A stretch of DNA of 64,000 nucleotides, taken from the IMG/VR virus record IMGVR_UViG_3300021963_000032; one strand, 5' to 3'. Made by a program: the position numbers and the translations under genes. Positions within the stretch are counted from its first letter, which is position 1. Each line of letters begins with the position of its first letter. Shown one piece after another: positions 1 to 64,000 of this stretch. The notes beneath the pieces were generated by a model that saw only the letters and a list, made by a program, of their open reading frames with translations, did not search any database and was not told the DNA's origin. The stretch is from a virus. Taxonomy: Duplodnaviria > Heunggongvirae > Uroviricota > Caudoviricetes.

Positions 1-830
1 AAGGAGTTGATTTAGAAACCTACTTCAAAACCAACAACATCAACAAGTCGGTTGATGATCAATTAAAAACAATTAAAGAGAGTTTTGCTTTCTTGTTTGT
101 AGGTCACTGGTTGAATGGAGAGTTCGGAGAGGATAGAAAGAACGTATCAGCGATGATTAGAGTATTCTTGGAAGCTTTCAAAGGAAAGGCATCACACAAC
201 CAACCAGCCCTTATCTTAAAAACATCTCAAGCAGACTTCAGCCCACTCGACAGAGACGATGTATTAAAAAAGATTGATGCAATTTATCGCTCAATGAATA
301 CAACAAAGAAGCTACCAAAGGTTTATCTATTGCATGGTGATTTGTCTGACGATGAAATGAACTCACTATACAATCACCCAAAGGTAAAAGCACACCTTAC
401 CTTTACAAAAGGAGAAGGCTTTGGACGTCCTTTGGCTGAGGCAAGTTTATCTCAAAAGGTAATCATTGCTCCAAACTGGTCCGGACATACAGACTTCTTA
501 AAGGACGCTGCACTCCTTCCAGGACAATTGACAAACGTACATCCTTCAGCAGCTTGGGAGAATGTTCTTCTGCAAGAATCTCAATGGTTCACAGTAGATT
601 ACGGATATGCAGCAGGTATTTTGAAAGATGTAGTTGACAATTACAAAAACTATGAGGTGATGGGTAAAAAGCAAGCTTCACACGTTAAGAATAACTTCAA
701 CTTACAAGGAATGCAGGAGTTGTTGATTCAAACGCTAGACAAGTATGTTCCAGAGTTTCCGAAACAAGTACAGCTCAAACTACCACAACTCAAAAAAGTA
801 CAATTACCACAACTTAAAAAAATACAATAA
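1..830 (+). CDS. Glycosyltransferase family 1 (GT4-like), C-terminal part. The ORF is open to the window start, so it is 5'-truncated. TTG at 93 is only an internal candidate start.
   Basis: EGFGRPLAEA matches the GT1 EX7E region. The reading frame is open from nt 3 with no stop. The C-terminus carries a PQLKKVQLPQLKK repeat tail. Confidence 0.55.
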   Translation, partial: GVDLETYFKTNNINKSVDDQLKTIKESFAFLFVGHWLNGEFGEDRKNVSAMIRVFLEAFKGKASHNQPALILKTSQADFSPLDRDDVLKKIDAIYRSMNTTKKLPKVYLLHGDLSDDEMNSLYNHPKVKAHLTFTKGEGFGRPLAEASLSQKVIIAPNWSGHTDFLKDAALLPGQLTNVHPSAAWENVLLQESQWFTVDYGYAAGILKDVVDNYKNYEVMGKKQASHVKNNFNLQGMQELLIQTLDKYVPEFPKQVQLKLPQLKKVQLPQLKKIQ

Positions 831-1063
831 TGGAAAACAACAAAATGCGTTACTTTATAACGACCTACACTAGCTTCTCACACAACCATGTGATTGCTTT
901 ATTGTCATCTAATGACGCAGAATACAGATTTATTGATTACCCAACAGAGGAGAGTTATAGTAAATTTGAAGTAATAAGCGACAGAGCAGCGTTTGAAATG
1001 TTGCGTGAAGCTTCAAAAGAAAATGACGGATCCGCTTTTACTTTAGAATATGGAACCTATTAA
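830..1063 (+). CDS. hypothetical protein
   Basis: ORF with ATGA overlap to the upstream gene, in a codirectional operon. Confidence 0.35.
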   Translation: MENNKMRYFITTYTSFSHNHVIALLSSNDAEYRFIDYPTEESYSKFEVISDRAAFEMLREASKENDGSAFTLEYGTY

Positions 1064-1544
1064 AATTATATGCCCGCATTGCGGAGGAGATCATTGCTTT
1101 GAGGAGAGTCAGACAATCCCAACACCAAACGGAGATTCAGAGCAAGAAGTAACTAGTTGGATGTGTACAGATTGTGGCTATACATCTACAACTCTAAACG
1201 AAGAGGGATCAGCTATAATCACTGAGTACGAAGAAGTAACAGCGGAGCTTATCAAAGACCTACGTTGGGTCAATCCAGCAGACAACTTGGTTTGGTATCC
1301 AATCGTACTGAACTTCCCTACATTTGGACTTATCTTCCCAGACGGAACAAGTGAGGCTGATTGGACGTGGATGGCAGCTCCTGCAGTGGATATTGCAGAG
1401 GAAAGTCAAAGTAACTTTCCAATCCCAGGACAACCAGGAAACTTCTACACTAGACGTGTAGACATGGAATCAGGAAAGCATTTCAGTAGAGATGAGTTTA
1501 CTCAAGCTTGCGAGTTTATTGGATTTATTCAATCAGGAAACTAA
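1050..1544 (+). CDS. hypothetical zinc-ribbon protein
   Basis: CPHCGG...CTDCGY forms a CxxC...CxxC pair. Confidence 0.4.
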   Translation: MEPIKIICPHCGGDHCFEESQTIPTPNGDSEQEVTSWMCTDCGYTSTTLNEEGSAIITEYEEVTAELIKDLRWVNPADNLVWYPIVLNFPTFGLIFPDGTSEADWTWMAAPAVDIAEESQSNFPIPGQPGNFYTRRVDMESGKHFSRDEFTQACEFIGFIQSGN

Positions 1545-1547
1545 ACC

Positions 1548-2192
1548 ATGAAAATTAGTTATGCAATACTAACTCACAATGAAGGGGATTACATACAGAA
1601 GTTGATCCCCTTCTTGTTGAAGAACAAGCAAGATCAGGATGAGATTGTTATTGTTGATGATTATTCCGATGACCAACTTACAAAGGATGTCTTAGAAAAA
1701 CATAAAGCAGACATTGTATTAGATTATCGAACGTTTGATGGTGACGCTACTCAGAAGAATTACCTTAACAGCAAGTGTACCGGTGACTTCATTCTTCAGC
1801 TAGATGCTGATGAATTGGTTACTGAATGGTTCATGTCTAACCTACACGAGATAGTAGAGCAAAACGAAGAGGTTGATTTGTTCATTATGCCTAGGATCAA
1901 TACAGTTAGTGGATTGACTGAGGATTGGATTAAGCAATGGGGTTGGCGTGTTAACGAAAAAGGATGGGTTAACTTTCCAGATCACCAAATGAGACTTTAC
2001 AGAAACTGCGACTATGTGACATGGGAAGGATTGCTGCACAGTAAGATCGTAGGATCAAAGCAGTTTACAATACTACCAGATGATGAGGAGTTTTGTATAA
2101 TACATCTTAAAGAGTTGAGTAGACAAGTAGAACAAAACAATCTATACGATAAGATAGAACAAACAGGTCGAACAAAGTATAAAGTAAAATAA
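1548..2192 (+). CDS. Glycosyltransferase family 2
   Basis: ISYAILTHNEGDYIQKLIP...IVIVDDYSDD N-terminus with a DADE (DxD-like) motif. Confidence 0.6.
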   Translation: MKISYAILTHNEGDYIQKLIPFLLKNKQDQDEIVIVDDYSDDQLTKDVLEKHKADIVLDYRTFDGDATQKNYLNSKCTGDFILQLDADELVTEWFMSNLHEIVEQNEEVDLFIMPRINTVSGLTEDWIKQWGWRVNEKGWVNFPDHQMRLYRNCDYVTWEGLLHSKIVGSKQFTILPDDEEFCIIHLKELSRQVEQNNLYDKIEQTGRTKYKVK

Positions 2193-2199
2193 ATAACAT

Positions 2200-2823
2200 A
2201 TGAAATTGCTAGAAAACTACGAAAAGTTGGACAATGGGGTTATAAGACAGATTAATAGAGAACCTTATAATTACGACTTCGATTATTCAAACGATTACAA
2301 CAAGCTAGGTGAAATTGGAAAGCGAATGAGCTATCTGCGACTAGGGTACTTATTAGGTGTTTTAGATTTCACACCTAAATCAATACTCGATATTGGTTAT
2401 GGGAATGGAGATTTTCTAGAAGCGTGTGTTAACGCAATACCACTATGCTACGGTCAAGACTTATCACCTTACCCAGTACCGGTTGGTGCTGAGAAAGTTG
2501 ATTCACTAGATATAGAAGTGGACGTTATTACAATGTTTGATGTATTAGAGCATTGGGAAAACATATACGACATCCAGCATCTAAAGTGTAAGTATCTATA
2601 CGTATCACTACCAAATTGCGATTACAAGTCTAATGAGTGGTTTGAATCGTGGAAGCATAGAAAGCCAAATGAGCATTTGTGGTTTTTTGATAAGGATTCC
2701 CTAATTCGCTTTATGAGTGAGGTAGGCTTTGAGTATGTTGCAACCTCTTATGTAGAAGATATAATCAGAAAAGACGCACTTAATAGTCCTAACATATTGT
2801 CAGCTGTTTTTAAAAAGCTATAG
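2200..2823 (+). CDS. Class I SAM-dependent methyltransferase
   Basis: LDIGYGNGDFLE motif I and a downstream MFDVLEHW motif. Confidence 0.55.
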   Translation: MKLLENYEKLDNGVIRQINREPYNYDFDYSNDYNKLGEIGKRMSYLRLGYLLGVLDFTPKSILDIGYGNGDFLEACVNAIPLCYGQDLSPYPVPVGAEKVDSLDIEVDVITMFDVLEHWENIYDIQHLKCKYLYVSLPNCDYKSNEWFESWKHRKPNEHLWFFDKDSLIRFMSEVGFEYVATSYVEDIIRKDALNSPNILSAVFKKL

Positions 2824-2825
2824 TT

Positions 2826-3656
2826 ATGAAAATACTGGTTATTAACTGGGGATGGATAGGAGATAGTATATTTGCTAGCCATATAGCAGAAAACTGCAAG
2901 CTGAACGGTTACGAACGTGTCGACCTTCTAGTAGGTTTCCCACAGACAGCTCCTCTACTTAGACTCAATCCACTAATAGATAACGTATATGTATCTAAAG
3001 TACCTGATTTCGATCCAGTAACGGATGGTATAGATTTGTCAATCTATGATGAAGTGTATAAGACGAGTGGATTGTTCTTTAACCAACTCCCGCTTGATAC
3101 CTTTAATACGACTTTTAAGTTTGAAAAGCTAAAATACAACTATAAGCTGTATACTGAGGAGGTAGCTTTAGAGTTTGAAGACAACACTAAGCCAATTCTA
3201 GCATTTCAATTAGATTGGCATCTGCGGTCCGCCAATGTAGATGGACCAAGAGATCCGCAGCGAATAATGGAAGCACTGCAGTCCAGATACAACATATACC
3301 CTATAGGTGGTAAGAATCACTGGGAACTAAATGAGGAGACTGGTAGTGATTTTCTTTTAATGGCTTCTGCTCTGAAGCATTGTAAATTATTCTTTGGTGT
3401 TCCAGGAGGTTTGCATGTTATTGCAGGAGGAGTTGGAACCAAGACCGTATGCACATCAGAACACGTTATGGAACATTATATCGTACGTGGTGAATTTGTG
3501 GGTGATGATTTTGAAGCATTTAAAGATCAAATACGTCCACATGCATCGAGGTTATTTCCTGATGAAACAAACACACCTGATAGTAGACACGAACTACTAC
3601 CACCTCACATTTCTGACGATGAGATAATAAAGTATCTTTTGGAGTTGGAACTTTAA
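2826..3656 (+). CDS. Putative GT9-like (heptosyltransferase-like) glycosyltransferase
   Basis: MKILVINWGWIGDSIF N-terminus resembles the GT9 KILVIRLSSLGD signature. Confidence 0.35.
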   Translation: MKILVINWGWIGDSIFASHIAENCKLNGYERVDLLVGFPQTAPLLRLNPLIDNVYVSKVPDFDPVTDGIDLSIYDEVYKTSGLFFNQLPLDTFNTTFKFEKLKYNYKLYTEEVALEFEDNTKPILAFQLDWHLRSANVDGPRDPQRIMEALQSRYNIYPIGGKNHWELNEETGSDFLLMASALKHCKLFFGVPGGLHVIAGGVGTKTVCTSEHVMEHYIVRGEFVGDDFEAFKDQIRPHASRLFPDETNTPDSRHELLPPHISDDEIIKYLLELEL

Positions 3657-3693
3657 ACAAAAAACCGTATTATTAAATAACAGTTACAATAAG

Positions 3694-4440
3694 ATGATAG
3701 AAGCAGTAGTATTATATTCAAGCAACGATAGTAGGTTTGCAGAAGCATGCGTCAAGTCGTTACTTAGCGCAAATATCAAAACACACATTATCGCATATTC
3801 GCATATGTGGAACGGAACTCCTGAGGATACCGAAAAGTTACAAGCTCCACTACTGCAGTACCAAGACAATGCATTATTTAGCCAATACCTTATTGATTGG
3901 GTACCAGGACAGAGTCCTTGGTATTGGGAAGGTTTAGGAAGATACTTAGGTACTCAAGAGGTGTCTGACGCAAGCGACTACATACTATACATCGATATAG
4001 ATGAGATAATAGATCCCGTTAAGTTTACAACTTGGATCGATTCCGGTAAGTTTAAAGAGCATGATGCACTCAAACTTTCTACACATTGGTACTGGAGAGA
4101 ACCAATTTACCAGGCAAACGCCTTAGAGGATAGTGTTGTAATGTTGAGGACTTCGATAGCTAAACAGCTACCATTCCAAGCAGGCGGTCGTGACATCTAC
4201 TTCCATGCATCTCAAAACTCAATTAGAAACATAAATGAGGCTGATCCAATGATTCATCACTACTCTTGGGTTCGTACCAAAGAAGAGATGTTAAATAAGG
4301 TTAGTAATTGGGGACATGCTGGTGATAGGGTGAATTGGAAGGAGCTTGTAGAAGAAGAGTATAGTCGTCCTTTCAATGGACAAGACTTCCTACACAACTA
4401 CCAATATACGGTAGTAGATAATAAATTTAATATCAAATAA
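3694..4440 (+). CDS. hypothetical protein in the glycosylation cluster
   Basis: ORF only, sitting inside the glycosyltransferase cluster. Confidence 0.35.
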   Translation: MIEAVVLYSSNDSRFAEACVKSLLSANIKTHIIAYSHMWNGTPEDTEKLQAPLLQYQDNALFSQYLIDWVPGQSPWYWEGLGRYLGTQEVSDASDYILYIDIDEIIDPVKFTTWIDSGKFKEHDALKLSTHWYWREPIYQANALEDSVVMLRTSIAKQLPFQAGGRDIYFHASQNSIRNINEADPMIHHYSWVRTKEEMLNKVSNWGHAGDRVNWKELVEEEYSRPFNGQDFLHNYQYTVVDNKFNIK

Positions 4441-4442
4441 TT

Positions 4443-5132
4443 ATGAGTTTAATAGGAACAAAGATAGTTGAAGTACCTTATTTTTTAAATCAGATTACCG
4501 AAATAGACAAGGATATACTAATAGTGGGAGAGTGCAAAGGTGGTACTGAGGGCATTGGTGAAGGTTTGTTCGAGCTTGGCTGTACTAATGTTACAACAAC
4601 CGACATTCTAGAAGCGCTACCAGAATCGTGGCTACGTAAGACTACAGATTGGGAGCATATTAAAACTGACTTTATAAAATTCGATGAAACTAAAAAGTAC
4701 GACTTTATAATCTCGATATCGGTGTTTGAGCATTTTGGTATGTTCTGGGAAGGTAAGGCCTATGATGTTGATAGTGACATTGAGGATATGGTTCTATGGA
4801 ATCATGACTTACAAGGGATACTCAAAGCTAGTAGATTAATGAAGGATGAGCACTCTAAGGTAATCATCACACTACCAATCGGACCTTATATGAATTACCA
4901 AGATTCAGGGTATCCGTTTTTGCGATACTACGATCTGCAAAGGCAAAATCTAGTTAAGAAGACACTTGCAGATAACGGCTTTAGAGTTAGTGATGAGAAG
5001 TTCTTTCTTTCAACTGATTATACAGAATGGTTTGAGGCTGATCAAAATATCAACTCACCAGAGAGTTATAGAAAGTACTGCAACCCATACACTCCTAACA
5101 TGATTTGGGGTCTAACAATCCAAAAACAATGA
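4443..5132 (+). CDS. Putative methyltransferase-like protein
   Basis: ILIVGECKGGTEGIGEG...FDFIISISVFEHFG gives a weak Rossmann / MTase-like pattern. Confidence 0.3.
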   Translation: MSLIGTKIVEVPYFLNQITEIDKDILIVGECKGGTEGIGEGLFELGCTNVTTTDILEALPESWLRKTTDWEHIKTDFIKFDETKKYDFIISISVFEHFGMFWEGKAYDVDSDIEDMVLWNHDLQGILKASRLMKDEHSKVIITLPIGPYMNYQDSGYPFLRYYDLQRQNLVKKTLADNGFRVSDEKFFLSTDYTEWFEADQNINSPESYRKYCNPYTPNMIWGLTIQKQ

Positions 5133-5824
5133 AAGTAATATATCGAATTTCAGATGCAGGCTACAATAAAGTAAAGCCTGCTTACATAGACAACGAATCA
5201 TGTTTAAAGAATTTCTGCAATGTGTTTTTTGATCACATTCACGATATTCACATTATCGCAGATAACTGCAGCGAGTCTACATTGAACATGATTAAGAAGT
5301 ATATTGATCCATCTATGATCGAGCAGGTATCTGTAGGACATGGAGCTGGGACGTTCAATCTAGCAGTGGATAAGGCATTAAGTTGGAACGACGATGAGAT
5401 TGTTTATTTTGTAGAAAACGACTACCTACATAAGCAAAACTCCCCAGATATCTTAAAGGAGGGGTTTGATTTAGGATCTTCCTTTGTTGCTCTATATGAC
5501 CATCCTGATAAGTACATGGAACCGACATCTGGAGGTAATCCATACTGCGAAGGTGGTGCTGAAGACACTAGAGTTTATTTATCGAACTCCTGCCATTGGA
5601 AGATAACAAACTCAACAACAATGACTCTCGCTGCCAAAGTATCCACTCTGAAGAGATGTGAAAGTATCATGAGAAAGCACACATCCGGAACTCACCCAAA
5701 TGATTTTCAGATGTTCCTAGAGCTGCGTGAGAATAATGAATTATTAATAACACCACTTCCAGGATATGCAACACATGGAGAGACAGCGTGGCTATCACCT
5801 TTAACAGATTGGAGTAGTATATGA
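5129..5824 (+). CDS. hypothetical protein, possibly GT-like
   Basis: An internal ATG at 5129 avoids the overlap with the upstream gene. IVYFVENDY motif. Confidence 0.35.
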   Translation: MKVIYRISDAGYNKVKPAYIDNESCLKNFCNVFFDHIHDIHIIADNCSESTLNMIKKYIDPSMIEQVSVGHGAGTFNLAVDKALSWNDDEIVYFVENDYLHKQNSPDILKEGFDLGSSFVALYDHPDKYMEPTSGGNPYCEGGAEDTRVYLSNSCHWKITNSTTMTLAAKVSTLKRCESIMRKHTSGTHPNDFQMFLELRENNELLITPLPGYATHGETAWLSPLTDWSSI

Positions 5825-6594
5825 TATCAGTTATAATACCAACGTACAAAAGCCCAGATGCTTTAGATTTATGTTTGCGATCTGCAATAGAAGGGCAGGC
5901 AGAGAAAAATCAGATCATAGTAGTAGTCGATGGATTCTACGAACTTAACAAACACGTACTAGACAAGTGGGCTGATTCAATTGATGTGCTCGATATGGAA
6001 GAGAATGTAGGATTGTGCAGAGGAACAAACCTAGGAGTGTACAATGCAGCTCACGATAAAATCCTAATCGTAAACGACGATAACGTATTCCCTCAGCATT
6101 GGGATACAATCTTGGAGGAGGAATGGGAAGAGGGAGCAGTCATTGCACCAAACCAAATAGAACCTTATGCAAGTATGTTTCCTCAGTTCATTATCGAAGA
6201 CTTGGGACGAGATCCTAAAACATTTGACTTAGAAGCTTTTTGGAGATTTAATTACCACTACGCTTCGGGGGATAAGAAAGATGAGAGTGGATCGACACTA
6301 CCTATTTATATGGCTAAGATGGACTACCTTCGACTAGGAGGTTGGGATGAAAACTATGAAATGGGAATGGTAGCAGATTGGGACTTCTTTTTGAAATGTA
6401 AGCTAAGCGGTCTAAAGATGGTTAGAAACTGGAACCTTCACTTCTACCACTTTGTATCGCTATCGACAGCAACTCCTGAGAAGATACAACAACGTAAGGA
6501 TACTGAAATAGCAGGACATGAGTATGCTAAGTATAAGTGGGGTGGATATATAAGAAACAAACGAGAAGATAATAGCAAAATTATAATCAAATAA
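5821..6594 (+). CDS. Glycosyltransferase family 2
   Basis: MISVIIPTYKSPDALDLCLRS...IIVVVDGF. Confidence 0.6.
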   Translation: MISVIIPTYKSPDALDLCLRSAIEGQAEKNQIIVVVDGFYELNKHVLDKWADSIDVLDMEENVGLCRGTNLGVYNAAHDKILIVNDDNVFPQHWDTILEEEWEEGAVIAPNQIEPYASMFPQFIIEDLGRDPKTFDLEAFWRFNYHYASGDKKDESGSTLPIYMAKMDYLRLGGWDENYEMGMVADWDFFLKCKLSGLKMVRNWNLHFYHFVSLSTATPEKIQQRKDTEIAGHEYAKYKWGGYIRNKREDNSKIIIK

Positions 6595-6597
6595 CTT

Positions 6598-6843
6598 ATG
6601 CAGTTCTTTCTACTTATGCCAGGCGATAAAGAAGAGGATACTCTTAACGAAGCCAACCTACTAGGTGAAACATCCTTCGGTACTTTCTGGGCAGGTACAG
6701 CCCTCAAGACTTTAATGACTATAGTCGATAAAGAGCCAGAGCTGTTGCAACACATTAGAATTGCTCAAGATATGTCAAAGGCTATATTCACCGTAGAGGA
6801 GTTTTTAACAGCTATTCAAAAACATAAAATCAGAATGAGATGA
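6598..6843 (+). CDS. hypothetical protein
   Basis: ORF. Confidence 0.3.
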   Translation: MQFFLLMPGDKEEDTLNEANLLGETSFGTFWAGTALKTLMTIVDKEPELLQHIRIAQDMSKAIFTVEEFLTAIQKHKIRMR

Positions 6844-6988
6844 AGTATTATTATTACTCAAAAGTAGATTCAACTAATGAGAAGCTTGGATCAGTTATAG
6901 CGTTAAGTAGACTAGGAGCAGCAAAAATGTTTGCTCAAAGAAAAAGACTTGACTTAAAATCCTTCCTTTCCGTGTATAGTATCAGTAG

Positions 6989-7498
6989 ATGAAACTATTT
7001 ATAGGAAAGAATGAGGGGGTGATGAAAATAGTAGTAACTCGGACAAACAAGAAGAAGCAGTCATATGAAGTGGCTGTTGTGGATGGAGTTACCTCAATTT
7101 ACAAAGAAACAGTCAGTGGAATCAAGAACCGTGATGAGGTTGTTTGGAAGTTGGCTGACCTATATGGTGCTATGGATATCGAGATTGTCGAACCTAAGCC
7201 GAGAGAGTTCAAGTTCTCTGAGATACCAAACATTCCAGTCCTAGATGAAGAGGAAGCTGAAGAGTACTTTGAGGATTGTGAAGAGGCAGTTTACGATAGA
7301 ATCGTTGTCGCAATTAAAGAAGGATTGCATACAAAGAGAAACGTTGTAAGGTTGTTTGAGCTTAACGGTACTGGAGTGTATCTTACCTCAGACAGATCAA
7401 ACTGGAAGGGTGGATTAGAACAAGTACTACAGCACTACATAAGAATTGAAGCATACGAAAAGTGTACAGCAGTACACAAGTTGATAGAAAAAATATAG
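6989..7498 (+). CDS. hypothetical protein
   Basis: ORF preceded by a GGAAAGAATGAGGGGGTG purine-rich stretch. Confidence 0.4.
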   Translation: MKLFIGKNEGVMKIVVTRTNKKKQSYEVAVVDGVTSIYKETVSGIKNRDEVVWKLADLYGAMDIEIVEPKPREFKFSEIPNIPVLDEEEAEEYFEDCEEAVYDRIVVAIKEGLHTKRNVVRLFELNGTGVYLTSDRSNWKGGLEQVLQHYIRIEAYEKCTAVHKLIEKI

Positions 7499-7500
7499 TT

Positions 7501-8124
7501 ATGAGAAAGTTTAGGTCTACGATACTACTCCAATCTCAGATTGAAGGAGCGATGAAGGTTACTCGATCAAATAGAGCAGCAGCTGAATATTTGAGAGTGA
7601 GTTTCAATATGTACAAAAGATATGCCAAGCGTTATATGAATGACCAAGGCATCTCACTATTCGAAGCGCACAAGAATCAAGCAGGAGTTGGAGTAACAAA
7701 GAATCGAGTAGCAGACTCAAGACACAAGGTAGACGACATCTTACTAGGTAAGCACCCCAACTACCCACCATACAAACTATTCAAAAGATTATTGCAGAGT
7801 GGTTATATTGAAGAGTGTTGCAAAAGCTGTGGGTACCACCAAAAGAGGCCAACAGATCTAAAAGCACCACTTGTAATGAATCACATCGATGGTGATAAGA
7901 CTAACCATAAGTTTGATAACCTAGAAGTGCTATGCTACAATTGCTACTTCGTATTGGTTGGGGATTTGAGAAAGACGTTACTGAGAGATTCCACCGAGAG
8001 ACCTGAGCAATATACTTCCGAACTATTTGATGGAGGACAAGACACACTCGATGCCATGGCAGGATTGGATCTACTCACAGATGAAGAAAAGCAAGCATTA
8101 ATTAATAGCCTAGGTACACTATGA
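7501..8124 (+). CDS. HNH endonuclease with N-terminal HTH-like region
   Basis: CKSCGY...NHIDGDKTNHKFDNLEVLCYNCY matches the HNH motif. The ATG at 7501 is immediately after the upstream stop. Confidence 0.6.
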   Translation: MRKFRSTILLQSQIEGAMKVTRSNRAAAEYLRVSFNMYKRYAKRYMNDQGISLFEAHKNQAGVGVTKNRVADSRHKVDDILLGKHPNYPPYKLFKRLLQSGYIEECCKSCGYHQKRPTDLKAPLVMNHIDGDKTNHKFDNLEVLCYNCYFVLVGDLRKTLLRDSTERPEQYTSELFDGGQDTLDAMAGLDLLTDEEKQALINSLGTL

Positions 8125-8570
8125 TAAGTACAAAAGAAATAGCAACTAGACGCATAAGAAAGATTGAGAAGAGATTAGTACCAAAGCTTAGGCATAAGAG
8201 ATGGTACAGAAAAGTAGTTGGAATATTATTAATCCCAGTTGCGCTAACCACACACGGCATTGACCTTCTTATAGAATACTATTACAAAAAGAAGCCTACC
8301 GTGAAAGGAACTAAGCATAGAATCAACTTAGGAAACATCATAGCAGGGTTTACAAACCTAGCGTTTCCAAATGAGGAGGTTGAAAAGATAGCACATAGTA
8401 GAGCTGAGATTTGTGCACGATGCCCTTTCGCAATGAAGACGGGAGTGTATAGTGTGGTTAAAGATAATCGTACAGTTACTATTCAAGGAATGAAGTGTAC
8501 TGAGTGCGGTTGCAATCTAAGTGCCAAAGTAAGAAGCATACACGACACATGCCCAGTAGGAAAGTGGTAA
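8121..8570 (+). CDS. hypothetical membrane-anchored Cys-rich protein
   Basis: N-terminal TM segment. CARCPF...CTECGC...CPVGKW cysteine cluster. Confidence 0.4.
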   Translation: MISTKEIATRRIRKIEKRLVPKLRHKRWYRKVVGILLIPVALTTHGIDLLIEYYYKKKPTVKGTKHRINLGNIIAGFTNLAFPNEEVEKIAHSRAEICARCPFAMKTGVYSVVKDNRTVTIQGMKCTECGCNLSAKVRSIHDTCPVGKW

Positions 8571-8809
8571 AAGGTCCTATAGGGATTCTGGTATTTGATG
8601 ACGAGTTTAATCATATTAAGTTTGTTGTGGATGTGTTGTCTCAGACATTTGGCTTTCCACCTACCCAAGCCTACCAGTGTGCAAACCTAATACATGAGAG
8701 AGGGTCTTATGTAGTTAAAACTCTAACGTATAAGGAGAAGCAGAAAGCTGAGCTACTTAGAAACATTCTTGTATCAAATGGGTTAATTGCTAAAATAATT
8801 CCTCTGTAA
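8549..8809 (+). CDS. clpS: ClpS-like ATP-dependent Clp protease adaptor
   Basis: ILVFDDEFNHIKFVVDVLSQTFGF...AYQCANLIHERGSYVV resembles the ClpS core (vilhNDdyTpmefVv-vL...lseeeAt-imlevHekG). The start is taken at an internal ATG. Confidence 0.5.
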   Translation: MPSRKVVKGPIGILVFDDEFNHIKFVVDVLSQTFGFPPTQAYQCANLIHERGSYVVKTLTYKEKQKAELLRNILVSNGLIAKIIPL

Positions 8810-8847
8810 CTGTTGCAGAATCGTTATCTATGTTGTATCTTTACGGC

Positions 8848-9771
8848 ATGAAAAACGAACAGAACCTAGGATATGCATGCATCAATATGCAGCTCCGTAA
8901 GCAAAACATTTTTACCGGTAGAACTTGTCGTAAAGCTACATTCCAAGAGAAGGGTTTAGATTACGTAGGCGAATTAGGATTGCAGAATGTCCGAGACTTA
9001 TATCAAATCGTCCAGTGGAACAGCCGCAATAACATTAAGATGTATCGTATCGGTTCAGATATCTTTCCGTGGCAGAGTGAGTATAAGTTGGAACAACTAC
9101 CTCAGTATACTAAGATTGTTAACTTGCTCAAAGCTATTGGAGACTATGTTACAAAAGATGGTCAACGACTATCATTCCATCCAGGGCCATTTAATATTCT
9201 AGGATCTACTAAGCCTGGTGTTGTTGAGCGTACTATTGTCGACCTGCAGAATCACTCAGAGATATTTGACTTAATGGGATTCGAACCTAGCCCGTACAAT
9301 AAGATTAACATCCACGTTGGAGCTACGTATGGTGATAAGGAGGGTACATTAGATCGCTGGTGTAATAACTTTAAGCGTCTCAATGAGAGAACACGGAAAC
9401 GCATCACATTAGAGAATGACGATAAGGAGAGTATGTATACGATTGTAGACCTACTATGGGCACACGAACGCGTTGGTGTTCCGTTGGTGTTTGATTACCA
9501 TCACCATAACTGCCACCCAGGAGATATTGATCAACAGACAGCTTTGCAATATGCAATGAGTACTTGGCCAGAGGGAATTAGACCAGCTGTGCATTATTCA
9601 TCTTCTCGTAGGCTAAACGAAGATAGCAGTGTCAAAGTACAAGCACATGCTGATTACATATACGAAAAGATTGATACGTTCGGTTATGATATTGATATCA
9701 TGTTGGAATGTAAAGCAAAGGAGCTTGCCTTGTTGGAATATCGAAAAAAACATAGTATATTAGTAGCATGA
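8848..9771 (+). CDS. uvdE: UV damage endonuclease (UvdE family)
   Basis: LGYACINMQL...KMYRIGSDIFPW...HPGPF...INIHVG matches UvdE. The start is taken at the ATG just after the promoter motif at 8813-8844. Confidence 0.6.
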   Translation: MKNEQNLGYACINMQLRKQNIFTGRTCRKATFQEKGLDYVGELGLQNVRDLYQIVQWNSRNNIKMYRIGSDIFPWQSEYKLEQLPQYTKIVNLLKAIGDYVTKDGQRLSFHPGPFNILGSTKPGVVERTIVDLQNHSEIFDLMGFEPSPYNKINIHVGATYGDKEGTLDRWCNNFKRLNERTRKRITLENDDKESMYTIVDLLWAHERVGVPLVFDYHHHNCHPGDIDQQTALQYAMSTWPEGIRPAVHYSSSRRLNEDSSVKVQAHADYIYEKIDTFGYDIDIMLECKAKELALLEYRKKHSILVA

Positions 9772-9882
9772 AAATTATAACAACAATAACTACATCAATC
9801 ATACACATACTAAGTGGGACGTGGTTAGTGTACGGAATCGTACGTATGGTAGTTAGAATACAAAACGCATTAAAGGATTAAT

Positions 9883-10152
9883 ATGAAACAAATAACAACC
9901 GGAATAGCAGTAACCTTGGCATTTATGTTGGGAATGTACATTTTAACAAAAGCTAAACCACGCTATCCAGAAAGTACACTATACCATTGTAGGGTGAATA
10001 AGGTAGTAGAAGAGTTTCCACATGGAGGTATCACACCAGATGTAAGGTATAGGTTAACAACAGATGAGGGCTTTGTAGTATTTTCGTACAACCGAGAATT
10101 TTCAGTAGGGGACTCAATCGAAGTCCGAGTAGTAAGAATAAGTAAACAATAA
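9883..10152 (+). CDS. hypothetical membrane protein
   Basis: N-terminal TM helix. Confidence 0.35.
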   Translation: MKQITTGIAVTLAFMLGMYILTKAKPRYPESTLYHCRVNKVVEEFPHGGITPDVRYRLTTDEGFVVFSYNREFSVGDSIEVRVVRISKQ

Positions 10153-10165
10153 AAACCAAATAAGT

Positions 10166-10393
10166 ATGTATTTTACAGTTTCAGTTAAAGTGTCATTCGA
10201 AGATGACAAAGGAAAAGTTAAGAAATCAGTTGAGCGTTACCTAGTAGACGCAATGTCAGTAACAGAAGCGGAAGCTAGAACAACAGAGTTCATGAAGTCA
10301 GATACACGTGACTCAGAGATCGTAGCTGTTAATCAGTCTCGTATTCTTGAAGTGATTAGTCCAAAGGAAACTCCTGATGTTTATGGAAAGTAA
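10166..10393 (+). CDS. hypothetical protein
   Basis: ORF. Confidence 0.35.
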   Translation: MYFTVSVKVSFEDDKGKVKKSVERYLVDAMSVTEAEARTTEFMKSDTRDSEIVAVNQSRILEVISPKETPDVYGK

Positions 10394-10607
10394 TTTTCAA
10401 CCTGATTCTATCGTACAAGCCGTTATTCAGCGGTTTGTCGATAGAGCCAAGTTTGGTCACGAGAAGTATGGAACTGACTTGGATAGAAAGGATCTAACAA
10501 TGGATGAGTGGATCCAACACGCTCAAGATGAATTGCACGATGGTATTCTATATCTTGAGAAAATAAAGCAAACTCTTAAAGAGTTTAACAAAACAATCAA
10601 TATTTAG
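10377..10607 (+). CDS. hypothetical protein
   Basis: ORF. Confidence 0.35.
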   Translation: MFMESNFQPDSIVQAVIQRFVDRAKFGHEKYGTDLDRKDLTMDEWIQHAQDELHDGILYLEKIKQTLKEFNKTINI

Positions 10608-10634
10608 TAGTAACACTAACCAATAACACACAAG

Positions 10635-10865
10635 ATGATTACATGCAAAGTATGTGGTAATGAGATACCAGAGGGAAGATTAAAAGCAGTACCAGGAACA
10701 AAAACATGCGTACAACATTCAACAGCAACTAAGTTCGCTGCAAATGTAGTAAGCTACGGGAATGCCGAGGCAGGCGACCTTGTCAACGAAATTGAAATCG
10801 TAAGAGATGCAAAAGCAGTTGAGCAATTGAATCACTACTCAAAACAAATTGGTTCATATAAGTAA
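10635..10865 (+). CDS. DksA/TraR-family C4 zinc-finger protein
   Basis: CKVCGNEIPEGRLKAVPGTKTCVQHS pattern. Confidence 0.45.
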   Translation: MITCKVCGNEIPEGRLKAVPGTKTCVQHSTATKFAANVVSYGNAEAGDLVNEIEIVRDAKAVEQLNHYSKQIGSYK

Positions 10866-11062
10866 TGGCTGACGATCGTTCTGAGATATTTAGAGCTATG
10901 AGTAATAGGTATAGATTAAAGGTTATACTAGCTGAGCTAGGTACCGAACCGAACCTAACTCAAATATCATTTATCCAGGATTGCATCGAGATAGCTAAGC
11001 TTGAACCAGACAGTAGCACTAATAAAATTATACAAGATGCTTTTGAGAGAATTAGAAGATAA
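10865..11062 (+). CDS. hypothetical protein
   Basis: ORF with ATGA overlap. Confidence 0.35.
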   Translation: MADDRSEIFRAMSNRYRLKVILAELGTEPNLTQISFIQDCIEIAKLEPDSSTNKIIQDAFERIRR

Positions 11063-11399
11063 GATAACAAGCATAAGACCAGTATACGATAAGACTGTCT
11101 TAGGAGGGCACTTTGAAGTAACCTTTGGACCAAATGTAGTATTCAATCTATCATTCCCAGCATTCTTGAAAAACAAGTTTGAAGAGGATCAGAAACTGAA
11201 AGACTATGTACGAAATAGAAAAGATGATGCAGAGATAAGTGCATCGGGAATTGTCAACAACTTATACTACATTGGATGTCCAGTGGATGAGTGGGTTGAA
11301 GACTACTTTGTAAACGTACGCAGTAAGGTATCACAGTTTGATGCACTACTTCAGTTATTCAATCACTTAAAGAGTTTCGGAGATGACAATACAAAATAA
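11037..11399 (+). CDS. hypothetical protein
   Basis: ORF. An internal start is chosen to limit overlap. Confidence 0.35.
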   Translation: MLLRELEDKITSIRPVYDKTVLGGHFEVTFGPNVVFNLSFPAFLKNKFEEDQKLKDYVRNRKDDAEISASGIVNNLYYIGCPVDEWVEDYFVNVRSKVSQFDALLQLFNHLKSFGDDNTK

Positions 11400-11793
11400 C
11401 GATCAAGACTTTTCACATATAGATTACACTGAGTGTCCTATTTGTGGTAATGAAGCAATCAGTGAAGTAGTACATGAAACCCACGAAGAGAATATACAAT
11501 GCCACAGCTGCGGTTATGCTAGACGAATGTCGATCATCGATGGCAAGCTAGATATGCAGGAGTATGTCAATCACGGGTGCTATAAGGTACAGATGAAAGG
11601 ATCACCCACATTAGAGTGCGGATCGTTCACAACACCAGAAGCAGAACAAGCGTTTGTAGAATTAATAAATAATTTAGGAGAAAAAGTTGCACATGCGGAA
11701 TATTCTAAGTATATTAACGAAACAATCGAGACCACAGTGGTCGTAGACGGAGAAATACATAAAATACAAATAGATGAGCAAGAACAGCAGTAA
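11383..11793 (+). CDS. hypothetical zinc-ribbon protein
   Basis: CPICGN...CHSCGY. Confidence 0.4.
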   Translation: MTIQNNDQDFSHIDYTECPICGNEAISEVVHETHEENIQCHSCGYARRMSIIDGKLDMQEYVNHGCYKVQMKGSPTLECGSFTTPEAEQAFVELINNLGEKVAHAEYSKYINETIETTVVVDGEIHKIQIDEQEQQ

Positions 11794-12110
11794 GCAGTTA
11801 GTAGAGCAAGTACAGTCATGGGTTAGCTGGATTGCAGCAGTAGGAAGAAGAAATCAAAATAATCCAAAGAAATACGAAAAAAAAGTTGCATACGAGAGTA
11901 AAAAGGAGTATGTTAGTAAAAAGAGTTAATACTTATAAGGGAATGAAAGCATTGAACAACATATTACGCAATACAACGATTAGCATGTCGAGACATGAAT
12001 GGTCAGCGTGTGGAGTGCCGTTTAATGTCCTTGATCCAAAACAGTATCAATCACAATCTCGGGTTTTAGTATGAAGTAACGAATAAAAAAGTTAAATTAT
12101 ATATAAAAGG

Positions 12111-12137
12111 AACCCGAGTCACAAGCTCGGGTTTTTT
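12111..12137 (+). terminator. Rho-independent terminator
   Basis: ACCCGAGtcacaagCTCGGG hairpin followed by TTTTTTT. Confidence 0.6.
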
Positions 12138-12141
12138 TATT

Positions 12142-12215
12142 GCTTTCTTAGCTCAGTTGGTAGAGCGCTTCACTTGTAATGAAGATGTCATCGGTTCGAC
12201 TCCGGTAGAAAGCTC
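12142..12215 (+). tRNA. tRNA-Thr(TGT)
   Basis: Hand-folded cloverleaf. GCTCAGTTGGTAGAGC D-arm, anticodon loop CTTGTAA, GGTTCGACTCC T-arm. Confidence 0.7.
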
Positions 12216-12249
12216 AGAACAAATGTTCTTTGACATATTGGCTTTAAAT

Positions 12250-12321
12250 TTTCCCCTCGTCTAATCGGCAGGACGTCTGGTTTTGGGCCAGAAGATCGAG
12301 GTTCGAACCCTTGGGGGAAAA
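12250..12321 (+). tRNA. tRNA-Gln(TTG)
   Basis: Acceptor TTTCCCC/GGGGAAA, anticodon loop TTTTGGG, T-loop TTCGAAC. Confidence 0.65.
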
Positions 12322-12328
12322 CAATAAT

Positions 12329-12412
12329 GGAAGTTTAATTAAGCTGGCGCTTAACCTAGTCTTGAAAACTAGTGGTACCGAAAGGTATGGGGATCGATAC
12401 CTCAGGCTTCCT
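12329..12412 (+). tRNA. tRNA-Ser(TGA), type II
   Basis: Acceptor GGAAGTT/GGCTTCC, anticodon loop CTTGAAA, long variable arm. Confidence 0.55.
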
Positions 12413-12539
12413 CTAAATCAATACAGAGTTGAATGATACGAGCCTCCAAAGTTCGAAAGGAGTCATGGTTTGATTGAAGCGAGCAACTGTGCGCTATACA
12501 AAAAGTGTTTGCATTCGGCAAATACTACACAGTTGACAA

Positions 12540-12612
12540 CTAGGTGTGGGAAAGTTGGTAATCCGCGTGGTTTGGGACCACGAGACCGCAGGTTCGAGCC
12601 CTGCCACTTAGA
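12540..12612 (+). tRNA. tRNA-Pro(TGG)
   Basis: Anticodon stem CGTGG/CCACG, loop TTTGGGA, T-arm GCAGGTTCGAGCCCTGC. Confidence 0.65.
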
Positions 12613-12681
12613 CTATTTTTTAATCACTAAAACCCCAGAAATTATGGAAAGTGACAAGAGCGACAAGAGTCGCAAACAGCC

Positions 12682-12755
12682 GATCTCGTAGCTCAGTTGG
12701 CTAGAGCACCTCACTTTTAATGAGGGAGTCGTGGGTTCGAGCCCCACCGGGATCA
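12682..12755 (+). tRNA. tRNA-Lys(TTT)
   Basis: Acceptor GATCTCG/CGGGATC, anticodon loop CTTTTAA. Confidence 0.7.
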
Positions 12756-12764
12756 CAAACAAAT

Positions 12765-12837
12765 GCTCCTTTAGCTCAGTTGGTAGAGCGCTGCCCTTAC
12801 ATGGCAGATGTCGCAAGTTCGAGCCTTGCAGGGAGTA
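12765..12837 (+). tRNA. tRNA-Val(TAC)
   Basis: Anticodon stem CTGCC/GGCAG, loop CTTACAT. Confidence 0.65.
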
Positions 12838-12847
12838 CAAATAATAT

Positions 12848-12931
12848 GCCGTAGCGCTGAAGTTGGAGAGTCGGGGCAGACTGTAAATCTGTTGTCGTAA
12901 GGCTGAGTAGGTTCGAATCCTACCTGCGGCA
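12848..12931 (+). tRNA. tRNA-Tyr(GTA), long variable arm
   Basis: Acceptor GCCGTAG/CTGCGGC, anticodon loop CTGTAAA, T-arm GTAGGTTCGAATCCTAC. Confidence 0.65.
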
Positions 12932-12936
12932 CAATT

Positions 12937-13008
12937 GGACAAGTAGCTCAGGGGTAGAGCAAGCGACTGTTAATCGCTGGGTCGGAGGTTCGATCCCTCC
13001 CTTGTCCG
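12937..13008 (+). tRNA. tRNA-Asn(GTT)
   Basis: Acceptor GGACAAG/CTTGTCC, anticodon loop CTGTTAA. Confidence 0.7.
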
Positions 13009-13166
13009 CAATGATATAATGTTGGGTTTCCTGGTAGTAACGGTATTAACCATGGTAAGTAAGCTACAAGATTCTAGTAATAAGCACCAGATGGATTCCG
13101 TGCGACTAAAGTATCAATAGTTTTAAGGGTGGCTCTAGTTCTATAAAAACGTAATTGCCTCCACCA

Positions 13167-13240
13167 GCGCTTATAGCTCAATTGGTTAGAGCACCCGCCT
13201 GATACGCGGAAGGTTATTGGTTCGATTCCAGTTAAGCGCA
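13167..13240 (+). tRNA. tRNA-Ile(GAT)
   Basis: Acceptor GCGCTTA/TAAGCGC, anticodon loop CTGATAC. Confidence 0.7.
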
Positions 13241-13298
13241 CAAAAAGAGGAATAACTAGTGTGGGTGCCTCAACTGCTGCAGCAGTACCACACTCAAT

Positions 13299-13384
13299 GG
13301 AGAGTAAACCTTGATGGCGATAGGGCTTGCCTGCTAAGCAATGTGTACCCGTAAGGGTATTTGGTTCGATTCCAATGCTCTCCG
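13299..13384 (+). tRNA. Probable type II tRNA, tentatively Ser(GCT)
   Basis: Acceptor GGAGAGT/GCTCTCC, T-arm TTGGTTCGATTCCAA, candidate anticodon loop CTGCTAA. The D-arm is atypical. Confidence 0.4.
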
Positions 13385-13389
13385 CAGCA

Positions 13390-13460
13390 TGCCGTAGGTC
13401 CTGGGTGGACGAGGTGGGCTCATATCCTGCTTTGGATTGGTTCGAACCCAATATACGGTA
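13390..13460 (+). tRNA. tRNA-Met/Ile2 family (CAT), copy 1
   Basis: Anticodon loop CTCATAT, T-arm ATTGGTTCGAACCCAAT. The acceptor pairing is slightly irregular. Confidence 0.5.
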
Positions 13461-13470
13461 CAACAAAGGT

Positions 13471-13635
13471 ATGATGAATATGAAAAAAGTAATAACAGGA
13501 AGTTTCGAATCATCGAGAGATGTACTTCGAGGAAAGGCTCCATCGCCCAAAGGACGATTGGACTGGCGTGGTCAGGCCGTACAAGTTTACAACAAGTTCG
13601 CTAAGAAGTTGACTAAACGTAAGTCAGCGTTGTGA
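13471..13635 (+). CDS. Small basic protein (54 aa) embedded in the tRNA array
   Basis: ATG preceded by AAAGG. The product is MMNMKKVITGSFESSRDVLRGKAPSPKGRLDWRGQAVQVYNKFAKKLTKRKSAL. A strong terminator follows immediately. Confidence 0.35.
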   Translation: MMNMKKVITGSFESSRDVLRGKAPSPKGRLDWRGQAVQVYNKFAKKLTKRKSAL

Positions 13636-13640
13636 ATTGA

Positions 13641-13670
13641 CCCTCCCCACTTACGGAGTGGGGTTTTTTT
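13641..13670 (+). terminator. Rho-independent terminator
   Basis: CCCTCCCCACttacgGAGTGGGG followed by TTTTTTT. Confidence 0.65.
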
Positions 13671-13674
13671 AAAT

Positions 13675-13748
13675 GGTGGTTGTAGCTCAATCGGAAGAGC
13701 GCCAGATTGTGATTCTGGAGGTAGTGGGATCGAAACCCACCATTCACC
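13675..13748 (+). tRNA. tRNA-His(GTG) with encoded G-1
   Basis: Anticodon stem CCAGA/TCTGG, loop TTGTGAT. An extra 5' G pairs with the C discriminator. Confidence 0.6.
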
Positions 13749-13754
13749 CAATAT

Positions 13755-13840
13755 GCCTCGGTGGTGAAATTGGTAAACACGCTGGATTTAAGCTCCAGTG
13801 GGCAGTAATGTCCTTGCGGGTTCGAGCCCCGCCTGAGGTA
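13755..13840 (+). tRNA. tRNA-Leu(TAA), type II
   Basis: Anticodon stem CTGGA/TCCAG, loop TTTAAGC, long variable arm, T-arm GCGGGTTCGAGCCCCGC. Confidence 0.65.
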
Positions 13841-13989
13841 CTAAAGATGATACAAAGCGTAGAATGGTAAGCGTGGAGAGACGTGGCGCAAGGGTACACA
13901 CTAAGGATAAGCAATCAGTGCTCAACTCTCTAATGGTGTGTGAAGCCACTGAGGCAAGATTCCTGATAAAGCCATTTATCATCTTTTTT

Positions 13990-14061
13990 GCCCACATAGT
14001 TCAATGGATAGAACGTCCGGCTACGAACCGGGAGATAGGAGTTCGAATCTCTTTGAGGGTA
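13990..14061 (+). tRNA. tRNA-Arg(ACG)
   Basis: D-arm GTTCAATGGATAGAAC, anticodon stem TCCGG/CCGGG, loop CTACGAA. Confidence 0.6.
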
Positions 14062-14066
14062 CAAAT

Positions 14067-14139
14067 GCCCCTATAGTTCAACTGAATAGAACATCCCCCT
14101 TCTAAGGGGAAGATTGGAGTTTGACTCTCTGTGGGGGTA
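14067..14139 (+). tRNA. tRNA-Arg(TCT)
   Basis: Anticodon stem TCCCC/GGGGA, loop CTTCTAA. The T-loop TTTGACT is atypical. Confidence 0.5.
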
Positions 14140-14176
14140 CGATCCGATGTGTGATCCGAGCTAGGTCGGATAATTT

Positions 14177-14249
14177 ACTCCAGTAGCTCAGTTGGTAGAG
14201 CACCGGATTCCAAATCCGGGTGTCGGAGGTTCGAGTCCTTCCTGGTGTG
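14177..14249 (+). tRNA. tRNA-Trp(CCA)
   Basis: Anticodon stem CCGGA/TCCGG, loop TTCCAAA, T-arm GGAGGTTCGAGTCCTTC. Confidence 0.65.
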
Positions 14250-14317
14250 CATAAGACGGGAGGCGAGTGTTGAGGGTACAACCGTTAGGATACCTCAGCC
14301 AAGTCCTCCCCGAAGAA

Positions 14318-14390
14318 GGACAGGTAGCTCAGTCGGTAGAGCACGGCGCTGAAGACGCTGGTGTCGGGGGTTCGAATCCCTCTCTGTCCA
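14318..14390 (+). tRNA. tRNA-Phe(GAA)
   Basis: Acceptor GGACAGG/TCTGTCC, anticodon loop CTGAAGA. Confidence 0.7.
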
Positions 14391-14395
14391 CAAAT

Positions 14396-14465
14396 GCTCA
14401 GGTTGATCTTGGAGGTCGGTAGGTCTGCAAAACTTACAGAGTTGGTTCGATTCCAACCTTGAGCT
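14396..14465 (+). tRNA. tRNA-Cys(GCA), compact 70 nt
   Basis: Acceptor GCTCAGG/CTTGAGC, anticodon stem TAGGT/ACTTA, loop CTGCAAA, short D-arm. Confidence 0.55.
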
Positions 14466-14509
14466 CAAAAATAATTGTTCATAACTTTGTAATTATTTTG
14501 ATATAACTG

Positions 14510-14546
14510 TTGCAAACACCACAACAATGGAGTATCTTTAGGTATA
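14510..14546 (+). promoter_or_regulatory. Conserved phage promoter motif (TTGCA...TATCTTTAGGTATA) driving the tRNA sub-cluster
   Basis: CTGTTGCAAACACC...AGTATCTTTAGGTATAAG, preceded by the GTTCATAACTTT upstream element. Confidence 0.55.
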
Positions 14547-14591
14547 AGAAAGAGCAAAGGAGTTCATTGACGTAGTGGTAAACAAACAAAC

Positions 14592-14679
14592 AGTCAGGTG
14601 ATAGTAATTGGTAACTGCGGTGGTGCGTTAAGAGCGCTTAATATCCATCGGATTACAGGTTCGAGTCCTGTCCTGACTA
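14592..14679 (+). tRNA. Non-canonical tRNA-like element, 88 nt, anticodon unresolved (possibly Leu-like type II)
   Basis: Perfect acceptor AGTCAGG/CCTGACT and canonical T-arm ACAGGTTCGAGTCCTGT. The internal region (GGTGG...21 nt...CCATC) does not fold into a standard anticodon arm. Confidence 0.4.
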
Positions 14680-14699
14680 TAAAAAAGTTAACAAAAGTG

Positions 14700-14730
14700 T
14701 TGACTTATCGAAACAAAAGGAGTATATTTA
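14700..14730 (+). promoter_or_regulatory. Promoter variant (TTGAC...TATATTTA) with duplicated leader GTTCATTGACATAGTGGTAAACAAACAAAC
   Basis: Near-duplicate of the 14510-14591 promoter-leader unit, placed upstream of the second tRNA sub-cluster. Confidence 0.5.
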
Positions 14731-14765
14731 TAAAAGTTCATTGACATAGTGGTAAACAAACAAAC

Positions 14766-14847
14766 GCGCGAGTGGTGGAATTGGTAGACACGCCGGATTT
14801 AGGATCCGGTGCCGAAGGGTTTGAGGGTTCGAGTCCCTCCTTGCGTA
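14766..14847 (+). tRNA. tRNA-Leu(TAG), type II
   Basis: Anticodon stem CCGGA/TCCGG, loop TTTAGGA, long variable arm, T-arm GAGGGTTCGAGTCCCTC. Confidence 0.65.
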
Positions 14848-14943
14848 CAAAAAGATCAACTAGTCACTGTAATCAATCAGTGGGCGTCAGTAAGTATTCT
14901 GAGCGACGTTTAAATCCTGACAGCAATGTTGATTTTTTATTTT

Positions 14944-15017
14944 GCAGGCATAGCTCAATTGGCTAGAGCACTAGCCTTCCAAGCTGGGGGTTGTGGGTTC
15001 GAGTCCCACTGCCTGCT
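14944..15017 (+). tRNA. tRNA-Gly(TCC), with 3' CCA encoded
   Basis: Acceptor GCAGGCA/TGCCTGC, anticodon loop CTTCCAA, T-arm GTGGGTTCGAGTCCCAC followed by TCCA. Confidence 0.7.
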
Positions 15018-15022
15018 CCAAT

Positions 15023-15096
15023 GGGGGATTAGCTCAGCTGGCTAGAGCACTGCACTTGCACTGCAGGGGTCAACGGTTCGAATCCGTTATCCTCCA
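15023..15096 (+). tRNA. tRNA-Ala(TGC)
   Basis: Anticodon stem CTGCA/TGCAG, loop CTTGCAC, T-arm AACGGTTCGAATCCGTT. Confidence 0.7.
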
Positions 15097-15101
15097 CAAT
15101 T

Positions 15102-15173
15102 GGTCCATTGGTGTAGTGGCTAACATACCACCCTGTCACGGTGGTGCCGCGAGTTCGATTCTCGCATGGACCG
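15102..15173 (+). tRNA. tRNA-Asp(GTC)
   Basis: Acceptor GGTCCAT/ATGGACC, anticodon loop CTGTCAC. Confidence 0.7.
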
Positions 15174-15183
15174 CAAACAATAC

Positions 15184-15255
15184 GCTGCCATCGTCTAACG
15201 GTTAGGACCTATGGTTTTCATCCATAAAATCGGAGTTCGATTCTCCGTGGCAGTA
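15184..15255 (+). tRNA. tRNA-Glu(TTC)
   Basis: TCGTCTAACGGTTAGGAC D-arm, anticodon stem TATGG/CCATA, loop TTTTCAT. Confidence 0.7.
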
Positions 15256-15350
15256 CAAAGATCGGAGTAATTAACCGATCCTAACAAGTAAGTATGCATA
15301 TAGCTTAAAGAGATTTGACGTCACTAATTTCTGCATGCTTCTCTTGATTA

Positions 15351-15426
15351 ACTACTTATGGTGTAAATTGGTTTGCACACGGGTCACACGGCCCGAGGGT
15401 TATAGGTTCGAGTCCTATGGGTAGTT
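15351..15426 (+). tRNA. tRNA-like with atypical anticodon loop, identity unresolved
   Basis: Acceptor ACTACTT/GGGTAGT and T-arm ATAGGTTCGAGTCCTAT are canonical. The anticodon stem CGGG/CCCG encloses a 6- or 8-nt loop (T)CACACG(G). Confidence 0.35.
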
Positions 15427-15432
15427 CAACAT

Positions 15433-15505
15433 AGCGGGGTGGAGAAGATGGTATTCTCGGCGGGCTCATAACCCGAGGACGCTGGTTCGAGTCCGGCCCC
15501 CGCTA
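15433..15505 (+). tRNA. tRNA-Met/Ile2 family (CAT), copy 2
   Basis: Acceptor AGCGGGG/CCCCGCT, D-stem GAGA/TCTC, anticodon loop CTCATAA. Confidence 0.6.
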
Positions 15506-15601
15506 CAAATACGTAAACCTAAGTACCCATACCGCTCACGGTGGGCTAAGTAAGATACAATTTCGTACTGCGGGAAGTAGAATGCTTAGGAGCGTGTTTA
15601 C

Positions 15602-15684
15602 GGCTAGGAGTGTAAAAGGCGTCGGTGCTGATTCCATCTGTTGAAGATGGTTGCTCATTGTAGGTTCGAATCCTATCCTAGCTG
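15602..15684 (+). tRNA. Putative type II tRNA-like element, anticodon unresolved
   Basis: Acceptor GGCTAGG/CCTAGCT and T-arm GTAGGTTCGAATCCTAT. The internal hairpin CCATCtgttgaaGATGG could be the anticodon arm (TTG) or the variable arm. Confidence 0.3.
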
Positions 15685-15689
15685 CAGAG

Positions 15690-15763
15690 GGTCCTTTAGC
15701 TCAGTTGGTTAGAGCAGCTCGCTCATAACGAGAAGGTCCCAGGTTCGAATCCTGGATGGACCA
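15690..15763 (+). tRNA. tRNA-Met/Ile2 family (CAT), copy 3
   Basis: GCTCAGTTGGTTAGAGC D-arm, anticodon loop CTCATAA, T-arm CCAGGTTCGAATCCTGG. Confidence 0.6.
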
Positions 15764-15772
15764 CACAAAAAG

Positions 15773-15803
15773 TTGCAAATAAGAAAAGAAAGTTGTATAT
15801 TAA
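15773..15803 (+). promoter_or_regulatory. Promoter motif (TTGCAAAT...TGTATATTAAA)
   Basis: Same TTGCA -33 and TAnnTTTA -7 architecture as the other promoter instances. Confidence 0.45.
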
Positions 15804-15819
15804 AAGAAAAGAAACAGTT

Positions 15820-16740
15820 ATGAAGAATCATTCACTATCACCAAAAGGTTTATCGCTATCTCAAGCGCAATCAGTATCCAATCTTTGTAATCAAAGAGCA
15901 AAGGATATCCAGGCCAATATTTCAGTAATCAACAATGCACAGAAGGTTATTACCATTGACGGTAAAGACTACGTTAAGACTGTAGGTAATGCAATCCCTT
16001 ACGAGATCGTGGATCTTTTGAAAGAGAAAGCACGCTTACATGCTGCCCAAGCTTTCTTGATGGAGAACATCAAAGCTAAAGACGAAGCGCTGAGTGAGAT
16101 CAAGAATAGACGATTCGTTTCTGGTATCGAAGGTCCTGAGAGCCCACGTTATATGGAACCAGAATACATCGATCCAGTTGATGAGCAGTGGGGTTGGGAA
16201 CAGCTATCTACTAAAGAGTACTGTGAGTTCTTAGAAGCTGAAGCATTTGCATCACACGTTGGACAATTCATCCACGGAGGTGGTAAGTTGGATAAACTTC
16301 GTAAGGAGTTACCTACAATGGAATTGTTGGAGTGGGCTGAGATTGAGGATGGCAAGAAGACGCCAGTAGTAGTTAATGCACACCACACGTCAGAGTATTT
16401 AGCTGACTTGCATGAGGATCTTTCTGGACTTCATAGAGATTACGAGCAAAAAGTAAACTACTATAAAGCTAAGGTGAAGAACCTAGTGACTTTGGAGAAT
16501 GCTCGCATTGCTCGAGTTAATGCAGACAACCAGTCAGCAGCTAACGAAATCAACGACAAGTTGATTACAGAGTACAAAACTGCAAGACAAGCTTGGTTAG
16601 CCAAAGTTTCGAAAGCAACAAATGAGTTTGAAGAAGCTCGTCAGAAAGAGACCGCTCGAATCGCAGCTCTACGAATTGAGGTATCACCGATATTCAAAGA
16701 AGTGATTGATGGCTTTCTTTCTAAGTTAGGTAAAGAGTAA
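15820..16740 (+). CDS. hypothetical protein
   Basis: ORF. The start is taken downstream of the promoter motif. The product is a coiled-coil-rich acidic protein. Confidence 0.45.
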   Translation: MKNHSLSPKGLSLSQAQSVSNLCNQRAKDIQANISVINNAQKVITIDGKDYVKTVGNAIPYEIVDLLKEKARLHAAQAFLMENIKAKDEALSEIKNRRFVSGIEGPESPRYMEPEYIDPVDEQWGWEQLSTKEYCEFLEAEAFASHVGQFIHGGGKLDKLRKELPTMELLEWAEIEDGKKTPVVVNAHHTSEYLADLHEDLSGLHRDYEQKVNYYKAKVKNLVTLENARIARVNADNQSAANEINDKLITEYKTARQAWLAKVSKATNEFEEARQKETARIAALRIEVSPIFKEVIDGFLSKLGKE

Positions 16741-17075
16741 GGTGGTAGGGAGCTAGACATGAGTCGATGCTCCCTTACTTTTGTGTTGGGATAGTTAGGT
16801 TTTCTTATACAAGATATGATATATATTCATTATACTAAGAAACGCTGGATGTAGGGCACTGCCCTTATTTAGCCCTGAAACTATCGCTTCCCTGCAAACT
16901 CCAAAAGCTGAGATAGAACTCAACGTTAGACAAGTTACTCCTCTCCGGTCGAGATAATTGGCTAGCAAACCGAGACTTAGTTTTTGATTTTGCCTTTGTA
17001 GCAGGGAAGGTCTTTGATTTGGAATTTAGCATTGGTTTAGTCTATATCCCTAATTATCTCAACAACTTATTTTAT

Positions 17076-17179
17076 AGTCAGGTGGCGGAATGGTAGACGC
17101 TCAGGGTGATAATTAAGTAGTTCGGATTATAAATACAACCTCGATGGACTACATGTAGGTTCGAATCCTGCCCTGACTA
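17076..17179 (+). tRNA. Non-canonical 104-nt tRNA-like element, Leu-like D-arm, possibly intron- or insert-containing
   Basis: The acceptor AGTCAGG/CCTGACT is identical to the element at 14592. D-arm GCGGAATGGTAGACGC, T-arm GTAGGTTCGAATCCTGC, with about 30 extra nt internally. Confidence 0.35.
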
Positions 17180-17224
17180 CAAGCGTAGAAGTTCATTGAC
17201 ATAAAATAATAGGAGAACCACAAT

Positions 17225-17620
17225 ATGGAAACAACAATGTTTGCTTTAGGGATTCTTGCGATGATAATGGTGATGTTAATTACTGTTGTTGTTGTTGGTA
17301 TTGTTAAGGTATTTAAGATGAGTAAACAAATCAAAGATTTCTACACATACCTGCATGAGTCAGAAAGATCTACAAGTGATTACATTCGTAGAGTAGAGCA
17401 AAATACTGATATGCAGTTTCGGGATGTTAATAGAGATATCAACATGATCGAACATACGATGATGAATCGAATGGATCACGGATTGATAGCAGTAAATGAT
17501 CAAATTACAGATTCAGTTACTCAAAGTAATTCGTATACAGACAAACGAATCGATAAGCTAATTGATACCTACTTTGAGGTACAAGAAGCAAAACAATCAA
17601 AAAAACTAATTAAAGGATAA
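17225..17620 (+). CDS. hypothetical membrane protein
   Basis: N-terminal TM helix (LGILAMIMVMLITVVVVGIV). Confidence 0.4.
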   Translation: METTMFALGILAMIMVMLITVVVVGIVKVFKMSKQIKDFYTYLHESERSTSDYIRRVEQNTDMQFRDVNRDINMIEHTMMNRMDHGLIAVNDQITDSVTQSNSYTDKRIDKLIDTYFEVQEAKQSKKLIKG

Positions 17621-17664
17621 ATCCGTCAAAGCTTCTACGCTTTCTATTTATATAAAACAATCAT

Positions 17665-19650
17665 ATGAAACATATTAGTACAATTCTATTTGTATTGATC
17701 TTTGCTACAAGCTTTGGTCAGTACTGTCCTGCATTAGGACCAGATCAACTCCTTCCATGTGGGTTAGGAACAACGACGTTAACAGCTGACCTATCTCAGT
17801 GTGGACCTGGAGGACCTTCTCCAAAACAAACCACGGATTACCTAGTTAGTAGTATTCCCTATGTTGCTCAAGCTAACACGGGTACTAACATATTCATGAC
17901 AGATGATTCTCAGCAAGGACCTTTTAATATAGGATTCAACTTTTGCTTCTTCGGATCAACCTATACTCAATTCTATATAGGATCGAATGGTTGGATATCT
18001 TTCTCAGGAGGGCAGCCAACTACATTTACCTCTTCACCAATTCCAACAGCAAACCCTCTAGTACCTAAGAATTGTGTAATGGGGCCATGGCAGGATTGGC
18101 ATCCAGGACTTGGTGGTCAGATTAAATATCAAACAACTGGAGTAGCTCCATGTAGAAAATTAACAGTAAGTTGGATAGGTGTACCTATGTTTAGTTGTAC
18201 GGGAAACCAAGGAACATTCCACATTGTGGTCTATGAGTCAACTAACGCAATCGAAACCTATATTCAAGATAAACCTGCATGTACACAGTGGCAAGGTGGT
18301 ACCGCAGTAGAAGGTATACACAATACAGCTGGTTCAATAGGGATAGCCGTTCCTGGAAGAAACTCCACAGCATGGACTGCAAACAATGATGCTTGGAGGT
18401 GGACTCCAAATGGTCCTCTAGTTAATCCAGTACTGACTTGGTACCAGGTAGGTAATCCAGTAGCTATTGGAACTGGACCATCTATAACAGTCACACCACC
18501 CGCTGCAGGTGCTCAGTATACTTGTCGTTTTGTTTATCCTATTTGTAATGTAGGATGGGCTACTTGTAATGCTTTTGCAGGATTGGGACCAGATACAGTA
18601 TTCGTACAACCTGGACCTCCGTATCCAGTAGTAAGTCCAATTGCAGGTTCAGATACTCTATGTTCGTATTCAACAAATGAGCTATATACAATTATCAATC
18701 AACCTGGAGTAAATTACTTATGGGACGCTGTTGGGACTATTACGTCAGGTCAAGGTGCAGATAGCATTACTATTGATTGGAATGCAATTGCTCCAGGATT
18801 CATTCCTGGTGGGGTTATGGTTACTCCGGAAGCAAATGGTTGTGTAGGTGCACCTGCTTCTTTTGATTTATTTATACTAGATGTTGTTCCAATTATTCAA
18901 CCGATAGGACCATTCTGCGAATATGACGATAGCACTCAGCTAGTTGGTAATCCATTAGGTGGAGCATTCTCAGGAGTAGGAGTTTCTAATACTTACTTCA
19001 ATCCACAAAACGCAGCTGGCGTTGATACAATTACTTATACATACACTCTCAGTGGCTGTACGTTTGATACAACAACTCTTGTTACCGTGTACCCAAAACC
19101 TACCTTAGATTCTATTACTCCTCACAATACATTCTTTGAGATATGTGAGCTAGAAGTGGCCACAATAACATGGGATGCAGATGGTTATCCTGCAAATGGA
19201 TATACGGAGTGGACTTGGTTAGGACAGAATACTCAGCAACCATTATTATCTGTAACAGTACCTTGGGATTCAGCAGGAACATATAATGTGTCTGCAGTCT
19301 ATTGGGCTAATGGTTGTGTGTCGGATCCACAAACTGCTTACATCACAGTAATTCAGTGTCCGGAAACTTTATTCTATATTCCTAATTCATTTACACCAGA
19401 TGGTAACGAATGGAATCAAGTATGGCAACCTATAATTACTAGTGGGATAGATCCATACAACTATCAGGTGTTGGTGTACAATCGTTGGGGAGAAGTTGTA
19501 TTTGAGTCTCACGACATTGAAGTTGGATGGGATGGAACTTATAAAGGTAGGCCATGCATGGAAGGTGTATACTTTTACATAGTAAGCTGTACCGATACTA
19601 AAACAGCTAAGAAGTTTAACCTACAAGGACATATTTCTTTATTAAAATAA
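17665..19650 (+). CDS. Secreted Cys-rich protein with T9SS type-B C-terminal sorting domain (gliding-motility-associated CTD)
   Basis: Signal peptide MKHISTILFVLIFATSFGQ. The C-terminus FYIPNSFTPDGNEWNQVW...YNRWGEVVFES...GWDGTYKG matches the TIGR04131-like CTD motif. Confidence 0.55.
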   Translation: MKHISTILFVLIFATSFGQYCPALGPDQLLPCGLGTTTLTADLSQCGPGGPSPKQTTDYLVSSIPYVAQANTGTNIFMTDDSQQGPFNIGFNFCFFGSTYTQFYIGSNGWISFSGGQPTTFTSSPIPTANPLVPKNCVMGPWQDWHPGLGGQIKYQTTGVAPCRKLTVSWIGVPMFSCTGNQGTFHIVVYESTNAIETYIQDKPACTQWQGGTAVEGIHNTAGSIGIAVPGRNSTAWTANNDAWRWTPNGPLVNPVLTWYQVGNPVAIGTGPSITVTPPAAGAQYTCRFVYPICNVGWATCNAFAGLGPDTVFVQPGPPYPVVSPIAGSDTLCSYSTNELYTIINQPGVNYLWDAVGTITSGQGADSITIDWNAIAPGFIPGGVMVTPEANGCVGAPASFDLFILDVVPIIQPIGPFCEYDDSTQLVGNPLGGAFSGVGVSNTYFNPQNAAGVDTITYTYTLSGCTFDTTTLVTVYPKPTLDSITPHNTFFEICELEVATITWDADGYPANGYTEWTWLGQNTQQPLLSVTVPWDSAGTYNVSAVYWANGCVSDPQTAYITVIQCPETLFYIPNSFTPDGNEWNQVWQPIITSGIDPYNYQVLVYNRWGEVVFESHDIEVGWDGTYKGRPCMEGVYFYIVSCTDTKTAKKFNLQGHISLLK

Positions 19651-19716
19651 TTCTACTTAACTGTTGCAAAATCGGTATTAAGGTAGTATATTTACTACAT
19701 AAAATTAATACTAGTT

Positions 19717-20001
19717 ATGAAACGTAAGAGAAACTTCAAAACAACATTTCTTAGATTACTCAGACGGGTAGGATGGCTTTGTAAGAAACCAACTCCTCCC
19801 ACTCGTCGTTTGCGGATAGCATCAACATCGTGGCCAGATTCACGAATCACACCTATACAAGCAGAGCAGCACAATTGGGTAGAAGCTAAGAAGAGTTACC
19901 GAAAAGATTGTCATTTTGACTCAGTCACATTTACTTGCAAGTGTGGTGTTAAGTCGGTAGAAGAGTTTATGCAAGGATGTAATCAAAGTAAAAACAAATA
20001 A
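19717..20001 (+). CDS. hypothetical basic protein
   Basis: ORF downstream of the promoter motif at 19664. Confidence 0.4.
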   Translation: MKRKRNFKTTFLRLLRRVGWLCKKPTPPTRRLRIASTSWPDSRITPIQAEQHNWVEAKKSYRKDCHFDSVTFTCKCGVKSVEEFMQGCNQSKNK

Positions 20002-20011
20002 AACACAAGTT

Positions 20012-20344
20012 ATGAAAGAGACAATTAACCAGACAACAGTATCGTTTATAAAGAAACATGCTAAGAATGCGTTGAGCATTATTGTAGCGGTATCAATCGC
20101 AACAGCATCATTCAAGTTAGGTGCCAAGTATGGTAACACTGAGAAGAAAGAAGCTGCAGTAGAAAACCCATACGCACATGCATTCTCTCCTGAGGAGATC
20201 TCGATTGCAGTGAACGAAAGTAATGAGTTGATCATGATCGAACGAGCTACTGGAAAGTACATTGTGTATAGTGATAAGATTGGTCAGACAATTTTTGGAA
20301 TGTATGCTAACCGCATTAGTCAAGAGGTGAATGCTGGTAAATAG
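20012..20344 (+). CDS. hypothetical membrane protein
   Basis: TM segment ALSIIVAVSIATA. Confidence 0.35.
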   Translation: MKETINQTTVSFIKKHAKNALSIIVAVSIATASFKLGAKYGNTEKKEAAVENPYAHAFSPEEISIAVNESNELIMIERATGKYIVYSDKIGQTIFGMYANRISQEVNAGK

Positions 20345-20858
20345 TATTAAAATCGGTATTGCAGTGGCATCAGTTGCTGTCGCTGCACTTACCGTTACTA
20401 CTCCGGAAACAGAAACAAAAACAACAAACACACAAGTAAGGATTCCGGATAGTATCGATCAAGGTTCTCCTGCAAGTTTGCAGATGTACAATTACATTAA
20501 AGCATACGCAGATACGTTTGACATTCCATTGCGCTATGCATTTGGTATTGCCAACACTGAGACTGGTTACAATGGACCATTCCACTGGAAGTACAATCCA
20601 GCACAAACATCATGTGCAGGTGCAGTAGGACCAATGCAAGTAATGGTATCAACAGCTAGATGGATTAACAAAGATGGTGTATCAAAAGAGAGGTTACGAA
20701 CTGATATTAGATACAACGTCTACACTTCAATGAAATTATTACACAAGCTATTTATTAAAAACAGAGACTGGAAGCTAGTGTTCGGAGAATACAATACCGG
20801 ACGTCCTTGTGTTAATGGATACGCTCACAAAGTTTACAACTACAAAGCTAAATGGTAA
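20331..20858 (+). CDS. Lytic transglycosylase (SLT domain) with signal/TM N-terminus
   Basis: ANTETGYN...GAVGPMQV resembles the SLT ES...GAxGLMQ motifs. Confidence 0.45.
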   Translation: MLVNSIKIGIAVASVAVAALTVTTPETETKTTNTQVRIPDSIDQGSPASLQMYNYIKAYADTFDIPLRYAFGIANTETGYNGPFHWKYNPAQTSCAGAVGPMQVMVSTARWINKDGVSKERLRTDIRYNVYTSMKLLHKLFIKNRDWKLVFGEYNTGRPCVNGYAHKVYNYKAKW

Positions 20859-21205
20859 TGAAAGAAGAATTAGGATTCGAAGATAGCATAAGCCCAGATG
20901 TCTATGATGGTACAGAAGATTTGGATCGAATGAGAGACCAAGCTGTAAATTGGTTAGGTCACGGTAATCGAATTAGAACAATCGCAGCTCTTCAAGATAG
21001 AAATGCTCTTTTAGAATATGAAGGAGATGAAGACGAAAAGGTGATGCAATGGATCGGTGAGAATTTAGATCTGGACTGTCCCAATCAATATATGATTTCA
21101 GATCTAGCAGAGATTGTTGATAGTTGGGGACTAAAGAAAACCACAGCAAAAGAAGCAAGACACGCAATTTTAACAGTACTTGTGGAGTACATTGGAGGTT
21201 GCTAA
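20852..21205 (+). CDS. hypothetical protein
   Basis: ORF. Confidence 0.35.
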   Translation: MVMKEELGFEDSISPDVYDGTEDLDRMRDQAVNWLGHGNRIRTIAALQDRNALLEYEGDEDEKVMQWIGENLDLDCPNQYMISDLAEIVDSWGLKKTTAKEARHAILTVLVEYIGGC

Positions 21206-21220
21206 CTATTTATTAATAAG

Positions 21221-22456
21221 ATGATAAAACTAAAGAACATACTAAACGAAGTACTCGAAGAAGGAGTATATGATCCAGGAATCCTAAAATGCGTATTCCT
21301 AGCAGGTGGGCCTGGATCAGGTAAAACAACAGCAGCAAATCAATTACTTGGAGTAAGCTTTGATAGCTTTTCTGAGGCTGGACTAAAACCAGTTAATAGT
21401 GACAAATTCTTTGAGTTCATCTTAAAGTCTCGTAACCTACCAACTGACCTAGCATCTCTTTCTCCTGAGGACTTTGAGAAGATTACTGTAGGTGCAGACT
21501 CTCCTAGAGAGAAAGCAAAGGGAATGTTGAAGACATCTTATACATACTACGTTGGTGGTCGTTTAGGTCTTATCATTGATGGTACTGGAGATGATCCAAA
21601 CAAAACAAGACAACAAGCAGAGGAATTGCAGAAAGTGTTTGGCTACGATGTAGCTATGGTGTTTGTTAACACATCACTAGAAAAAGCGATTGATAGAAAT
21701 AACAATCGAGAAAGAAAGCTACCTGCTGATCTTGTAACTAAGATCTGGAATGAAGCACAGAAAGCAAAGGAAGTACATAAGCGCTTCTTTGGTAACAACT
21801 TCTACGAAGTACTTAACGAGAAGGATAGTGCACCAGGACAGCCATTAGATATCAACCCACAAGTACAAAAGTTAGTACGTTCGTTCATACAAAAGCCAGT
21901 TCAGAACCCAGTAGGTAAAGAGTGGATCAAGAAAGCACTTGCTGCAAAGTCTTCTATGAGTGAAGCAGAAAATCCTCAGTATGAGATATTCTGTGATATG
22001 GATGGAGTGCTTTGTGATTTTGTTAAGCAGTGGAAGAAATACTTCAAAGGAGAAGCTCCTGACGATATGAGACATCGAATTGGTAAACCAGAGTTTGATG
22101 AGTACCTAGATTCTATGGACAGAAAGTTTTGGAATACTATGGAGTGGATGCCAGGAATGCAAAGAGTGTGGAATGTTATTAGCAACTATGGTGCAGGTGC
22201 TAAAATACTTAGTGCCCCTGCCGAGAACCCAGACTCACCTGCAGGTAAGTTGGATTGGGTAAAGAAGAATCTTTCAAATCCAGAAGTGATCTTCCGCAAG
22301 TCAACACAAAAGCAAGAGTTCTCAGGACCTAACAAGATCCTTATTGATGACCTCAAAAGAAATATTGATCAGTGGAGAGCTAGAGGAGGAATTGGAATAC
22401 ACCACATCAGCGTGGAGAAGACACTAAAAGAACTAAGTGATTTAGGAATAAAATAA
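21221..22456 (+). CDS. Fusion of a P-loop (d)NMP kinase-like domain and a HAD 5'(3')-deoxyribonucleotidase-like domain
   Basis: N-terminal FLAGGPGSGKTT Walker A. C-terminal FCDMDGVLCDF HAD motif I (compare DMDGVLADF of NT5C-type enzymes). Confidence 0.5.
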   Translation: MIKLKNILNEVLEEGVYDPGILKCVFLAGGPGSGKTTAANQLLGVSFDSFSEAGLKPVNSDKFFEFILKSRNLPTDLASLSPEDFEKITVGADSPREKAKGMLKTSYTYYVGGRLGLIIDGTGDDPNKTRQQAEELQKVFGYDVAMVFVNTSLEKAIDRNNNRERKLPADLVTKIWNEAQKAKEVHKRFFGNNFYEVLNEKDSAPGQPLDINPQVQKLVRSFIQKPVQNPVGKEWIKKALAAKSSMSEAENPQYEIFCDMDGVLCDFVKQWKKYFKGEAPDDMRHRIGKPEFDEYLDSMDRKFWNTMEWMPGMQRVWNVISNYGAGAKILSAPAENPDSPAGKLDWVKKNLSNPEVIFRKSTQKQEFSGPNKILIDDLKRNIDQWRARGGIGIHHISVEKTLKELSDLGIK

Positions 22457-22483
22457 ACCAACGAAAGTTGGTTTTTTTGTTTT
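22457..22483 (+). terminator. Rho-independent terminator
   Basis: CCAACgaaaGTTGG followed by TTTTTTTGTTTT. Confidence 0.55.
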
Positions 22484-22604
22484 AATTAGGTATATTAATA
22501 GAAATAAGTATGGGACCATTAGAAGGACAATTACATTTATTAGCAATCACCGTTACGGTAGTATGTATAGTGGTTCATTTAATTTTTGCAAACAAAAACA
22601 AGGA

Positions 22605-23003
22605 ATGAAGATAGGAGTTATAGCAGGAAACTTTGACGTTATCCACCCAGGTTATATCTATATGTTTGATGAGTGTAAGCAGAACTGCGACCACCTCGTA
22701 GTACTATTGCATACGGATCCTACCATCGAACGTCCCGAAAAGCTCAAGCCAATTTTAACAGTTGAAGAGAGACGTAAAATCTTATTTGCTTTAGATATTC
22801 CTACAGTCATATCTTATGATACGGAAAAGGAGTTGTATTGGATGCTCCACGATGGAGACTATGATGTGCGTTTTCTAGGGGACGATTACATGGGTAAGTC
22901 CTTTACTGGAGATGACCTTAGTATTCCAATTCACTATCTCAACAGAGATCACGGTTGGTCAACAACAAAGTACAAACGATTAATAGCAGATTCACTATGT
23001 TAA
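22605..23003 (+). CDS. Cytidylyltransferase-like nucleotidyltransferase (NMNAT / glycerol-3-P cytidylyltransferase family)
   Basis: GVIAGNFDVIHPGYIYMF matches the (T/H)xGH nucleotidyltransferase signature. Confidence 0.45.
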   Translation: MKIGVIAGNFDVIHPGYIYMFDECKQNCDHLVVLLHTDPTIERPEKLKPILTVEERRKILFALDIPTVISYDTEKELYWMLHDGDYDVRFLGDDYMGKSFTGDDLSIPIHYLNRDHGWSTTKYKRLIADSLC

Positions 23004-23105
23004 GAAAAATTAACAAATGGTTTGAAATCAATTTTGGTTGGTTTTTTATAAGCGGAAGAAAGAGAGCTCACTGGGCTGATTATTTAAGAAAAAAGTATAA
23101 GGTAT

Positions 23106-23255
23106 GAATGATAAAGAAATGATCAAAGTTCAAGAGGAACTAATTAACGTACTCTACTCACAAGTGGTAGACTTATCGATGATGTCTAAGATTGAATTAG
23201 GCGACGATGTAATTGCAGAAATTCAGCGATTAAGAAACCTAATGTCTGAGTATTA
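23106..23255 (+). CDS. small hypothetical protein (49 aa)
   Basis: ORF below the track cutoff that fills the gap before thyA. Confidence 0.25.
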
Positions 23256-23256
23256 A

Positions 23257-24540
23257 ATGAATAATCTCGATAAACAGTACACCACACTACTCCAAGACAT
23301 ATTGGACAATGGAGTAACCAAACAAGATCGCACTGGTACTGGAACAGTATCTGTATTTGGTAGACAAATTAGACATAAGATGTCAGAAGGGTTTCCTTTA
23401 CTTACAACTAAGAAGATGCCATTTAAACTTATAGCAACAGAGCTGATGTGGTTCCTTCGTGGTGATACAAACATTAAATTTCTAGTAGACAACAACTGTC
23501 ATATTTGGGATGGCGATGCTTATAAAGCGTATGAACAATGGTATGAACATATGAGTAAAACCACACCATTTACTGTACCTAAAAGGTTTACACAAGATGA
23601 GTTGATTAAGGCAATTAGTCTTGATGAGTATCATGCTAAGCATTTTGGCGAGTTAGGTCCAATTTATGGTAAGCAATGGAGAAAGTGGTCATATGAAGCT
23701 GGTGAAGTTAATAAAGGTGGTATAGACCAAATCGCAAACCTAATCAACGACCTTAAAACAAACCCAGACTCTAGGCGTTTAATGGTTAATGCTTGGAATG
23801 TTGGTGAATTGGATTCAATGGTTCTCCCACCTTGTCATTATGGATTTCAAGTTTATACAAGGGAGTTGAGTTTAGATGAAAGAGGCGAATTATTTAGAAA
23901 AACTTACCCAGATAAATCAGTTAGTGATTTCGCTCCACAAGGAATGGAAGTACAATCACTAAGCCACCAACTATATACAAGATATAATAATGCAAATATT
24001 CCAACCAGAGCAATCTCTTTAATGTGGAATCAGCGTTCAGTAGATACATTCTTAGGTTTACCATTCAACATTGCATCTTATGGATTGTTATTGGAAATAA
24101 TTGCTAAAGCAGTTAATATGGTTCCAGATGAATTGATCGGTAACTTGGGTGATACACATTTGTATTTGGATCATATTGAACAAGCAAAGGAACAGATTGG
24201 CAAAAAACTAGATCTAGATGAACGACAAGCAATGGTCACCCAAGAAATGTTTAATCAAATATATAATGCTGGAGACAGTAGCACATTAACACATTCTGAA
24301 ATTGATCAATGGGACATTCCAAGAATCAAAACCAGAGAACCCTATCCACTACCAACTTTAAATATCAATACAGAATTTTGGCCAACAGAATCTGGAGAGT
24401 GTGGTGTAGGTCCTATTGATGCGACAGCAGTATTTGCAGGGTTCGCTAACGATCATTTCTGCAAGTGTCTGTTGGAAGAAGACTTGCAACTAGGCAACTA
24501 TAAATCACACCCACACATTAAAGCACCTTTATCAAATTAA
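23257..24540 (+). CDS. thyA: Thymidylate synthase family (ThyA / pyrimidine hydroxymethylase-like), enlarged to 427 aa
   Basis: DRTGTGTVSVFG, FPLLTTKKMPFK, ELMWFLRGDTN and the catalytic VLPPCHYGFQVY motif. Large insertions make it longer than canonical 264-316 aa ThyA. Confidence 0.65.
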   Translation: MNNLDKQYTTLLQDILDNGVTKQDRTGTGTVSVFGRQIRHKMSEGFPLLTTKKMPFKLIATELMWFLRGDTNIKFLVDNNCHIWDGDAYKAYEQWYEHMSKTTPFTVPKRFTQDELIKAISLDEYHAKHFGELGPIYGKQWRKWSYEAGEVNKGGIDQIANLINDLKTNPDSRRLMVNAWNVGELDSMVLPPCHYGFQVYTRELSLDERGELFRKTYPDKSVSDFAPQGMEVQSLSHQLYTRYNNANIPTRAISLMWNQRSVDTFLGLPFNIASYGLLLEIIAKAVNMVPDELIGNLGDTHLYLDHIEQAKEQIGKKLDLDERQAMVTQEMFNQIYNAGDSSTLTHSEIDQWDIPRIKTREPYPLPTLNINTEFWPTESGECGVGPIDATAVFAGFANDHFCKCLLEEDLQLGNYKSHPHIKAPLSN

Positions 24541-24966
24541 ATGGAACTACTTAACTCCCACCCAATCAAGAAGTCTGACCTAGGCTTTCATGGTAATCTC
24601 TTTGGAGGAAAGCTCCTAGCATGGATTGATGCATCAGCTGCAGGATATGCAATGCAGCTATGTGATACACCAAGAATGGTTACGGTATCAATTGATCAGT
24701 GTAACTTTGAGAAGCCAGCCCGAGAAGGTCAGCTACTGAAAATATATGGAAAGCCTGCCTCAGTAGGTAATAGCTCTGTCTCTTTGTATATGGAAGCAAG
24801 AGCACACAACGTATATACTGGGAAGCAGATTATCGTATTAAAGACCCATATCAAGTTCGTACACATAGACGAAGGTGGGTATCCAATTCCAGTAGGAGAG
24901 AAAGGTAGAAGTAGAATTACTAGAATAATAGAAAGTAGTAGCAAAATCGAAACAAAATTACTATAG
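24541..24966 (+). CDS. Hotdog-fold acyl-CoA thioesterase-like protein
   Basis: GNLFGGKLLAWIDASAAGYAM resembles the YciA/4HBT thioesterase signature. Confidence 0.45.
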   Translation: MELLNSHPIKKSDLGFHGNLFGGKLLAWIDASAAGYAMQLCDTPRMVTVSIDQCNFEKPAREGQLLKIYGKPASVGNSSVSLYMEARAHNVYTGKQIIVLKTHIKFVHIDEGGYPIPVGEKGRSRITRIIESSSKIETKLL

Positions 24967-25112
24967 TTAGGCATGAGTATCGGAGAACAAACACTAAGCA
25001 CAATGATGCCTTTGTTACAAGATGTAGCAACAAAGCATGGGTTGAGATTATACATCGCACGTGAGTTTAAGATGGCTCGATTTCTACTAGCAAATGTTTA
25101 CTTAAATTTTAT

Positions 25113-25826
25113 ATGATAGTTACTTTAATTTCAGACACGCACACAAAGCATAACCAAATCACAAAGGATCTTCCTGGTGGTGATTTATTAATCCATGCCG
25201 GTGACTTTATGTCCTCAGGTTACAGCCCTTATGAAGCAGAAGAGTTCTTTAAGTGGTTTGATAAAATTAACAACTATGACACAAAAGTGTTCATTGCAGG
25301 TAACCACGATCGATTAATGGAGAGTGATCCTGAATGGGCTAGTGGTATTCTAACCGGATACAAGACTATAGAATACCTACAAGACGATTGGTTGGGGATA
25401 TATAACGATGGTCCTAATGGTGATCTACCGGAAGAGAATGTACGCATCTACGGTTCACCATGGCAACCTGAGTTCTACGATTGGGCTTTTAATTTACCAA
25501 GACATAGTGAAGAGATGAAAGCACGTTGGGATGCAATTCCTGATTTTACAGATATCCTAATAACACACGGACCTCCATTCGGTCACTTAGATATTCCAGG
25601 TGGAGGAAGACCTATACGAGTTGGATGTGAAATGCTACGTGCACGAGTTGATGTAGTTAGACCAAAGATTCATGTGTTTGGACATATCCATGGAAGTCAC
25701 GGTTACTACTACGATGGGCACACTCACTTCTTCAATGCTTCTGCACTGAATGAGAGGTATGAGTATCGCAATCTACCATTCACATTTGATTGGAATCATT
25801 TAACTAATGAAATTAAATGGTTGTAG
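25113..25826 (+). CDS. Calcineurin-like metallophosphoesterase
   Basis: DTH...GDF...GNHD...HGP...GHIHG motif series. Confidence 0.55.
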   Translation: MIVTLISDTHTKHNQITKDLPGGDLLIHAGDFMSSGYSPYEAEEFFKWFDKINNYDTKVFIAGNHDRLMESDPEWASGILTGYKTIEYLQDDWLGIYNDGPNGDLPEENVRIYGSPWQPEFYDWAFNLPRHSEEMKARWDAIPDFTDILITHGPPFGHLDIPGGGRPIRVGCEMLRARVDVVRPKIHVFGHIHGSHGYYYDGHTHFFNASALNERYEYRNLPFTFDWNHLTNEIKWL

Positions 25827-25854
25827 TTCGGATATAAAGTCGTATCTTTAGATC

Positions 25855-26145
25855 ATGAGAAAAGTAACACAACGCAAAGCAATCGAAGGGGATCTTGAAG
25901 ATTACATTGGAGGTATTGTCTCTACAAACTTAACAGCTACATGCAGAGCTAAGCTTGTTGCAGTTAGTACTGAGTTATGTTTGTTTGAGACTTCACCTAC
26001 TCCATATGACGTACTAAGAGTTAAAGGTTACGACTGTGTTGTTGGTGAGATATTCACACTATCAACTCGCGATGTACGTTTTATGTACTTCCCACCAGAT
26101 GAAAACAAATTTAATAAAGATGGAAAGATATTGCAAGAGTTGTGA
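25855..26145 (+). CDS. hypothetical protein
   Basis: ORF. Confidence 0.35.
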   Translation: MRKVTQRKAIEGDLEDYIGGIVSTNLTATCRAKLVAVSTELCLFETSPTPYDVLRVKGYDCVVGEIFTLSTRDVRFMYFPPDENKFNKDGKILQEL

Positions 26146-26518
26146 GAAACAAACCTCACACAGACAGAAAGGACTAAGATCACCAGTTGATGTATGCAAC
26201 GACTGTGATACTATTAACTCAACATACACTCTAATAAAGAGTAATGGAGAGATGCATAGAGCTAATCAAGTAAAGTTTGTAGAGTGGGCTGGTGAGGAGT
26301 TAGGAAGTCGTGGTAAAAAGCTACATGAGTTTCCTAAGGTAGGGTTTAGTGCTCTACTGGATCCTCAGTATGGTCCTAGCTTCACTTGGCTGACTACACC
26401 TATCATTGAGATTGTAGAGATCAAAGAGGAGTACTTCAAGTTCAAAACACAGAACAGTAGCTACGAACTATTTGGTCCTATGGAGATGTACGACGAAGCT
26501 AATGGTAATCCGGTATGA
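26120..26518 (+). CDS. hypothetical zinc-ribbon protein
   Basis: CKSCEK...CNDCD. An internal ATG is chosen as the start. Confidence 0.35.
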   Translation: MERYCKSCEKQTSHRQKGLRSPVDVCNDCDTINSTYTLIKSNGEMHRANQVKFVEWAGEELGSRGKKLHEFPKVGFSALLDPQYGPSFTWLTTPIIEIVEIKEEYFKFKTQNSSYELFGPMEMYDEANGNPV

Positions 26519-26868
26519 AGATAAACTACGCAGCACTCGGATTGGGAATGTTATTTGGCTTTCTAGCTCAAATATGTGTATTCTTCCAACTACAAGGACC
26601 AATGAAGTATGAGTGGTTTAAGAATAATTACTGGTTGACAGTGATGATGGGCATTCCTATCTCAATGCTATTTATGGAATCAGTAAAGTATATGGTAGCT
26701 GCTTATGATGGTCAAATGTGGCCTTCCCGACTAATTGGATTCAGTATCGGTGCAGTTGTATTTACTTGGCTTAGTTGGTTACTATTCAAAGAACCACTCA
26801 CATTAAAAACCATAGTCAGTTTACTATTCGCAGCAGGAATACTAGGTGTTCAGATTTTTTGGAAATAA
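26515..26868 (+). CDS. hypothetical integral membrane protein
   Basis: Three or four TM helices. Confidence 0.4.
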   Translation: MKINYAALGLGMLFGFLAQICVFFQLQGPMKYEWFKNNYWLTVMMGIPISMLFMESVKYMVAAYDGQMWPSRLIGFSIGAVVFTWLSWLLFKEPLTLKTIVSLLFAAGILGVQIFWK

Positions 26869-26880
26869 TTTAACAAGCTG

Positions 26881-26912
26881 TTGCAAAATCGTTTCATTGG
26901 TAGTATCTTTAC
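26881..26912 (+). promoter_or_regulatory. Conserved phage promoter (TTGCAAAATCG...TAGTATCTTTAC)
   Basis: Motif ends 4 nt upstream of the ATG at 26916. Confidence 0.55.
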
Positions 26913-26915
26913 TGT

Positions 26916-27365
26916 ATGAAAAAAGACACAGTTATATTCGATTTAGATGGCACATTGGCTTTGATTGATGAAAGAAGAGCTTTGGCCGCAAAACCAAACG
27001 GAAAGATCAATTGGAAAATATTCTTTGCTCCAGAGAACATTGCATTGGATAAACCAAATACACCGGTTATGTCGGCATTTCACGGATTTAAGCGCCAAGG
27101 GTTCGATGTAGTTATTTTCTCAGGAAGAGATGAAATAAGTCGCGCTGAAACCATAGCATGGCTAGACGGCTACGATATTGAACCAGATGCCTTGAAGATG
27201 AGACCACAAGGATCTTTCACACCGGATGATATCTTGAAGAAACAGTGGTTAGATGAGTTGGGAGCAGACAAAGTGTTCTGTGTATTCGATGACAGAGATA
27301 AAGTAGTACAAATGTGGAGAGACAATGGATTAACTTGTTTCCAAGTAGCTCCGGGTAATTTTTAA
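26916..27365 (+). CDS. HAD-family phosphatase (polynucleotide 3'-phosphatase-like)
   Basis: VIFDLDGTLA HAD motif I and FSGRDE motif II region, adjacent to the kinase, CCA enzyme and RNA ligase. Confidence 0.5.
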   Translation: MKKDTVIFDLDGTLALIDERRALAAKPNGKINWKIFFAPENIALDKPNTPVMSAFHGFKRQGFDVVIFSGRDEISRAETIAWLDGYDIEPDALKMRPQGSFTPDDILKKQWLDELGADKVFCVFDDRDKVVQMWRDNGLTCFQVAPGNF

Positions 27366-27368
27366 GTT

Positions 27369-27755
27369 ATGAAAGAGTTATTCTTATTAAGAGGTTTGCC
27401 TGGAAGTGGTAAGTCTACGTTAGCTAAAACATTAGGAGGACTTCACTACGAAGCTGATATGTACTTTACAAATGCTGCAGGAGACTATAAGTTTGATCCC
27501 ACTGGTTTACGTAGCGCACATGAGTGGTGCCGAGATTTAGTCTGGGTAGCTATGACTAAGTCTGAACCACTTGTAGTAGTATCAAACACATTCACTCAGG
27601 AGTGGGAGATGGAAGCTTACTACAAATTAGCTGAGAAGTATGGATATCGAGTATCGTCATTGATAGTTGAGAACCGTCACGGAGGAGTAAATGAGCATGG
27701 AGTACCAGCTGACAAGTTGGAACAAATGAAGAATAGATTCGAAGTAAAACTATAA
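27369..27755 (+). CDS. P-loop polynucleotide 5'-kinase-like protein
   Basis: LLRGLPGSGKSTLAK resembles the T4 Pnk-type kinase Walker A. Confidence 0.5.
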   Translation: MKELFLLRGLPGSGKSTLAKTLGGLHYEADMYFTNAAGDYKFDPTGLRSAHEWCRDLVWVAMTKSEPLVVVSNTFTQEWEMEAYYKLAEKYGYRVSSLIVENRHGGVNEHGVPADKLEQMKNRFEVKL

Positions 27756-27772
27756 AAAGTTTTGCACAACTG

Positions 27773-27810
27773 TTGCATCAACGGAAAATAGGTACGACCT
27801 TTAGATATAA
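27773..27810 (+). promoter_or_regulatory. Conserved phage promoter (TTGCA-N22-CTTTAGATATAA)
   Basis: Family motif upstream of the ATG at 27828. Confidence 0.5.
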
Positions 27811-27827
27811 TTAAAAACACACAAGTT

Positions 27828-28577
27828 ATGCCAAAGATTTACAAAGTAGGAGGTTGCGTTAGGGATACGTTTCTAGGTATTGATTCGAAGGATATTGATT
27901 TTACCTTTGTGTTAGATAACATTGACAGATCCGTAGAGGAAGGGTTTCAGATAATGACTGAGTACCTAGAACATAAGGGATTCACAATCTTCTTATCGAC
28001 TCCACAGATGTTTACAATTAGAGCTAAGTTCCCAAGTACAGACGGACCTTATGCTAGATACTGCGGTATGGTTGCAGACTTTGTGTTAGCGAGAAAGGAA
28101 GTTGGATATGTTCCAGGAACGAGACAACCGATTCTTGAGTTAGGTACGTTAGAAGATGACCTTATTAGAAGAGACTTCACTCTGAATGCACTAGCTGTAG
28201 ATGAGGACGGAAATCTAATTGATCTTTTCAATGGCGTTAACGATCTAAAGGTAGGCTTACTCAGAACTCCATTAGATCCAAAAGTCACAATGATGGATGA
28301 TCCATTGAGGTTTTTAAGAGCTTTGAGGTTTAGTATCACTAAAGACTTTACGATTGCTCTTGAGATATTCGATGCTATACAAAACCAACCTGAGATTCTA
28401 GAGAAGCTAGAAAAAGTAGTCTCTGCAGAGAGAATTAGAGAAGAGGTTTTCAAAATGATGAATGCTGACACTGTAAAGACTTTGGAGTTGTTTAGAATCG
28501 TAGAAGAGATGGTTCCAGGATTCACTAAGCTAGTATTCAGCAAAGGTCTATGGTTGAAACCAACATTTGAACAATAA
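27828..28577 (+). CDS. cca: Class II nucleotidyltransferase: CCA-adding enzyme / poly(A) polymerase head domain
   Basis: VGGCVRDTFLGIDSKDIDF and RRDFTLNAL signatures. Confidence 0.65.
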   Translation: MPKIYKVGGCVRDTFLGIDSKDIDFTFVLDNIDRSVEEGFQIMTEYLEHKGFTIFLSTPQMFTIRAKFPSTDGPYARYCGMVADFVLARKEVGYVPGTRQPILELGTLEDDLIRRDFTLNALAVDEDGNLIDLFNGVNDLKVGLLRTPLDPKVTMMDDPLRFLRALRFSITKDFTIALEIFDAIQNQPEILEKLEKVVSAERIREEVFKMMNADTVKTLELFRIVEEMVPGFTKLVFSKGLWLKPTFEQ

Positions 28578-28595
28578 ATAAATACACAATAAGAA

Positions 28596-29735
28596 ATGGA
28601 AAATAACAACAGCGTATGTTACGTAGGACTCGTAACAGAAGTAAAAGCCATCGAAGGAGCTGACAACATTGAGTTAGCAGTAGTTGGTGGATGGAATGCA
28701 ATCACTAAGAAAGGTGAATATGCAGTAGGTGATAAAGTTGTAGTAGCTACAACAGATGCAGTCATTCCAGTTGGGTTATCTGACTTAATGCAAGTGACTA
28801 ACTACTTGCGTAAAGGACAACGAGTGAGAACCGTTAAGTTGCGAGGAGTATACTCTGAGTGCTTATTAATCCCATTTAAGTATCTAGCTCCTAAGTCATT
28901 GGAAAAGAATGTTAAGGATGGTGATGACATGATGGAGATCTTAGGAGTAACCAAGTACGAGCCACCGGTAAGACAAGTTCAGTTATCATCTGGAAGAAAG
29001 GTCAAATACAAAGACAATCCAAACTTCCATGTCTACTACAAGTTCCCTAACTTGAAGAATGTAGCTGGGATGTTTACTGAGGAAGATGTAGTTGAGATCA
29101 CTAGAAAGATTCATGGTACCAATGCTCGCTATGGTATTGTCAAAAAGACTAGCTTGTCTTTCATGGACAAAGTTAAAAAGTTCTTCCGCTTAGGTGGAGA
29201 GTGGATTGATTATGAGTATGTGTACGGATCTCACAACGTTGAGAAAGGTTCTGACTCACAAGGATTCTACTCTACAGATGTTTGGAGAACAATTGCTGAC
29301 AAGTACCAAATCAAAGAAAAGCTTTGGACGATTGTTAAGGAAGAGTACACTCCAGAACAGTTGGGAGCAGGGATTGTAATGTATGGTGAAATCTACGGAG
29401 CAGGTATTCAGAAGAATTACGAGTACGGATTAACTGATATGGAGTTTGTCGGGTTCGACTTCTCTGAGGATGGAACATACTTTGCACCACTCACATCACA
29501 ATATGCTATCAAAAACGTGATGGGATTACCATATGTAGAGCAATTGCATTTCGGACCATGGACACAAGAAGTACAAGACAAGTATGTGTTCAATAACTTC
29601 ATCGAAGGTACTAAGGTGCCACACGAGGGAATTGTAATCAAGTACCACACTGGTCAGCGAAACAAAGTAGCTAAAGTAATCAACCCAGACTACTTGATCT
29701 ACGGAGAGAAACACAACGTAGGAGACTCACACTAA
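28596..29735 (+). CDS. ATP-dependent RNA ligase (Rnl2/Rnl5-like) with N-terminal OB-like domain
   Basis: Motif I KIHGTN, motif IV EGIVIK, motif V KVAKVINP. N-terminal VGLVTEVKAIEGADNIELAVVGGWNAI OB-like segment. Confidence 0.6.
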   Translation: MENNNSVCYVGLVTEVKAIEGADNIELAVVGGWNAITKKGEYAVGDKVVVATTDAVIPVGLSDLMQVTNYLRKGQRVRTVKLRGVYSECLLIPFKYLAPKSLEKNVKDGDDMMEILGVTKYEPPVRQVQLSSGRKVKYKDNPNFHVYYKFPNLKNVAGMFTEEDVVEITRKIHGTNARYGIVKKTSLSFMDKVKKFFRLGGEWIDYEYVYGSHNVEKGSDSQGFYSTDVWRTIADKYQIKEKLWTIVKEEYTPEQLGAGIVMYGEIYGAGIQKNYEYGLTDMEFVGFDFSEDGTYFAPLTSQYAIKNVMGLPYVEQLHFGPWTQEVQDKYVFNNFIEGTKVPHEGIVIKYHTGQRNKVAKVINPDYLIYGEKHNVGDSH

Positions 29736-30043
29736 TGGTAGCACGAACGAAGATAGGAAGCTTTCGAGCAACTTGGGTGTTGAGGCATCGATGGGAAGAA
29801 GGATCTGAAAGCATTTTAAAAAACTATGAGGCTAATAATATTAGACGTACATGGGAGCTGGGTATTTGGGCAAAACGATCTAAAGCAGTTGGTCGCAGAA
29901 AAGCTGGTAAAGATAAAGCTGATACCATTATTAAGACGTTCGGATCCGATAATCACGTAAACTGCTACATGATAGGATTAAATTTAATTATTGCTAAAGT
30001 TTGGGTTGATTTCAAATTCAGCCCAACACTTGGCACAAAATAA
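29735..30043 (+). CDS. hypothetical protein
   Basis: ORF with ATGA coupling. Confidence 0.3.
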   Translation: MVARTKIGSFRATWVLRHRWEEGSESILKNYEANNIRRTWELGIWAKRSKAVGRRKAGKDKADTIIKTFGSDNHVNCYMIGLNLIIAKVWVDFKFSPTLGTK

Positions 30044-30053
30044 AACTTATACA

Positions 30054-30317
30054 ATGTTTAAAGGTTTTGGAAATTTTAGAAATGCAATACTGATAGTTCT
30101 AGGAATGGGTTTGATGTATGTTCCAATTGTCTACTTCGCAAAGCAGGAATCGATGCAATGTGATGAAGTAGTATTCCTCGAGGGTGAATTGAGTATGGAC
30201 GTAAGGGAGGTAAACTCTCACGACAATGGAATGTCTACTATCTATCTGTGTGATGGAAAAGTATTAAAGGTACCAACTAGAAGAATAATTAAAATAGTAG
30301 ATAAAGATGTTCGATAA
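30054..30317 (+). CDS. hypothetical membrane protein
   Basis: TM helix AILIVLGMGLMYVPIVYF. Confidence 0.35.
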   Translation: MFKGFGNFRNAILIVLGMGLMYVPIVYFAKQESMQCDEVVFLEGELSMDVREVNSHDNGMSTIYLCDGKVLKVPTRRIIKIVDKDVR

Positions 30318-30876
30318 GATAAGACGATGGTGGCGATGGGAAGCACGCTACATGCATAGAGATTTTGCTCAAGGAGTAAAGAACTTGTGGAAATGGTTTC
30401 CAACTATTTGGAAAGATCGAGATTGGGATGAACATTTCATTTATGAATTGCTTCGTGTGAAGTTAGAGTTCCAAGCCGAGTACATTGGAAGCAGAGACAT
30501 ACACACTACGGCAAAGCGTGATGCTGAGTTAATGAGATTAGTGGCTCGATTGATTAAGCTTCAGCAAGATGACCACTACGGCATGGAGTATATGGAATAC
30601 CACGATCAAGATCTTAATTGGGTAGACATAGAAGATCGTCCAGGATATGTTGAAGCAGTGTTTGATCAAAAGTCTGAGAGGTTTGATGAGTTCTTTGCAA
30701 AGTACCCTAGACAATACAAGCGAGTAGCTAGTGGTGAAATCAATCGATACAGACGTGAGTTCTCTAAGAAAGATAAGCAGGAAATCGCAATGGAGATTGC
30801 TCACGAGAATCAGGCACGTTGTCAGAAGCTACTATTCAGCATCATGCACGAGCATATCCAAGGATGGTGGGACTAA
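30307..30876 (+). CDS. hypothetical protein
   Basis: ORF. Confidence 0.4.
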   Translation: MFDKIRRWWRWEARYMHRDFAQGVKNLWKWFPTIWKDRDWDEHFIYELLRVKLEFQAEYIGSRDIHTTAKRDAELMRLVARLIKLQQDDHYGMEYMEYHDQDLNWVDIEDRPGYVEAVFDQKSERFDEFFAKYPRQYKRVASGEINRYRREFSKKDKQEIAMEIAHENQARCQKLLFSIMHEHIQGWWD

Positions 30877-31253
30877 TGAAAGAGGTACAAGATAGAGTTT
30901 GGGCTAAGGTCAAAGAACTTAGAAAGCAGGGCAAATTACCAGATTGGTCAGATGAAGACTTTAAAGATGAACCATCAGCATTAGCGAACTCCCAATACAG
31001 ATTACAAAGTGACCCAGCAGGATTCTTAGGACCACAACACTCTCAGCACCTGGTTGGAAAGACATTCATGTATAATGGTCCTTATGGACTTCACGAATGG
31101 ACTGACAAAGTAAGCCAAGTAACGATGTGTAAAGAAATGCACAGTGAACCTGGAAAGTTGCTTAGTGTAATGGGTTATAAAGTGGAGTGGTATGTAAGAG
31201 CTTCACGAACAAATTACATTTATCCATTAAAAGAGGTAATTTTTTTAGATTAA
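30876..31253 (+). CDS. hypothetical protein
   Basis: ORF with a TAATG overlap start. Confidence 0.35.
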   Translation: MKEVQDRVWAKVKELRKQGKLPDWSDEDFKDEPSALANSQYRLQSDPAGFLGPQHSQHLVGKTFMYNGPYGLHEWTDKVSQVTMCKEMHSEPGKLLSVMGYKVEWYVRASRTNYIYPLKEVIFLD

Positions 31254-31256
31254 CTG

Positions 31257-31288
31257 TTGCAAATACGAATCAAAGGTAGTATATTTAG
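31257..31288 (+). promoter_or_regulatory. Conserved phage promoter (TTGCAAATACG...TAGTATATTTAG)
   Basis: Family motif 4 nt upstream of the ATG at 31292. Confidence 0.5.
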
Positions 31289-31291
31289 AGC

Positions 31292-31528
31292 ATGAAAGAA
31301 AGACAGAATAAAACACCGTCAGGTTTAAGAGTAGGAATCACAGCGTTGGCCTTCGGTATAATGACGACACTCTATGGAGAGTATATTGTCAGCAGAGAGG
31401 TTCCAAGTTATGTGGTAGGATTGTGCACCATAGTGGTGGTAGCATCTTTAGGATACACAATAAAGAGTATTATCGAGTATATAGACTCAAAGTTTAATAA
31501 ATCAGTTACAAACAAAAAACAAAAGTAA
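31292..31528 (+). CDS. small membrane protein
   Basis: Two TM helices. Confidence 0.4.
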   Translation: MKERQNKTPSGLRVGITALAFGIMTTLYGEYIVSREVPSYVVGLCTIVVVASLGYTIKSIIEYIDSKFNKSVTNKKQK

Positions 31529-31531
31529 ATT

Positions 31532-32476
31532 ATGTTATTTAGTATTATTTTAATTATCGCAGCTGTAGGGTTTGCTGCATTCAGAATCATCAAAGGACTT
31601 TCTCTAGTGGAGAATGCAGGTTATAATGACGCAACGGCTAAAGCAAAGGGTCGTAGTATGGTTCGGACGGGAATTGTAGTTGCAATTTTAGGATTACTTG
31701 TTGGTATGTTTCAACCATTTTCATTGGAACGAATCGATGCAGGTAATAAAGGTTTGAAAGTAAACTTAACCGGATCAGATAGAGGAGTTGCAAAATACCA
31801 ATATAAAACAGGATGGGTATTGTATAACAGCTGGACTGAACAAGTTAAAGAATTTCCATTATTCCAACAACACATTGAATACGATGCACAAGAAGTAATC
31901 ACTAAGGGAGGTTTCTCGGCTACTATCAAACCAAGCTTCAACTACTCACTACGAGAGGATGCTATTGGAGATATGTTTGTCAACCTACGCTTAGACATTA
32001 AGGAGATCGAGCAGGGCTGGTTAAAGAATGCTATTGTAAGTTCAGTTAATGACGTTGCGAACCGATGGGAAGTAGATGCCATCTTTAATAAACGAGAAGA
32101 GTTTGAAGCAGCAATTATTGTAGAGTGTAATAAAAGAGTATCTAAATGGTTCACTGTATCTCAGTTGCGAACTAATATAGTACCACCAGCATCACTACAA
32201 AAAGCTATCGAGGGTAAGACTAAAGCGGTCCAAGAAGCTCAAGCTGCGCAGCAACGTACACTAGTAGCTCAAGCTGAGGCATTAGAAAAGATGGCTATTG
32301 CTCGAGGTGACTCTGCTAAGACTATCATTAATGCTCAAGCTGCTGCTCTAGCTATGAAGATCAAACAGAAAGAGCTATCTCCACTTTATGTAGAGTTTGT
32401 GAAAGCATCTTCATGGGATGGTAAGTTACCAACTACAGTTGCAGGTAATGCAGGAACATTCTTGAACATCAAATAA
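31532..32476 (+). CDS. SPFH/band-7 (prohibitin-like) domain membrane protein
   Basis: N-terminal TM helix. Ala/Gln-rich C-terminal coiled-coil (QEAQAAQQRTLVAQAEALEKMAIARG) typical of the HflK/C-like family. Confidence 0.4.
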   Translation: MLFSIILIIAAVGFAAFRIIKGLSLVENAGYNDATAKAKGRSMVRTGIVVAILGLLVGMFQPFSLERIDAGNKGLKVNLTGSDRGVAKYQYKTGWVLYNSWTEQVKEFPLFQQHIEYDAQEVITKGGFSATIKPSFNYSLREDAIGDMFVNLRLDIKEIEQGWLKNAIVSSVNDVANRWEVDAIFNKREEFEAAIIVECNKRVSKWFTVSQLRTNIVPPASLQKAIEGKTKAVQEAQAAQQRTLVAQAEALEKMAIARGDSAKTIINAQAAALAMKIKQKELSPLYVEFVKASSWDGKLPTTVAGNAGTFLNIK

Positions 32477-32483
32477 CAACCAA

Positions 32484-32512
32484 CACCTAAATAAATTAAC
32501 CCTCCTAGTGAG
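32484..32512 (+). terminator. Rho-independent terminator
   Basis: CCCTCctagtgAGGG followed by TTTTTTT. Confidence 0.6.
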
Positions 32513-32532
32513 GGTTTTTTTATGTTCAGCTG

Positions 32533-32568
32533 TTGCATAAACGAATAGGAAGGAGTATCTTTAGGTAT
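32533..32568 (+). promoter_or_regulatory. Conserved phage promoter (TTGCA-N22-CTTTAGGTATAA)
   Basis: Family motif upstream of the ATG at 32584. Confidence 0.55.
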
Positions 32569-32583
32569 AAACAAAAGCAAGTT

Positions 32584-33441
32584 ATGATAGTATTAGATTT
32601 AACAAACCCAGTAAACTCCTCAGTGAAGTATCAGGTTAATAAGTTTCCTGACGGACAGCAGTCCATTACTTTACTTAATAGTCATCATTTTTGGACATTG
32701 AAGAATGAGACAATAAAGATCCATAGTCACCTTAATTCGTTCGCAGACTTGGAGTTAATTATTTGTGCTAAGAAGGTTTTAGATAACCTAGGAACTCCTC
32801 AAGTAATACTACACGTTCCATACTTCCTAGGAGCTAGATCGGATCGTAGGTTTGAAGAGGGAACAGTTCACTACCTTAAAGAGGTAATCTGTCCTATTAT
32901 CAACTCACTGAAGTTTGATGCAGTGGTAGTATTAGATCCTCACTCAGATGTACTTGAAGCTTGTCTCGATAACATGGTGAAGATCGACAACCACTTAATT
33001 GTGAAGTCTGCATTGACTGCAATTGACAATAAGAATGATGCACGAGATCGAATCTGCTTAGTGTCACCTGACGCTGGTGCTTACAAGAAGATCTTTGATG
33101 TAGCTAAGAAGTTCGACATTGATAAAGTGATTACAGCTACAAAGGTCCGAGACTTGAAGACCGGTAAGATCTTACATACAGAAGTTCCTACACCAGACAT
33201 GCACAACGACATTAAATATGTGATTGTCGATGACATCTGTGATGGTGGTAGAACTTTCACTGAGATTGCAAAGGCTATCAAAGCTGTTAGACCAACTGCT
33301 AAAATCTATCTAGTAGTAACTCACGGAATCTTCTCAGGTGGTGAAAAGCCTTTGAAAGAGTACTTTGAGCATGTATACACTACTAATAGTGTGAAGGAAG
33401 GTGAGTCAGATTTTGTTACACGATACAACGTATTCAAATGA
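32584..33441 (+). CDS. prs: Ribose-phosphate pyrophosphokinase homolog (PRPP synthetase-like, candidate ADP-ribose pyrophosphokinase)
   Basis: VIVDDICDGGRTFTEIAK matches the PRPP/PRT-binding motif DDxxDTGxT. The N-terminal Prs-like domain is present. The start is set after the promoter. Confidence 0.6.
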   Translation: MIVLDLTNPVNSSVKYQVNKFPDGQQSITLLNSHHFWTLKNETIKIHSHLNSFADLELIICAKKVLDNLGTPQVILHVPYFLGARSDRRFEEGTVHYLKEVICPIINSLKFDAVVVLDPHSDVLEACLDNMVKIDNHLIVKSALTAIDNKNDARDRICLVSPDAGAYKKIFDVAKKFDIDKVITATKVRDLKTGKILHTEVPTPDMHNDIKYVIVDDICDGGRTFTEIAKAIKAVRPTAKIYLVVTHGIFSGGEKPLKEYFEHVYTTNSVKEGESDFVTRYNVFK

Positions 33442-33878
33442 TAGTGTACCACAAAGACTTCTTCATCAACAGATTAGTGAAGGAGTGGCTCAACCACGAG
33501 AAGTTAGTCATCGCATGCGACTTAGATGACACAATCATTCCATACAACCTAGAGCTAACACAAAGCTGTGCAGATGTTGTTGAGTTGATACTAGATTGCC
33601 AAAAGGAAGGAATTGTATTCATTATCAATACAGCACGAGAACGATCCAAGTTGATTGATAGTGTAGGCCAAGTAGAGGATTTAGGAATCAAAGTACACTC
33701 AGTTAACGAAATGCCTCCCTATTGGACACTACCAATTGGAGTATCAGGTAAAGTGTATGCTAACATATTCTTAGACGATCGAGGTGGATTGGAATGTACC
33801 AAGCACCAATTGCGTAAAGCATTGGAGATAGTAAAACAGATAAGAGAACAACAAAAAATACAGAATGAAAGTAATTAA
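33438..33878 (+). CDS. HAD-like hydrolase
   Basis: VIACDLDDTIIP matches the DxDxT motif. Confidence 0.4.
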   Translation: MIVYHKDFFINRLVKEWLNHEKLVIACDLDDTIIPYNLELTQSCADVVELILDCQKEGIVFIINTARERSKLIDSVGQVEDLGIKVHSVNEMPPYWTLPIGVSGKVYANIFLDDRGGLECTKHQLRKALEIVKQIREQQKIQNESN

Positions 33879-34341
33879 ACCACCACATGCAATAACTGAA
33901 AGAACGTACGGACATCCAACTATCTTCCTAGCTGGAAGTATTGAGATGGGTAAAGCAGAGGATTGGCAATCACAGATGGAATGGCTATTTCGTGATAAAG
34001 ATGTAACCATATTTAATCCTCGCAGAGAGGAATGGGATTCGTCTTGGACTCAGGACATTGAGAATCCACAATTCTATCAGCAAGTGAATTGGGAGTTGAA
34101 TGCATTAGAGAAGAGTGATCTAATCTTTATGTACTTTGCACCTGGAACGCAATCACCAATATCACTACTAGAGCTTGGACTATTTGCACACACCGGTAAG
34201 TTGGTTGTATGCTGTCCGGAAGGTTTTTGGAGAAAGGGTAATGTTGATATCGTTTGTGATAGATATGGCATTCCAGTATTCTCAAATGTAGTAGCAGCTC
34301 AGGGAGAATTATACAGCAGATGGTTAGAATTATTTAAGTAA
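33865..34341 (+). CDS. Nucleoside 2-deoxyribosyltransferase-like (Rcl/YtoQ family) protein
   Basis: IFLAGSIEMG...FNPRREEWDS...LIFMYF pattern of the deoxyribosyltransferase fold. Confidence 0.45.
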   Translation: MKVIKPPHAITERTYGHPTIFLAGSIEMGKAEDWQSQMEWLFRDKDVTIFNPRREEWDSSWTQDIENPQFYQQVNWELNALEKSDLIFMYFAPGTQSPISLLELGLFAHTGKLVVCCPEGFWRKGNVDIVCDRYGIPVFSNVVAAQGELYSRWLELFK

Positions 34342-34345
34342 ACTG

Positions 34346-34383
34346 TTGCATATTCAAAAAGGAATAAGTAAATTTAGGTATAA
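34346..34383 (+). promoter_or_regulatory. Conserved phage promoter (TTGCA-N22-ATTTAGGTATAA)
   Basis: Family motif upstream of the ATG at 34399. Confidence 0.5.
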
Positions 34384-34398
34384 CAAAAAAAGAGAAAT

Positions 34399-35910
34399 AT
34401 GAATCCATTATTTTTAACAGACGGGTACAAGACGGGACACCACAAGCAGTATCCAGAGGGAACCACATTAGTGTATTCCAACTTCACACCACGTAGCAAC
34501 AAGTATGCTCCGAAGGGTTGTGATAAAGTAGTATCATTTGGTCAGCAATTGATCATGAAACAGATCCACGAAGCCTTTGAGAAAGACTTCTTTCATCAAC
34601 CAAAGGAGCACGTGTGTGCTGAGATCAAACGTGAGTTGTCAATGTACTTAGGTACCGACTATGACGTATCTCACTTCGAGGCGTTATGGGATCTACAGTA
34701 TCTTCCAATCAAAGTGAAAGCTATTAAAGAAGGTACATTGGTTCCAATTAAAGTTCCAGTGTTAACAATCGTCAACACACATCCAGACTTCTATTGGATC
34801 ACTAACTACTTGGAAACAATCATCTCCAATATGTTATGGAAGCCAATGACCTCTGCAACAATTGCACATCAGTACAAGAAAGTACTAGAGCATTGGGCTG
34901 AGAAGACTAACCGTGATGCGATGGAGTTTGTTAATTGGCAGGGACATGACTTCTCTATGAGAGGTATGGATTCTACTGAAGCGGTTATCTCTTCGGGATT
35001 AGGTCACTTAACTTCATTCCTAGGATCTGACTCACTTCCAGCTATCTACGGAGCTAGAAAGTATTACGGTGAGACAGAGTTTGTTGCAGGATCAGTAAAT
35101 GCTACAGAGCACTCAGTAATGTGTGCAGGTACAAAGGATGACGAGGTTGGAACATTCCGTCGCTTGTTGACCGAGACTTATCCATCAGGAATCTTATCAG
35201 TAGTATCTGACACTTGGGATTTGTGGAAAGTATGTACCGAACACGTAGTTACATTAAAAGATGAGATTATGGCTCGTGACGGTAAGTTAGTTATCCGTCC
35301 TGACTCAGGTGACCCAGTAGATATTCTTTGTGGTTTAAATACTAGAAGTGAAGAATTTAAGAAAAATTGGTTGGACACTGCTACTCGAAATAATGGTGAA
35401 TATGAAGGAGTTATTGAAATACTTTGGAATGTATTCGGAGGAACTATCAATGAACAAGGTTACAAAGTACTTGACCCACACATCGGAGCAATCTACGGAG
35501 ACTCAATCACAATCGACAGAGCAAATGAAATCTGTGCTAGATTAGAAGCAAAAGGGTTTGCATCTACAAACGTAGTGCTAGGTATCGGATCATTCACATA
35601 CCAATACAACACACGTGATACATTTGGGTTTGCAATGAAAGCAACCTATGTTGAGGTGAATGGTGAAGGTAGAGAGATATTCAAAGATCCAATCACAGAT
35701 GATGGAACTAAGAAGTCTGCAACCGGATTGCTATGTGTTCAACCACTGAGTGACGGAAGCATCTACTTAATGGACAAAGTTAGTTGGGATAGTGAAGATA
35801 AGGGACTACTCGCTAGCATCTATGTTGATGGTAAGTTCCACAATGTTACTACTCTGTCAGATGTTCGTGCTAACTTGAGAACTGCTAACCTATTAGAAGA
35901 GCTAGTGTAA
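34399..35910 (+). CDS. nadV: Nicotinamide phosphoribosyltransferase homolog (NAMPT/NadV-like, or NARP1 Namat-like)
   Basis: N-terminal LFLTDGYKTGHHKQYP matches the NAMPT TDSYKxxHxxQYP signature. The 503-aa length fits the family. Confidence 0.65.
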   Translation: MNPLFLTDGYKTGHHKQYPEGTTLVYSNFTPRSNKYAPKGCDKVVSFGQQLIMKQIHEAFEKDFFHQPKEHVCAEIKRELSMYLGTDYDVSHFEALWDLQYLPIKVKAIKEGTLVPIKVPVLTIVNTHPDFYWITNYLETIISNMLWKPMTSATIAHQYKKVLEHWAEKTNRDAMEFVNWQGHDFSMRGMDSTEAVISSGLGHLTSFLGSDSLPAIYGARKYYGETEFVAGSVNATEHSVMCAGTKDDEVGTFRRLLTETYPSGILSVVSDTWDLWKVCTEHVVTLKDEIMARDGKLVIRPDSGDPVDILCGLNTRSEEFKKNWLDTATRNNGEYEGVIEILWNVFGGTINEQGYKVLDPHIGAIYGDSITIDRANEICARLEAKGFASTNVVLGIGSFTYQYNTRDTFGFAMKATYVEVNGEGREIFKDPITDDGTKKSATGLLCVQPLSDGSIYLMDKVSWDSEDKGLLASIYVDGKFHNVTTLSDVRANLRTANLLEELV

Positions 35911-36143
35911 TGGAAAGGAGACCAATATTTATAATTCGCTTACCAAAGAATACAACGGAAGGCGATTATATGATAGCCAAAGAGTCTTTAGAAAGGTATG
36001 AAGCCTTATACAAAGACTATCATGTTCTACTAATCGCTGGGAACCAAAACAGACAGACTGAGTTTGAATGCTACGGACATACTCTGACTGATATTGAATT
36101 GGATGAGTTGAAACAAAAAGTACTAAAGCAATATGAAGGATAA
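35910..36143 (+). CDS. hypothetical protein
   Basis: ORF with ATGG overlap. Confidence 0.35.
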   Translation: MERRPIFIIRLPKNTTEGDYMIAKESLERYEALYKDYHVLLIAGNQNRQTEFECYGHTLTDIELDELKQKVLKQYEG

Positions 36144-36861
36144 ATTATTGGGATTATATGGTGCATTAGCCGCAATGGGAGGAACTAGTTATTCAGTTTC
36201 TCCCATAGTCACCGCTAGCTCTTATAGCTCCGGCTCTTATGATTTAACTCAGTCAGAAACATATCAATATCTAATGGATGAGATAAAGAAGATGACTATG
36301 AATCAAGATGATAATGTACAAAGCTTACCATGCGTAGTTCATGATGCTATGTACCTACTAAACCTCATGTACGCAGATGTGACTGCAGATTGGTCTGACA
36401 GCTCAAAAGACTCTGAAGCAAAGGTAGAGCACTATGTACGTCAGTGTGTTGGATTGACTTTTATCAATAATACTATTAAGACTGTACTGCCAAAGTCTAG
36501 TACAGCTCTAGTTCCATTTACAATTACTGACGAGATGATCCGTAAAGATTGGGTAGACACCACTACGCAGATGATTACAATTCCTTATGAAATTTTCGCA
36601 CAGAAAGCAAAGATGCTAATGAATTGGGGAAGTGACACTTACTGTATAATGGTAGAGTCAAAGAACTATCCAGGTAGAGTGATTCCATTCTGCTACGATG
36701 AGAAGTTTGCAACTCCTGACGGTTCTGTTGGTTTTGTGTTTAAGCAACCTCAGGATCTTAGCTTAGGCAAATTATCAACTGCTTGGTGTGTAGTGATAAA
36801 GCGTAAAGTGAAATCTGCTGGTACGATTAGCAGCTACACAAATAACCATACTATTTATTAG
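36133..36861 (+). CDS. hypothetical protein
   Basis: ORF. Confidence 0.4.
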   Translation: MKDKLLGLYGALAAMGGTSYSVSPIVTASSYSSGSYDLTQSETYQYLMDEIKKMTMNQDDNVQSLPCVVHDAMYLLNLMYADVTADWSDSSKDSEAKVEHYVRQCVGLTFINNTIKTVLPKSSTALVPFTITDEMIRKDWVDTTTQMITIPYEIFAQKAKMLMNWGSDTYCIMVESKNYPGRVIPFCYDEKFATPDGSVGFVFKQPQDLSLGKLSTAWCVVIKRKVKSAGTISSYTNNHTIY

Positions 36862-36925
36862 TGTATATTGGTTACATAGTTACACGGGGAATAAGCAAGT
36901 AGTAACATAGTAACTAGTAACAGTA

Positions 36926-37069
36926 ATGGCAAAACTAAAAGCACAGGCAGCGAAAGTACACATAGCAAAGCCGAAAAAGAAAAGACCAGGAGTTCACGCG
37001 AAGACAAAAGTAAGCGCAAGTAAAAGAAGTACAAGCTGGGCAAAACCTTATGTAGGGCAAGGCAGATAA
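36926..37069 (+). CDS. small highly basic protein (47 aa)
   Basis: The product is MAKLKAQAAKVHIAKPKKKRPGVHAKTKVSASKRSTSWAKPYVGQGR. A terminator follows at 37091. Confidence 0.3.
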   Translation: MAKLKAQAAKVHIAKPKKKRPGVHAKTKVSASKRSTSWAKPYVGQGR

Positions 37070-37090
37070 GTACATTAGCCTGACACGTTG

Positions 37091-37117
37091 AAGGAGATCG
37101 AAAGGTCTCCTTTTTTT
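37091..37117 (+). terminator. Rho-independent terminator
   Basis: GGAGATCgaaaGGTCTCC followed by TTTTTTT. Confidence 0.65.
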
Positions 37118-37128
37118 ATGCACAGCTG

Positions 37129-37160
37129 TTGCAAAATCGGTATTGATGTAGTATCTTTAC
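37129..37160 (+). promoter_or_regulatory. Conserved phage promoter (TTGCAAAATCGG...TAGTATCTTTAC)
   Basis: Family motif 4 nt upstream of the ATG at 37164. Confidence 0.55.
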
Positions 37161-37163
37161 CAC

Positions 37164-37820
37164 ATGATTGATAACAAAGAGCAAATTAAAGGTCTACTTA
37201 ACTTCAGCGAACCTGGAGACTTCTACATGCTATATGTAATGAAGCGTAAGAAGGACCAACCCGAAGGTGAAAGAGATAATCACCAATCCGTAAGAACAAT
37301 CCGTTCGTACTGCATTAAGTCTATCGAGCAGTTAGACAAACGTTGGGAGGAGATTGTGATGATGTGTGAGATGTTCAAAGCTCGTGCATACATTCACGTA
37401 CAGAAACAGAACCACAAAGATGTATCGCTCAACATGATGATGGCATTAGCTCAGAGAATCCAAGATGGTAACCACGAGCAGCAGTCACTATTCGATTCAG
37501 TAGTAGGTCAGTTGAAGACGCATGAGAAGAGATGGATCGTTGACATTGATATTCCTGATCCCCATGCCGCTAGGGAGCTTGCTACGTACATCAACAGCCT
37601 CCGACCGGTAGGATCAAAGTGTGAAGCTGTCATTCCTACTAAGAATGGATACCACCTAATCACTGGTAGGTTTGATGTTAAGACATTTAGTGAGAAGTTT
37701 CCTGACATTGACATTCAGAAGAAGAATCCAACCTTACTATACTATCCAAACAGCCTAGAACAAGCTTCTGCGGTAGCCCCACCACCACCTCCACCAGATC
37801 GATTATCAAAAGGATTTTAA
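37164..37820 (+). CDS. hypothetical protein with C-terminal poly-Pro
   Basis: ORF with a PPPPPPD tail. Confidence 0.4.
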   Translation: MIDNKEQIKGLLNFSEPGDFYMLYVMKRKKDQPEGERDNHQSVRTIRSYCIKSIEQLDKRWEEIVMMCEMFKARAYIHVQKQNHKDVSLNMMMALAQRIQDGNHEQQSLFDSVVGQLKTHEKRWIVDIDIPDPHAARELATYINSLRPVGSKCEAVIPTKNGYHLITGRFDVKTFSEKFPDIDIQKKNPTLLYYPNSLEQASAVAPPPPPPDRLSKGF

Positions 37821-37824
37821 GCAT

Positions 37825-38061
37825 ATGAAAACTAGGATACACGTTAATCAGCATCATGTTAGGTCTAACAAGTCAAAGGGTACAGATCTTCCAGTCATCA
37901 CAATAAAGCAGGGAAAGACTAATACCTACTGCAATGAGGTAGAGATACTAGGACCAAGCAGAATCATATACTCAGGACCAGGATGTGATACAAAAGCACT
38001 ACTAGGTTGTGGTGCACGAGTAGTAATAGAGACAGAGAGTGAAATAAACATCATAAACTAA
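37825..38061 (+). CDS. hypothetical protein
   Basis: ORF. Confidence 0.3.
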   Translation: MKTRIHVNQHHVRSNKSKGTDLPVITIKQGKTNTYCNEVEILGPSRIIYSGPGCDTKALLGCGARVVIETESEINIIN

Positions 38062-38345
38062 TGAGCAATCTACAGAGAAGGACAACTGCAGCCTACGGCA
38101 TAGAGCGATGGTTAAGCAGCAAAGGTTACAAAGTAACCAACAAGACTACAGCAGATATGACTTGTGCATTCCTCAAGACGAAAGGACTGCAGTACACTAA
38201 GTTCAACTCAAGGTATAGAGGGAACTGGACTCCTATTGTATGTAACGCTCTGTCTGTGCAAGAATACTTTACAGAATTTACTCAATTTATTTTAAAAAAT
38301 TATCCGCTAGCTGTTGCACCGACGGAAAATAGTGCTGATCTTTAG
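38061..38345 (+). CDS. hypothetical protein
   Basis: ORF. Confidence 0.3.
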   Translation: MSNLQRRTTAAYGIERWLSSKGYKVTNKTTADMTCAFLKTKGLQYTKFNSRYRGNWTPIVCNALSVQEYFTEFTQFILKNYPLAVAPTENSADL

Positions 38346-38352
38346 GTATAAA
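38314..38352 (+). promoter_or_regulatory. Conserved phage promoter (TTGCA-N22-CTTTAGGTATAAAAGAAAGAGAGAT)
   Basis: Family motif upstream of the ATG at 38366. Confidence 0.5.
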
Positions 38353-38365
38353 AGAAAGAGAGATA

Positions 38366-38754
38366 TGAAAAAAGAAGCAAAAGTAGAGTACGGGATCACG
38401 ATCACGAAGCCATGGAGCAAAGAGATGTATGAACACAATGACACATTGGCAGAAGTTGTTAAAGACAAAGTTTTGAATATGTGGAATGAAGCCTACGAGG
38501 CTGCGGAAGCTGAGTTTGTTGATGAAGATGAGTTAGGAAATGAGTTTGGTGATCTGTATTGGGATGCCGCTAGTGATGAGATGGTAAGGATTCAAAAAGC
38601 CATTACATACTATTCGTTTTCAAATCAGAACATTATCGAAGTTGCAGAAGAGGTTGTAGACACCTTAGAGAATATGCCAACCTTCCAGCTTAGAGAGTTA
38701 GTAGAGGAGTTAGAGATCGAATTAGAAAAAGGTTTTATTGGTTTTAATAATTAA
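38366..38754 (+). CDS. hypothetical acidic protein
   Basis: ORF downstream of the promoter. Confidence 0.4.
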
Positions 38755-38759
38755 GAGAT

Positions 38760-39056
38760 ATGACAAAGCAAGAGTATTTTAAGATGGTCCGTGAGATCAA
38801 CAATGAGTTAAGAGGTGAAGGAGTAGATTGGTTTAAGACTTATTCAGAACCACGCAAGAAGACTAGCTATCGTACTAAGTTGTACTACGTTGCGTATAAT
38901 CCTAATGGTACAGTAGTTGATAGTGTAGCAGCAGCTAAGCTTATAACCAGAGTATCCCAAGGTCAGATCGAATCAAAGAGATTCATCGGTAAGAATTACT
39001 ACGGACATTCAGTAGTGAATCTAGTAATGACACCAACTAATCCACTAGAACAATAA
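38760..39056 (+). CDS. hypothetical protein
   Basis: ORF. Confidence 0.35.
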   Translation: MTKQEYFKMVREINNELRGEGVDWFKTYSEPRKKTSYRTKLYYVAYNPNGTVVDSVAAAKLITRVSQGQIESKRFIGKNYYGHSVVNLVMTPTNPLEQ

Positions 39057-39059
39057 GTT

Positions 39060-39290
39060 ATGACACAACAAGAATTAGACAAAGCTACGGAGATAATCAA
39101 CGCAGCAAACGAACAGCTTCGTATTGCCATGGACAAGCTAGATGTGCAGAAGCGCATCATCGAGACGCAAGATGAGTTGATTGCTATACTCAAAGATACC
39201 TTGAAGAATCGTGACAAATACATCACGTTGCTAGAATCACAGCTCAATGTACAAGACAACGTAATCAACAAACACGTACTTAAAGGATGA
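39060..39290 (+). CDS. hypothetical coiled-coil protein
   Basis: ORF. Confidence 0.35.
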   Translation: MTQQELDKATEIINAANEQLRIAMDKLDVQKRIIETQDELIAILKDTLKNRDKYITLLESQLNVQDNVINKHVLKG

Positions 39291-39538
39291 GTAAAGATAA
39301 GTCAAGCCTAGATCAACTTATGCGGGATGCATGGAATGATCCACAACTCTCAGATGGTGATATGCCAATGGTTAAGACACCATACCACTACTACAAGCTA
39401 GCAGTGAGTAAGCTGGAAGAACCAGATAACGATCTACTAGTGGACGATCCCAATGAGCACTGTGTAAGAGCAATGACAGAGGAAGAATTCTATTGGAGAT
39501 TAGAAAGAGATAGCAACTTTGAGTCAAAGTGGAAATAA
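39287..39538 (+). CDS. hypothetical protein
   Basis: ORF with ATGA overlap. Confidence 0.35.
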   Translation: MSKDKSSLDQLMRDAWNDPQLSDGDMPMVKTPYHYYKLAVSKLEEPDNDLLVDDPNEHCVRAMTEEEFYWRLERDSNFESKWK

Positions 39539-39604
39539 ATTCACTTTAAATGTTGCAAAGCTGGATCTTTGTGACGACCTTTAGGTATAAATAAAAAGAG
39601 AGAT

Positions 39605-40693
39605 ATGAAGTTACAAACACTATTTAAGCGAGCTACCAACGGAAAGGTGTTGGAGCATACATTCGAGATTGAAGGTAATGGTTACCGTACGATTTCAGGA
39701 TACGTTGATGGAGTGAAGACCACAACAGAATGGACCTACTGCCAAGGGAAGAATATTGGTAGAAGTAATGAAACCACACCGGAAGGTCAAGCACTAGCAG
39801 AAGCTAAGGCTGAGTGGAAGAAACGTACAGAGCGCAACTACTTTGCTAAGGTTGCTGACATAGACAATGGTACAATGTTCAAACCCATGCTCGCTAACAA
39901 GTGGGAAGACTATGCTGACAAGATTCAGTATCCTATCTACTCTCAACCTAAGTTGGATGGTATTAGATGTATCGTAAGAGAGGATGGTATGTGGACACGA
40001 ACCGGTAAACCAATCGATTCAGCACCACACATCTTTGAAGCACTTGCACCACTATTTGCAGAGAATCCAGATCTTATCTTCGACGGGGAATTATATGCTG
40101 ACAAGTATGCTAATGACTTCAACGCTATCGTATCGCTAGTGAAGAAGACCAAGCCAACAGCTAAGGACCTAGAAGACAGTGCAAAGGTTATTAAGTATCA
40201 CATCTACGACTTACCAAGCTGTGAGGAAGTATTCACTAAGAGATACAAAACACTACAGAGCATAGAGTTGCCTGAGTGCTGCGTGAAAGTAGTAACAGAT
40301 CAAATAGACAACTTGAATGATGTTGCAGGATACTACGGAGACTATATGTCAGCCGGGTATGAAGGTCAGATGCTACGAGTAGATGGAATGTACGAGAACA
40401 AACGCTCTAAGTCATTACTCAAGCATAAGTCATTCATCGATGAGGAATATACAATCGTAGGGTATGAAGAGGGTAACGGAAACCTAGCTGGAATGATCGG
40501 AGCATTAGTATTCCAAACAGCACAAGGTGATAAGTTCACAGCATCAGTGAATGGTGGGTGGGAACATCTCAAACAACTATGGAGTGAAAGAGATACTCTA
40601 GTCGGACAAGAAGCTACTATCAAGTACTTCAACATCACACCGGATGGTAAACCAAGATTCCCTAAAGTAACAGCAATCAGAAACTATGAGTAA
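39605..40693 (+). CDS. lig: ATP-dependent DNA ligase
   Basis: Motif I KLDGIR, motif IV EGQMLR, motif V LLKHK, in canonical order. Confidence 0.65.
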   Translation: MKLQTLFKRATNGKVLEHTFEIEGNGYRTISGYVDGVKTTTEWTYCQGKNIGRSNETTPEGQALAEAKAEWKKRTERNYFAKVADIDNGTMFKPMLANKWEDYADKIQYPIYSQPKLDGIRCIVREDGMWTRTGKPIDSAPHIFEALAPLFAENPDLIFDGELYADKYANDFNAIVSLVKKTKPTAKDLEDSAKVIKYHIYDLPSCEEVFTKRYKTLQSIELPECCVKVVTDQIDNLNDVAGYYGDYMSAGYEGQMLRVDGMYENKRSKSLLKHKSFIDEEYTIVGYEEGNGNLAGMIGALVFQTAQGDKFTASVNGGWEHLKQLWSERDTLVGQEATIKYFNITPDGKPRFPKVTAIRNYE

Positions 40694-40985
40694 TATGGAA
40701 GGAATATCAATACAAGCAATGAGTAACATACTCGCAGAAGCTAACAAGTGCAATCTGCAGAGCTATGGTCAAGAAAGCAGAGTATTCGGAGCAATTGAAG
40801 GAGTACTACTATGCTATGGCAAACTAAAACCAGGTGTACTTTGGAATTACAAATACGTTGATGTAGAAGTTACGGGATGGTTCGGTAAGAAGAAGATCGA
40901 GAAAAGACAACAAACCTACAGAGAGCTGATGGTGGAGTTGTTAAGACAGTTAATACATGAGGAAGTTCAAAAGCTACACCAATGA
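40686..40985 (+). CDS. hypothetical protein
   Basis: ORF. Confidence 0.35.
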   Translation: MSNMEGISIQAMSNILAEANKCNLQSYGQESRVFGAIEGVLLCYGKLKPGVLWNYKYVDVEVTGWFGKKKIEKRQQTYRELMVELLRQLIHEEVQKLHQ

Positions 40986-41695
40986 AAGACATATCCATAA
41001 GATACACAGAACCGGAGAAACCAACAGCACTAAACAGACAACCAGGGGATCCATCAGTAGTATACACATCACGTACTGTAACAATGAAGGGGACAGGATT
41101 GAATCAACGTAGCAATCTAGCAATGGTATTGTATGATGTAGAGATTAAAAATGGAAGTTCTATCGATGCAAGCTTCGATCATCTACAAGGGATATACAAT
41201 CCAACAGTGACAGTAAACTCAATACCAAAGAGCTGTTACATAGAGGCAAAGAGTATAACAAACGAGTGCATAGACTTACAAGATAAAGTAATAAACATAC
41301 CACTCAAAGCATTCGACGGGAAACAACTAATAGCATATAAGCAGTCACAAACCGGGCAGATAAACTACTTGATACTATTCCAGAGTCACACAGACAACAA
41401 CCGGGTGCATGCAATAAGACTAGAGGTACACTATAACCCAGTAATGAACGAGCACTCAGTAAGAGCATGGTTCCCAAATGAAAAGCTAAGGAACCAAGAC
41501 GAGTGGACAATACAAGTACCAAGTGAACTAAAGTATTACATAGAGAACCATATACAGAGTCTAGGGGTACAGCAAGTAGGAACATCAGCACATAGTATAA
41601 TGGGAGGACATAGAGGATACAATAGCGTACCATGGATGAACAATACTCCAATCACTATAAAGCGTACAGGGAAAGGGTCTAAACACTTATACTAG
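40982..41695 (+). CDS. hypothetical protein
   Basis: ORF. Confidence 0.4.
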   Translation: MKDISIRYTEPEKPTALNRQPGDPSVVYTSRTVTMKGTGLNQRSNLAMVLYDVEIKNGSSIDASFDHLQGIYNPTVTVNSIPKSCYIEAKSITNECIDLQDKVINIPLKAFDGKQLIAYKQSQTGQINYLILFQSHTDNNRVHAIRLEVHYNPVMNEHSVRAWFPNEKLRNQDEWTIQVPSELKYYIENHIQSLGVQQVGTSAHSIMGGHRGYNSVPWMNNTPITIKRTGKGSKHLY

Positions 41696-42030
41696 CGATA
41701 GACATTCATACTATGTGAGATGAGTAGAGTCACGATTCATAAGATAGACACTAGTATAGTAAAGGAGGGTTTGTATATCATAGGTGGGAGGGCGGACGTA
41801 TACACATTCCTCCCGCGCGAACCAAATTTTTGCTATAGAAGTTATACACTCAACACATGTGCATATCTTTTCATAACCTTCCTTCCCTCTCTACCCCCGT
41901 GTAACTAACTGATACTCAGGAGGTTACTCCAACCGGTACCCTCTGTGCCCCCCAGGAATCTAATACAACTGGGAAGTTATGAACCGAGGATTGTGCAAAA
42001 CTTTTTCTTTTATTTTTTTGTCCCTAGCTG

Positions 42031-42069
42031 TTGCTAGATCGAATAAAAGGGAGGACCTTTAGGTATAAA
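42031..42069 (+). promoter_or_regulatory. Conserved phage promoter (TTGCT-N22-CTTTAGGTATAAAGATTGAGAGAT)
   Basis: Family motif upstream of the ATG at 42081. Confidence 0.5.
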
Positions 42070-42080
42070 GATTGAGAGAT

Positions 42081-44309
42081 ATGAATAATACACAGACACA
42101 GACTTATCAAGAATTGCTTCGCAAGGCGCTGGGCAAGAAGAACACTAACACTGCCGCGCGTAAGTTAGATGTCAAGAAGAACTATGCTAGCTTCTGGATG
42201 GATGACTTAGGAAAGGGTAACGATCGCTTTGGTCTTGGTAGTGACTTCTCTGGGAAGAGTAGTGACATCGTCAAGGCTATCAAGTTGAACTCTTACCGTA
42301 AGGCGATTGCAAACTTCGTTAAGATCCTTACTAACAAAGAGATCCCCGTGAGGTTTGCTGGTAGTGATTCTTACACAGATGGTAAGAGTGTTACTATCTC
42401 TTCTGATATTAAGGACAATAACTTTGATGTCTCTGTGGGATTGGCCTTGCACGAGGCTTCTCACATTTTGTTGACTGACTTCTCTGTCCTTCCCGCACTA
42501 CGTGATGGGAAGATTGAAGCAGCTAAAGACTTGGACGGAAGGTTGGTTAAAGACCTTTTGAACTTCATTGAAGATAGACGTATTGACCACTATGTGTTTA
42601 GTACTTCTCCTGGGTACAAAGCTTACTACCACAAGTTGTATGAGCACTACTGGAACAATGACAAGACGGTTATCAAAGGCCTTTTGTCTGCTAAGTTCAG
42701 AGATGCTAAGAAGCTTGACAGTTGGATGTTCCAGATCATCAACATGATGAATCCCGCATTTGATGCGACTGTTATGCCTCGCTTGCAGGAGATCGTTACC
42801 TTGATTGGAATACCGACTATCAGTCGTTTGAAGTCTACACAAGACGCTCTTGACATTGCCATCCAGGTTGCACAGATCATCACAGACGAGATGCGCCAAG
42901 CGATCGAAGATGCAGCTAGCCAACCGGAGCCAGAACAAGGGCCAGGTCAGCCTAGTCCGGATGCAGACGGTGAAGCAGGAGAGGATCAAGAGTCCGGCAG
43001 TGAAAGTGATGATTCAAGTGAAAGTGATGATGGAAGTGAAAGTGATGATGGAAGTGAAAGTGATGATTCAAGTGAAGAAGGTCAGGGATCTAGTGAGGGT
43101 GAAGAAGGGGAAGACGGAGACGGAGAAGCTTCTACCGGTGGTACTGATCTGACTCCAGAAGAAGAGGCTGCTATCGAGAAGGTGCTTAGAGAGCAACGTA
43201 AGTTCATGGACGGAGAGAGCGGGAAGAAGCAGGCAGGTAGAAACCTCGAAAGAAAGTTAGATAAGACTGAGAAAGAGGGAGTTACGATCGAGCAAGTAGG
43301 TGGCAAGTATACTTGTCTTAACTACGATGTTACCGGTAAGGAGTTCGTTGCCGCAGCTGATGCGAAGGATAAGATACAAGAAGCTAGAAACAATGTGTAC
43401 AAGGAAGCATACGGATCACCAGCGAAGAAGGCAGCAGAAGCAGCATTAGCTGAGCTCCGCACTACTAGTGAGTTATTAAGTAATGACTACTTCAGCAGTC
43501 CTAGTGCACGATATGCTAAGGCAATCGACAAGGGAATATTGATGGGACAGTTGCTTGGTAAGAAGCTACAGATGCGTAACGAGTCACGTGAGAGAATCGA
43601 TAACAGACTGAGAAGCGGGAAGATAGACAACAGACGTCTAGCAGCTGCAGGGTACGGAATCGAGAGCATCTTCCACCAGGTGACAATAGACAAGTACAAG
43701 AAAGCTAACCTACACATGAGCTTAGATGGCTCAGGCAGTATGGGAGGAACCAACTGGGAGAACACAGCCATGATGGCAGCAGCAATTGCTAAAGCTCTTA
43801 CCTTCACATCAAACGTGGCAATGCAGATATCAATCAGGGTAACAACTAACGATAGCGGAACCCTTCCTGCTAACTACTTCATCTACGATTCTCGCAAGAA
43901 TACACTAAGAGAGCTACAGGTGATACTAAAGGCATTCAATCCTAACGGGATGACACCAGAAGGTTTGTGCTTCGAGAGTATGCTTAAGAAGAACCAACTA
44001 GTGAAGTCTAGCGCAGACATGGATAGCTACTTCGTTAACCTTTCCGACGGAGGACCTGGAGGAGTAGGACAGTACGGAGGATCAGTTGCAACGGAGCATA
44101 CAAGAGCACAAGTTACTAAGATGCGTAACGAGCTAGGTATGGGAGTATTAAGCTACTTCATGACACAGTACGGAGGTACAGACTTCGCTAGCAGTGGTAG
44201 CGGTAGAGCTTTCCAGGCCATGTACGGAAAGGCAGCTACCAACATTGCACCGGACAACGTAATGGAGATTGCTAAGACACTTAACAATTTATTTATGAAC
44301 AAGGGATAA
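42081..44309 (+). CDS. CobT-like von Willebrand factor A domain protein with an acidic Ser/Asp/Glu repeat
   Basis: MIDAS-like HMSLDGSGSMGG. Internal (SESDDG/SESDDS)x4 and EGEEGEDGDGEA acidic tract. Partner CobS-like ATPase lies at 48707. Confidence 0.5.
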   Translation: MNNTQTQTYQELLRKALGKKNTNTAARKLDVKKNYASFWMDDLGKGNDRFGLGSDFSGKSSDIVKAIKLNSYRKAIANFVKILTNKEIPVRFAGSDSYTDGKSVTISSDIKDNNFDVSVGLALHEASHILLTDFSVLPALRDGKIEAAKDLDGRLVKDLLNFIEDRRIDHYVFSTSPGYKAYYHKLYEHYWNNDKTVIKGLLSAKFRDAKKLDSWMFQIINMMNPAFDATVMPRLQEIVTLIGIPTISRLKSTQDALDIAIQVAQIITDEMRQAIEDAASQPEPEQGPGQPSPDADGEAGEDQESGSESDDSSESDDGSESDDGSESDDSSEEGQGSSEGEEGEDGDGEASTGGTDLTPEEEAAIEKVLREQRKFMDGESGKKQAGRNLERKLDKTEKEGVTIEQVGGKYTCLNYDVTGKEFVAAADAKDKIQEARNNVYKEAYGSPAKKAAEAALAELRTTSELLSNDYFSSPSARYAKAIDKGILMGQLLGKKLQMRNESRERIDNRLRSGKIDNRRLAAAGYGIESIFHQVTIDKYKKANLHMSLDGSGSMGGTNWENTAMMAAAIAKALTFTSNVAMQISIRVTTNDSGTLPANYFIYDSRKNTLRELQVILKAFNPNGMTPEGLCFESMLKKNQLVKSSADMDSYFVNLSDGGPGGVGQYGGSVATEHTRAQVTKMRNELGMGVLSYFMTQYGGTDFASSGSGRAFQAMYGKAATNIAPDNVMEIAKTLNNLFMNKG

Positions 44310-44772
44310 AAAGTTATGAACCGGTAGCTTTAGAGGGGGTATGCCTAGAGGAGACTAGAGGGGTATCCCCCCCTATATAAGACGCGATCTAGCGAGGGGG
44401 ATGCCCCCATGAAAGACGGTGATATAGCAGGGGGATATCCCCTTAAAAACACGCTTAAAACACCGTAAAACACCCCCTATAATTACGTGAAAACCGAATG
44501 GATATCGCCCTATATTGGGGAGGTTACATGCGTTCACATTTCGATGCCAATTTTTTTGCTATAGCAACATTGACACTTCGATTACACTGCGTGTAATGTA
44601 TATGTTAAATCCTCCCTTCCCTCTTGGGAAGGTCAGGCCCATCCCCATGGGGAGCCTCGAGGTTAAAAGTGGCACCCCTTGTTCATAACTTATTCCAAAA
44701 CCGAGCATATTTATACAAGTAAACCGGAGGTAAAAAATAAAAAATTTAGTATATTTCCCCTATAAAACACAC

Positions 44773-45009
44773 ATGGATATTTCGAGAAAAACACTAATGA
44801 AACGCGCGGGCTTGCTTGAAGAAGAGCAACGAATTAAGCAGGTAAGAATGACACAACAAATGTGGGATAAACTGCCATTTGACACGCGTGCAAACATGCT
44901 GTTATCAGCTGTTAAAGATCCGGATGATATCGAGCAGTATGTTGATATGGATTGGAACAATCTACCGGCTGAAGTTACACAAAACATGGTGGTATACATT
45001 AAAGCATAA
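44773..45009 (+). CDS. hypothetical protein
   Basis: ORF. Confidence 0.35.
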   Translation: MDISRKTLMKRAGLLEEEQRIKQVRMTQQMWDKLPFDTRANMLLSAVKDPDDIEQYVDMDWNNLPAEVTQNMVVYIKA

Positions 45010-45011
45010 CG

Positions 45012-45332
45012 ATGATCAAATTTAAACAAATATTGCAAGAAAAGGAGCTCAATCCGTACTCACAGTCGGTAGGTTCATTTGCGGCAAATTACGTGGGCTT
45101 CCAGGTATCAATCAGTAACGGGGACCTAGTGGAAGGTGGCGAGATTAGCGGCGATTTTCTAGTGGTTGGATACGGTAGATTAATTGAAAACACAACCGGT
45201 GATTTCAATGCAAGAACTAACCCATCTAGCGAGGTATTAATCGTGCAAGATGCGGATGGAGTTGGCTCAGGACTACACTCTATATTCTGTAGTGTTATGG
45301 AGCTACAATCTAAGGTAAAAGTAAAACAATAA
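45012..45332 (+). CDS. hypothetical protein (N-terminal MIKFKQILQE motif family)
   Basis: ORF. The N-terminus is shared with the genes at 53582, 21221, 54253, 54639 and 55178. Confidence 0.4.
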   Translation: MIKFKQILQEKELNPYSQSVGSFAANYVGFQVSISNGDLVEGGEISGDFLVVGYGRLIENTTGDFNARTNPSSEVLIVQDADGVGSGLHSIFCSVMELQSKVKVKQ

Positions 45333-45339
45333 CACACAT

Positions 45340-45648
45340 ATGAAAGACAATATTTCAAAACAAAGACTGCAGGAACTAGCAGCAATCAACAACCCGTTTC
45401 TAGTGGCAGAAGCAGTGGACGCTAACGCCATGATCAAACTAGAAGTGATGGTAAAAGCAGGTACATTAATCGATATGTTCGGGGGAGCAGAAACGCTAGC
45501 AGACACTGTAAACGACCCTAACAAATTCAGAGATTTTACACGTACAATCCAGGACGATCTAGGAGAATGGTTAGCAGGACCAGGCGGAGACGAGTGGGCT
45601 AACGACGGCGTAGAATCTGGAAATTATGACGATTATATTCCTTTCTAA
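45340..45648 (+). CDS. hypothetical protein (N-terminal SKQRLQELA motif)
   Basis: ORF. The N-terminus resembles that of the gene at 46554. Confidence 0.4.
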   Translation: MKDNISKQRLQELAAINNPFLVAEAVDANAMIKLEVMVKAGTLIDMFGGAETLADTVNDPNKFRDFTRTIQDDLGEWLAGPGGDEWANDGVESGNYDDYIPF

Positions 45649-45661
45649 ATAACACACAAAC

Positions 45662-46147
45662 ATGAAACTAAGTAACGTAAAAGCAATCATCCAACAAGAG
45701 GTGAAAAAAGTACTCAAAGAAGCGGTAGATCCGGACAACTGGCCTATCGGGTACTTTGAGGTTAAAGACACGTTTGAAATCACACCCGGTGGTGGTTGGG
45801 GCGTTAGATTTAACAAAGGCCAAATCGTACAAGTAGCACAATCTAAAGTCGATCGAAGCTTACAAACAATCACAACTTGGGATGCCCTTAAAAACGAGTG
45901 GGTAGTGAAAGCTCCACCTATTAGCGGGTACAAAGATAACGGCGGAATGTTCCCTATTTCAAGCTTTGGAGGGTCGCGTGCTTGGACTGCTAAGTTTGCT
46001 CAAAACACTACTCCTCTATCTAAAGGTGCGGCTGAATCCAAAGCGAAATCAATGGCAGCTGAGACGACATTAAGCGCTAGAGATGCGGTTAAAATGCTCA
46101 ACACATTGAAGCCAAATCAAATGGTTAAAATCACGATTGTTAAGTAA
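45662..46147 (+). CDS. hypothetical protein (N-terminal MKxSxxxAIIxxEVxxVLKEA family)
   Basis: ORF. The N-terminus is shared with the genes at 46153, 47308 and 47525. Confidence 0.4.
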   Translation: MKLSNVKAIIQQEVKKVLKEAVDPDNWPIGYFEVKDTFEITPGGGWGVRFNKGQIVQVAQSKVDRSLQTITTWDALKNEWVVKAPPISGYKDNGGMFPISSFGGSRAWTAKFAQNTTPLSKGAAESKAKSMAAETTLSARDAVKMLNTLKPNQMVKITIVK

Positions 46148-46152
46148 TCAAG

Positions 46153-46428
46153 ATGAAGAAATCACAACTACAAGCAATCATCAAAGAAGAGGTTAGAGGC
46201 GTGCTTAAAGAGGCTTCATTCTTCGATAACATGAACGACGAAACCAAAGCACTTTATCGCGAATATGCACAAAAGATTGATATCTTGGATCGCACCGCGA
46301 TCTACAATCACGACCTTTTGAATAAGGCGCTTATGGCTGATCCTCGTGTTCAAAAGAGCGCTCAAAAGAATACATTGCAAAAGGCATTAGCATGGGCAAT
46401 TACGTTTGCTCAAGAGATGGAAAGATAA
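46153..46428 (+). CDS. hypothetical protein (same N-terminal motif family)
   Basis: MKKSQLQAIIKEEVRGVLKEA. Confidence 0.4.
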   Translation: MKKSQLQAIIKEEVRGVLKEASFFDNMNDETKALYREYAQKIDILDRTAIYNHDLLNKALMADPRVQKSAQKNTLQKALAWAITFAQEMER

Positions 46429-46553
46429 TCCTAACCTGCTGAAAGCAGCGACAAATAAGTAAGGAGGGAAGGCCAAAAATATGCGGGAACTGGTGCGAAA
46501 AAATGCGCCGGTTCTTGTTTGTTTATGCGGGACTATTTATATAAAAGTTAACT

Positions 46554-46775
46554 ATGAAACACGAGACATCTAAGCAGAGATTAATGGAGTTGGCTAACGT
46601 CAGTGAAGCTATGGAAACCCCATCTGCTGCGGCGTCTGAGATACTATCTTTGCTTGCACATCCGAACATAAAGAAGAGTATGGATGCTCTTTCAGATATG
46701 ATCGGTGACCAGGAGTTTATGGCTGTTAAGAAGCTGTACGATGGTTTGTATATGGAGCTTAAAAAGTACGAATAA
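46554..46775 (+). CDS. hypothetical protein
   Basis: ORF with SKQRLMELA motif. Confidence 0.35.
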   Translation: MKHETSKQRLMELANVSEAMETPSAAASEILSLLAHPNIKKSMDALSDMIGDQEFMAVKKLYDGLYMELKKYE

Positions 46776-47302
46776 TGTTTAAGTATATACGGGACATCTT
46801 GACGACAATTACACCAGGACAGCGGATCGTTGCTTTGGCTTTTTTGTTGATGAGTATTACCGTAATTGCTGTGGGACCTAAGATTGTAGGTAGCTTTACT
46901 CAAGACACTGAGGAGTTGCAGATTAAGGTGGAATCGCAGAAGAATGAGATTGCTGATCTTACCCAGCGAGTTGGTGATTTGAATCGTCAAGTCATTACTA
47001 ACCAAACAGAGTGTACTAACCAGTGGATGTCCCGAGAGCGTGAGATTCTTGGTGTTATCAATTTGATAGAGCAAGAGGCGTTGTCTACAAACGGAAGAAT
47101 AGTGGCTACTAGTTCAACAGTCGTTCGCAGACCTAACACTTATAACTACGATAACGATACAATGCAAAGAGTGTCTATGATGGTTGTAGCACCAGAACCA
47201 GAAGTGGTGAAAACCGTTACGCATAAAGTTGATAACAGAAAGATGCTCGGTATGGTGTCAAAGCTGAAGGGTGAAATACAAAAGGACTTAGGCAAACAAT
47301 AA
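46775..47302 (+). CDS. hypothetical membrane / coiled-coil protein
   Basis: TM helix LAFLLMSITVIAV followed by a coiled coil. Confidence 0.4.
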   Translation: MFKYIRDILTTITPGQRIVALAFLLMSITVIAVGPKIVGSFTQDTEELQIKVESQKNEIADLTQRVGDLNRQVITNQTECTNQWMSREREILGVINLIEQEALSTNGRIVATSSTVVRRPNTYNYDNDTMQRVSMMVVAPEPEVVKTVTHKVDNRKMLGMVSKLKGEIQKDLGKQ

Positions 47303-47307
47303 ATTAT

Positions 47308-47523
47308 ATGAAGAAATCAGAATTACAAAAGATAATCCGTGAGGAAGTAAAAACAGCTCTAGGTGAGCAAGTTAATCCCGAGTTGGATGCTATGGTGAAG
47401 AAATTCGTTAAGGGTCTAGCTGCCAAGTATCAGTACGGAGAGCAGGACGCTCTTTATGCTATATTCGAATCATTGAAGCGCCAGCAAATGCTAGGTAACG
47501 ACGTAAATTACAGACCATACTAA
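47308..47523 (+). CDS. hypothetical protein (N-terminal motif family)
   Basis: MKKSELQKIIREEVKTALGEQ. Confidence 0.4.
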   Translation: MKKSELQKIIREEVKTALGEQVNPELDAMVKKFVKGLAAKYQYGEQDALYAIFESLKRQQMLGNDVNYRPY

Positions 47524-47524
47524 C

Positions 47525-48244
47525 ATGAAGAAATCACAACTAAAATCACTTATACGAGAGGCTGTTTCGTCTCGATTGGCAGAAGCTCAAGACTTTATGG
47601 CTCAGCTGAAAACTTCTGGTAAATTGGTAGATCCAACTGGTGTTGGTAGTTCTCCTAGATACTCTGAAACGTATCAACTAACGGGAGATACTAAGCATGA
47701 TTCTATGCGATTCTTCTACAAGCCTACCGACAAGAATAAGCCGTACGGTCTTGTATATATTCAAGGTCATGGATTAGATAGTCGTGTAATGTCATCTGTT
47801 GGATTAGGTTATCACACGCAGTCAGGAATCGCTGGTGTTGATGGCTATATTCACGATGGTAATTATAATACAAGTTGGGTATCTGAGCAAGACTTTATCA
47901 AAGCTGTAACAGATTTTAGCAATGGATTTGGTAAGTATGCTAAGTCGTATAACGACTTCTACAAGGGTAGAGGTTTGTCTCCAGGAGTTGGTGATATGAT
48001 GCAAGAAGGTGTTATGTCAGACATCGACATCATCGCACAAGAGTCAGCTACATTTGAGGAGTTTGTTAGCAAAATTGCTGCAGATCCAAAATATAAAAGC
48101 TTAGATGCAAATGACGCTGAAGTGAAGGATTTCTTGCAACAAATGTACGATGATGCACAAGTTGTAAGTGAAACAAAACACGTTAAAAAACTATCAATCA
48201 AAGAAGCAATTCGAAGTATCATTCGCAAAGAATTAAGAAAATAA
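47525..48244 (+). CDS. hypothetical protein (N-terminal motif family)
   Basis: MKKSQLKSLIREAVSSRLAEAQ. Confidence 0.4.
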   Translation: MKKSQLKSLIREAVSSRLAEAQDFMAQLKTSGKLVDPTGVGSSPRYSETYQLTGDTKHDSMRFFYKPTDKNKPYGLVYIQGHGLDSRVMSSVGLGYHTQSGIAGVDGYIHDGNYNTSWVSEQDFIKAVTDFSNGFGKYAKSYNDFYKGRGLSPGVGDMMQEGVMSDIDIIAQESATFEEFVSKIAADPKYKSLDANDAEVKDFLQQMYDDAQVVSETKHVKKLSIKEAIRSIIRKELRK

Positions 48245-48254
48245 ACCACATCTA

Positions 48255-48292
48255 CTATTGCTCTAAGAAACCACCCCACAAAGGTGGTTTTT
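48255..48292 (+). terminator. Rho-independent terminator
   Basis: AAACCACCccacaaaGGTGGTTT followed by TTTTTGTTT. Confidence 0.6.
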
Positions 48293-48337
48293 TTGTTTGT
48301 ATCGGTTCATAACTTTTAAATTATTTTTGTTTAGCTG

Positions 48338-48376
48338 TTGCATATCCGGATTGATCGGGTGTCCTTTAGGTATAGA
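48338..48376 (+). promoter_or_regulatory. Conserved phage promoter with upstream ATCGGTTCATAACTTT element
   Basis: TTGCA-N22-CTTTAGGTATAGATAAAAAGAGAAAGAT upstream of the ATG at 48392. Confidence 0.55.
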
Positions 48377-48391
48377 TAAAAAGAGAAAGAT

Positions 48392-48622
48392 ATGAAAAAT
48401 TCAATTTTAGACAAGAACGGAGCAGAGCTTCAAGTTGGTACAGTAGTAAGTCACAAGACCGGGTGGGTACGAATCACACGATTGAACAGTAAGTGGTGTA
48501 ACCTTGGTGCAATCTGGGGTGGTAGGGTTTATGAGAAGAAAGTTCCTCTTAGTGAGATCTTTGCCGACGAAGTTGCTTGGTATGAGGCTTGGACTAAAAC
48601 AGATCAGTACAGATGCATGTAA
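48392..48622 (+). CDS. hypothetical protein
   Basis: ORF. Confidence 0.4.
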   Translation: MKNSILDKNGAELQVGTVVSHKTGWVRITRLNSKWCNLGAIWGGRVYEKKVPLSEIFADEVAWYEAWTKTDQYRCM

Positions 48623-48650
48623 AAAAAATGAAAAAAAATTGCACTAACTG

Positions 48651-48696
48651 TTGCAAACACGGAAAACAGTCCTGACCTTTAGGTATAGATTTAAAG
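48651..48696 (+). promoter_or_regulatory. Conserved phage promoter
   Basis: TTGCAAACACGG...CCTGACCTTTAGGTATAGATTTAAAGAGAGAT upstream of the ATG at 48707. Confidence 0.55.
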
Positions 48697-48706
48697 AGAG
48701 ATAAAA

Positions 48707-49924
48707 ATGATTATTAAAAACACAAAAACACAAGTTATGAGTAAATTTCCAATGATTGCCGAAGTAAAGATGGCCCCTGGCAAAGGCGGTAAGATGGTTG
48801 TTAAAGCCTTCGATTCAGTTTCCGGAGAGGAAGTGAAAGGTATTGTTTATGTAACGCTTCAAGGAGCTTACAAAGCTGGTATGAACCTTGCTAAGATGAG
48901 TGAAGATTCTTCTTTCACTCGAGTTGATTCTACTGTCTCTGTTGAGATGTTAGAGCAGATTATTAGTGGTGCTGAGGTTTCAGTTCCGGAGGTTGCTCCT
49001 GCTACTAATGACGTTATGTCTTTCTTAAAGACTTGTGTTGAGAAACGTCCAGAGACACTCTACATTGAGGACCTTAACTGGAAGTTTATGTGTCGTACTG
49101 CGATGCGTGGAGGTAATATGTTGATGACTGGTCCTACCGGATGTGGTAAGTCTCAGACAGCCATTGCGGTTGCTAAGGCTCTTGGACGTGAGTTGTTCTA
49201 TGTTAACTTAGGTGCTACTCAAGATCCTCGAGGAACATTGATTGGTAACACTCACTTCTCTAAAGAGGTTGGTACTTTCTTTAACGAGTCTGCTTTCGTA
49301 AAAGCCATTCAGACTCCTAACACAGTGATCTTGCTTGATGAGATTTCTCGTGCGCATCCTGAGGCTTGGAATATCTTGATGACGGTTCTCGATCCAGGAC
49401 AGAGATACTTGAGATTGGATGAGGCTGTTGGAGCTCCTACAGTACACGTTGCAGAGGGAGTAGCGTTCATCGGAACTGCTAACATTGGTAGTGAGTATAC
49501 TGCCACAAGAGTAATGGACCGAGCGTTGTTAGACCGATTCACTATCGCTGAGATTCCTTACTTAACTGTAGCTCAGGAGTCTAAGTTGCTGACTCAGTTA
49601 CACCCAGGATTGTCTAAGAAAGTTTGTCAGAACATCGCTGAGATTGCTGGTCAGACTCGTACAGAGGTTATGACAGATAGTCCACGAATCTCTAGTGCGA
49701 TTTCGACTCGTGCAGCGATTGAGATGGCCGGGTTAATGTCTGACGGATTCGCAATCGAAGAGACAGCTCAAGTAAGTATCTACCCACTGTACTCTAACGA
49801 CGGAGGTATGCAGTCTGAGAGAACTTATGTGAAGCAGTTGGTTCAGAAGTACATCAACGATGGAACTGCTGATAACTTGACGGGTGCTGAAAGTGCTGAG
49901 GTTGAATCAAACTTACCTTTCTAA
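48707..49924 (+). CDS. CobS-like / MoxR-family AAA+ ATPase
   Basis: Walker A LMTGPTGCGKSQ. Walker B ILLDEISRAHPEAWNILMTVLD. Confidence 0.55.
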   Translation: MIIKNTKTQVMSKFPMIAEVKMAPGKGGKMVVKAFDSVSGEEVKGIVYVTLQGAYKAGMNLAKMSEDSSFTRVDSTVSVEMLEQIISGAEVSVPEVAPATNDVMSFLKTCVEKRPETLYIEDLNWKFMCRTAMRGGNMLMTGPTGCGKSQTAIAVAKALGRELFYVNLGATQDPRGTLIGNTHFSKEVGTFFNESAFVKAIQTPNTVILLDEISRAHPEAWNILMTVLDPGQRYLRLDEAVGAPTVHVAEGVAFIGTANIGSEYTATRVMDRALLDRFTIAEIPYLTVAQESKLLTQLHPGLSKKVCQNIAEIAGQTRTEVMTDSPRISSAISTRAAIEMAGLMSDGFAIEETAQVSIYPLYSNDGGMQSERTYVKQLVQKYINDGTADNLTGAESAEVESNLPF

Positions 49925-49926
49925 TC

Positions 49927-50229
49927 ATGAGAGGTAACACTAACCCAGACAAAGAGTTCATGAGAATGAAGCGCTATGTCGACAAGAAGTTTCCTGGAGC
50001 ACATACGGTTGCTAGAGAGAGAAACGGACAAATGACTTATCAGGTTTTGGATGGAAGAGGCTTTGCTGTTATTAGTGAAGAGCTGTTTCTTCCACCGGCC
50101 TTCACTGTGAGAAAAGCTTGGGAACAAGCCAAGTATGCAGCTTGGTTTTCGAACATGATTCGCAAGTCAAATGCAGCGTTTTCAGACGAGAAAATGTACA
50201 AAAAGATGGCCAGAGAAACTGGTGAATAA
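49927..50229 (+). CDS. hypothetical protein
   Basis: ORF. Confidence 0.35.
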   Translation: MRGNTNPDKEFMRMKRYVDKKFPGAHTVARERNGQMTYQVLDGRGFAVISEELFLPPAFTVRKAWEQAKYAAWFSNMIRKSNAAFSDEKMYKKMARETGE

Positions 50230-50248
50230 TGACCAAAAAACAACAAAA

Positions 50249-50770
50249 ATGAGCATAGTAAGATTTATAGCAGACCTCCATTTAGGACACGAAAACATGG
50301 CTAAAAAACGCGGATTTACTTCCGCAGCTGAGCATGATGAACATATCATAAAGATGTGGAATAGTGTGGTAAATAAGCGCGATATGACCTACATTTTAGG
50401 TGACGTGACTATGGAGACCAGTAAGTACTATCCGCTCTTAGATCGCTTGAATGGCCGTAAGAAAGTCGTGCTTGGAAACCACGATATGCCAAAGGATATT
50501 CCGGAGCTTTTGAAGCATGTAGACCAGGTTGGTGCAATGATGCGATATAAGGGCATTTGGATGTCTCACTGTCCGGTTCATCCAATGGAATTGGAACACC
50601 GCGTAAAGCGGATCATTCACGGTCATATCCACGAAAAGTTCGTTATGAAACAAGTAACGTTTCTAGGTTTTAATGTATTCAAACGTGTTGATAGACGATA
50701 CCACTGCGTGTCTTGTGAGCATGTTAACTACACTCCTAAAACGCTCGCAGAGCTGGGAATAGAAAGATAA
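50249..50770 (+). CDS. Calcineurin-like metallophosphoesterase (Ser/Thr phosphatase-like)
   Basis: IADLHLGHEN...LGDV...GNHD...GHIHE motif series. The start is taken at an internal ATG after the upstream gene. Confidence 0.5.
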   Translation: MSIVRFIADLHLGHENMAKKRGFTSAAEHDEHIIKMWNSVVNKRDMTYILGDVTMETSKYYPLLDRLNGRKKVVLGNHDMPKDIPELLKHVDQVGAMMRYKGIWMSHCPVHPMELEHRVKRIIHGHIHEKFVMKQVTFLGFNVFKRVDRRYHCVSCEHVNYTPKTLAELGIER

Positions 50771-50785
50771 TTCATTACTATTTAT

Positions 50786-51109
50786 ATGCAGATGATAAAG
50801 CTTGGAAGTATTATAAAAGAGATGGGATTACCATCATTTGATCCACCTAACAAATTCCTGAGAGGGGAGATATCCAAGCAAGCATTGATCGATAAAGCAG
50901 CACCATTAGTGCAGCCTCTACCATTCATCGATCAGAACATGCTAGATGCATTAACTTTTACCGCAACAGAGCGTGATGCCAATAAGGTTTGGAAAGCTCT
51001 TACACAAGGTGGATTAGGTGCCTACTTCGATCCTCCTACCCAAAGTGCAGAGCCCGAAATGTGGTTTATCGACACTCGAACTGCAAATGCAGACGGATTG
51101 ATCTTGTAA
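50786..51109 (+). CDS. hypothetical protein
   Basis: ORF. Confidence 0.35.
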   Translation: MQMIKLGSIIKEMGLPSFDPPNKFLRGEISKQALIDKAAPLVQPLPFIDQNMLDALTFTATERDANKVWKALTQGGLGAYFDPPTQSAEPEMWFIDTRTANADGLIL

Positions 51110-51150
51110 TAAGATCGGTTCATAACTTTCTATTTATTTTCTTGCAGCTG

Positions 51151-51196
51151 TTGCATGGCTGGATATATGTCCTGACCTTTAGGTATAGATTTAAAG
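51151..51196 (+). promoter_or_regulatory. Conserved phage promoter with upstream GATCGGTTCATAACTTT element
   Basis: Near-identical to the promoter at 48651, including CCTGACCTTTAGGTATAGATTTAAAGAGAGATAAA. Confidence 0.55.
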
Positions 51197-51226
51197 AGAG
51201 ATAAATTAATTACTAAAACACAAGTT

Positions 51227-52036
51227 ATGAAAACAATCGAATTAACACCTGCCGAATTAGAGTTGATCCAAGTAAAGCGTCAACAAGAGGAATTAGCCGC
51301 TCAAGAAGCTGCTGTTCAAAACCAACTTGCAATCGAGAAAGAAATTGCTCGAGTTAACCTCCAAGTTGAAGGTTATATTAAGCAAGAAGCTCAACAAGTG
51401 AAAGCTGCTGGTGAGTTTGCTTTACAAATGCCATCCGTAGGATTTCATGTTGATACTAGAGATCTCGAAGCTAAAGCCACTTACAAGAGTGAAGTTGTTG
51501 ACACGATCAAGTATCAAGAACAAGTAGCCTACATGCTTAAAGATGGTTATAAGATTTCGGTCAGAGAACACATCGTGTATAGTAGATATGGTGGACGTGG
51601 TAGAAGTCAGGGATATAAGATGTATGTTACCGGTCCTGGTATTGACTACAAGACTTCAAACCGTGGTTACAAAAATACCAAGAAAGTGATCGAATTAATC
51701 GAAGACACAATCGAGTCAATCAAAGCTAAAGAGTTGTTTATTGCAAAACAGAAAGGTGCGGTTGAGTCTACTGTTGCAAAGTTGACACAAGAGTTTCCTA
51801 AAGCTAAGGTGATTTCGAGTCGTGGTTGTAAGATCAATCCTTACGGATCTCCTTCTAACAGATACACTGAGTATGATAAAGTTGAAGTGAAATTGCCTAA
51901 CGGAGTTAACATAGAGTACCGAGTTCATTCAGATGGCTACATGGAACGATTAGGAATTACCTACCCTAAACACGACACAATGGAATTGATTTCAATGTTA
52001 AATAATTTAGAATTTTCTTCCGAAACTGTTGCCTAA
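51227..52036 (+). CDS. hypothetical protein
   Basis: ORF. Confidence 0.4.
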   Translation: MKTIELTPAELELIQVKRQQEELAAQEAAVQNQLAIEKEIARVNLQVEGYIKQEAQQVKAAGEFALQMPSVGFHVDTRDLEAKATYKSEVVDTIKYQEQVAYMLKDGYKISVREHIVYSRYGGRGRSQGYKMYVTGPGIDYKTSNRGYKNTKKVIELIEDTIESIKAKELFIAKQKGAVESTVAKLTQEFPKAKVISSRGCKINPYGSPSNRYTEYDKVEVKLPNGVNIEYRVHSDGYMERLGITYPKHDTMELISMLNNLEFSSETVA

Positions 52037-52067
52037 TCAAATATAAGTCACGACCTTTAGATATAAG
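52029..52067 (+). promoter_or_regulatory. Conserved phage promoter overlapping the 3' end of the upstream gene
   Basis: TTGCC-N22-CTTTAGATATAAGAAAGAGAT upstream of the ATG at 52076. Confidence 0.45.
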
Positions 52068-52075
52068 AAAGAGAT

Positions 52076-52309
52076 ATGAATACTGAACTAAATACCCGAA
52101 CAGACGTTATCAAAGCTTTGGTGGCGGAGTTCAACGAAAAGCCAGCCGGTTTTAACAATAACGAGAGAACCAAGTCAAATGAGAAGTTTTGGACCTTCAA
52201 CCGATTGTTCCATTATTATTGGGATTTGAAACATGGTCGTAAAGGTACTTACCGTACCACCCTCAATCCTGCTACCGGTTTTTATGAACTTAATAAACAA
52301 CAATCATGA
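52076..52309 (+). CDS. hypothetical protein
   Basis: ORF. Confidence 0.35.
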   Translation: MNTELNTRTDVIKALVAEFNEKPAGFNNNERTKSNEKFWTFNRLFHYYWDLKHGRKGTYRTTLNPATGFYELNKQQS

Positions 52310-52530
52310 TAAAGAAGTTGAGTGAAATGCCACGTGCAGAGAAGATTGAAATTGATTTAACTGGTCCTGAGGGCAATGCCCACTACCTAATAGGCCTAGC
52401 TACTAACCTTTGTGATAACTTTGACTTAGATGCTGTTGTTGTTCGTAAAGAGATGATGGCTAGTGATTACGAAAACTTGCTTGAAGTATTTGATAATTAT
52501 TTTGGTGAAATAGTGAATTTATATCGCTAA
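52306..52530 (+). CDS. hypothetical protein
   Basis: ORF with ATGA overlap. Confidence 0.35.
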   Translation: MIKKLSEMPRAEKIEIDLTGPEGNAHYLIGLATNLCDNFDLDAVVVRKEMMASDYENLLEVFDNYFGEIVNLYR

Positions 52531-52534
52531 AAAG

Positions 52535-52572
52535 TTGCACCGGTGGAATTAAGTCACGACCTTTAGGTATAA
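52535..52572 (+). promoter_or_regulatory. Conserved phage promoter
   Basis: TTGCA-N22-CTTTAGGTATAAAAGAAAGAGAGAT upstream of the ATG at 52586. Confidence 0.5.
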
Positions 52573-52585
52573 AAGAAAGAGAGAT

Positions 52586-52780
52586 ATGAAAACAATCGCA
52601 AACAAGACCCAAAAGACATTTGAAGCTGCCATCAGAATGGTCATGATTAGAGAAGGTAAGAGTTTCCAAGAAGCTCAAAATATCGTACTAGAGGTTGTAA
52701 ACGACTTTAAGTCAGACAACGTGACTAAGAATGACCTAGTAGATTTGATTAACACACTACATTACACATTTATAAAATAA
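52586..52780 (+). CDS. hypothetical protein
   Basis: ORF. Confidence 0.35.
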   Translation: MKTIANKTQKTFEAAIRMVMIREGKSFQEAQNIVLEVVNDFKSDNVTKNDLVDLINTLHYTFIK

Positions 52781-52785
52781 GAGAT

Positions 52786-53085
52786 ATGAATAATTCAGTA
52801 AAACAAATCGAGAAGTATTTAAACCTAACGGTACTAGCTTCAGAAAGTAAGATTCAAAGAGAGGTGTTTGGTTATAATAGAACCGAATCGTTTGAGTCAA
52901 ATAAGAAATATGCTGACATGCTTCGTCGAGGATGGTATAAGGATTTATATAAACGAGTAGAGGTTTCTGTACCAGGAGTTCGTTCAAGAATATTCTATTA
53001 CAAAGGAAGTGTAAACGAAATGCAAACCTTACTTGCAAATCGAGGAGAAACTGTTGAGTCATTTATTTTAAAAAACGAGCTATGA
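52786..53085 (+). CDS. hypothetical protein
   Basis: ORF. Confidence 0.35.
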   Translation: MNNSVKQIEKYLNLTVLASESKIQREVFGYNRTESFESNKKYADMLRRGWYKDLYKRVEVSVPGVRSRIFYYKGSVNEMQTLLANRGETVESFILKNEL

Positions 53086-53306
53086 GTAATGAAATGATTG
53101 GTAATTTTGTCTATTTGTATTTTATAATTAGTACAATGGCGTTGTTGAGATGGGGAGCTGAGATCCTCGATAATATTCAAAAGAAACGTGAGAATGGCAA
53201 AGAAGAAACAAAAGGATAGTACACCTGCTTACAACGAGGTCAACAAGAAGATCGCAGCTAGGTTAGAAAAGTTTAATAAAGAAAAAAACACACAAAAATA
53301 AAAGTT

Positions 53307-53519
53307 ATGTCAAAAGAAAAAAACGCATCGAGTGGAATTGGTTTAGGAACTGTGTTGTTCTTGATATTTTTAACATTGAAATTAGCTGAGGTTGGTCCAG
53401 TTCAGTACTGGTCTTGGTGGGCTGTAACGTGTCCTCTTTGGATTCCACTATTGCTTGTGGTAGGAATTGCAGCGATTGTTGGCCTTGTAGTTTTAATAGG
53501 TCGCGCATTGAATAAGTAG
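53307..53519 (+). CDS. small membrane protein (2 TM)
   Basis: LGTVLFLIFLTL and IPLLLVVGIAAIVGLVVLI hydrophobic segments. Confidence 0.4.
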   Translation: MSKEKNASSGIGLGTVLFLIFLTLKLAEVGPVQYWSWWAVTCPLWIPLLLVVGIAAIVGLVVLIGRALNK

Positions 53520-53539
53520 GTTTATCTCTCTTCCTACTA

Positions 53540-53578
53540 TTTATATGAAAGGTTCTTGAACGAGAGCCTTTCTTTTTA
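53540..53578 (+). terminator. Rho-independent terminator
   Basis: AAAGGTTCttgaacGAGAGCCTTT followed by CTTTTTAT. Confidence 0.5.
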
Positions 53579-53581
53579 TAT

Positions 53582-54256
53582 ATGATAAAATTCAAAAACA
53601 TATTACAAGAGCTTAGTGGTGAGGAAACTTCCCGCGAGCAGTTTGTGTTAGGAGCTTCTCGAGATATTGTGAACGCTTTTAAGTCTGGTGTTCGTAAATA
53701 CAAAGACACGTTTATATTACCACGTGGTGGTGAGGAAGCTGAAGTCAATTTAGATATCACATTTATAAAGAGACCAAAGCAGGAGTATGCTTTCTCAATA
53801 GCTGCAGGGTTTGGTCCTAAGAAAAGAGGTGATGAAGATGCATTGGAGATGTTGGTTGAGTACAATCCAAAATGGTTTCCTAACGCAATGAACGCTTTTG
53901 TAGCCGAAGTGAAAGAGACTTTAGAACATGAATTGGAGCACGTTGGTCAACAAAACTTTGACGATATGTATGTCGTGTCTAATAGGTACGACCAGCCTCT
54001 AGCATACCCAGAAGAGTCACCACAAGCACCAACCCACTTCCTTTATCTTACCAGTAATGTGGAAGTTCCAGCCTACGTTAAGGGATTACTAAAGCGAGCT
54101 AAAGTGAAGGGATTATCCTTCGAAGAAGCCCTAGAAGACTACTACAGCGACTACGTTGATACCTTTAGAGTTTATAGTACAGATTGGAGTAAAGTGAAAA
54201 AAATATGGACAGATTGGGCCTTAGCAAATAGAGATAAACTTAGAAAGTTCACATGA
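53582..54256 (+). CDS. hypothetical protein (MIKFKNILQE N-terminal family)
   Basis: ORF. Confidence 0.4.
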   Translation: MIKFKNILQELSGEETSREQFVLGASRDIVNAFKSGVRKYKDTFILPRGGEEAEVNLDITFIKRPKQEYAFSIAAGFGPKKRGDEDALEMLVEYNPKWFPNAMNAFVAEVKETLEHELEHVGQQNFDDMYVVSNRYDQPLAYPEESPQAPTHFLYLTSNVEVPAYVKGLLKRAKVKGLSFEEALEDYYSDYVDTFRVYSTDWSKVKKIWTDWALANRDKLRKFT

Positions 54257-54642
54257 TTAAACTATACGATTTACTAATAGAAACTGTAACACAATCACAA
54301 CTTGCACTACTTGAAAAGTATGCGGATAAGTTGTTTGCAGTCGTTGGGATTGATGTTGAATTTTCTAAACACTTCTTCGATCGAGTAAATGATCCCCGCA
54401 ATAATAGGCCGATCTCAGATGCTGAGTTGACTGATCTATTTCAGAAAACCTACGAGAAACACGGTAAGCAAATAGCTTCTTTGGGTGCAAGTGCTGAGGC
54501 GGTTATTGTCGATATGCAGAAGGATATTAATATTCCATTTGTGTTGCAATACAACAATAGAACGCAGCAATTAGAACTTATGTCTAAGACAATAATGCGC
54601 AAGAAAAACTTCCAAACAACCAACAAAAAATTAACTGTATGA
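54253..54642 (+). CDS. hypothetical protein (MIKLYDLLIE N-terminal family)
   Basis: ORF with ATGA overlap. Confidence 0.4.
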   Translation: MIKLYDLLIETVTQSQLALLEKYADKLFAVVGIDVEFSKHFFDRVNDPRNNRPISDAELTDLFQKTYEKHGKQIASLGASAEAVIVDMQKDINIPFVLQYNNRTQQLELMSKTIMRKKNFQTTNKKLTV

Positions 54643-55181
54643 TCAAACTAAAATCACTTATTCCAGAAGCTTATACGGATGAGTTTGGTAAAAATAAATG
54701 GGTCAATCTTCCACGCAAAGCCCTTGAGGATTACGCTGATACTATTGCTGATCTTGTAGTGAATGCTTATGCAGGTAAGGGGGGTAATTTTGAGATACGG
54801 ACCGGTAACGATGTACGCTCATCTGATCTGAATTTCTGGGTATCTAACGATGTAGACTCAGATGAGGATATGGATGTTGTGGTAGGAGGAAAGGTAACTC
54901 CAGCAGGGACAAAGATGACAATGATAGGTCAGGATGGTGGTGCTACTGCTAAAAAAGTAGGAGTAACTAAGATGATTGAGCTTATGAAGACGAGAGGTTT
55001 TTATGCTGAAATGGATAAGGATATGGCTGCTAAATTTGGTTTGCCAATCACAAAAGATGAAGCTGATATTCGTAAAGTTATTAATAAGGATCTTAAAATG
55101 AATCCCGATGGTAGCTATGATAGAAAGCTTACTGGCGGTCCAGTTAAAACAAAAGTATTAGTAGGGATTCCAAAGGTATGA
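54639..55181 (+). CDS. hypothetical protein (MIKLKSLIPE N-terminal family)
   Basis: ORF with ATGA overlap. Confidence 0.4.
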   Translation: MIKLKSLIPEAYTDEFGKNKWVNLPRKALEDYADTIADLVVNAYAGKGGNFEIRTGNDVRSSDLNFWVSNDVDSDEDMDVVVGGKVTPAGTKMTMIGQDGGATAKKVGVTKMIELMKTRGFYAEMDKDMAAKFGLPITKDEADIRKVINKDLKMNPDGSYDRKLTGGPVKTKVLVGIPKV

Positions 55182-55597
55182 TAAAGCTAAAACACATATT
55201 AGTAGAAGCAAAAACAAATTGTCCAATTGCAACGCAGGATATTCATGTTAATTTGAAAAACCGTCAACACGGAATTGATGAATATCACTATGGACCAGCC
55301 AATCCAGAGAAGCCAGGTAATTATTGGAAGGATGCGGCTAAGCGATGGAAGACTGATGAATCTACTGCTAAAACAATGCTGTGTGCTAATTGTGCTGCAT
55401 TTGACGTTTCAGACAAGATGTACGATTGTATGACAAAAGGCATTGAGGGTGATGAAGAAAACATAGATGCATTAGCTACAATCGAAAAAGGTGATTTAGG
55501 TTATTGTAATTTTCTTCACTTCAAGTGTGCAGGTTCAAGAAGCTGTGCAGCATGGGTAACTGGCGGATCACTAGATGATAAGGATTTAACCAAATAA
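55178..55597 (+). CDS. hypothetical protein (MIKLKHILVE N-terminal family)
   Basis: ORF with ATGA overlap. Confidence 0.4.
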   Translation: MIKLKHILVEAKTNCPIATQDIHVNLKNRQHGIDEYHYGPANPEKPGNYWKDAAKRWKTDESTAKTMLCANCAAFDVSDKMYDCMTKGIEGDEENIDALATIEKGDLGYCNFLHFKCAGSRSCAAWVTGGSLDDKDLTK

Positions 55598-55601
55598 TAC
55601 A

Positions 55602-56264
55602 ATGTTAAACTACACTACATCAAAACCCGTTTATCAAAATATTGAAATATCTAAACCACTTCCCGACGACATAGCTGACCGTATTTTGTTAAATGGTACT
55701 TGTCATGTTGATCATGAGGGTTTTGATCTAAATGAGATAGAACAAGCATATCACAAACACAATGGTGTTTCTTTAGAGCACGACACAACGTGGTACAAAG
55801 ATGGTGATGCGACCAGAGGAGCACATGCAATTATTCAGCCATGGTTGATACAGACTGGTGATTCTGAATTAATATTAGATCATAGTCAGTTTGTTTTTCG
55901 ATATCCATTATCGGGCGATGCTGCTGCACAAGTAAAAACGTACGCAAAGCAACGTCCAGAATTATTAAGAATATTAAGTGCTGAATTTAAGTGTGGGTTG
56001 GATTTATGTATCGATCATTTATCAGCTGACAGGGTACGACCTATAGTCCATATTGAGTGGGACTATCTAGATATATCCACCATGATGGTTGATGTAGATT
56101 ACGTACAAACCGCACTACAACACACCAATTGGCAAGAAATAATATCAGTTGTTAACCGTTTCAATAGGTTATCAAAAAACTCACTAGATGCATTTCAACA
56201 AGCGGATTTTAGGTCTATGCTATTGTTTGGTCGCAAATCCTACGCACTAATTCCTACGTTGTAA
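55602..56264 (+). CDS. hypothetical protein
   Basis: ORF. Confidence 0.4.
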   Translation: MLNYTTSKPVYQNIEISKPLPDDIADRILLNGTCHVDHEGFDLNEIEQAYHKHNGVSLEHDTTWYKDGDATRGAHAIIQPWLIQTGDSELILDHSQFVFRYPLSGDAAAQVKTYAKQRPELLRILSAEFKCGLDLCIDHLSADRVRPIVHIEWDYLDISTMMVDVDYVQTALQHTNWQEIISVVNRFNRLSKNSLDAFQQADFRSMLLFGRKSYALIPTL

Positions 56265-56299
56265 TGTTTATTAAAGAAACGGCTTAGGACCGTAATAGC

Positions 56300-56350
56300 T
56301 ATGGCTATTTAGAACCACCCCAGTGTCGCTACCAGGGTGGTTTCTTTTAT
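56300..56350 (+). terminator. Rho-independent terminator
   Basis: ACCACCCcagtgtcgctaccaGGGTGGT followed by TTCTTTT. Confidence 0.5.
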
Positions 56351-56370
56351 CTAGCAACTATTTATAAAGG

Positions 56371-57159
56371 ATGGAAGTTAGAGGATACATACACCCCGAA
56401 GCAGCTTTTGCAACTATATCTGAATGGGAACAAGTAGCTAAACAGTTTCTTGCTTTACAGAAGAAAGGTGCAGATACGAGAGGTGGTGTAATAGATTCCA
56501 ATCCAGAATTAGCATCTCTAGTACAGAGGTGGTTTAGTTTTTTGTTATATGTTGAAACTCAGCAATACGATCTACTCACTCAAAAGAATGTACTAGATTT
56601 TATTGAAGATTTTGTTAATCACCGAGTGTGGGGAATGCGAAAAGAGTTTGGAGCTTACTTCTACGATGATAGTAGAGATGTAAGTTATATAAACGACATT
56701 CGAGTTGCTTACTTTTACTCACGTGGTGATATAGAGCCTTATGTTCTTTTGGACGATAATATCGTTTCTAAGTTGTACGATACTACCACCGAAAAGGTAA
56801 TAGTGAAGCACTGGACAACAGAGCAAGGAATGCGAAACATACAAGACAGTATTAACAATCAGCACACCTATGCAATAAGCACTTTCACTAAACAGTGGAA
56901 GCCTTTTTTCAGAAAGGACAGTAATATTCTCTTAAAGCTGGAAGGAAACCTTCGTGGAGCGTTTAAGAGCGATGTTAAGAGTTTTGCTACAGATGGTGGT
57001 AATAGAGCTGTTAATATGTTTAGATTGGCTTATCCTGGTGAAGAAACAAATCTATGCTTAAACGCTGCTGACTGTATAGGAGGCGCCACCGCCTTATGGA
57101 ACGAGTTTATCGTAAAGCCTACAAAACTGTTAGCCTTTAAAAAAATACAAAGATACTAA
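56371..57159 (+). CDS. hypothetical protein
   Basis: ORF. Confidence 0.4.
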   Translation: MEVRGYIHPEAAFATISEWEQVAKQFLALQKKGADTRGGVIDSNPELASLVQRWFSFLLYVETQQYDLLTQKNVLDFIEDFVNHRVWGMRKEFGAYFYDDSRDVSYINDIRVAYFYSRGDIEPYVLLDDNIVSKLYDTTTEKVIVKHWTTEQGMRNIQDSINNQHTYAISTFTKQWKPFFRKDSNILLKLEGNLRGAFKSDVKSFATDGGNRAVNMFRLAYPGEETNLCLNAADCIGGATALWNEFIVKPTKLLAFKKIQRY

Positions 57160-57217
57160 CGTCATATATTTATTCGGTTACTGGTTATATCATATAAACA
57201 CAAAACCTATAATTAGT

Positions 57218-57466
57218 ATGAAAAAGTTTTTCAGTCGTCTTTTTGATGACAACAACTCAATCAATGAAAAATCTGTAGTCGGTTTCATCGCATTCCTTAT
57301 GTTGGTGATTGCTTTGGCTGTTGATTTAATTACCGGAGCTTATGGGAAACCCCTACTTATCAACAAATTTATCTTTGATGGATTTATGGTGATCGTATTG
57401 GGGTCATTCGGAATTGCTTCTGTTGACAAGTGGATTAATAAAAAAAATAACAAAGAAGAGGAATAA
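57218..57466 (+). CDS. Putative holin (2 TM)
   Basis: Two hydrophobic helices and a charged C-terminus. The stop overlaps the endolysin start. Confidence 0.4.
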   Translation: MKKFFSRLFDDNNSINEKSVVGFIAFLMLVIALAVDLITGAYGKPLLINKFIFDGFMVIVLGSFGIASVDKWINKKNNKEEE

Positions 57467-58077
57467 TGAGTCTAAAAAGTCTACAAGAAAAGATCGGGGT
57501 TACTGCAGATGGTGCTTTCGGTCCAGGAACAATGAAAGCAGCAATGACTTTCTATAAACTAACTCCAGTTCGTGCTGCGCATTTCTTTGCACAAACAGCT
57601 CACGAAACGGGAGAATATAAACTATTCAGTGAGAATCTAAACTACTCTGCACAAGGCTTGCAAGGTACATTTGGTAAATATTTTCCAGGTAACCTAGAGG
57701 AATCTTATGCTCGTAATCCGGAAAAGATCGCTAACAGAGTTTATGCTGATCGTATGGGTAATGGTAACGAAGCGTCAGGTGATGGTTGGAAGTATCGTGG
57801 AAGAGGTGCTCTTCAATTGACTGGAAAAGCTAACTATGAAGCATTTGCTAAGTATTTAGGTAAACCAGAAATCATGACTAATCCTGATCTAGTTGCAACA
57901 ACTTATGCATTCGAATCTGCGATGTATTTTTTTGAAAAGAATAAGCTTTGGGCTATTTGTGATAAAGGAGTTGACGCTGCGACAATCACAGCTTTAACAA
58001 AAAGAATTAACGGTGGTACAAATGGATTGGATCACAGAACAAAGCTAACTGCTAAATACTATAATTACGTAAAATAA
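57466..58077 (+). CDS. Endolysin, GH19 (chitinase class I-like lysozyme) with N-terminal peptidoglycan-binding repeat
   Basis: AHFFAQTAHETGEY matches the GH19 signature. N-terminal LQEKIGVTADGAFGPGTMKA resembles PG_binding_1. Confidence 0.6.
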   Translation: MSLKSLQEKIGVTADGAFGPGTMKAAMTFYKLTPVRAAHFFAQTAHETGEYKLFSENLNYSAQGLQGTFGKYFPGNLEESYARNPEKIANRVYADRMGNGNEASGDGWKYRGRGALQLTGKANYEAFAKYLGKPEIMTNPDLVATTYAFESAMYFFEKNKLWAICDKGVDAATITALTKRINGGTNGLDHRTKLTAKYYNYVK

Positions 58078-58667
58078 TGGCTTACACAAGAGAACAAATA
58101 GAAGCCGCTGTAAAAGCTAAGGGATATGCTTGGTTTGAAGGCGCAAAAGATTACGATGTTAATATCGTAGGAGTTAGAAACTCAGCAACTGGACAAGTGG
58201 TGACAAATGTGTTTGATGACACTATGACAATCTCTTACAAAGAGAATGGTGAGTGGAAGTTTAACCAATGGCCATGTACAACAGATCCTGGTAAGAAGGG
58301 AGTAAAGGAGTACCATAACGCAGCAGGTGTTGCTCGTTTGGTTGAAGGTCAGTATCGTGGTTCTCACACTTTAGGTTTACACCAAGGAAAGTATGAAGCG
58401 TTAAAGCAAGCAAAGAATGTAAAAGTTTATCGTGATGCAAACAAAGATATGACTTACGATGAAACTAAAATTGCTGAAGGCGTTTTTGGTATCAATATTC
58501 ATAAAGCTGGTGTGGATTCAACTTACGTTGAAAACTGGTCAGAGGGTTGTCAGGTATTTAAGAAGTCAGTTGACTTCGAAGCTTTCATGGTAATCTGTCG
58601 CAAAGCAGCAGCTATCCATGGTAAATCGTTCACATACACGTTACTTGAGTCTAGTGACTTAAAATAA
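58077..58667 (+). CDS. hypothetical protein
   Basis: ORF with TAATGG overlap. Confidence 0.35.
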   Translation: MAYTREQIEAAVKAKGYAWFEGAKDYDVNIVGVRNSATGQVVTNVFDDTMTISYKENGEWKFNQWPCTTDPGKKGVKEYHNAAGVARLVEGQYRGSHTLGLHQGKYEALKQAKNVKVYRDANKDMTYDETKIAEGVFGINIHKAGVDSTYVENWSEGCQVFKKSVDFEAFMVICRKAAAIHGKSFTYTLLESSDLK

Positions 58668-58684
58668 GCGAGGAAAAGCATTGA

Positions 58685-59086
58685 ATGGATAACTTAGGGA
58701 AATTTATACCACTGTTTTTTGGTGGAGGATGGATTGTATTAGTAATCGGGGCAGCAGGAATGCTGGCCCGACTTGCTACGAGTAAAAATCCCGAAGAGAA
58801 AACAGTATCACAAATTATTAACAACATGGTTGCTGCTATGATTGCATCACTGATATCTTGGTTTATCCTGGAGCAGTTTGAAATTGCAGCTATGTGGAAA
58901 GCGTTGGTTTATGGTTTGGTAGGATTAAACTCTCCAGAATTATTGTCAGGTATTATTAAGATATCAACTAAGTTCTCAGAGAATCCTGGTGAATTTATTT
59001 CAAACGCCAAATCAGGTAAGATTACATCAACAAAGAAGGCTCCAACTAGAACTACTAGAAAGCCTACGACAAGAAAGACAAAATGA
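58685..59086 (+). CDS. membrane protein with basic KKAPTRTTRKPTTRKTK tail (spanin-like candidate)
   Basis: Two or three TM helices and a Lys/Thr/Arg-rich C-terminus. Confidence 0.35.
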   Translation: MDNLGKFIPLFFGGGWIVLVIGAAGMLARLATSKNPEEKTVSQIINNMVAAMIASLISWFILEQFEIAAMWKALVYGLVGLNSPELLSGIIKISTKFSENPGEFISNAKSGKITSTKKAPTRTTRKPTTRKTK

Positions 59087-59820
59087 AACAAACAACGTTA
59101 ATGGTTATTTTAACTGGTATTATTATTGTTATAGCCAGTTTTGGAAAGTATGTTGAGTCAAACATATCAGTATCAGCTACTACAATTTTAGAGGATCGCC
59201 TTAAACCAGCACCTATGTTGTCCCACATTTTTGACTACTTTGGTACGACGGTTCAAGATGCATTAACATCTCCTAATACGGATATCAGTAGTATACAAAA
59301 ACAACGCGAAGCTATTCTACTAGAAAAACAAAATAGAGATACTCTGTGGAGTCAATACACGAGTACCTACTTAGTAGAGTCTGAAGCTAAGATGGTTGAA
59401 AAGGTAAATATCGAAATGGCAGAGCTTGATGAAACTATTGATGTGATATTAACATCTCCAGATACGGTAAAAGTGAAATCAATTATAACGTCAGATAAAT
59501 TCAATGCTCAAATGAATACAGCAATGAATGATATAAACTGGCTGTTAGACTTACAAACCCAGGTTGGGCAAGAAGAGACAATGAAGATGATTGCATTGTT
59601 GGAAAACTTCTCTCACTTTATGGTTGGAGCGATTGCATTAGCGTTTATAATGCTTGGTTCTATGCTATATCCAAAAATATTCAACAAAGATAAAACTCCT
59701 GCTAAGCCAGTCAGAAAGACGAGAGCTACTGCTGCGAAAAAAACAACTACACGCAAACCAGTTGTACGGAAGCCAGTTACAAAAAAACCTGTAACTCGAA
59801 AAAATACAACAAGAAAATGA
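59083..59820 (+). CDS. membrane protein with basic (KKPV/TRK)-repeat tail (spanin-like candidate)
   Basis: N-terminal TM, central coiled coil, second TM, C-terminal AKKTTTRKPVVRKPVTKKPVTRKNTTRK. Confidence 0.35.
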   Translation: MKQTTLMVILTGIIIVIASFGKYVESNISVSATTILEDRLKPAPMLSHIFDYFGTTVQDALTSPNTDISSIQKQREAILLEKQNRDTLWSQYTSTYLVESEAKMVEKVNIEMAELDETIDVILTSPDTVKVKSIITSDKFNAQMNTAMNDINWLLDLQTQVGQEETMKMIALLENFSHFMVGAIALAFIMLGSMLYPKIFNKDKTPAKPVRKTRATAAKKTTTRKPVVRKPVTKKPVTRKNTTRK

Positions 59821-60284
59821 TCAAAAACTTTTTATTAGCACTTACACTTCTACTTACGTTTAACCTATCAGCACAGGATACAACACAGAATCGGAACTAT
59901 ATTTGTATCGGAACTGGTGCATTTTTTAACTCTCCTATGATGGATTGGCAACAACTCCTGGGAGCTTCTATAGAATACGGAAGGTATTTTGAGTCGGGAG
60001 TTGCATTAGGTATTAACTTTGGATATTGGTCTCTTGCTAAGGGATCCGAATACAATGGTGTTAAAATAACATATCCACTTCTGTCGACAGATTATTATTC
60101 ATTCTCACTTAGTGGTGGTGTAAACTACTTCTTCACGTACAAGGATTTACTCTTTGAGTATGACTTTAATACAAACATATTTCTTAAAAACGACTACTCA
60201 CTTAGCTTTAGTTACTGCTTCCAAAGCGGTTTAGGATACGATCGAGCGCAAAGTTTTAACATTGGAATTAATAAAGATTTTTAA
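59817..60284 (+). CDS. Outer-membrane beta-barrel protein (OmpA-like/porin-family fold) with signal peptide
   Basis: Signal peptide MIKNFLLALTLLLTFNLSAQ, alternating aromatic beta-strand pattern, C-terminal aromatic residue. Confidence 0.45.
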   Translation: MIKNFLLALTLLLTFNLSAQDTTQNRNYICIGTGAFFNSPMMDWQQLLGASIEYGRYFESGVALGINFGYWSLAKGSEYNGVKITYPLLSTDYYSFSLSGGVNYFFTYKDLLFEYDFNTNIFLKNDYSLSFSYCFQSGLGYDRAQSFNIGINKDF

Positions 60285-60317
60285 TCTCTTATAGCTCCCT
60301 ATTTATATTAAAAACAC

Positions 60318-61130
60318 ATGGCAGTAATAAGTAGAACGGGTATTTCAAATGGAAGCACACTTGATGCTTCTCACATCACAAACATCATAGATGCTTTGGA
60401 TGGAACCAGCACAACTACACATATAATAGCATCCGGATCATTTACTGGATCCTTTGGTGGTAGCTTTAATGGAACAGCAACTTCTGCAAGTAGTGCCATA
60501 GCTGCTGTAACAGCAGCAACCGCATCGAATATTACGGTAACCAACACAGCGACTGGAACAGGTCCTTATTACGTCGTGTTTGCAGACGGTACTACTGGCC
60601 ATAGAGCAGCACGAGTTGATTCGGGATCATTAACTTTTAATGCTACAACTAACACACTAACCGTTACCTCATCAAATGCTATACTTGCAACAACTGCAAC
60701 TGCGGCTCCACTTATAATGCAATTTACACACACTACCACTTCAAGCTTACAAGCAACACCGTGGTTCTTTGCTAACTTTGCTGCAAATACCTTCACTTCA
60801 GCTAATAGAATGTACTGCACATCACCAATAACTGGTACAATTATAAGTGCTAGTGTTGATACACACAACGCTGCGGGATATACTGGAAGTGCTAAAATTT
60901 CATTTCAAGTCGTGTTACATGCTTCCGCTTCAAACGCGATCTCTTCATCCTTAGCGGGTTCTGTATTTACGCAACCAGGCTCAGGTTTTATATCAAGTAC
61001 TAGAGCTGCACTTGATACTCCTCTCGATGTATTGGCTGGTAACACTCTTTCTATAAAGTATATTTCAGATACAACTACAACAAACAACTTAGCAATTACT
61101 AACGCAGTAACCCTATACTTCAGACCTTAA
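60318..61130 (+). CDS. Low-complexity Thr/Ser/Ala-rich protein (possible fiber/structural)
   Basis: ATSASSAIAAVTAATASNITVTNTATGTG-type composition. Confidence 0.35.
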   Translation: MAVISRTGISNGSTLDASHITNIIDALDGTSTTTHIIASGSFTGSFGGSFNGTATSASSAIAAVTAATASNITVTNTATGTGPYYVVFADGTTGHRAARVDSGSLTFNATTNTLTVTSSNAILATTATAAPLIMQFTHTTTSSLQATPWFFANFAANTFTSANRMYCTSPITGTIISASVDTHNAAGYTGSAKISFQVVLHASASNAISSSLAGSVFTQPGSGFISSTRAALDTPLDVLAGNTLSIKYISDTTTTNNLAITNAVTLYFRP

Positions 61131-61178
61131 CTTAGCTTTTGTAGCTAATTGTTTTATTTTTTACTATATTAACGTACT

Positions 61179-61373
61179 ATGAGTAGTGAAGATTTAATTC
61201 TTGATATCATGCACGAAGCCCATTCACTTGGATTACATGAACACGTTTTTAAAAAAGTAACTGAATTATCTGGTTCACTACGTATATACGATACTCAACA
61301 ACGAGCTGTTATTTACGAGCAAGCTTATAAACTAGTTATAGATGAAAGAACAAACAACCAAAGTATTATTTGA
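61179..61373 (+). CDS. hypothetical protein
   Basis: ORF. Confidence 0.3.
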   Translation: MSSEDLILDIMHEAHSLGLHEHVFKKVTELSGSLRIYDTQQRAVIYEQAYKLVIDERTNNQSII

Positions 61374-61872
61374 TCCAGTCCAAATTGATGACTGCGTTTG
61401 GGGAATTGCCAAACATATTAACGAGAAGTACAAAAACCACGACGAAGAATCTAATATAGTATTCTGTCCAATTCTTACCGGTGTAATTCCTTTCTTTGTA
61501 AACCTATCTAGCTACCTTGAATTTGATCCTTATGTAGAATATATTGGAGCAGCTTCTTATGAGGGAACTGAGCAACAAGAAATTAAAACATACAGAATGC
61601 CTAAACCAGAATTGATTCAGGATAAGGTTGTGTGGTTGTTTGATGACATTGCTGACAGCGGTAAAACTTTACAACACCTTAAAGACATCTTAATGTCGTA
61701 CGGAGCTAAGCAAGTGTATACTTGTGTATTGTTGAAAAAGAATACATGCCCATTCCCAGTAGATGTTTATGGTTTTCCATTAGAGGATGATGCTTGGGTG
61801 CATGGATTTGGGTTAGATGCTCCAAACGGACGAGGAAGAATTTCACCAGCTTTATTTACAACAACACCTTAA
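61342..61872 (+). CDS. Hypoxanthine/guanine phosphoribosyltransferase-like (type I PRTase)
   Basis: VWLFDDIADSGKTL matches the PRPP-binding motif. Confidence 0.55.
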   Translation: MKEQTTKVLFDPVQIDDCVWGIAKHINEKYKNHDEESNIVFCPILTGVIPFFVNLSSYLEFDPYVEYIGAASYEGTEQQEIKTYRMPKPELIQDKVVWLFDDIADSGKTLQHLKDILMSYGAKQVYTCVLLKKNTCPFPVDVYGFPLEDDAWVHGFGLDAPNGRGRISPALFTTTP

Positions 61873-62072
61873 TCATGATGACAATTTCATTTTACATCCA
61901 ACCCGAAGATGCTCTCGTACTTTGCAGCTACTTAGAGTCCTTTGACGAGGAGGAAGAGAATCCAGTACTGTACATTAGTAATCAACCTACAAGCCCTCAA
62001 GATTTACTTATTACAATTAAGTTTGAGCAATATAACGAGTTAATTGACCTCGAACTTGTTGAATGGCTTTGA
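61866..62072 (+). CDS. hypothetical acidic protein
   Basis: ORF with an internal start. Confidence 0.3.
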   Translation, partial: TLIMMTISFYIQPEDALVLCSYLESFDEEEENPVLYISNQPTSPQDLLITIKFEQYNELIDLELVEWL

Positions 62073-62105
62073 TCTTTGGAAAACTTTTCCTATATTTAAT
62101 TCAAA

Positions 62106-62485
62106 GGGGCTGCTTTGGCTTTGACAAGCAGACGCGTTCTTTGAGATGATGCAAGCAGGGTTAGATGGAAACCCTTAAACACCTATCACAACATAAATGC
62201 AAACGTAGAACTTTCTACATGGACCTTCGAAGATGTTATGGCATTCGTAGGTGGTGAATTAGCAGTAGCTGCATAGTCGCTCCCGTATCACTCATGGGAC
62301 ATTAAATAGAAGTGAACGAAAGAGTACATCTCGCTGACTCATTAAATAAGAGTGGGGAACATTGGTCCGATTGACGATGTTGAAGAACTGATCGGTATTT
62401 TGTCTAGTTAGAAAACGAGACTAAGCTTGTGAACGAGTCTGTTTGAATATCTGTTTGGACGAGGGTTCGACCCCCTCCAGCTCCA
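62106..62485 (+). ncRNA. ssrA: tmRNA (SsrA)
   Basis: 5' GGGGCTG...GACAAGCAGACGCG and 3' GGACGAGGGTTCGACCCCCTCCAGCTCCA form a tRNA-like acceptor and T-arm. The internal tag ORF ...GCATTCGTAGGTGGTGAATTAGCAGTAGCTGCATAG encodes ...AFVGGELAVAA* ending in the typical LAxAA. Confidence 0.6.
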
Positions 62486-62521
62486 CTATCTCTCGTGTCG
62501 AAAGGCACAACTTGTGTGTTA

Positions 62522-62555
62522 AGGAATGGCTAAGGAAACTTGGCCATTCTTTTTT
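62522..62555 (+). terminator. Rho-independent terminator
   Basis: AATGGCTAAGgaaaCTTGGCCATT followed by CTTTTTT. Confidence 0.6.
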
Positions 62556-62687
62556 GCTGAGATATTTATATGCAGAATAGGTTATGTTATAAATTTATTT
62601 TAAATTATTTTCACAAAACTGTTGACTTTCTGGATTATTTTCCTGATATTATTAAAATAAATTATTAATTAATAACTTTTAAATTTT

Positions 62688-63023
62688 ATGGTTTTAACAA
62701 TTATTACAATTTCCAGTTTACTTTTATCTGGAACATTTATTTACCTTTACAATAAGGAAGTAAATAAGAAAAAGGATATTGAGGCTAAGTACCAAGCTAC
62801 AGAAAAGTTTGCGGAAGAAGCAGGATCTACAATCCTTAAATTGCAAACTGAGAAGAAAGAATTACAAAACACTTTAGCTCTTTCTCAAGCTCGTAACACT
62901 ATTGCTAAAACAGCAGAAAGAGCTGTAGAGAAGTTAGAAGCTAGCCGTCCAGTTGTAGCAGGAGAAGAAAAACCAAAAGCACGTAGAGGCCGTCGCAAAA
63001 AGCCAGCTGCTAACAAAGACTAA
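62688..63023 (+). CDS. membrane-anchored coiled-coil protein with basic C-terminus
   Basis: N-terminal TM and a KPKARRGRRKKPAANKD tail. Confidence 0.35.
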   Translation: MVLTIITISSLLLSGTFIYLYNKEVNKKKDIEAKYQATEKFAEEAGSTILKLQTEKKELQNTLALSQARNTIAKTAERAVEKLEASRPVVAGEEKPKARRGRRKKPAANKD

Positions 63024-63026
63024 TAA

Positions 63027-63452
63027 ATGAAATGCTTTAAACGATTAGTAAATTCTAAGTTTTTAGCTAAAGCATCTGAGGAGCTTTCTCGAGCGCGTAA
63101 AGTATTACACGACGGGGAAGCTCCTCTTTTTGATACAATACACATCTACAATAAGGCTGATAGAAAGTACGTCTATGATTGCTATGTAGAAGATTATATG
63201 TTACTGGATGAAATCGAAAACGCGTTTGATCCAACAGAAGATTATAAGAATATAGTGTTTTACTTAGAAGAAGATTATCTTCTATTTGTATACAGCAGAT
63301 CTCGAAAGCTTATCCAGGAGGCAGTAGCATATTCCTTTAATGTGCACGGAGATATTCCAATTCATAAATCAAAGCATACCATTCACAATAAGGTTTGGTA
63401 TACTGCACTGATTGACACTAGAATGCCATTCCCAACTCCAGTTCCAAACTGA
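63027..63452 (+). CDS. hypothetical protein
   Basis: ORF. Confidence 0.35.
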   Translation: MKCFKRLVNSKFLAKASEELSRARKVLHDGEAPLFDTIHIYNKADRKYVYDCYVEDYMLLDEIENAFDPTEDYKNIVFYLEEDYLLFVYSRSRKLIQEAVAYSFNVHGDIPIHKSKHTIHNKVWYTALIDTRMPFPTPVPN

Positions 63453-63490
63453 ATTTGCTAATTTGGATATTTATTACTATAGTTAGTAAT

Positions 63491-63934
63491 ATGAAACAGA
63501 AAATTAGCAAAAGCAAAACCCTTGAATGTAAAGTCTGCGGACAAGATGTTCACAATTGTGGAGCTACTGCAGATGCAGTTACTTGTAGCCAGTGTGTTAT
63601 GGAACTGTATTGGCATGAAGAAGATGCTCCTAAAAGAAAGGTTGTAGGTTTCCCTAAAGGTTGGAGATTTATGAAGCAATTTGTTCATGAAAACGGTACT
63701 GTGTACTTTCGTGGTGAAGAGCAACCGGATCTTAAAGGAACACTTCCAGCAACACCTTTAGCAGTCAAGGAACCTAGAGTTAAGAAAAGTAAAGCACAAA
63801 AAGCCCAAGAGAAGCAAGAAGCTCTAAGTAGGTTCAGTAAGCTTAAGAAAGATTTAGCAAAGGAAAACAGATTGACTTATCGCAGAAAGATAGAGTCAGA
63901 AATTAAACGGTTACAAAAAACAATTAAGTTATGA
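63491..63934 (+). CDS. zinc-finger protein with basic C-terminus
   Basis: CKVCGQDVHNC...CSQC pattern, with an internal ATG chosen as the start. Confidence 0.35.
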   Translation: MKQKISKSKTLECKVCGQDVHNCGATADAVTCSQCVMELYWHEEDAPKRKVVGFPKGWRFMKQFVHENGTVYFRGEEQPDLKGTLPATPLAVKEPRVKKSKAQKAQEKQEALSRFSKLKKDLAKENRLTYRRKIESEIKRLQKTIKL

Positions 63935-64000
63935 ATTTTACAGCAGAAGAATTACAAAGTAATTTTGATAAGCTAATCAGTTACATTGAGAAGCATTTTG

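Follow-up and report, generated by a model that had tools for sequence, protein, structure and literature searches.

The window analysed here, a 64,000-nucleotide stretch of phage DNA, contains a gene whose sequence lends good support to a role as phage-encoded cargo of the host type IX secretion system (T9SS), encoding a protein exported by Sec and carrying a host T9SS type-B sorting signal. The gene is the ORF listed at 17665..19650 on the plus strand (661 aa), exactly the coordinates given in the original prediction, and is an accessory, 'moron'-like gene, an optional element that is present in some and absent from other close phage relatives. Our preferred reading, to which we assign a probability of about 0.7, is that the gene derives from host surface proteins and that its product is exported via Sec and the host T9SS and displayed on the infected cell. 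The assignment as Sec-exported T9SS cargo is based on profile HMM matches, the behaviour of the signal peptide and its agreement with the Q-rule, conserved cysteine pairs, and bacterial homologues that are themselves T9SS cargo.

The type-B C-terminal sorting domain (CTD) occupies residues 566-661 and, with the stop codon, positions 19360..19650 (+). Pfam PF13585 (CHU_C) matched residues 572-649 with an E value of 5e-15 and 55.8 bits (cut-off 27), and the NCBIfam T9SS type-B sorting domain model TIGR04131 matched residues 572-660 of 661 with 50.9 bits (cut-off 35), covering positions 3-84 of the 85 in the profile; the match is therefore full-length and lies at the extreme C-terminus. Both scores exceed the curated cut-offs, bearing out the type-B domain of the original prediction by the very HMM search it had proposed. 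Invariant residues of the CTD include N574, F576, P578, N584, G594, the N606-R-W-G609 run, W622, G624, Y636 and G655. According to Paillat et al. 2025, secretion by type-B CTDs requires five conserved motifs, A-E, and the full-length HMM match together with these invariant residues suggests that the motifs are present here. The CTD is nonetheless the fastest-evolving part of the protein, its identity being 36-59% with the remaining phage copies and 27-49% with type-B CTDs from bacteria. We dropped the idea that the phage CTD mimics that of its bacterial homologues, or shares their shuttle, as its identity to the CTDs of those homologues (27-44%) is no higher than that to unrelated type-B CTDs (24-49%).

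At the other end of the protein, residues 1-18 (17665..17718, +) form a predicted Sec signal peptide. The N-terminus, MKHISTILFVLIFATSFG followed by QYCP, has the shape of a signal-peptidase-I substrate, with n, h and c regions and a small residue at -1, and residues 2-20 are helical in the AlphaFold model; no lipobox was found in the signal peptide. Although the segment exists in 83 distinct versions, its form is retained in all 116 homologues: 113 have K/R within the first five residues, 110 carry a small residue (S/G/A/T) at -1, and 115 have Gln at +1. Cleavage is predicted before Gln19, following the Q-rule that is specific to exported proteins of Bacteroidetes (PMC5837995, PMC10653852), and the Bacteroidetes-type signal peptide originally proposed is thus well founded.

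Between the two export signals lies a part of the protein that the original prediction did not mention. The conserved functional part is a host-derived head domain, rather than the CTD. This previously unannotated N-terminal head (residues 19-320; 17719..18624, +) is the best-conserved part of the protein, and consists of a Cys-knotted N-terminal stretch, a beta-sandwich core (residues ~60-255) to which no solved structure is close, and, at ~256-320, a small Ig-like sub-domain. A cluster of polar residues in the head is invariant (D80, D81, N108, Q143, D144, R164, E191, K203, H219, R232 and N233), and the head matched no enzyme family or enzyme fold. The nidogen-like NIDO domain (PF06119), extracellular as the head is predicted to be, gave weak Pfam matches (best E = 1e-4) in 12 of the 32 head domains of homologues and no match at E <= 5 in the copy from the window.

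The head is followed by a stalk of three beta-sandwich (Ig/PKD-like) domains, delimited from AlphaFold secondary structure at residues 321-400, 401-480 and 481-565 (18625..19359, +); many homologues match PF19408 (PKD_6) in this region. Each stalk domain contains one cysteine pair (333/393, 418/465 and 494/551) that is invariant in an alignment of 53 sequences, as the paired cysteines of the original prediction would lead one to expect. Every cysteine of the mature protein upstream of the CTD is in fact invariant and paired by domain, which is expected of a periplasmic or extracellular protein. The descriptions 'Cys-rich' and 'many Ig-like repeats' were overstated: the protein has 20 cysteines in 661 aa (3.0%), and its repeats amount to the three middle beta-sandwich domains plus the one Ig-like sub-domain that ends the N-terminal region.

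The gene traces back to a family of proteins found on the cell surface of Bacteroidota. The phage protein has its head domain in common with T9SS surface proteins encoded on Bacteroidota chromosomes; these are longer (about 1,040-2,700 aa, as against 661 aa) and have an identical layout of signal peptide, head, stalk and type-B CTD. Combinations of the head with type-A CTDs also exist. The bacterial homologues are encoded in chromosomal contexts, on contigs of up to 1.6 Mb, with neighbours that include UvrD, GH3, GT1, Wzy and other CHU_C proteins. The phage copies form one clade (bootstrap 94/100), and this separate, well-supported clade, together with codon usage typical of the window, argues against recent horizontal transfer from a host.

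The source of the window is a large phage of at least about 170 kb. The window contains 23 tRNAs and a tmRNA, nearly every ORF lies on the same strand, and its auxiliary genes are of the kind found in jumbo phages (ThyA, NAMPT, RNA ligase, DNA ligase and UvdE); a GH19 endolysin is also present. Gene families of the window are also found on IMG/VR viral contigs, and a 635-kb 'uncultured phage' record encodes a full-length homologue of the cargo protein that is 52% identical; taken together, these features establish the phage context that had been proposed. GenBank phage records matching the cargo protein number only three, and the phage lacks a relative in culture. When 24 kb of the window were compared with GenBank phages by megablast, no match was returned, and this is therefore a phage without a close sequenced relative; even for a conserved AAA+ protein, identity is no higher than 47%, in matches to Microcystis phage Mel-JY01 and a 484-kb uncultured phage. 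A PHROGs search returned nothing for the cargo protein, its immediate neighbours or the other genes preceded by the CTATTTATA box described below. We infer that the host belongs to the Bacteroidota: the records of all 226 genomic relatives are titled Bacteroidota, save a few oddly labelled bins (for example, Competibacteraceae and 'Akkermansia'), the signal peptides follow the Q-rule, and the promoter boxes in the phages are of the Bacteroidota -33/-7 type.

As the nearest homologues outside viruses come from bacteria, and MAG bins contain some of the phage-type copies (L005, L036), we considered whether the gene might be bacterial DNA mis-joined to phage sequence in a chimeric assembly. This is very improbable: an identical protein with the same flanking genes is found on an independent 160.6-kb contig (ERZ27296343 k141_1337282) and on a Logan contig, relatives of the gene occur on at least 195 IMG/VR contigs, its codon usage is like that of the rest of the window, and the phage copies form a clade of their own that comprises more than 1,200 protein clusters.

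The gene is optional, since closely related phages have or lack it. The original prediction passed over this variable presence, the location within a tail module in one lineage, and the dependence of type-B cargo on a shuttle. In one large lineage it is located between the tail tube and baseplate genes, inserted exactly between the terminator hairpin of the tube gene and the late box of the gene c3. Among tail modules with tube proteins that are 76-99% identical, the tube gene is followed by the cargo gene in seven and directly by c3 in eight; one locus (L165) lacks the gene even though its tube protein is 98.8% identical to that of a gene-bearing locus (L003). The gene also occurs in at least five other contexts, including that of the window, which is common to L088-L090.

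Motif comparison points to transcription of the gene from a putative promoter-like box of its own, of the late-gene class. The box CTATTTATATAAAA (17644..17657, +) ends 8 nt before the ATG and is a member of a motif class that is over-represented. Its core TATTTATA is shared with the box that precedes the sheath, tube and tape-measure-like genes of related phages, which makes a late-class promoter probable. The motif CTATTTATA occurs eight times in the window, always on the plus strand, against an expectation of 1.04, a count reached in 0 of 100 shuffles; in L003, ATATTTATAA likewise occurs eight times (0.85 expected), always immediately 5′ of tail genes. Boxes of a similar kind precede the gene in other lineages of phages, and in most lineages a terminator hairpin is found upstream of the gene, an AT-rich box before its ATG, and a separate box before the next gene. 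The enrichment is confined to the 9-mer core, as a longer 13-mer box allowing two mismatches was unenriched (9 matches, 6.4 expected). A scan for sigma-70 promoters and terminators around the gene found sites no more numerous than in shuffled sequence; we therefore judged that scan uninformative for this organism and relied on motif over-representation.

The position between tube and baseplate genes and the late-type box would likewise fit a protein of the virion, for instance a tail-associated Ig-like adhesin or a decoration protein assembled in the cytoplasm, in which 'CTD' and 'signal peptide' would be an unused bacterial inheritance. Several observations make this unlikely. A relic would decay, but the signal peptide is constrained as working ones are, with Gln at +1 in 115 of 116 homologues, and the invariant cysteine pairs indicate an oxidizing compartment. 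The absence of the gene from near-identical tail modules, such as that of L165, implies that it is dispensable for tail building; in the window and at least four other lineages it lies outside the structural modules altogether, and an upstream terminator demarcates it in lineage A, where the next gene has its own late box. A Hoc-like Ig decoration protein would be expected to have no cleavable export signal and to be a constant member of the structural module; the cargo gene departs from this expectation on both counts.

The neighbourhood of the gene in the window invites another explanation, in which the protein would be lysis or envelope-breaching equipment, an outer-membrane-directed partner of membrane proteins encoded nearby. 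The flanking genes encode a single-pass membrane protein of 131 aa (17225-17620), a membrane protein of 110 aa, and an SLT transglycosylase that has a membrane anchor at its N-terminus (20331-20858); both the 131-aa protein and the SLT enzyme accompany the gene in L088-L090, and late-class expression would fit. We rate this possibility as decidedly slim, given that the window has a separate, better-defined lysis cassette with the GH19 endolysin (57218-60284), that most phage lineages have no lysis genes near the gene, that the bacterial homologues are ordinary surface proteins, and that close relatives dispense with the gene. That cassette also bears on an argument made in the original prediction, which took an outer-membrane beta-barrel encoded at 59817 as support for envelope-directed functions. 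The barrel itself is plausible, with a signal peptide cleaved between LSA and QD and a C-terminal Phe, its only family match being sub-threshold (DUF2715, 16.3 bits against a cut-off of 22); the protein ends the lysis cassette, which explains it more simply than does a link to the cargo gene.

The cognate PorP/SprF-like shuttle of a type-B cargo protein is usually encoded beside the cargo gene. We searched iteratively, starting from a confirmed PorP_SprF protein (185 bits), and found no PorP/SprF gene in the window, nor any within 10 kb of the phage copies; the gene product is therefore orphan cargo, whose secretion would depend on a shuttle encoded elsewhere by the host or the phage. Nor did the bacterial homologues generally have such a neighbour: a porP/sprF gene lay within 10 kb in only 3 of ~75 loci, on the opposite strand, and we rejected linkage for this reason. 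Studied type-B CTD proteins remain associated with the cell surface through PorP/SprF-like proteins, and orphan substrates have an orphan shuttle in common (PMC9143113, PMC12618676). Fjoh_1677 of Flavobacterium johnsoniae is such an orphan shuttle, and cognate CTD-shuttle pairs reached ipTM values above 0.8 (PMC12618676). The retention at the surface, and a head-stalk-anchor layout that is that of an adhesin, speak against a soluble factor released by Sec and T9SS, a lectin or an enzyme that would act on polymers, cells or the environment without being anchored to the cell. Such a factor would use the same export signals as a displayed protein, and the invariant polar residues of the head might make up a site for catalysis or sugar binding; glycoside hydrolases are among the phage T9SS cargo already published (PMC7468147), and viral contigs carry PorP-linked secreted peptidases and a pectate-lyase-like protein. 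No enzyme family or enzyme fold was detected either, and we consider release improbable, if slightly less so than a place in the virion.

Our data are consistent with a model of surface display where, late in infection, the protein would be exported by Sec and cleaved before Gln19, which would be cyclized as in other exported proteins of Bacteroidota. The protein would then be oxidized in the periplasm and pass through the host T9SS translocon, and a PorP/SprF-type shuttle, of the host or from a part of the phage genome outside the window, would hold it on the outer surface with the head facing outwards. The phage head probably binds the same ligand as the host heads, on a much shorter stalk, because it retains their conserved residues. 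Superinfection exclusion, receptor masking and surface remodelling, the roles originally suggested, are plausible, and resistance of Flavobacterium to phages maps to gliding/T9SS genes (bioRxiv 10.1101/2020.10.02.323337; PMC9804748). More tentatively, the re-coated surface of the infected cell may have its T9SS- or gliding-dependent receptors or adhesion sites occupied or masked, so that superinfection would be limited and fewer progeny lost to infected cells and debris. Another possibility is that the infected cell gains an adhesive property. Late expression is unusual for superinfection exclusion. More speculatively still, the gene could belong to a programme of T9SS hijack in large freshwater Bacteroidota phages, with the cell re-surfaced late in infection by a short-stalked copy of the host's adhesin head that blocks superinfection and re-adsorption of progeny. 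Such phages would supply T9SS cargo themselves (of type B here and of type A elsewhere) and, in some genomes, PorP/SprF shuttles as well; the head copy would compete for the ligand of the host adhesins or for the shuttles that anchor them, and the fast-evolving CTD would track host shuttle specificity, with host range then depending first on adsorption and second on the CTD.

Export as predicted would mean that viruses make use of the type-B, shuttle-dependent branch of T9SS, beyond the type-A branch noted once before, and that phages are served by a conserved and widespread gene family taken from adhesin-like proteins of their hosts. At 661 aa, against host proteins of several thousand residues, this natural cargo offers a compact tool for the study of CTD-shuttle recognition. 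The gene is also a marker of large phages of Bacteroidota in lake and activated-sludge settings, natural pairs in which one of two near-identical phages lacks it provide a direct test of the value of surface remodelling to a phage, and its head domain represents an uncharacterized, highly conserved module of Bacteroidota surface proteins.

Envelope-directed morons and receptor-masking proteins are exemplified by Lom and Bor of phage lambda, Llp of T5, and Cor of phi80 and N15, all small outer-membrane proteins or lipoproteins of enterobacterial phages. The likeness to the cargo gene lies in an optional gene among structural genes, of variable presence and, putatively for the cargo gene, with its own transcription signals, whose product is a known or predicted envelope protein dependent on host export; in contrast to these proteins, to which it has no relation in sequence or fold, the cargo protein is predicted to take the T9SS route, with receptor masking as a possible effect. 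The top whole-chain structural match of the protein is the 'grappling hook' filament GhpA of Aureispira (PDB 9fly, 9flp and others; Foldseek E = 2e-13). Both are T9SS-associated surface proteins of tandem Ig-like domains, but the match is limited to a generic Ig array at 13-21% identity, in which the head domain has no counterpart, and GhpA is a filament of ~5,000 aa used in predation whilst the cargo protein has 661 aa.

Further parallels are found among the type-B cargo of Bacteroidota, including SprB and three orphans (Fjoh_1123, Fjoh_1720, Fjoh_4934) of Flavobacterium johnsoniae and PG1035 of Porphyromonas gingivalis, which likewise combine a signal peptide with a TIGR04131/PF13585 domain and also place a head and Ig-like stalk before the CTD. 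The orphan substrates of F. johnsoniae resemble the cargo gene further in having no adjacent porP/sprF-like gene (PMC12618676). The protein described here differs in being phage-encoded and much shorter (661 aa versus about 1,040-2,700 aa), with an export route predicted from its sequence. Phage-encoded T9SS cargo is itself a known phenomenon: 'Cryophage' genes carry type-A signals (Bellas et al. 2020; PMC7468147), and crAss-like cluster 2 phages have ORFs with T9SS sorting domains (PMC6949934). Like the gene in the window, these are variable or accessory genes with a host T9SS sorting signal, proposed to alter the surface or secretome of the infected cell. Cryophage cargo has type-A CTDs, with PorV and A-LPS anchoring, on recognizable enzymes (endoglucanase, GH39 and PA14), whereas the present gene joins an uncharacterized host-derived head to a CTD of type B, dependent on a specific PorP/SprF shuttle, in a large and conserved phage clade. 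What the cargo gene adds to these earlier reports is thus a widespread type-B form of phage T9SS cargo, rather than a new principle.

The 661 aa protein encoded at 17665..19650 on the + strand, the position and length given in the original prediction, carries a type-B C-terminal sorting domain (CTD) of the T9SS (type IX secretion system). As had been proposed, the CTD is of the type IX kind: it scored above the cut-off against both Pfam PF13585 (CHU_C; E = 5e-15, 55.8 bits, cut-off 27) and NCBIfam TIGR04131 ('T9SS type B sorting domain-containing protein'; 50.9 bits, cut-off 35), the latter match spanning profile positions 3–84 of 85 and residues 572–660 of 661. In the family-model search, the protein did not match type-A sorting-domain models. 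The predicted Bacteroidetes-type signal peptide also appears to be real, because its sequence varies while its form persists, as working signal peptides evolve. Among 116 homologues with complete N-termini, this segment (the first 14–21 residues) took 83 distinct sequences, with a column identity of 0.45 versus 0.8–0.9 immediately after it; yet a Lys/Arg start was kept in 113 of the 116, a hydrophobic core was retained, and position −1 was small (S/G/A/T) in 110. The +1 residue was Gln in 115/116, which is the 'Q-rule' for Bacteroidetes signal-peptidase-I substrates (PMC5837995, PMC10653852). The mature N-terminus was nearly invariant (Q[YFHN]CPxLGPDQxLPCG), and no lipobox was found in the N-terminal segment.

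AlphaFold2, supplied with a 53-sequence alignment, returned a confident model (mean pLDDT 83.5) with a helix at residues 2–20 and all remaining structure beta. The paired cysteines expected in beta-rich repeats were present as one invariant pair in each of the three middle beta-sandwich domains (333/393, 418/465 and 494/551), and all 11 cysteines of the N-terminal region were 100 % conserved among phage copies, a pattern that would fit periplasmic or extracellular folding. The description 'Cys-rich' holds in so far as the protein is enriched in cysteine (20 residues, 3.0 %), but the content is not extreme.

In the homologue alignment, column identity peaked at residues 19–320 (0.79–0.92), a region without annotation that we call the head, compared with 0.5–0.7 in the three middle domains (the stalk) and approximately 0.65 in the CTD. 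The CTD is the fast-evolving end: between the window copy and other phage copies, CTD identity was only 36–59 %, versus up to 74–85 % for whole proteins. No Pfam model covered the head of the window copy, and a head profile found nothing among all PDB sequences. In a large protein database the profile found 409 relatives, all unnamed, whose C-termini differed (type-B CTD, type-A CTD (PF18962), P-domain or PKD). When 32 diverse head domains were scanned singly, 12 gave weak matches to NIDO (PF06119; best E = 1e-4) and five matched PF19081 ('Ig-like domain CHU_C associated') over the last head sub-domain. A viral structure library contained one similar fold (E = 1e-8, TM 0.51), an uncharacterized protein encoded by an uncultured Caudovirales phage from fresh water. 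On these results, we consider the head an uncharacterized extracellular module that is possibly NIDO-like. A longer phage variant (approximately 731–739 aa), seen in homologues P0015, P0021, P0060–P0062, P0102 and others and at 10001–12202 of locus L004, has a Cys-rich SprB-type repeat (PF13573) added directly after the head region.

The window itself is phage DNA, as the original prediction assumed. Its ORFs lie nearly all on one strand, a single array of 23 tRNA genes (12142–15764) covers most amino acids, and a tmRNA (62106–62486) encodes the tag peptide ANVELSTWTFEDVMAFVGGELAVAA. The gene set (thymidylate synthase, NAMPT, a PRPP-synthetase-like protein, RNA ligase, DNA ligase, UvdE, a MoxR-type AAA+ protein, an SLT transglycosylase and a GH19 endolysin) is one commonly seen in large T4-like or jumbo phages, and many of the genes are related to genes on IMG/VR viral contigs. 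No close sequenced relative of the phage was found. An identical cargo protein with the same neighbours is encoded on an independent 160.6 kb metagenome contig; because that contig stops about 4.5 kb upstream of the cargo gene and the window reaches about 17.7 kb upstream, the phage genome is at least approximately 170 kb. A PolyA_pol/CCA-adding-type enzyme (27828–28577), a PNKP-like HAD protein and an RNA ligase are encoded nearby; with the tRNA array and tmRNA, they suggest a set of functions for maintaining and repairing tRNAs. An SPFH/Band-7 membrane protein, the PRPP-synthetase-like protein and NAMPT (nicotinamide phosphoribosyltransferase) are grouped at 31532–35910 as a predicted NAD+ salvage set; such sets have been reported for jumbo phages. 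The region 57218–60284 looks like a lysis cassette, comprising a holin-like 82 aa two-TM ORF, the GH19 endolysin (phrog_181, E = 1e-64), a phrog_3000 protein, a 133 aa two-TM ORF, a 245 aa membrane protein with a four-helix-bundle domain, and a 155 aa ORF at 59817 whose product has a Q-rule signal peptide (LSA|QD), is beta-strand-like in sequence and ends in Phe. The genes for the last two overlap by 4 nt, and their products could be an inner-membrane/outer-membrane spanin-like pair.

More than 1200 relatives of the cargo protein were found in the protein database, the top 120 of them full-length at 49–85 % identity. Among IMG/VR viral contigs, at least 195 carry a gene for a relative, compared with only three GenBank phages, including the 'uncultured phage' records LR745206.1 (635 kb; its best query-matching place is our locus L001) and LR756502.1 (642 kb). 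Each of these two records had three separate query-matching places, and both megaphages therefore probably encode several CTD-bearing proteins. A scan of prokaryotes at one genome per species gave 226 relatives, nearly all from Bacteroidota MAGs (Crocinitomicaceae, Flavobacteriales, Sphingobacteriaceae, Chitinophaga-labelled and Bacteroidia), mainly from lakes, groundwater and activated sludge according to record titles, and some on contigs of 0.9–1.6 Mb. The bacterial proteins share the plan of the phage protein (signal peptide, head, stalk, type-B CTD) at approximately 1040 to 2716 aa, and lie in stable chromosomal surroundings with UvrD, a GH3 enzyme, a GT1 glycosyltransferase, an O-antigen-ligase-like protein, an M23 peptidase and other CHU_C proteins. 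Key polar and aromatic head residues are conserved between phages and bacteria (D80-D81, GSNGW106-110, N136-C-x-MGPWQDW145, R164, E191, K203, H219 and R232-N233), and the phage copy therefore most likely retains the biochemical function of the host head domain.

In a neighbour-joining tree of head domains, all phage copies, including that of the window, formed one short-branched clade (bootstrap 94/100), with long-branched bacterial sequences standing apart; mean head identity was 0.79 among phages, 0.58 among bacteria and 0.56 between the two. The clade takes in two copies binned with Crocinitomicaceae MAGs, one on a 241 kb contig (JBILRE010000002.1, L005) and one on a 127.5 kb contig with short phage-like genes (mean 215 aa; L036). 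Both contigs probably belong to phages and were binned together with the host, which would point weakly to Crocinitomicaceae as a host group. The window copy clusters with those of phages carrying the gene in a tail module (73–74 % identity), and not with viral contigs L088–L090 (64 % identity), which share its gene neighbourhood, suggesting that the gene has been exchanged between phage lineages. Its codon usage is typical for the window (rank 6 of 47), and it is therefore long-resident.

One large lineage raises the question of whether the cargo protein is a structural tail protein. At its 47 loci the gene keeps one position inside the tail module, following two sheath genes and the tail tube gene (phrog_4542) and preceding a gene we call c3, after which come baseplate-hub-like, tape-measure-like, baseplate wedge subunit and GH19 tail lysozyme genes. 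However, the slot between tube and c3 need not be filled. Among tail modules gathered via the tube protein (76–99 % identical), the tube gene was followed by the cargo gene in seven and directly by c3 in eight (gap 24–129 nt), and one of these eight shares 98.8 % tube-protein identity with a phage that has the gene. Where the slot is empty, the c3 promoter-like box comes straight after the tube terminator hairpin; where it is occupied, the cargo gene, with its own AT-rich box, sits exactly between the two. A further 52 modules had other genes downstream of the tube and no cargo copy within 6 kb. One module (L171; IMGVR_UViG_3300044448_008292, 3865–5630) had other genes between tube and c3, three consecutive ORFs that form a 'split' version, each encoding a separate signal peptide that ends in YSQ: a 205 aa Cys-rich head that shows no relation to the common head and has no Pfam match, 187 aa corresponding to Ig-like domains 1–2, and 191 aa corresponding to Ig-like domain 3 plus a type-B CTD. 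In other lineages, the window's included, the gene occupies at least five unrelated neighbourhoods; in the window it lies between a 131 aa membrane protein gene (17225–17620) and, 0.7 kb downstream, an SLT-domain transglycosylase gene (20331–20858; 46 bits, N-terminal hydrophobic anchor MLVNSIKIGIAVASVAVAALTV), and all three are found together in L088–L090. Given this presence/absence pattern and variety of neighbourhoods, the cargo gene is optional and mobile, like morons, rather than a part that the tail requires.

Three recurrent promoter-like motif classes occur in the window. Class 1 (CTGTTGCAAA, approximately 20 nt, TAGTATATTTA) lies upstream of genes at 19717, 26916, 31292 and 37164; its box, which resembles the Bacteroidota −33 TTG/−7 TAnnTTTG promoter, would suit early genes transcribed by the RNA polymerase of the host. 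Class 2 (GACCTTTAGGTATA) precedes 27828, 34399, 39605, 42072, 48392, 48707, 51227 and 52076, and class 3 (CTATTTATA) precedes 17665, 50786, 53582, 56371 and 60318. CTATTTATA occurs eight times, all on the + strand (1.04 expected; 0/100 shuffles reach eight), and one site ends 13 nt before the cargo-gene ATG; the adjoining genes bear the class 1 or class 2 boxes. Further CTATTTATA sites gather around the lysis cassette (56–60 kb). In tail-module locus L003, ATATTTATAA occurs eight times (0.85 expected), and each copy lies immediately upstream of a sheath, tube, c3, tape-measure-like or similar gene. From motif class only, we infer that the cargo gene belongs to the late-transcribed genes.

Type-B cargo requires a PorP/SprF-like outer-membrane shuttle, which also retains it at the surface; where no shuttle gene is linked to the cargo gene, an unlinked 'orphan' shuttle is used, and cross-talk is possible for similar CTDs (PMC9143113, PMC12618676). 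A search seeded with a confirmed PorP_SprF protein found no such gene, either in the window or close to any of the phage copies, and the protein is thus an orphan cargo, which would depend on a shuttle of the host or on one that the phage encodes beyond the window. The latter is not far-fetched, because three contigs labelled viral by IMG/VR encode genuine PorP_SprF proteins: L248 (IMGVR_UViG_3300027899_000001, 405 kb; 6039–8969, 200 bits), near a 287 aa protein whose sorting domain is type-A (Por_Secre_tail, 30.3 bits); L249 (151–8248), after three M43-peptidase/Fib_succ_major secreted proteins; and L247 (7998–14768), before a 1911 aa beta-helix (pectate-lyase-like) protein. From the cargo anatomy and established T9SS biology, we propose that the protein would be exported by Sec, cleaved before Gln19, disulfide-bonded, translocated by the T9SS and displayed on the cell surface by a shuttle. 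A late-made, optional, short-stalked copy of a host adhesin-like head would fit surface remodelling. Phage-resistance mutations in Flavobacterium usually fall in gliding and T9SS genes (bioRxiv 10.1101/2020.10.02.323337; PMC9804748), so a reasonable guess is that the cargo masks or occupies surface structures related to these systems. Alternatively, it may serve adhesion or be let go as a soluble factor.

Phage-encoded T9SS cargo as such is already known. Sorting-domain ORFs are present in some crAss-like phages (PMC6949934), Q-rule proteins have been noted in phages of P. gingivalis (PMC10367356), and variable genes of 'Cryophage' carry CTDs, there termed a unique occurrence (PMC7468147). Full-text searches found no literature on T9SS in jumbo, huge or mega phages, and no match for 'gliding motility-associated C-terminal domain' with phage. 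Whereas the Cryophage CTDs are type-A, the window gene carries a type-B signal; this signal, the conserved head of host origin, the clean presence/absence polymorphism, and a phage family of this size that forms a single clade are new.

Follow-up and report, generated by a model that had tools for sequence, protein, structure and literature searches.

Background

The T4 enzymes Pnkp and Rnl1 repair tRNA and thereby counter the anticodon nuclease PrrC. In the kinase site of T4 Pnkp, a P-loop Lys/Ser pair is accompanied by a general base, Asp35, and by Arg38, which contacts the substrate. For the widespread RNA ligases of the Rnl5 type, we know of no demonstrated case of action on tRNA. The Rnl5 enzymes characterised so far seal 3'-OH/5'-PO4 nicks in duplexes and require RNA on the 3'-OH side only, their natural, physiological substrates being explicitly described as unknown; loss of one of them, DraRnl, renders Deinococcus sensitive to ionising radiation (PMC4408790, PMC5397189). 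Comparative genomics has already brought to light phage kits that combine an RNA ligase, Pnk, HAD and a CCA enzyme (Iyer et al. 2021, PMC7824862).

Here we analyse a cluster of four genes in a 64,000-nucleotide stretch of Caudoviricetes DNA (IMG/VR record IMGVR_UViG_3300021963_000032), hereafter the window, and find it to be genuine but rather typical of the known phage kits for RNA (tRNA) repair. As far as can be told from the genes alone, it resembles T4 Pnkp and Rnl1 in providing for 3'-phosphate removal by a DxDxT HAD enzyme, 5'-OH phosphorylation by a P-loop enzyme and ATP-dependent sealing. Here, however, two genes in the opposite order encode the phosphatase and the kinase as individual proteins, the kinase, which has no counterpart of Arg38, is drawn from another family whose members stand alone, the ligase is of the Rnl5 rather than the Rnl1 type, and a CCA enzyme lies inside the cluster. 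With the published phage and bacterial neighbourhoods (PMC7824862) it shares its component families, which are ATP-dependent RNA ligases, polynucleotide kinases, HAD phosphatases of the PKN-HAD and Swiss-army-knife kinds, cREC phosphoesterases and the CCA enzyme, and also the presence of phage tRNA arrays, HAD_SAK_2 and cREC being found at the same locus in relatives of the window. In those neighbourhoods fusion of the Pnkp-type HAD to the kinase is usual, whereas here the HAD stands alone, and the four genes are contiguous in a phage of roughly 170 kb and Bacteroidota type, not a jumbo phage; we infer a host among the Bacteroidota from a CHU_C type IX secretion domain. The Pnkp1-Rnl-Hen1 system of Capnocytophaga gingivalis (4xrp) is similar in that the Pnkp1 phosphatase domain is the best solved match of our HAD protein, and in that the ligase polypeptide is separate from the healing enzymes. 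Pnkp1 is nevertheless a kinase-phosphatase fusion, unlike the window's proteins; the 56 window ORFs scanned against Pfam gave no match to the Hen1 2'-O-methyltransferase, and the solved matches of the window ligase are all NgrRnl, with no chain of the 4xrp complex among them.

The four-gene cluster

A preliminary description made from the sequence had reported four adjacent plus-strand ORFs at 26916-29735, and this observation of a four-gene cluster for RNA repair and tRNA ends is confirmed (Table 1). All quoted motifs were found in the translations (VIFDLDGTLA, GLPGSGKST, GGCVRD..DID, RRDFTLNAL, KIHGTN, EGIVIK and KVAKV), and the four family assignments, including a ligase of Rnl5 type with an N-terminal OB domain, are borne out by significant matches to PF25109, PF13671, PF01743, PF21189 and PF09414. 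Searches of Pfam and PHROG with the 102-aa ORF that follows the ligase returned zero matches; a counterpart is found in the same place in one related locus (L002) and elsewhere in another (L029).

Table 1. Coordinates of the cluster and associated features in the window
Feature	Position	Strand	Remarks
Pnkp-type HAD 3'-phosphatase gene, stand-alone	26916-27365	+	149 aa
P-loop kinase gene, stand-alone, predicted polynucleotide 5'-kinase	27369-27755	+	128 aa
Short class II tRNA nucleotidyltransferase gene, head and neck only	27828-28577	+	249 aa
Rnl5-type ATP-dependent RNA ligase gene, N-terminal OB and C-terminal nucleotidyltransferase domain	28596-29735	+	379 aa
ORF of 102 aa, not assigned to the system	29735-30043	+	ATG overlaps ligase stop (TAATG)
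Phage tRNA array, likely substrates	12142-15764	+	23 genes by ARAGORN, plus tRNA-Ser(GCT)
tRNA-Ser(GCT), beyond the 23 ARAGORN tRNAs	13298-13384
Phage tmRNA	62106 to about 62488	+	no encoded CCA; ends ..TCCAC, then tat
Promoter-like bipartite motif (CTGTTGCA, 18 nt, TATCTTTACTGT)	26878-26915	+	ends directly at HAD start codon
Promoter-like motif, second copy, upstream of CCA gene	27770-27808	+

Phosphatase and kinase

The HAD protein matches the Pnkp-specific family PF25109 (HAD_PNKP) end to end at 1e-29, against 7e-4 for generic HAD (Pfam). Its best match among solved structures is Pnkp1 (4xrp, 8.4e-17), with T4 Pnkp (1ltq) at 1.4e-8 (PDB); it aligns with T4 residues 157-301 and the C-termini coincide. 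The phosphatase active-site motifs - DxDxT followed by Ser/Arg, Asp, Lys and Asp-Asp - are all present. D9/D11, S69-G-R71, D104/D105, K108 and D125/D126 are the equivalents of T4 D165/D167, S211/R213, D254, K258 and D277/D278, with K30 replacing R176; the C-terminal half of the T4 sequence used in this comparison agrees with the printed 1ltq alignment.

The kinase matches PF13671 (AAA_33) at 1.3e-12, and its predicted catalytic residues are K15/S16 of the P-loop and Asp30; where T4 has Arg38 it carries Phe33, which is invariant within its family, so that Arg38 has no counterpart. The fold of its structural model is nearest to the T4 polynucleotide kinase domain, the nearest folds being polynucleotide and tRNA kinases, and in sequence comparisons solved polynucleotide kinases are matched only marginally (E 0.01-0.07). 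The kinase is a member of a separate and very common stand-alone family: at least 8000 database relatives were scored, all 120 listed are 127-137 aa long, and 629 phage records are matched.

The preliminary description had read the two ORFs as a split Pnkp, and this is not supported by the sequence comparisons. The HAD-then-kinase order is the reverse of that in T4 Pnkp, where the kinase is N-terminal and the phosphatase C-terminal. The ORFs are separated by a TAA stop and one codon, a junction conserved in the diverged relatives L002 and L029, and ARAGORN found no suppressor tRNA in the window. In PHROG the kinase falls into phrog_2071 (2.6e-37) and not into the Pnkp family, phrog_505 (7e-7); in most relatives it adjoins the ligase without a HAD gene.

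RNA ligase

Of the ligase's 379 residues, 12-93 match PF21189 (OB, 2.6e-13) and 166-362 match PF09414 (RNA_ligase, 6.6e-11), and its N-terminal domain aligns with NgrRnl (5cot) at 2.5e-16. The predicted structure is only moderately confident (pLDDT 69, with low-confidence segments at 123-158 and 214-226); its 13 best PDB matches are all NgrRnl, with E about 1e-17 and a full-length Foldseek alignment. Comparison of this model indicates that the N-terminal domain, which the preliminary description had called OB-like, is similar to the tRNA-binding OB folds of Trbp111 and PheRS-B2. The protein also aligns end to end with TIGR02306, the DRB0094 family (1.1e-30, 14-367 against 9-339 of 341), at a score of 106.7 bits, below the curated cutoff of 151.15 (NCBIfam), and is a divergent relative. 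Motifs I, III, IV and V (K171-I-H-G, G264-E265-I-Y-G, E344-G-I-V-I-K349 and K357-V-A-K360) are invariant in 21 homologues, GEIYG being aligned to GEIIG of NgrRnl. As in DraRnl and NgrRnl, an N-terminal OB domain is followed by the nucleotidyltransferase domain with no C-terminal appendage, and the motif I lysine has nearly the same position as in NgrRnl (K171 here, K170 there), but identity to NgrRnl is about 22% and the window ligase is about 40 residues longer (379 against about 340 aa). A further gene, at 39605-40693, encodes a separate DNA ligase, which is ATP-dependent.

CCA-adding enzyme and tRNA genes

The putative CCA-adding enzyme matches PF01743 (PolyA_pol, 5e-20) and, for the RNA-binding neck, PF12627 (6.6e-4), and it is a member of phrog_24229 'tRNA nucleotidyltransferase' (3.9e-60, over 5-239 of 245), a family of phage proteins about 245 aa long for which no biochemical study was found in the literature searched. 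Like class II CCA-adding enzymes it has a catalytic head and a neck carrying motifs A to E, which include GGCVRD..DID (A), RRDFTLNAL (B), DDPLRFLRALRF (D), SAERIREE (E) and the (E/D)DxxR nucleotide template. It differs from them in comprising just 249 aa: the body and tail domains, which in canonical class II enzymes bind and anchor the tRNA, are absent, and the protein stops 32 residues past the neck. Matches to solved CCA-adding enzymes in the PDB (down to 7e-23) cover residues 6-217 only, and scores against full-length NCBIfam models are all far below cutoff (e.g. 109 against 290). A loop deletion marks CC-adding enzymes; here 88 residues separate motifs A and B, with no sign of such a deletion, which is at most an indirect hint of full CCA addition. 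Close homologues in the cultured phages Cellulophaga phi17:2 and Microbacterium Zooman have no adjoining repair genes, and the CCA gene of loci L082-L086, L088 and L089 likewise has no repair genes with it.

The tRNA array lies about 11 kb upstream of the cluster and a tmRNA is also encoded in the window (ARAGORN), as previously described. An encoded CCA is missing from 22 of the 23 tRNA genes and from the tmRNA, so maturation of the phage's own tRNAs is in itself a sufficient rationale for a CCA enzyme, and the earlier suggestion that this enzyme counters CCA-targeting toxins over-reads the data. Position 74 is C in all 23 genes, with AA next in most of them; in related loci, 552 of 563 tRNA genes have C74 and 37 encode CCA. 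The window also contains a tRNA-like element (17076-17179) whose middle section differs among relatives.

The first box of the promoter-like motif, CTGTTGCA, occurs 15 times in the window, always on the plus strand, against 2.55 expected, and no fewer than 13 of these lie between genes and have a second box about 18 nt downstream. The second copy within the cluster suggests that this consists of a HAD-kinase unit and a CCA-ligase unit served by one promoter class.

Related loci

Kinase and ligase form the core that is conserved among related phage loci, and the end-healing genes that accompany them are exchangeable. In 53 of 68 loci the kinase lies no more than 3 kb from the ligase, and in 46 of 74 it starts at most 1.2 kb upstream of it. 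Among the 68, end-healing genes comprise HAD_PNKP (2), HAD_SAK_2 (9) and cREC (9), and 33 have kinase and ligase with no recognisable phosphatase nearby; in all, HAD_SAK_2 (PF18143, 1.5e-23) was found in the loci of 17 relatives and cREC (PF20274, 4.8e-22) in those of 22. A CCA gene is near the ligase in two of the 68. Gene order is HAD-kinase-ligase in L002, kinase-CCA-ligase in L020 and HAD-kinase-cREC-x-CCA-ligase in L029, so that at one site HAD alone (L002), CCA alone (L020, L081) or both (L029 and the window) are found. Because the same genes regroup in independent related contigs, their grouping is not due to chance. The locus also takes many unrelated insertions in relatives.

In a distant phage lineage, an Rnl5-like ligase, a CCA enzyme and a bifunctional Pnkp occur together in all 41 loci, adjacent in the order ligase-CCA-Pnkp in 40 (ligase identity 57-100%); scanning of eight of these revealed no tRNA gene within 10 kb. 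Of 56 ligase loci, 21 have an array of at least five tRNA genes within 10 kb upstream and 29 have no tRNA gene in that interval. Relatives whose tRNA genes are equally CCA-less mostly have no CCA gene in the sequence examined, from which it is evident that the host enzyme suffices.

Proposed function and alternatives

We consider it probable, if far from certain, that the cluster represents one arrangement of a phage island for RNA repair whose gene content varies, and that here a core of kinase-like gene and Rnl5 ligase has gained HAD and CCA genes. Going by the chemistry of the families involved, an RNA, most likely a tRNA, would be cut by a metal-independent ribonuclease to leave a 2',3'-cyclic or 3'-phosphate and a 5'-OH; the HAD enzyme would strip the 3' phosphate via an acyl-phosphate intermediate on Asp9, and the kinase would phosphorylate the 5'-OH using P-loop K15/S16 and Asp30 as general base. 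The ligase, adenylylated on Lys171, would then seal the 3'-OH/5'-PO4 break, which the helices of the broken RNA itself would keep in the form of a nick. The CCA enzyme would routinely complete the 3' ends of phage tRNAs and tmRNA, and could restore a trimmed CCA. The earlier interpretation of the cluster is partly supported: its heal-and-seal reading of phosphatase, kinase and ligase is backed by the end-healing domains HAD_SAK_2 and cREC at the locus in relatives. Pointers to tRNA as the substrate are the nearby arrays, the Trbp111-like N-terminal domain of the ligase and the CCA-less genes. The presence of a separate DNA ligase and the promoter-like motif common to both gene pairs also speak for the proposed function. 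Points against it are the nick-in-duplex activity of characterised Rnl5 enzymes, the missing Arg38 counterpart and marginal sequence matches of the kinase, the many relatives with no recognisable phosphatase, the ligase's score below the TIGR02306 cutoff and its moderate model confidence, the truncated CCA enzyme and its homologues away from repair genes, and the 29 of 56 ligase loci with no tRNA gene in the 10 kb upstream.

Could the four enzymes instead form a single pathway, a dedicated counter-defence kit directed at host nucleases and toxins that target tRNA, with the CCA enzyme enlisted specifically to restore acceptor ends that the host has taken off? T4 Pnkp and Rnl1 acting against PrrC are a precedent, two lineages far apart from each other show linkage of ligase, CCA enzyme and Pnkp, and NAD-salvage genes nearby are of a kind that may act against host immunity. 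Such a role has been proposed for the CCA enzymes of jumbo phages (PMC7824862). We nevertheless hold this possibility to be doubtful, since CCA-less phage tRNA genes are a sufficient non-defence rationale, most of the relatives with kinase and ligase have no CCA gene, and the CCA gene occurs apart from repair genes in other phages. That separate occurrence (in Cellulophaga and Microbacterium phages and the seven loci given above), the scarcity of encoded CCA in the window and in related loci, the promoter-like motif of the CCA gene's own and the openness of the locus to unrelated insertions would fit two functions sharing an insertion-prone site, the CCA enzyme maturing tRNAs and tmRNA only and the other three repairing RNA independently. 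This is a tentative reading, however, as CCA-less relatives mostly manage with the host enzyme and the ligase-CCA-Pnkp adjacency of the distant clade persists in 40 of 41 loci, with no tRNA gene within 10 kb in the eight scanned.

That ligase, kinase and phosphatase serve repair or replication of DNA or RNA-DNA hybrids, for instance at RNA-OH/pDNA junctions or 3'-phosphate/5'-OH DNA ends, seems unlikely. A gene for a tRNA-specific enzyme sits between kinase and ligase, the ligase N-domain has a Trbp111-like tRNA-binding fold, the locus is near tRNA arrays in many relatives, and cREC, found there in relatives, processes cyclic phosphate, 2',3'-cyclic phosphate being an RNA-only end; this outweighs the fact that T4-type and mammalian PNKP act on DNA ends too and that UvdE and a DNA ligase are encoded in the window. 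Also in favour of DNA or hybrid substrates are the need of Rnl5 for RNA on the 3'-OH side only and the radiation sensitivity that follows DraRnl loss (PMC4408790, PMC5397189). It is very unlikely that the HAD protein and kinase are small-molecule enzymes of the surrounding nucleotide/NAD metabolism block: AAA_33 and HAD are broad superfamilies and the flanking genes encode ThyA, an NT5C-kinase fusion and PRPP synthetase-like, NAMPT and deoxyribosyltransferase-like proteins, but the HAD protein fits the Pnkp-specific family end to end, the kinase fold is nearest to polynucleotide and tRNA kinases, and the kinase is tightly linked to the RNA ligase (53 of 68 loci). Quite improbable, too, is the idea that all four enzymes belong to the regular production of the tRNAs encoded by the phage and do not repair damage. 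Pre-tRNA cleavage would then leave a 3' phosphate after C74, the HAD enzyme would clear it before the CCA enzyme adds C and A, and a tRNA-like RNA with an interruption, for instance the element at 17076-17179, would be rejoined by kinase and ligase; if true, this would be the first physiological substrate for Rnl5 ligases.

The cluster leaves the established picture of phage RNA repair unchanged. What it adds is that, here and in over 50 contigs related to the window, the gene for an Rnl5 ligase is linked with a polynucleotide-kinase-like gene and interchangeable 3'-end-healing genes, sometimes with a CCA enzyme and often just downstream of a tRNA array; this linkage opens the proposition that tRNA is repaired by Rnl5 to a direct test with few, well-defined proteins. 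The variable locus is a clear example of kit assembly from interchangeable parts, and the 249-aa CCA enzyme is a natural test of how much of a class II enzyme tRNA recognition requires. The NAD-salvage block of the neighbourhood is also present in Pseudomonas phage Pyxpy02.

Four contiguous predicted repair genes

Four adjacent ORFs in the window combine a stand-alone HAD phosphatase of Pnkp type, a small kinase that is not of Pnkp type, a minimal CCA enzyme and an Rnl5 ligase. The preliminary description, which had proposed a tRNA-repair cluster here, placed these genes correctly: the ORFs and each motif it reported were recovered in the translations, profile searches matched all four to the predicted families (HAD/Pnkp, AAA_33, class II nucleotidyltransferase and RNA ligase), and ARAGORN confirmed the phage tRNA array and tmRNA. 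A 170,568-bp contig in public data also encodes proteins identical to the kinase and ligase. At the nucleotide level the cluster region is without a megablast match among 50,697 phage records, and relatives were found through protein searches only. Read from the sequence, Shine-Dalgarno sequences are absent 5' of all four genes, and a 661-aa protein of the window carries a C-terminal CHU_C type IX secretion sorting domain; together these point to a Bacteroidota host.

Positions of the repair genes and of other window features mentioned in the text
Feature	Position	Strand	Length
HAD phosphatase	26916-27365	+	149 aa
P-loop kinase	27369-27755	+	128 aa
tRNA nucleotidyltransferase	27828-28577	+	249 aa
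RNA ligase	28596-29735	+	379 aa
UvdE UV-damage endonuclease	8830-9771
tRNA array (23 genes)	12142-15764
tRNA-Ser(GCT)	13298-13384
tRNA-like element	17076-17179		104 nt
CHU_C domain protein	17665-19650		661 aa
Second P-loop kinase	21221-22456		411 aa
Metallophosphoesterase	25113-25826
NAD-salvage/nucleotide genes	22563-23003, 32533-33441, 33865-34341, 34399-35910
ATP-dependent DNA ligase	39605-40693
tmRNA	62106-62486

A variable island around a kinase-ligase core

Relatives of the ligase, 64-88% identical, were taken from 80 viral contigs as 20-kb pieces, and neighbours within 3 kb were counted in the 68 loci with at least 3 kb of sequence 5' of the ligase. The kinase is present in 53/68 loci and is the sole tabulated gene in 33/68; a Pnkp-type phosphatase (HAD_PNKP) occurs in 2/68, a 'Swiss Army Knife RNA repair' HAD (HAD_SAK_2, PF18143) in 9/68, a cyclic-phosphate-processing domain (cREC, PF20274) in 9/68 and a CCA gene in 2/68. 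Of the 74 loci with at least 1.5 kb of upstream sequence, 46 have a kinase that starts no more than 1.2 kb upstream of the ligase. Arrangements differ, being HAD-kinase-ligase in L002, kinase-CCA-ligase in L020, HAD_SAK_2-kinase-...-CCA-x-ligase in L081 and HAD_PNKP-kinase-cREC-x-CCA-ligase in L029. At or near the kinase-ligase locus, cREC proteins are found in 22 related loci (e.g. L029 8558-8965) and HAD_SAK_2 proteins in 17 (e.g. L081 7675-8223); the window carries neither gene. From the neighbour counts and differing arrangements, we conclude that the locus is a variable island for RNA repair, in which kinase and ligase form the core and the end-healing genes are interchangeable; the window shows one permutation. 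In the 10 kb upstream, 21/56 loci have a tRNA array of five or more genes, and 29/56 have no tRNA gene.

Phosphatase and kinase

Are the first two genes a Pnkp split into two ORFs, as had been suggested? The HAD protein scores 1e-29 with the Pnkp-specific family PF25109 and 7e-4 with generic HAD, and it also matches the phosphatase domains in Pnkp1 from Capnocytophaga (8e-17) and in T4 Pnkp (1.4e-8); in alignment it spans T4 Pnkp 157-301, up to the final residue, with the acyl-phosphatase residues present. The kinase, judged by sequence, lies outside the Pnkp kinase lineage, since it fits phrog_2071 (2.6e-37) far better than phrog_505, is not matched by tblastn (E 1e-3) to the Pnkp, a bifunctional protein, of the distant locus L090, and in pairwise alignment has residues in common mostly near the P-loop. 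Phosphatase followed by kinase is, moreover, the reverse of the T4 order, and the split-gene reading was abandoned.

The kinase matches AAA_33 at 1.3e-12 and solved kinases only marginally by sequence (T4 Pnk, 0.011; CthPnkp, 0.07). Its P-loop and Asp30 (T4 Asp35) are conserved, and Phe33 occupies the position of T4 Arg38. It is close to phage proteins annotated as polynucleotide kinase; at least 8000 relatives were scored in the database, all 120 matches listed being 127-137 aa long, and in the 629 phage records matched, RNA ligase is often annotated as a neighbour. No biochemical study of this 128-aa family was found in the literature searched.

The HAD and kinase ORFs lie in one frame, separated by TAA and one codon (GTT). 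A fusion through readthrough or recoding was rejected: the junction (..APGNF*VMKEL..) is identical in L002 and L029, the TAA thus being kept at HAD identities to the window of 85% and 78%, none of the tRNAs called by ARAGORN is a suppressor, and the natural C-terminus of Pnkp is where the HAD protein stops. A second window kinase, a 411-aa AAA_33/Zeta_toxin-like P-loop kinase fused to an NT5C-type 5'-nucleotidase, is distinct from that of the cluster.

The ligase

The ligase shows the Rnl5 signature, in keeping with its initial assignment: an OB domain (PF21189) at the N-terminus, then a nucleotidyltransferase domain, and no appendage at the C-terminus. Its match to NgrRnl is at 2.5e-16; that to the DRB0094 family, at 1.1e-30, runs end to end and stays under the curated cutoff, and Lys171 (KIHGTN) is the counterpart of NgrRnl Lys170, the adenylylated residue (PMC4408790). 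The 13 best structural matches of the predicted structure are all NgrRnl, and the modelled N-domain also resembles the tRNA-binding OB folds of Trbp111 and PheRS-B2. The window encodes a separate ATP-dependent DNA ligase, so the phage owns a DNA nick-sealing enzyme beside the RNA ligase, and a UvdE UV-damage endonuclease (4.6e-64).

The CCA enzyme and CCA-less tRNA genes

The nucleotidyltransferase has the head and neck of class II enzymes, motifs A to E included, and ends straight after the neck. Its matches include solved CCA-adding enzymes (down to 7e-23) and the phage family phrog_24229 of about 245 aa (3.9e-60); a literature search found no biochemical study of such short phage CCA enzymes. 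The enzyme had been proposed as an answer to host toxins, and these are not required: encoded CCA is absent in 22/23 window tRNA genes and in the tmRNA, so the phage tRNAs need CCA completion anyway, which is sufficient reason for a phage CCA enzyme. Position 74 is C in 23/23 window tRNA genes, usually followed by AA. Across the window array and arrays in about 37 related loci (e.g. L020, L025, L059), C74 is found in 552/563 tRNA genes and CCA is encoded in 37/563, the commonest tail being CAA, and the pattern is the same with or without a nearby CCA gene. Because CCA-less tRNA genes occur in all relatives, CCA gene seen or not, the correlation between the two in the 20-kb pieces is uninformative. 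Most relatives are evidently served by the host CCA enzyme, and the CCA gene is therefore an accessory.

Two further tRNA-related elements went unreported by ARAGORN as standard genes. One, tRNA-Sec-like in Rfam (40 bits), aligns with the tRNA-Ser(GCT) of related loci. The other scores 36.3 bits against Rfam tRNA, and its acceptor, D and T arms are kept in L007, L083 and L084, with compensatory acceptor changes; the anticodon/variable region varies in sequence and length among loci, and the tail ACAA is kept. Possibly it is a tRNA that is interrupted or serves as a decoy; the ARAGORN reading of an intron-bearing tRNA (27-nt intron, anticodon ACA) was judged unreliable. Cyclic-phosphate tRNA ends made by HDV-like or other self-cleaving ribozymes were dropped from consideration, as no ribozyme family reached gathering score anywhere in the window, and none matched with E up to 0.5 in 11700-17700.

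The best evidence that linkage of CCA enzyme and repair genes is not accidental comes from 41 distant loci (L090-L130) found by a CCA-anchored search, with identities to the window of 45-50% for CCA proteins, about 25% for ligases and 27-38% for HAD domains. In 41/41 the CCA gene has a 459-aa Rnl5-like ligase upstream (no more than 2.4 kb away in 40) and a bifunctional Pnkp in T4 order 0.7-2.3 kb downstream. In the cassette (L090 7707-11673, likewise L091-L130) the ligase is followed by three small acidic ORFs, then by a CCA enzyme of 259 aa and a Pnkp of 306 aa, the start of the latter overlapping the CCA stop. No tRNA gene was found within 10 kb in the eight loci scanned. As most come from one sample, they count as one lineage. 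Repair genes are not adjacent to the close CCA homologues in Cellulophaga phi17:2, Microbacterium Zooman, L082-L086, L088 and L089.

Expression units

A bipartite promoter-like motif, CTGTTGCA, about 18 nt and then a TATCTTTAGGTAT-like box, also given as (T)ATCTTTAGGTAT, has 15 copies in the window where 2.55 are expected; every copy is on the + strand, and at least 13 are intergenic. Sites, mostly 3-80 nt 5' of ORF starts, include 8810, 19661, 26878, 27770, 31254, 34343, 37126, 48648 and 51148. The 26878 copy ends at the HAD start codon, the 27770 copy precedes the CCA gene, and the motif is absent before the kinase and before the ligase, which suggests that HAD-kinase and CCA-ligase are two co-regulated units; a convincing terminator between them was not found. 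In several copies the start codon directly follows the second box, suggesting leaderless or very-short-leader mRNAs.

Proposed mechanism and known systems

T4 Pnkp and Rnl1 are the textbook case of phage tRNA healing and sealing. For the window cluster, gene content, motifs, folds and linkage are shown; the mechanistic steps we infer. The HAD enzyme would remove a 3' or 2',3'-cyclic phosphate, the kinase would phosphorylate the 5'-OH, and the ligase, adenylylated at Lys171, would seal a break that RNA secondary structure keeps together as a nick, tRNA being the most probable substrate. The CCA enzyme would finish the 3' ends of phage tRNAs and tmRNA, and could restore trimmed ends. Against this mechanism, the kinase lacks an Arg38 counterpart, in many relatives the ligase has no phosphatase nearby, tRNA-anchoring domains are missing from the CCA enzyme, and Rnl5 substrates are described as unknown, with tRNA sealing undemonstrated (PMC4408790, PMC5397189). 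The cluster is of practical value as a compact set for testing what Rnl5 ligases do.

Phage kits of these component families are already known, and the window adds one more. A jumbo-phage survey lists ATP-dependent RNA ligases, polynucleotide kinases, PKN-HAD and Swiss-army-knife HAD phosphatases, cREC domains and a CCA-adding enzyme among repair-kit parts, alongside phage tRNAs (PMC7824862).

The metallophosphoesterase upstream of the cluster was considered as a CthPnkp-like healing enzyme and rejected, being of MPPED2 type and closely related to the mammalian enzyme (3rl4, 8e-39); its match to the kinase-phosphoesterase-ligase family phrog_8238 is faint (4.4e-4). MPPED2 is linked to cyclic nucleotide hydrolysis. 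An MPPED2-related metallophosphoesterase is present in 24/68 related ligase loci. The cultured Pseudomonas phage Pyxpy02 has a block similar to that of the window, with metallophosphoesterase, RNA ligase, kinase homologue, PRPP synthetase, NAMPT and macro domain. The window, like locus L136, carries NAD-salvage/nucleotide genes: cytidylyltransferase-like (NMNAT-like), PRPP synthetase-like, nucleoside deoxyribosyltransferase-like and NAMPT.

Follow-up and report, generated by a model that had tools for sequence, protein, structure and literature searches.

A phage operon with a predicted NARP1 core and two recurrent partner genes, a HAD-family phosphatase and a PF15891 protein

A Prs homologue and a NAMPT-family enzyme encoded close together in a phage genome may serve classical NAD+ salvage or the NARP1 pathway, in which ADPR and ATP yield ADPR-PP, ADPR-PP and nicotinamide yield NAD+, and NAD+-depleting defences are thereby countered (10.1101/2024.02.11.579819). 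Such a locus, present in a 64,000-nucleotide stretch of a Caudoviricetes virus (IMGVR_UViG_3300021963_000032; hereafter the window), raises two questions: which pathway its core encodes, and what role is played by the two genes lying between the core genes.

Operon layout and boundaries

The first-pass annotation had placed Prs-like, HAD, deoxyribosyltransferase-like and NAMPT-like genes at 32584-35910, and all four are present there as open reading frames with Pfam matches. The features of the region are as follows.

31532-32476, plus strand: SPFH/Band 7 gene directly upstream of the Adps-type gene (Pfam Band_7, 3e-18)
32498-32516, plus strand: terminator-like hairpin, 7-bp stem and T-run, between the SPFH and Adps-type genes
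32584-33441, plus strand: Prs-like gene of the Adps type, 285 aa, containing YVIVDDICDGGRTF (Pfam Pribosyltran, 3.8e-8)
33438-33878, plus strand: small capless HAD-family phosphatase gene, 146 aa (Pfam Hydrolase_3, 9.7e-5)
33865-34341, plus strand: NDT2 (PF15891) gene, 158 aa (Pfam Nuc_deoxyri_tr2, 2e-38)
34399-35910, plus strand: predicted Namat (NAMPT-family) gene, 503 aa, starting MNPLFLTDGYKTGHHKQYP (Pfam NAPRTase, 8e-41; NAMPT_N, 3.9e-8)
35910-36143, plus strand: 77-aa gene whose start overlaps the Namat stop codon
36133-36861, plus strand: 242-aa gene, its first 11 nt shared with the 77-aa gene
37090-37113, plus strand: terminator-like hairpin, 10-bp stem and T-run, 3' of the 242-aa gene

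Adps, HAD, NDT2 and Namat form a translationally coupled block, with a 4-nt overlap at the Adps/HAD junction, a 14-nt overlap at the HAD/NDT2 junction and a 57-nt gap before Namat; the 77-aa and 242-aa genes are coupled downstream. A TTG at 32533 provides an alternative start for the Adps gene. The hairpins at 32498-32516 and 37090-37113 probably mark the upstream and downstream operon boundaries, their calls being consensus matches only, in a region where terminator-like sites are not enriched (4 found versus 4.4 expected).

Neither the 77-aa nor the 242-aa gene has a Pfam or PHROG match. The former is kept downstream of Namat in loci L003 and L081 (92% identity) and also occurs in L221, and conservation of the latter is limited to the closest relatives (66% in L003). 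The SPFH/Band 7 gene is a recurrent NARP1 neighbour in these phages, found in 21/80 Namat-seeded loci as well as in the crAss-like cr126_1; in five loci, a 623-aa SPFH protein is encoded between Namat and NDT2.

Identity of the Prs and NAMPT homologues

The NAMPT homologue reaches a profile score of 542 bits with PDB 9w5x/9w5w, which we take to be the structure of SpbetaL1 Namat, versus 220-231 bits with human and Xanthomonas Nampt. Its SCH motif, GSFTYQYNTRD, is identical to that of SpbetaL1 Namat and fits the consensus GSxPhixPhixPhiTRD, in which positions 3 and 7 are aromatic, the ADPR-PP selectivity-clamp motif of Namat (PMC12774641). Equivalents of F189, R192, D215, R306 and D308, residues whose roles are described in the same work (PMC12774641), are all conserved in a HMMER alignment to 9w5x. 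The SCH motif is present in 141/141 Namat-labelled proteins longer than 400 aa from phage and bacterial loci; at this position, the NARP2-type Nampt of the related contig L051 has GMGGALLQQVDRD. The Namat SCL loop contributes an adenine-stacking residue from its third position (R/K/Y) or, as K/Y, from its fourth, and the window protein has S-N-K35-Y36, Lys then aromatic, versus T-S-R40 in SpbetaL1, in loops of differing length. Its sequence identifies the window NAMPT homologue as a predicted Namat, a nicotinamide ADP-ribose transferase.

The Prs homologue falls below every NCBIfam Prs cut-off (e.g., 84.6 bits versus 113 for TIGR01251) and matches phrog_619 with 239 bits. It shares 39.8% identity by tblastn (38% in alignment) with the BASEL/phi92 Adps homologues and 23% with E. 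coli Prs in alignment, and solved Prs structures match it with only about 49 bits. The Prs homologue retains the ARxDR, DPH and PRT-loop motifs. NARP1 was discovered in BASEL phages, and a Prs homologue is operationally called Adps if a Namat homologue is encoded at most 10 genes away (Osterman et al. 2024, bioRxiv 10.1101/2024.02.11.579819); lying three genes from Namat, the window protein falls within this definition. By curated HMM cut-offs it is not a housekeeping Prs; its closest relatives are phage Adps-type, Namat-linked proteins, and it is predicted to be an ADP-ribose pyrophosphokinase.

Classical salvage would have the Prs homologue make PRPP, the NAMPT homologue make NMN, and a host or phage NMN adenylyltransferase complete NAD+, as in NARP2. 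Both proteins do have Prs and Nampt domains in Pfam, the NCBIfam name of the NAMPT homologue is a phosphoribosyltransferase, and formation of NMN from PRPP by Namat in vitro has been published. We nevertheless regard this route as very unlikely, given the Namat selectivity clamp, a NAMPT homologue that resembles Namat far more than Nampt, a Prs homologue under the Prs cut-offs, and a window with no Nmnat or Nmnat-Nudix homologue. A tblastn search of the 64-kb window, which is part of the genome, returned no match for Nmnat-Nudix. An "NMNAT-like" gene noted earlier at 22.6 kb does not survive closer inspection, scoring only about 20 bits with NMNAT models; the gene there (22563-23003) is cytidylyltransferase-like (CTP_transf_like), with glycerol-3-P cytidylyltransferase and RfaE domain II as its best models (46-47 bits). 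The gene at 61342-61872, noted as HPRT, is a type I PRTase with an HGPRTase score of 88 bits, under the cut-off of 150.

The first-pass annotation had left NARP1 and classical salvage side by side. The Namat clamp, the Namat versus Nampt scores and the Prs cut-off failures select NARP1 and, because the Prs homologue also has Adps-type affinity, the operon core is very probably NARP1 and not NadV/Prs salvage.

The HAD and NDT2 genes as recurrent partners of NARP loci

Across 16 NARP1-linked homologues, the HAD motifs DxDxT, T, K and DD do not vary (D28, D30, T32, T65, K105, D113 and D114). The protein matches PDB 2obb (E 0.028) and the BT0820 family (NF046079) weakly, its score with the latter being 27.7 bits versus a cut-off of 165. 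Among Namat-seeded loci bearing a HAD gene, 14/15 have it immediately adjoining Adps or Namat. Such genes occur in NARP1 operons of unrelated phage lineages (Bastillevirinae, Crassvirales and uncultivated IMG/VR phages), in the order Adps-Namat-HAD in Bacillus phage ALPS (Herelleviridae) and Namat-HAD-Adps in the Crassvirales cr126_1 and DAC17; a Bacteroidota chromosome (locus L307) has NrtR-Adps-HAD-NDT2-Namat. HAD (14 loci) and Poa1p-like Macro (17 loci) genes occur together in 0/65 dereplicated loci (Fisher p=0.014, the loci being kin-related and such tests only partly corrected by dereplication). The Macro genes of these related loci have a profile match to the ADPR-1''-P phosphatase 6lfu. 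Position and this mutual exclusivity are what an assignment to ADPR-1''-P rests on, and by this analogy we lean towards the HAD protein being a phospho-ADPR (ADPR-1''-P) phosphatase.

In the lineage of the closest HAD homologues (54-61% identity, 46 contigs), the HAD gene adjoins an AAA ATPase gene and not NARP1, so the link to NARP1 is looser there. In L096, the single locus of this kind that extends far enough to show SPFH-Adps, the HAD gene lies ~6 kb upstream of it, where RNA ligase and HAD_SAK_2 genes also occur. One GenBank record labels a HAD homologue as polynucleotide kinase.

NDT2 scores 131 bits with PF15891 (gathering threshold 30) and matches the uncharacterised protein PDB 4mcj at 1.5e-30. 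Its AlphaFold model (pLDDT 91.5) adopts an NDT-like Rossmannoid fold, and the nearest solved folds after 4mcj are MilB, YtoQ, RCL/DNPH1, BcmB and NDTs. Invariant residues include E103 (an acidic residue following the fourth strand, in SLLELG), NPRR 51-54 and R123/K124. E103 aligns weakly with the catalytic Glu of a retron NDT domain and, going also by general NDT-family knowledge, is presumably its equivalent. Membership of DNPH1/Rcl (PF05014) was rejected at 18.8 bits versus a cut-off of 28.8, with a TM of only about 0.5 to RCL/DNPH1. Modelled fold and family would place NDT2 among the nucleotide N-glycosidases of the NDT/DNPH1/MilB superfamily.

Within 8 kb, 25/59 dereplicated NDT2-seeded viral loci carry NARP1 genes and 4/59 carry NARP2 genes, versus a published phage background of 4.3% and 1.1%, respectively. 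Conversely, NDT2 is present in 53/80 Namat-seeded loci. In 41 dereplicated loci of many and varied gene orders it directly adjoins a gene of the NAMPT family, and in most related loci it is at most two genes away from Namat or Nampt, accompanying both NARP1 and NARP2; in other contigs (e.g., L051), a PF15891 gene is directly upstream of a NARP2-type Nampt. Since NDT2 also adjoins NARP2, whose intermediate is NMN, a simple NMN nucleosidase is disfavoured. About half of the viral and bacterial NDT2 homologues, including those in 6/6 cultured or Lak phages inspected, have no nearby NARP gene; their neighbours are dUTPase, Thy1, DHFR and Que genes and occasionally Acb1 or Tad2-like anti-signal genes. 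By analogy, NDT2 is a putative feeder N-glycosidase acting on a ribosyl-phosphate N-glycoside, an assignment we make tentatively and at slightly less than even confidence.

Comparable gene sets recur elsewhere. Contigs with a 91%-identical NDT2 carry cREC_REC-Adps-HAD-NDT2-Namat in different flanks, and 15/17 NARP1-bearing bacterial NDT2 loci are NrtR-Adps-NADAR-KptA-Metallophos-(DUF4291)-NDT2-Namat-(Macro) operons. NARP1-linked NDT2 proteins of phages and bacteria share at least 70% identity, and the window host is probably a member of the Bacteroidota.

Both genes might still be passengers that merely share an early-gene region with a NARP1 core, as ordinary enzymes of the nucleotide pool or of RNA/DNA end healing, namely a 5'- or 3'-phosphatase and a DNPH1-like dNMP hydrolase. 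The window does encode many functions of nucleotide metabolism and RNA repair (a kinase-NT5C fusion, thymidylate synthase, RNA ligase and PRTase), and the location of the closest HAD homologues away from NARP1 and of half of the NDT2 homologues away from any NARP gene, together with the polynucleotide kinase label, fits this account. We consider it improbable: adjacency survives many independent rearrangements across phage families and bacteria, HAD and Macro exclude each other, the four genes are translationally coupled, and their order is repeated in a Bacteroidota chromosome and in differently flanked phages. HAD and NDT2 are recurrent partners of NARP loci and not chance insertions, which lends substance to the earlier suggestion of an undescribed variant. 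The searchable literature contains no paper linking HAD or NDT2 to NARP1. The core pathway was already known; what is new here is a predicted phosphatase and a predicted N-glycosidase recurring with NARP1 in many phages and bacteria.

Proposed mechanism and comparison with known systems

We consider it likely that this operon serves NAD+ reconstitution by NARP1, with two feeder enzymes in addition to the core. By analogy with characterised homologues, Namat would join ADPR-PP and nicotinamide to form NAD+. Gene context suggests that HAD plays the part of Adpp, stripping phosphate from blocked ADPR and regenerating ADPR for Adps. The blocked form may be ADPR-1''-P from RES-type NAD+ phosphorolysis, or the ADPR-cyclic-phosphate to which ADPR-PP decays, after ring opening. 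From the same context, NDT2 would act on an N-glycoside closed to the core pathway and set free a NARP substrate: ADPR, if the N-glycoside is an N-linked ADPR conjugate or signal, or nicotinamide, if it is a nicotinamide nucleotide. Adpp and RyDEP set a precedent for feeder enzymes in NARP1 operons.

The same two enzymes could instead destroy immune triggers of the dNMP type, with HAD dephosphorylating and NDT2 deglycosylating m6dAMP of Metis or dIMP, the dITP precursor, of Kongming; this would prevent modes of NAD+ cleavage beyond NARP1 repair. Metis cuts NAD+ to NMN and AMP, which NARP1 cannot use, its HAD protein MisB inactivates m6dAMP by dephosphorylation, and Kongming signals through dITP. 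The characterised proteins nearest to NDT2 in fold are nucleoside 5'-monophosphate hydrolases, and Acb1 or Tad2-like genes are its occasional neighbours away from NARP. We give this account little credence, since it leaves unexplained both the mutual exclusivity of HAD and Macro and the presence of NDT2 in ADPR-responsive bacterial NrtR operons with NADAR, KptA and Macro, and the PF15891 protein lies under the PF05014/DNPH1 model cut-off.

A bolder form of the feeder model, which we put forward as speculative and rather less than probable, is that PF15891 proteins are a new class of enzymes of NAD+ economy that partner Namat or Nampt, both in phages and in bacterial operons responsive to ADPR, and cleave an N-glycosidic NAD+-derived product, with HAD replacing Adpp. 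If so, the PF15891 substrate would lie beyond known counter-defences, as an N-linked ADPR immune signal, or as a base-exchanged ADPR or nicotinamide nucleotide that a still uncharacterised defence would make. By cleaving it, the enzyme would put ADPR or nicotinamide back into reconstitution. The four enzymes would then constitute a "NARP1-plus" cassette that passes between Bacteroidota and their phages, and a matching, undiscovered host mode of NAD+ sequestration would be predicted.

Like described NARP1 systems, the window has Prs-family and NAMPT-family genes in one operon, a Namat clamp and catalytic residues as in the solved enzyme, and a Prs homologue related to the BASEL Adps proteins. 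It differs in the HAD and PF15891 genes between the core genes, in the two further genes co-transcribed downstream, and in a host that is probably Bacteroidota and not E. coli or Bacillus. With NARP2 and the KVP40 NadV and NatV pair (Nampt and Nmnat-Nudix), it shares an enzyme of the NAMPT family that supplies the phage with NAD+, but the window enzyme is Namat-type, with the clamp, and the window has no Nmnat-Nudix gene.

NARP1-AP consists of Adps-Adpp-Namat, where Adpp is a Macro-domain phosphatase (Osterman et al. 2026, bioRxiv 10.64898/2026.01.28.702374). The window likewise has a small phosphatase gene between Adps and Namat, and related loci carry Poa1p-like Macro genes 1-3 genes from Adps or Namat; the window phosphatase, however, has a HAD fold and not a Macro fold, and a presumed activity on ADPR-1''-P. 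No operon protein has a Macro domain in Pfam, and tblastn with the Macro-like family of the related loci found no match in the window. RyDEP, an O-glycosidase with a RyR domain, has 2'/3'cADPR as its substrate (Lopez Rivera et al. 2026, bioRxiv 10.64898/2026.05.28.727677). There, as proposed here, a glycosidase encoded beside NARP1 makes a substrate for NARP1 out of an NAD+-derived molecule, whereas the window enzyme has an NDT/DrHyd fold and is expected to cleave N-glycosidic bonds.

NrtR-regulated prs-nadV operons (Rodionov et al. 2008, PMC2330246) and NARP1 (PMC12774641) have been described in bacteria. Relative to the bacterial NrtR operons, the window is without NrtR, NADAR, KptA, Metallophos, Macro, TonB receptor and PnuC genes, and its cassette lies in a phage genome, flanked by phage genes. 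The gene order nevertheless recalls the Bacteroidota NrtR-Adps-...-NDT2-Namat operons, and L307 has exactly the Adps-HAD-NDT2-Namat arrangement of the window.

The four-gene block and its genomic setting

Pfam matches support all four genes of the block that the first-pass annotation had singled out, and the motifs it cited are found. The genes are tightly packed, with the Prs-like and HAD genes overlapping by 4 nt and the HAD and NDT2 genes by 14 nt, and terminator-like hairpins flank the block. Two further genes without assigned function, translationally coupled to the NAMPT-gene stop codon, may be additional operon members. Neither matches Pfam or PHROG; the pair is kept in the closest related locus (L003/L081), and the 77-aa gene alone is found again in L221.

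Features of the operon and its surroundings (window coordinates)
12142-15764, 23 clustered tRNA genes, with most amino acids represented
21221-22456, fusion of a P-loop kinase and an NT5C/HAD-type nucleotidase (Pnkp-like architecture)
28596-29735, PHA02142-type RNA ligase
31532-32476, SPFH/Band 7 protein, recurrent beside NARP1
32498-32516, terminator-like hairpin
32584-33441, Prs-like protein
33438-33878, small HAD-like protein
33865-34341, NDT2, PF15891 nucleoside-2-deoxyribosyltransferase-like protein
34399-35910, NAMPT-family protein
35910-36143, 77-aa protein without assigned function
36133-36861, 242-aa protein without assigned function
37090-37113, terminator-like hairpin
62106-62486, tmRNA gene, tag peptide ANVELSTWTFEDVMAFVGGELAVAA, apart from the tRNA cluster

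Nearly every ORF lies on a single strand, and the window looks like a piece of a large phage genome. A rise in GC to 0.46 at 12-16 kb is due to the tRNA region. A Bacteroidota host is suggested by a 661-aa protein (17665-19650) whose C terminus is a CHU_C domain for type IX secretion sorting; Bacteroidota genomes also harbour the closest relatives of the NARP cassette. A sigma-70 promoter scan gave fewer matches than shuffled sequence, this model being uninformative for a probable Bacteroidota phage, and megablast with the region retrieved no close DNA relative among GenBank phages.

Together, the kinase-nucleotidase fusion and the RNA ligase suggest that a module for RNA repair precedes the operon by a few kb; related contigs additionally carry Thg1, HAD_SAK_2 and YqeY genes in this region. 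The thymidylate synthase (23257-24540, 427 aa) probably contains an insertion and a C-terminal extension, because its Pfam match at residues 6-317 covers just 225 of 266 profile positions. A 314-aa form of the SPFH protein precedes Adps in 21 of the 80 loci seeded with Namat, as well as in crAss-like cr126_1, and in five loci a 623-aa form separates Namat from NDT2; examples of SPFH/Band 7 genes beside NARP1 are at 7494-9456 in L163, L166 and L176 and at 5399-6190 in L147.

The predicted Adps-Namat core

Phage 'Prs + Nampt' operons encode Adps, which converts ADPR and ATP to ADPR-PP, and Namat, which forms NAD+ from ADPR-PP and nicotinamide (Osterman et al., bioRxiv 10.1101/2024.02.11.579819). 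The Namat structure revealed a selectivity clamp motif that is missing from Nampt (Lan et al., PMC12774641). In the window's NAMPT-family protein this motif reads GSFTYQYNTRD, the same as in the solved SpbetaL1 enzyme, and all catalytic residues named by Lan et al. are kept in the alignment; at this position, the NARP2-type Nampt of a related contig reads GMGGALLQQVDRD. The protein scores 542 bits against its top PDB match (9w5x/9w5w) versus 220-231 bits against Xanthomonas and human Nampt. These entries are deposited as 'Nicotinamide phosphoribosyltransferase' and are taken to be SpbetaL1 Namat because their numbering and clamp motif agree with Lan et al.

The Prs-like protein retains the pyrophosphokinase motifs and falls under all curated NCBIfam Prs cut-offs (TIGR01251: 84.6 vs 113). 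It scores ~49 bits at most against any solved Prs and 239 bits against the phage family phrog_619. Its identity is 39.8% by tblastn (38% in alignment A1) to Adps homologues of the BASEL/phi92-group phages, in which NARP1 was discovered (Osterman et al.), and 23% to E. coli Prs, strongly indicating placement in the Adps clade. Judged from these comparisons, the core is very probably a clear member of NARP1. Of the two scenarios first proposed for the pair, NARP1 is thus borne out by the clamp motif, the far higher Namat than Nampt scores and the unreached Prs cut-offs, and the clamp and cut-offs speak against classical salvage. Elsewhere, the phage family phrog_12872 (547 positions) matches Adps in its N-terminal part and Namat in its C-terminal part, which suggests that some phages have fused Adps-Namat proteins.

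A NARP2 or combined NARP1+NARP2 phage was also considered, and was rejected. The product of the gene at 22563-23003, initially described as NMNAT-like, is by its profile matches a generic cytidylyltransferase-like protein and no NMNAT, and a homology search found no Nmnat-Nudix homologue in the 64-kb window.

The HAD phosphatase

The four HAD catalytic motifs are invariant between the window protein and 15 homologues from NARP1 loci. The gene directly adjoins a core gene in unrelated phages: Bacillus phage ALPS (Herelleviridae) has the order Adps-Namat-HAD, a layout apparently common to the 54 homologue-bearing Bacillus phage records, and Crassvirales cr126_1 and DAC17 have Namat-HAD-Adps; HAD homologues adjoin Adps or Namat in many IMG/VR contigs too. 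The family occurs in 15 of 80 contigs retrieved with the window Namat as seed, adjacent to a core gene in 14 of the 15.

A ~172-aa gene with a Macro-domain profile match is present in 23 others of these 80 contigs. It matches Poa1p, the yeast ADPR-1''-phosphate phosphatase, over its full length, and this profile evidence identifies it as Adpp from the published NARP1-AP pathway. HAD and Macro genes occur together in none of 65 groups dereplicated at 95% Namat identity (HAD 14, Macro 17; Fisher p=0.014), nor in any of 42 groups at 85% identity (HAD 13, Macro 9; p=0.038). Most economically, HAD is read as having replaced Adpp without being orthologous to it. As such, it would convert phosphorylated ADPR back to ADPR, a predicted role that we favour by a narrow measure.

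Contigs with a 91%-identical NDT2 and otherwise different flanks have the order cREC_REC-Adps-HAD-NDT2-Namat; in L310, the cREC_REC-domain gene (3239-3631) lies directly upstream of Adps-HAD-NDT2-Namat. Iyer et al. take up the cREC superfamily together with the 2H superfamily when treating how cyclic phosphates are processed, and the cREC_REC protein could open ADPR-cyclic-phosphate upstream of the HAD phosphatase step.

The nearest HAD homologues, found in 46 contigs at 54-61% identity, do not adjoin NARP1, their direct neighbour being an AAA ATPase. In L096 this AAA-ATPase-linked HAD gene lies ~6 kb upstream of SPFH-Adps, the sole such locus reaching that far. The same region also holds RNA ligase and HAD_SAK_2 genes. 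A position beside the RNA ligase was dropped as an argument for HAD being an end-healing phosphatase, as the ligase lies at most three genes upstream in just 6 of the 46 non-adjacent homologues; RNA-repair genes nevertheless occur in their wider region.

NDT2 and the proposed pathway extension

Among 59 dereplicated NDT2-seeded viral loci, Adps and/or Namat lie within 8 kb in 25 and the NARP2 pair in four; the published frequency across genomes is 4.3% for NARP1 and 1.1% for NARP2 (Osterman et al.). NDT2 is found in 53 of 80 Namat-seeded contigs and accompanies the HAD variant as well as the Macro one, and the linkage is kept despite varied gene orders (Adps-NDT2-Namat, Adps-Namat-NDT2, NDT2-Namat-Adps, Namat-x-NDT2 and others). 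A NAMPT-family gene is immediately adjacent in 41 dereplicated loci, and NDT2 is closer to it than to Adps in 45 of 64. In the NARP2 cases, Nampt is directly downstream of NDT2 and Nmnat-Nudix is nearby. NARP2 loci of this kind (L051 4257-9970; also L035, L046, L069, L071), with PF15891 immediately upstream of Nampt, encode a radical-SAM and an R2K ATP-grasp protein between Nmnat-Nudix and Nampt; a PHA02142-type RNA ligase follows, and the window NARP1 likewise has one near it.

Roughly half of the NDT2 homologues lack a nearby NARP gene, those of every cultured phage inspected among them, so the family is not exclusively a NARP partner. NARP genes are absent within 5-15 kb of NDT2 in the cultured and Lak phages RsoM2USA, CcrColossus, DLP_6, BUDD, Lak-A1 and Lak-B7, and PF15891 occurs in none of the cultured NARP1 model phages. 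Just 46 GenBank phage records contain a homologue, with none of six inspected near NARP genes. By Pfam profile, no dominant family neighbours the non-NARP copies, with single cases of Acb1, Tad2-like, DUF4326 and SLOG-domain proteins.

In a bacterial genome scan, NDT2 is beside Namat in 17 of 61 loci, mostly on Bacteroidota chromosomes, Chitinophaga isolates among them, and 15 of the 17 include NrtR. The usual order is NrtR-Adps-NADAR-KptA/Tpt1-Metallophos-(DUF4291)-NDT2-Namat-(Macro), followed in two loci by a TonB receptor and PnuC (NrtR-operon loci: L274, L284, L250, L252, L257, L254, L273, L307); L307, NrtR-Adps-HAD-NDT2-Namat, has the exact order of the window. Every NAMPT homologue in NARP1-bearing bacterial loci carries the Namat motif. 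ADPR releases NrtR from DNA, and in 2008 nrtR-prs-nadV operons were recorded without an explanation (Rodionov et al., PMC2330246). The bacterial operon appears to be an ADPR-inducible NARP1 amid ADPR-derivative-processing enzymes, which may solve this old 'prs-nadV' puzzle of NrtR regulons. NARP1-linked NDT2 proteins of phages and bacteria share at least 70% identity, which suggests that the cassette has been traded between hosts and phages.

The sole close solved relative of NDT2 is 4mcj, an uncharacterised Parabacteroides protein. After it, the AlphaFold model (pLDDT 91.5) resembles MilB, BcmB, YtoQ, RCL/DNPH1 and nucleoside deoxyribosyltransferases; MilB and BcmB are CMP N-glycosidases and RCL/DNPH1 is a dNMP N-glycosidase. 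In a profile search, the retron Ec86 effector is marginally matched through its NDT-like domain. The family conserves the glutamate in SLLELG, an NPRR motif, R123/K124 and several tryptophans. These features fit a predicted N-glycosidase acting on a phosphorylated ribosyl substrate, and its role as a feeder of the pathway is proposed tentatively. NDT2 may release ADPR from an N-linked conjugate or signal, in parallel to RyDEP, the O-glycosidase encoded beside NARP1: its neighbours NADAR, KptA, Macro and phosphoesterases constitute the ADPR-derivative-processing domain set of Iyer et al., and the NARP2 association is compatible because the NARP2 Nudix domain also uses ADPR. Release of nicotinamide from a nicotinamide nucleotide or nucleoside fits equally well, given the preference for a NAMPT-family neighbour in NARP1 and NARP2 alike, although simple NMN nucleosidase activity would serve no purpose in NARP2. 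Given its fold relatives and the way Metis and Kongming work, NDT2 might also destroy immune triggers of the dNMP type (m6dAMP, dIMP/dITP), but this leaves the bacterial operon unexplained.

In the literature searched, NARP1 was never found together with 'deoxyribosyltransferase', PF15891 was not found at all, and the sole paper combining NARP1 with 'haloacid' concerns Metis defence. In the aRES/NARP1-AP preprint (bioRxiv 10.64898/2026.01.28.702374), the scan of NARP1 neighbours covered Macro Pfams only, and a 2022 survey of viral NAD+/ADPr systems stated that viruses have ARC-type DrHyd domains only. As far as found, HAD and NDT2 are undescribed NARP1 components; the earlier suggestion that the two intervening genes form an undescribed variant gains from their recurrence as NARP-locus partners and from this lack of description. 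The composite of a NARP1 core, a HAD phosphatase and an NDT2 N-glycosidase is a likely overall reading.

Few bacterial strategies against phages are commoner than NAD+ depletion, and among the known phage answers NARP1 is the most frequent. The association of NDT2 with NARP1, NARP2 and Bacteroidota NrtR-controlled Adps-Namat operons near NADAR, KptA and Macro is easily overlooked. HAD and NDT2, well supported by context, are directly testable candidates for new NAD+-recycling steps and may hint at host NAD+-derived molecules yet to be identified. Such additions have recently revealed new host chemistry: Adpp, whose place the HAD phosphatase appears to take, and RyDEP, both accessory genes of NARP1 operons, each exposed a host trick beyond plain NARP1.
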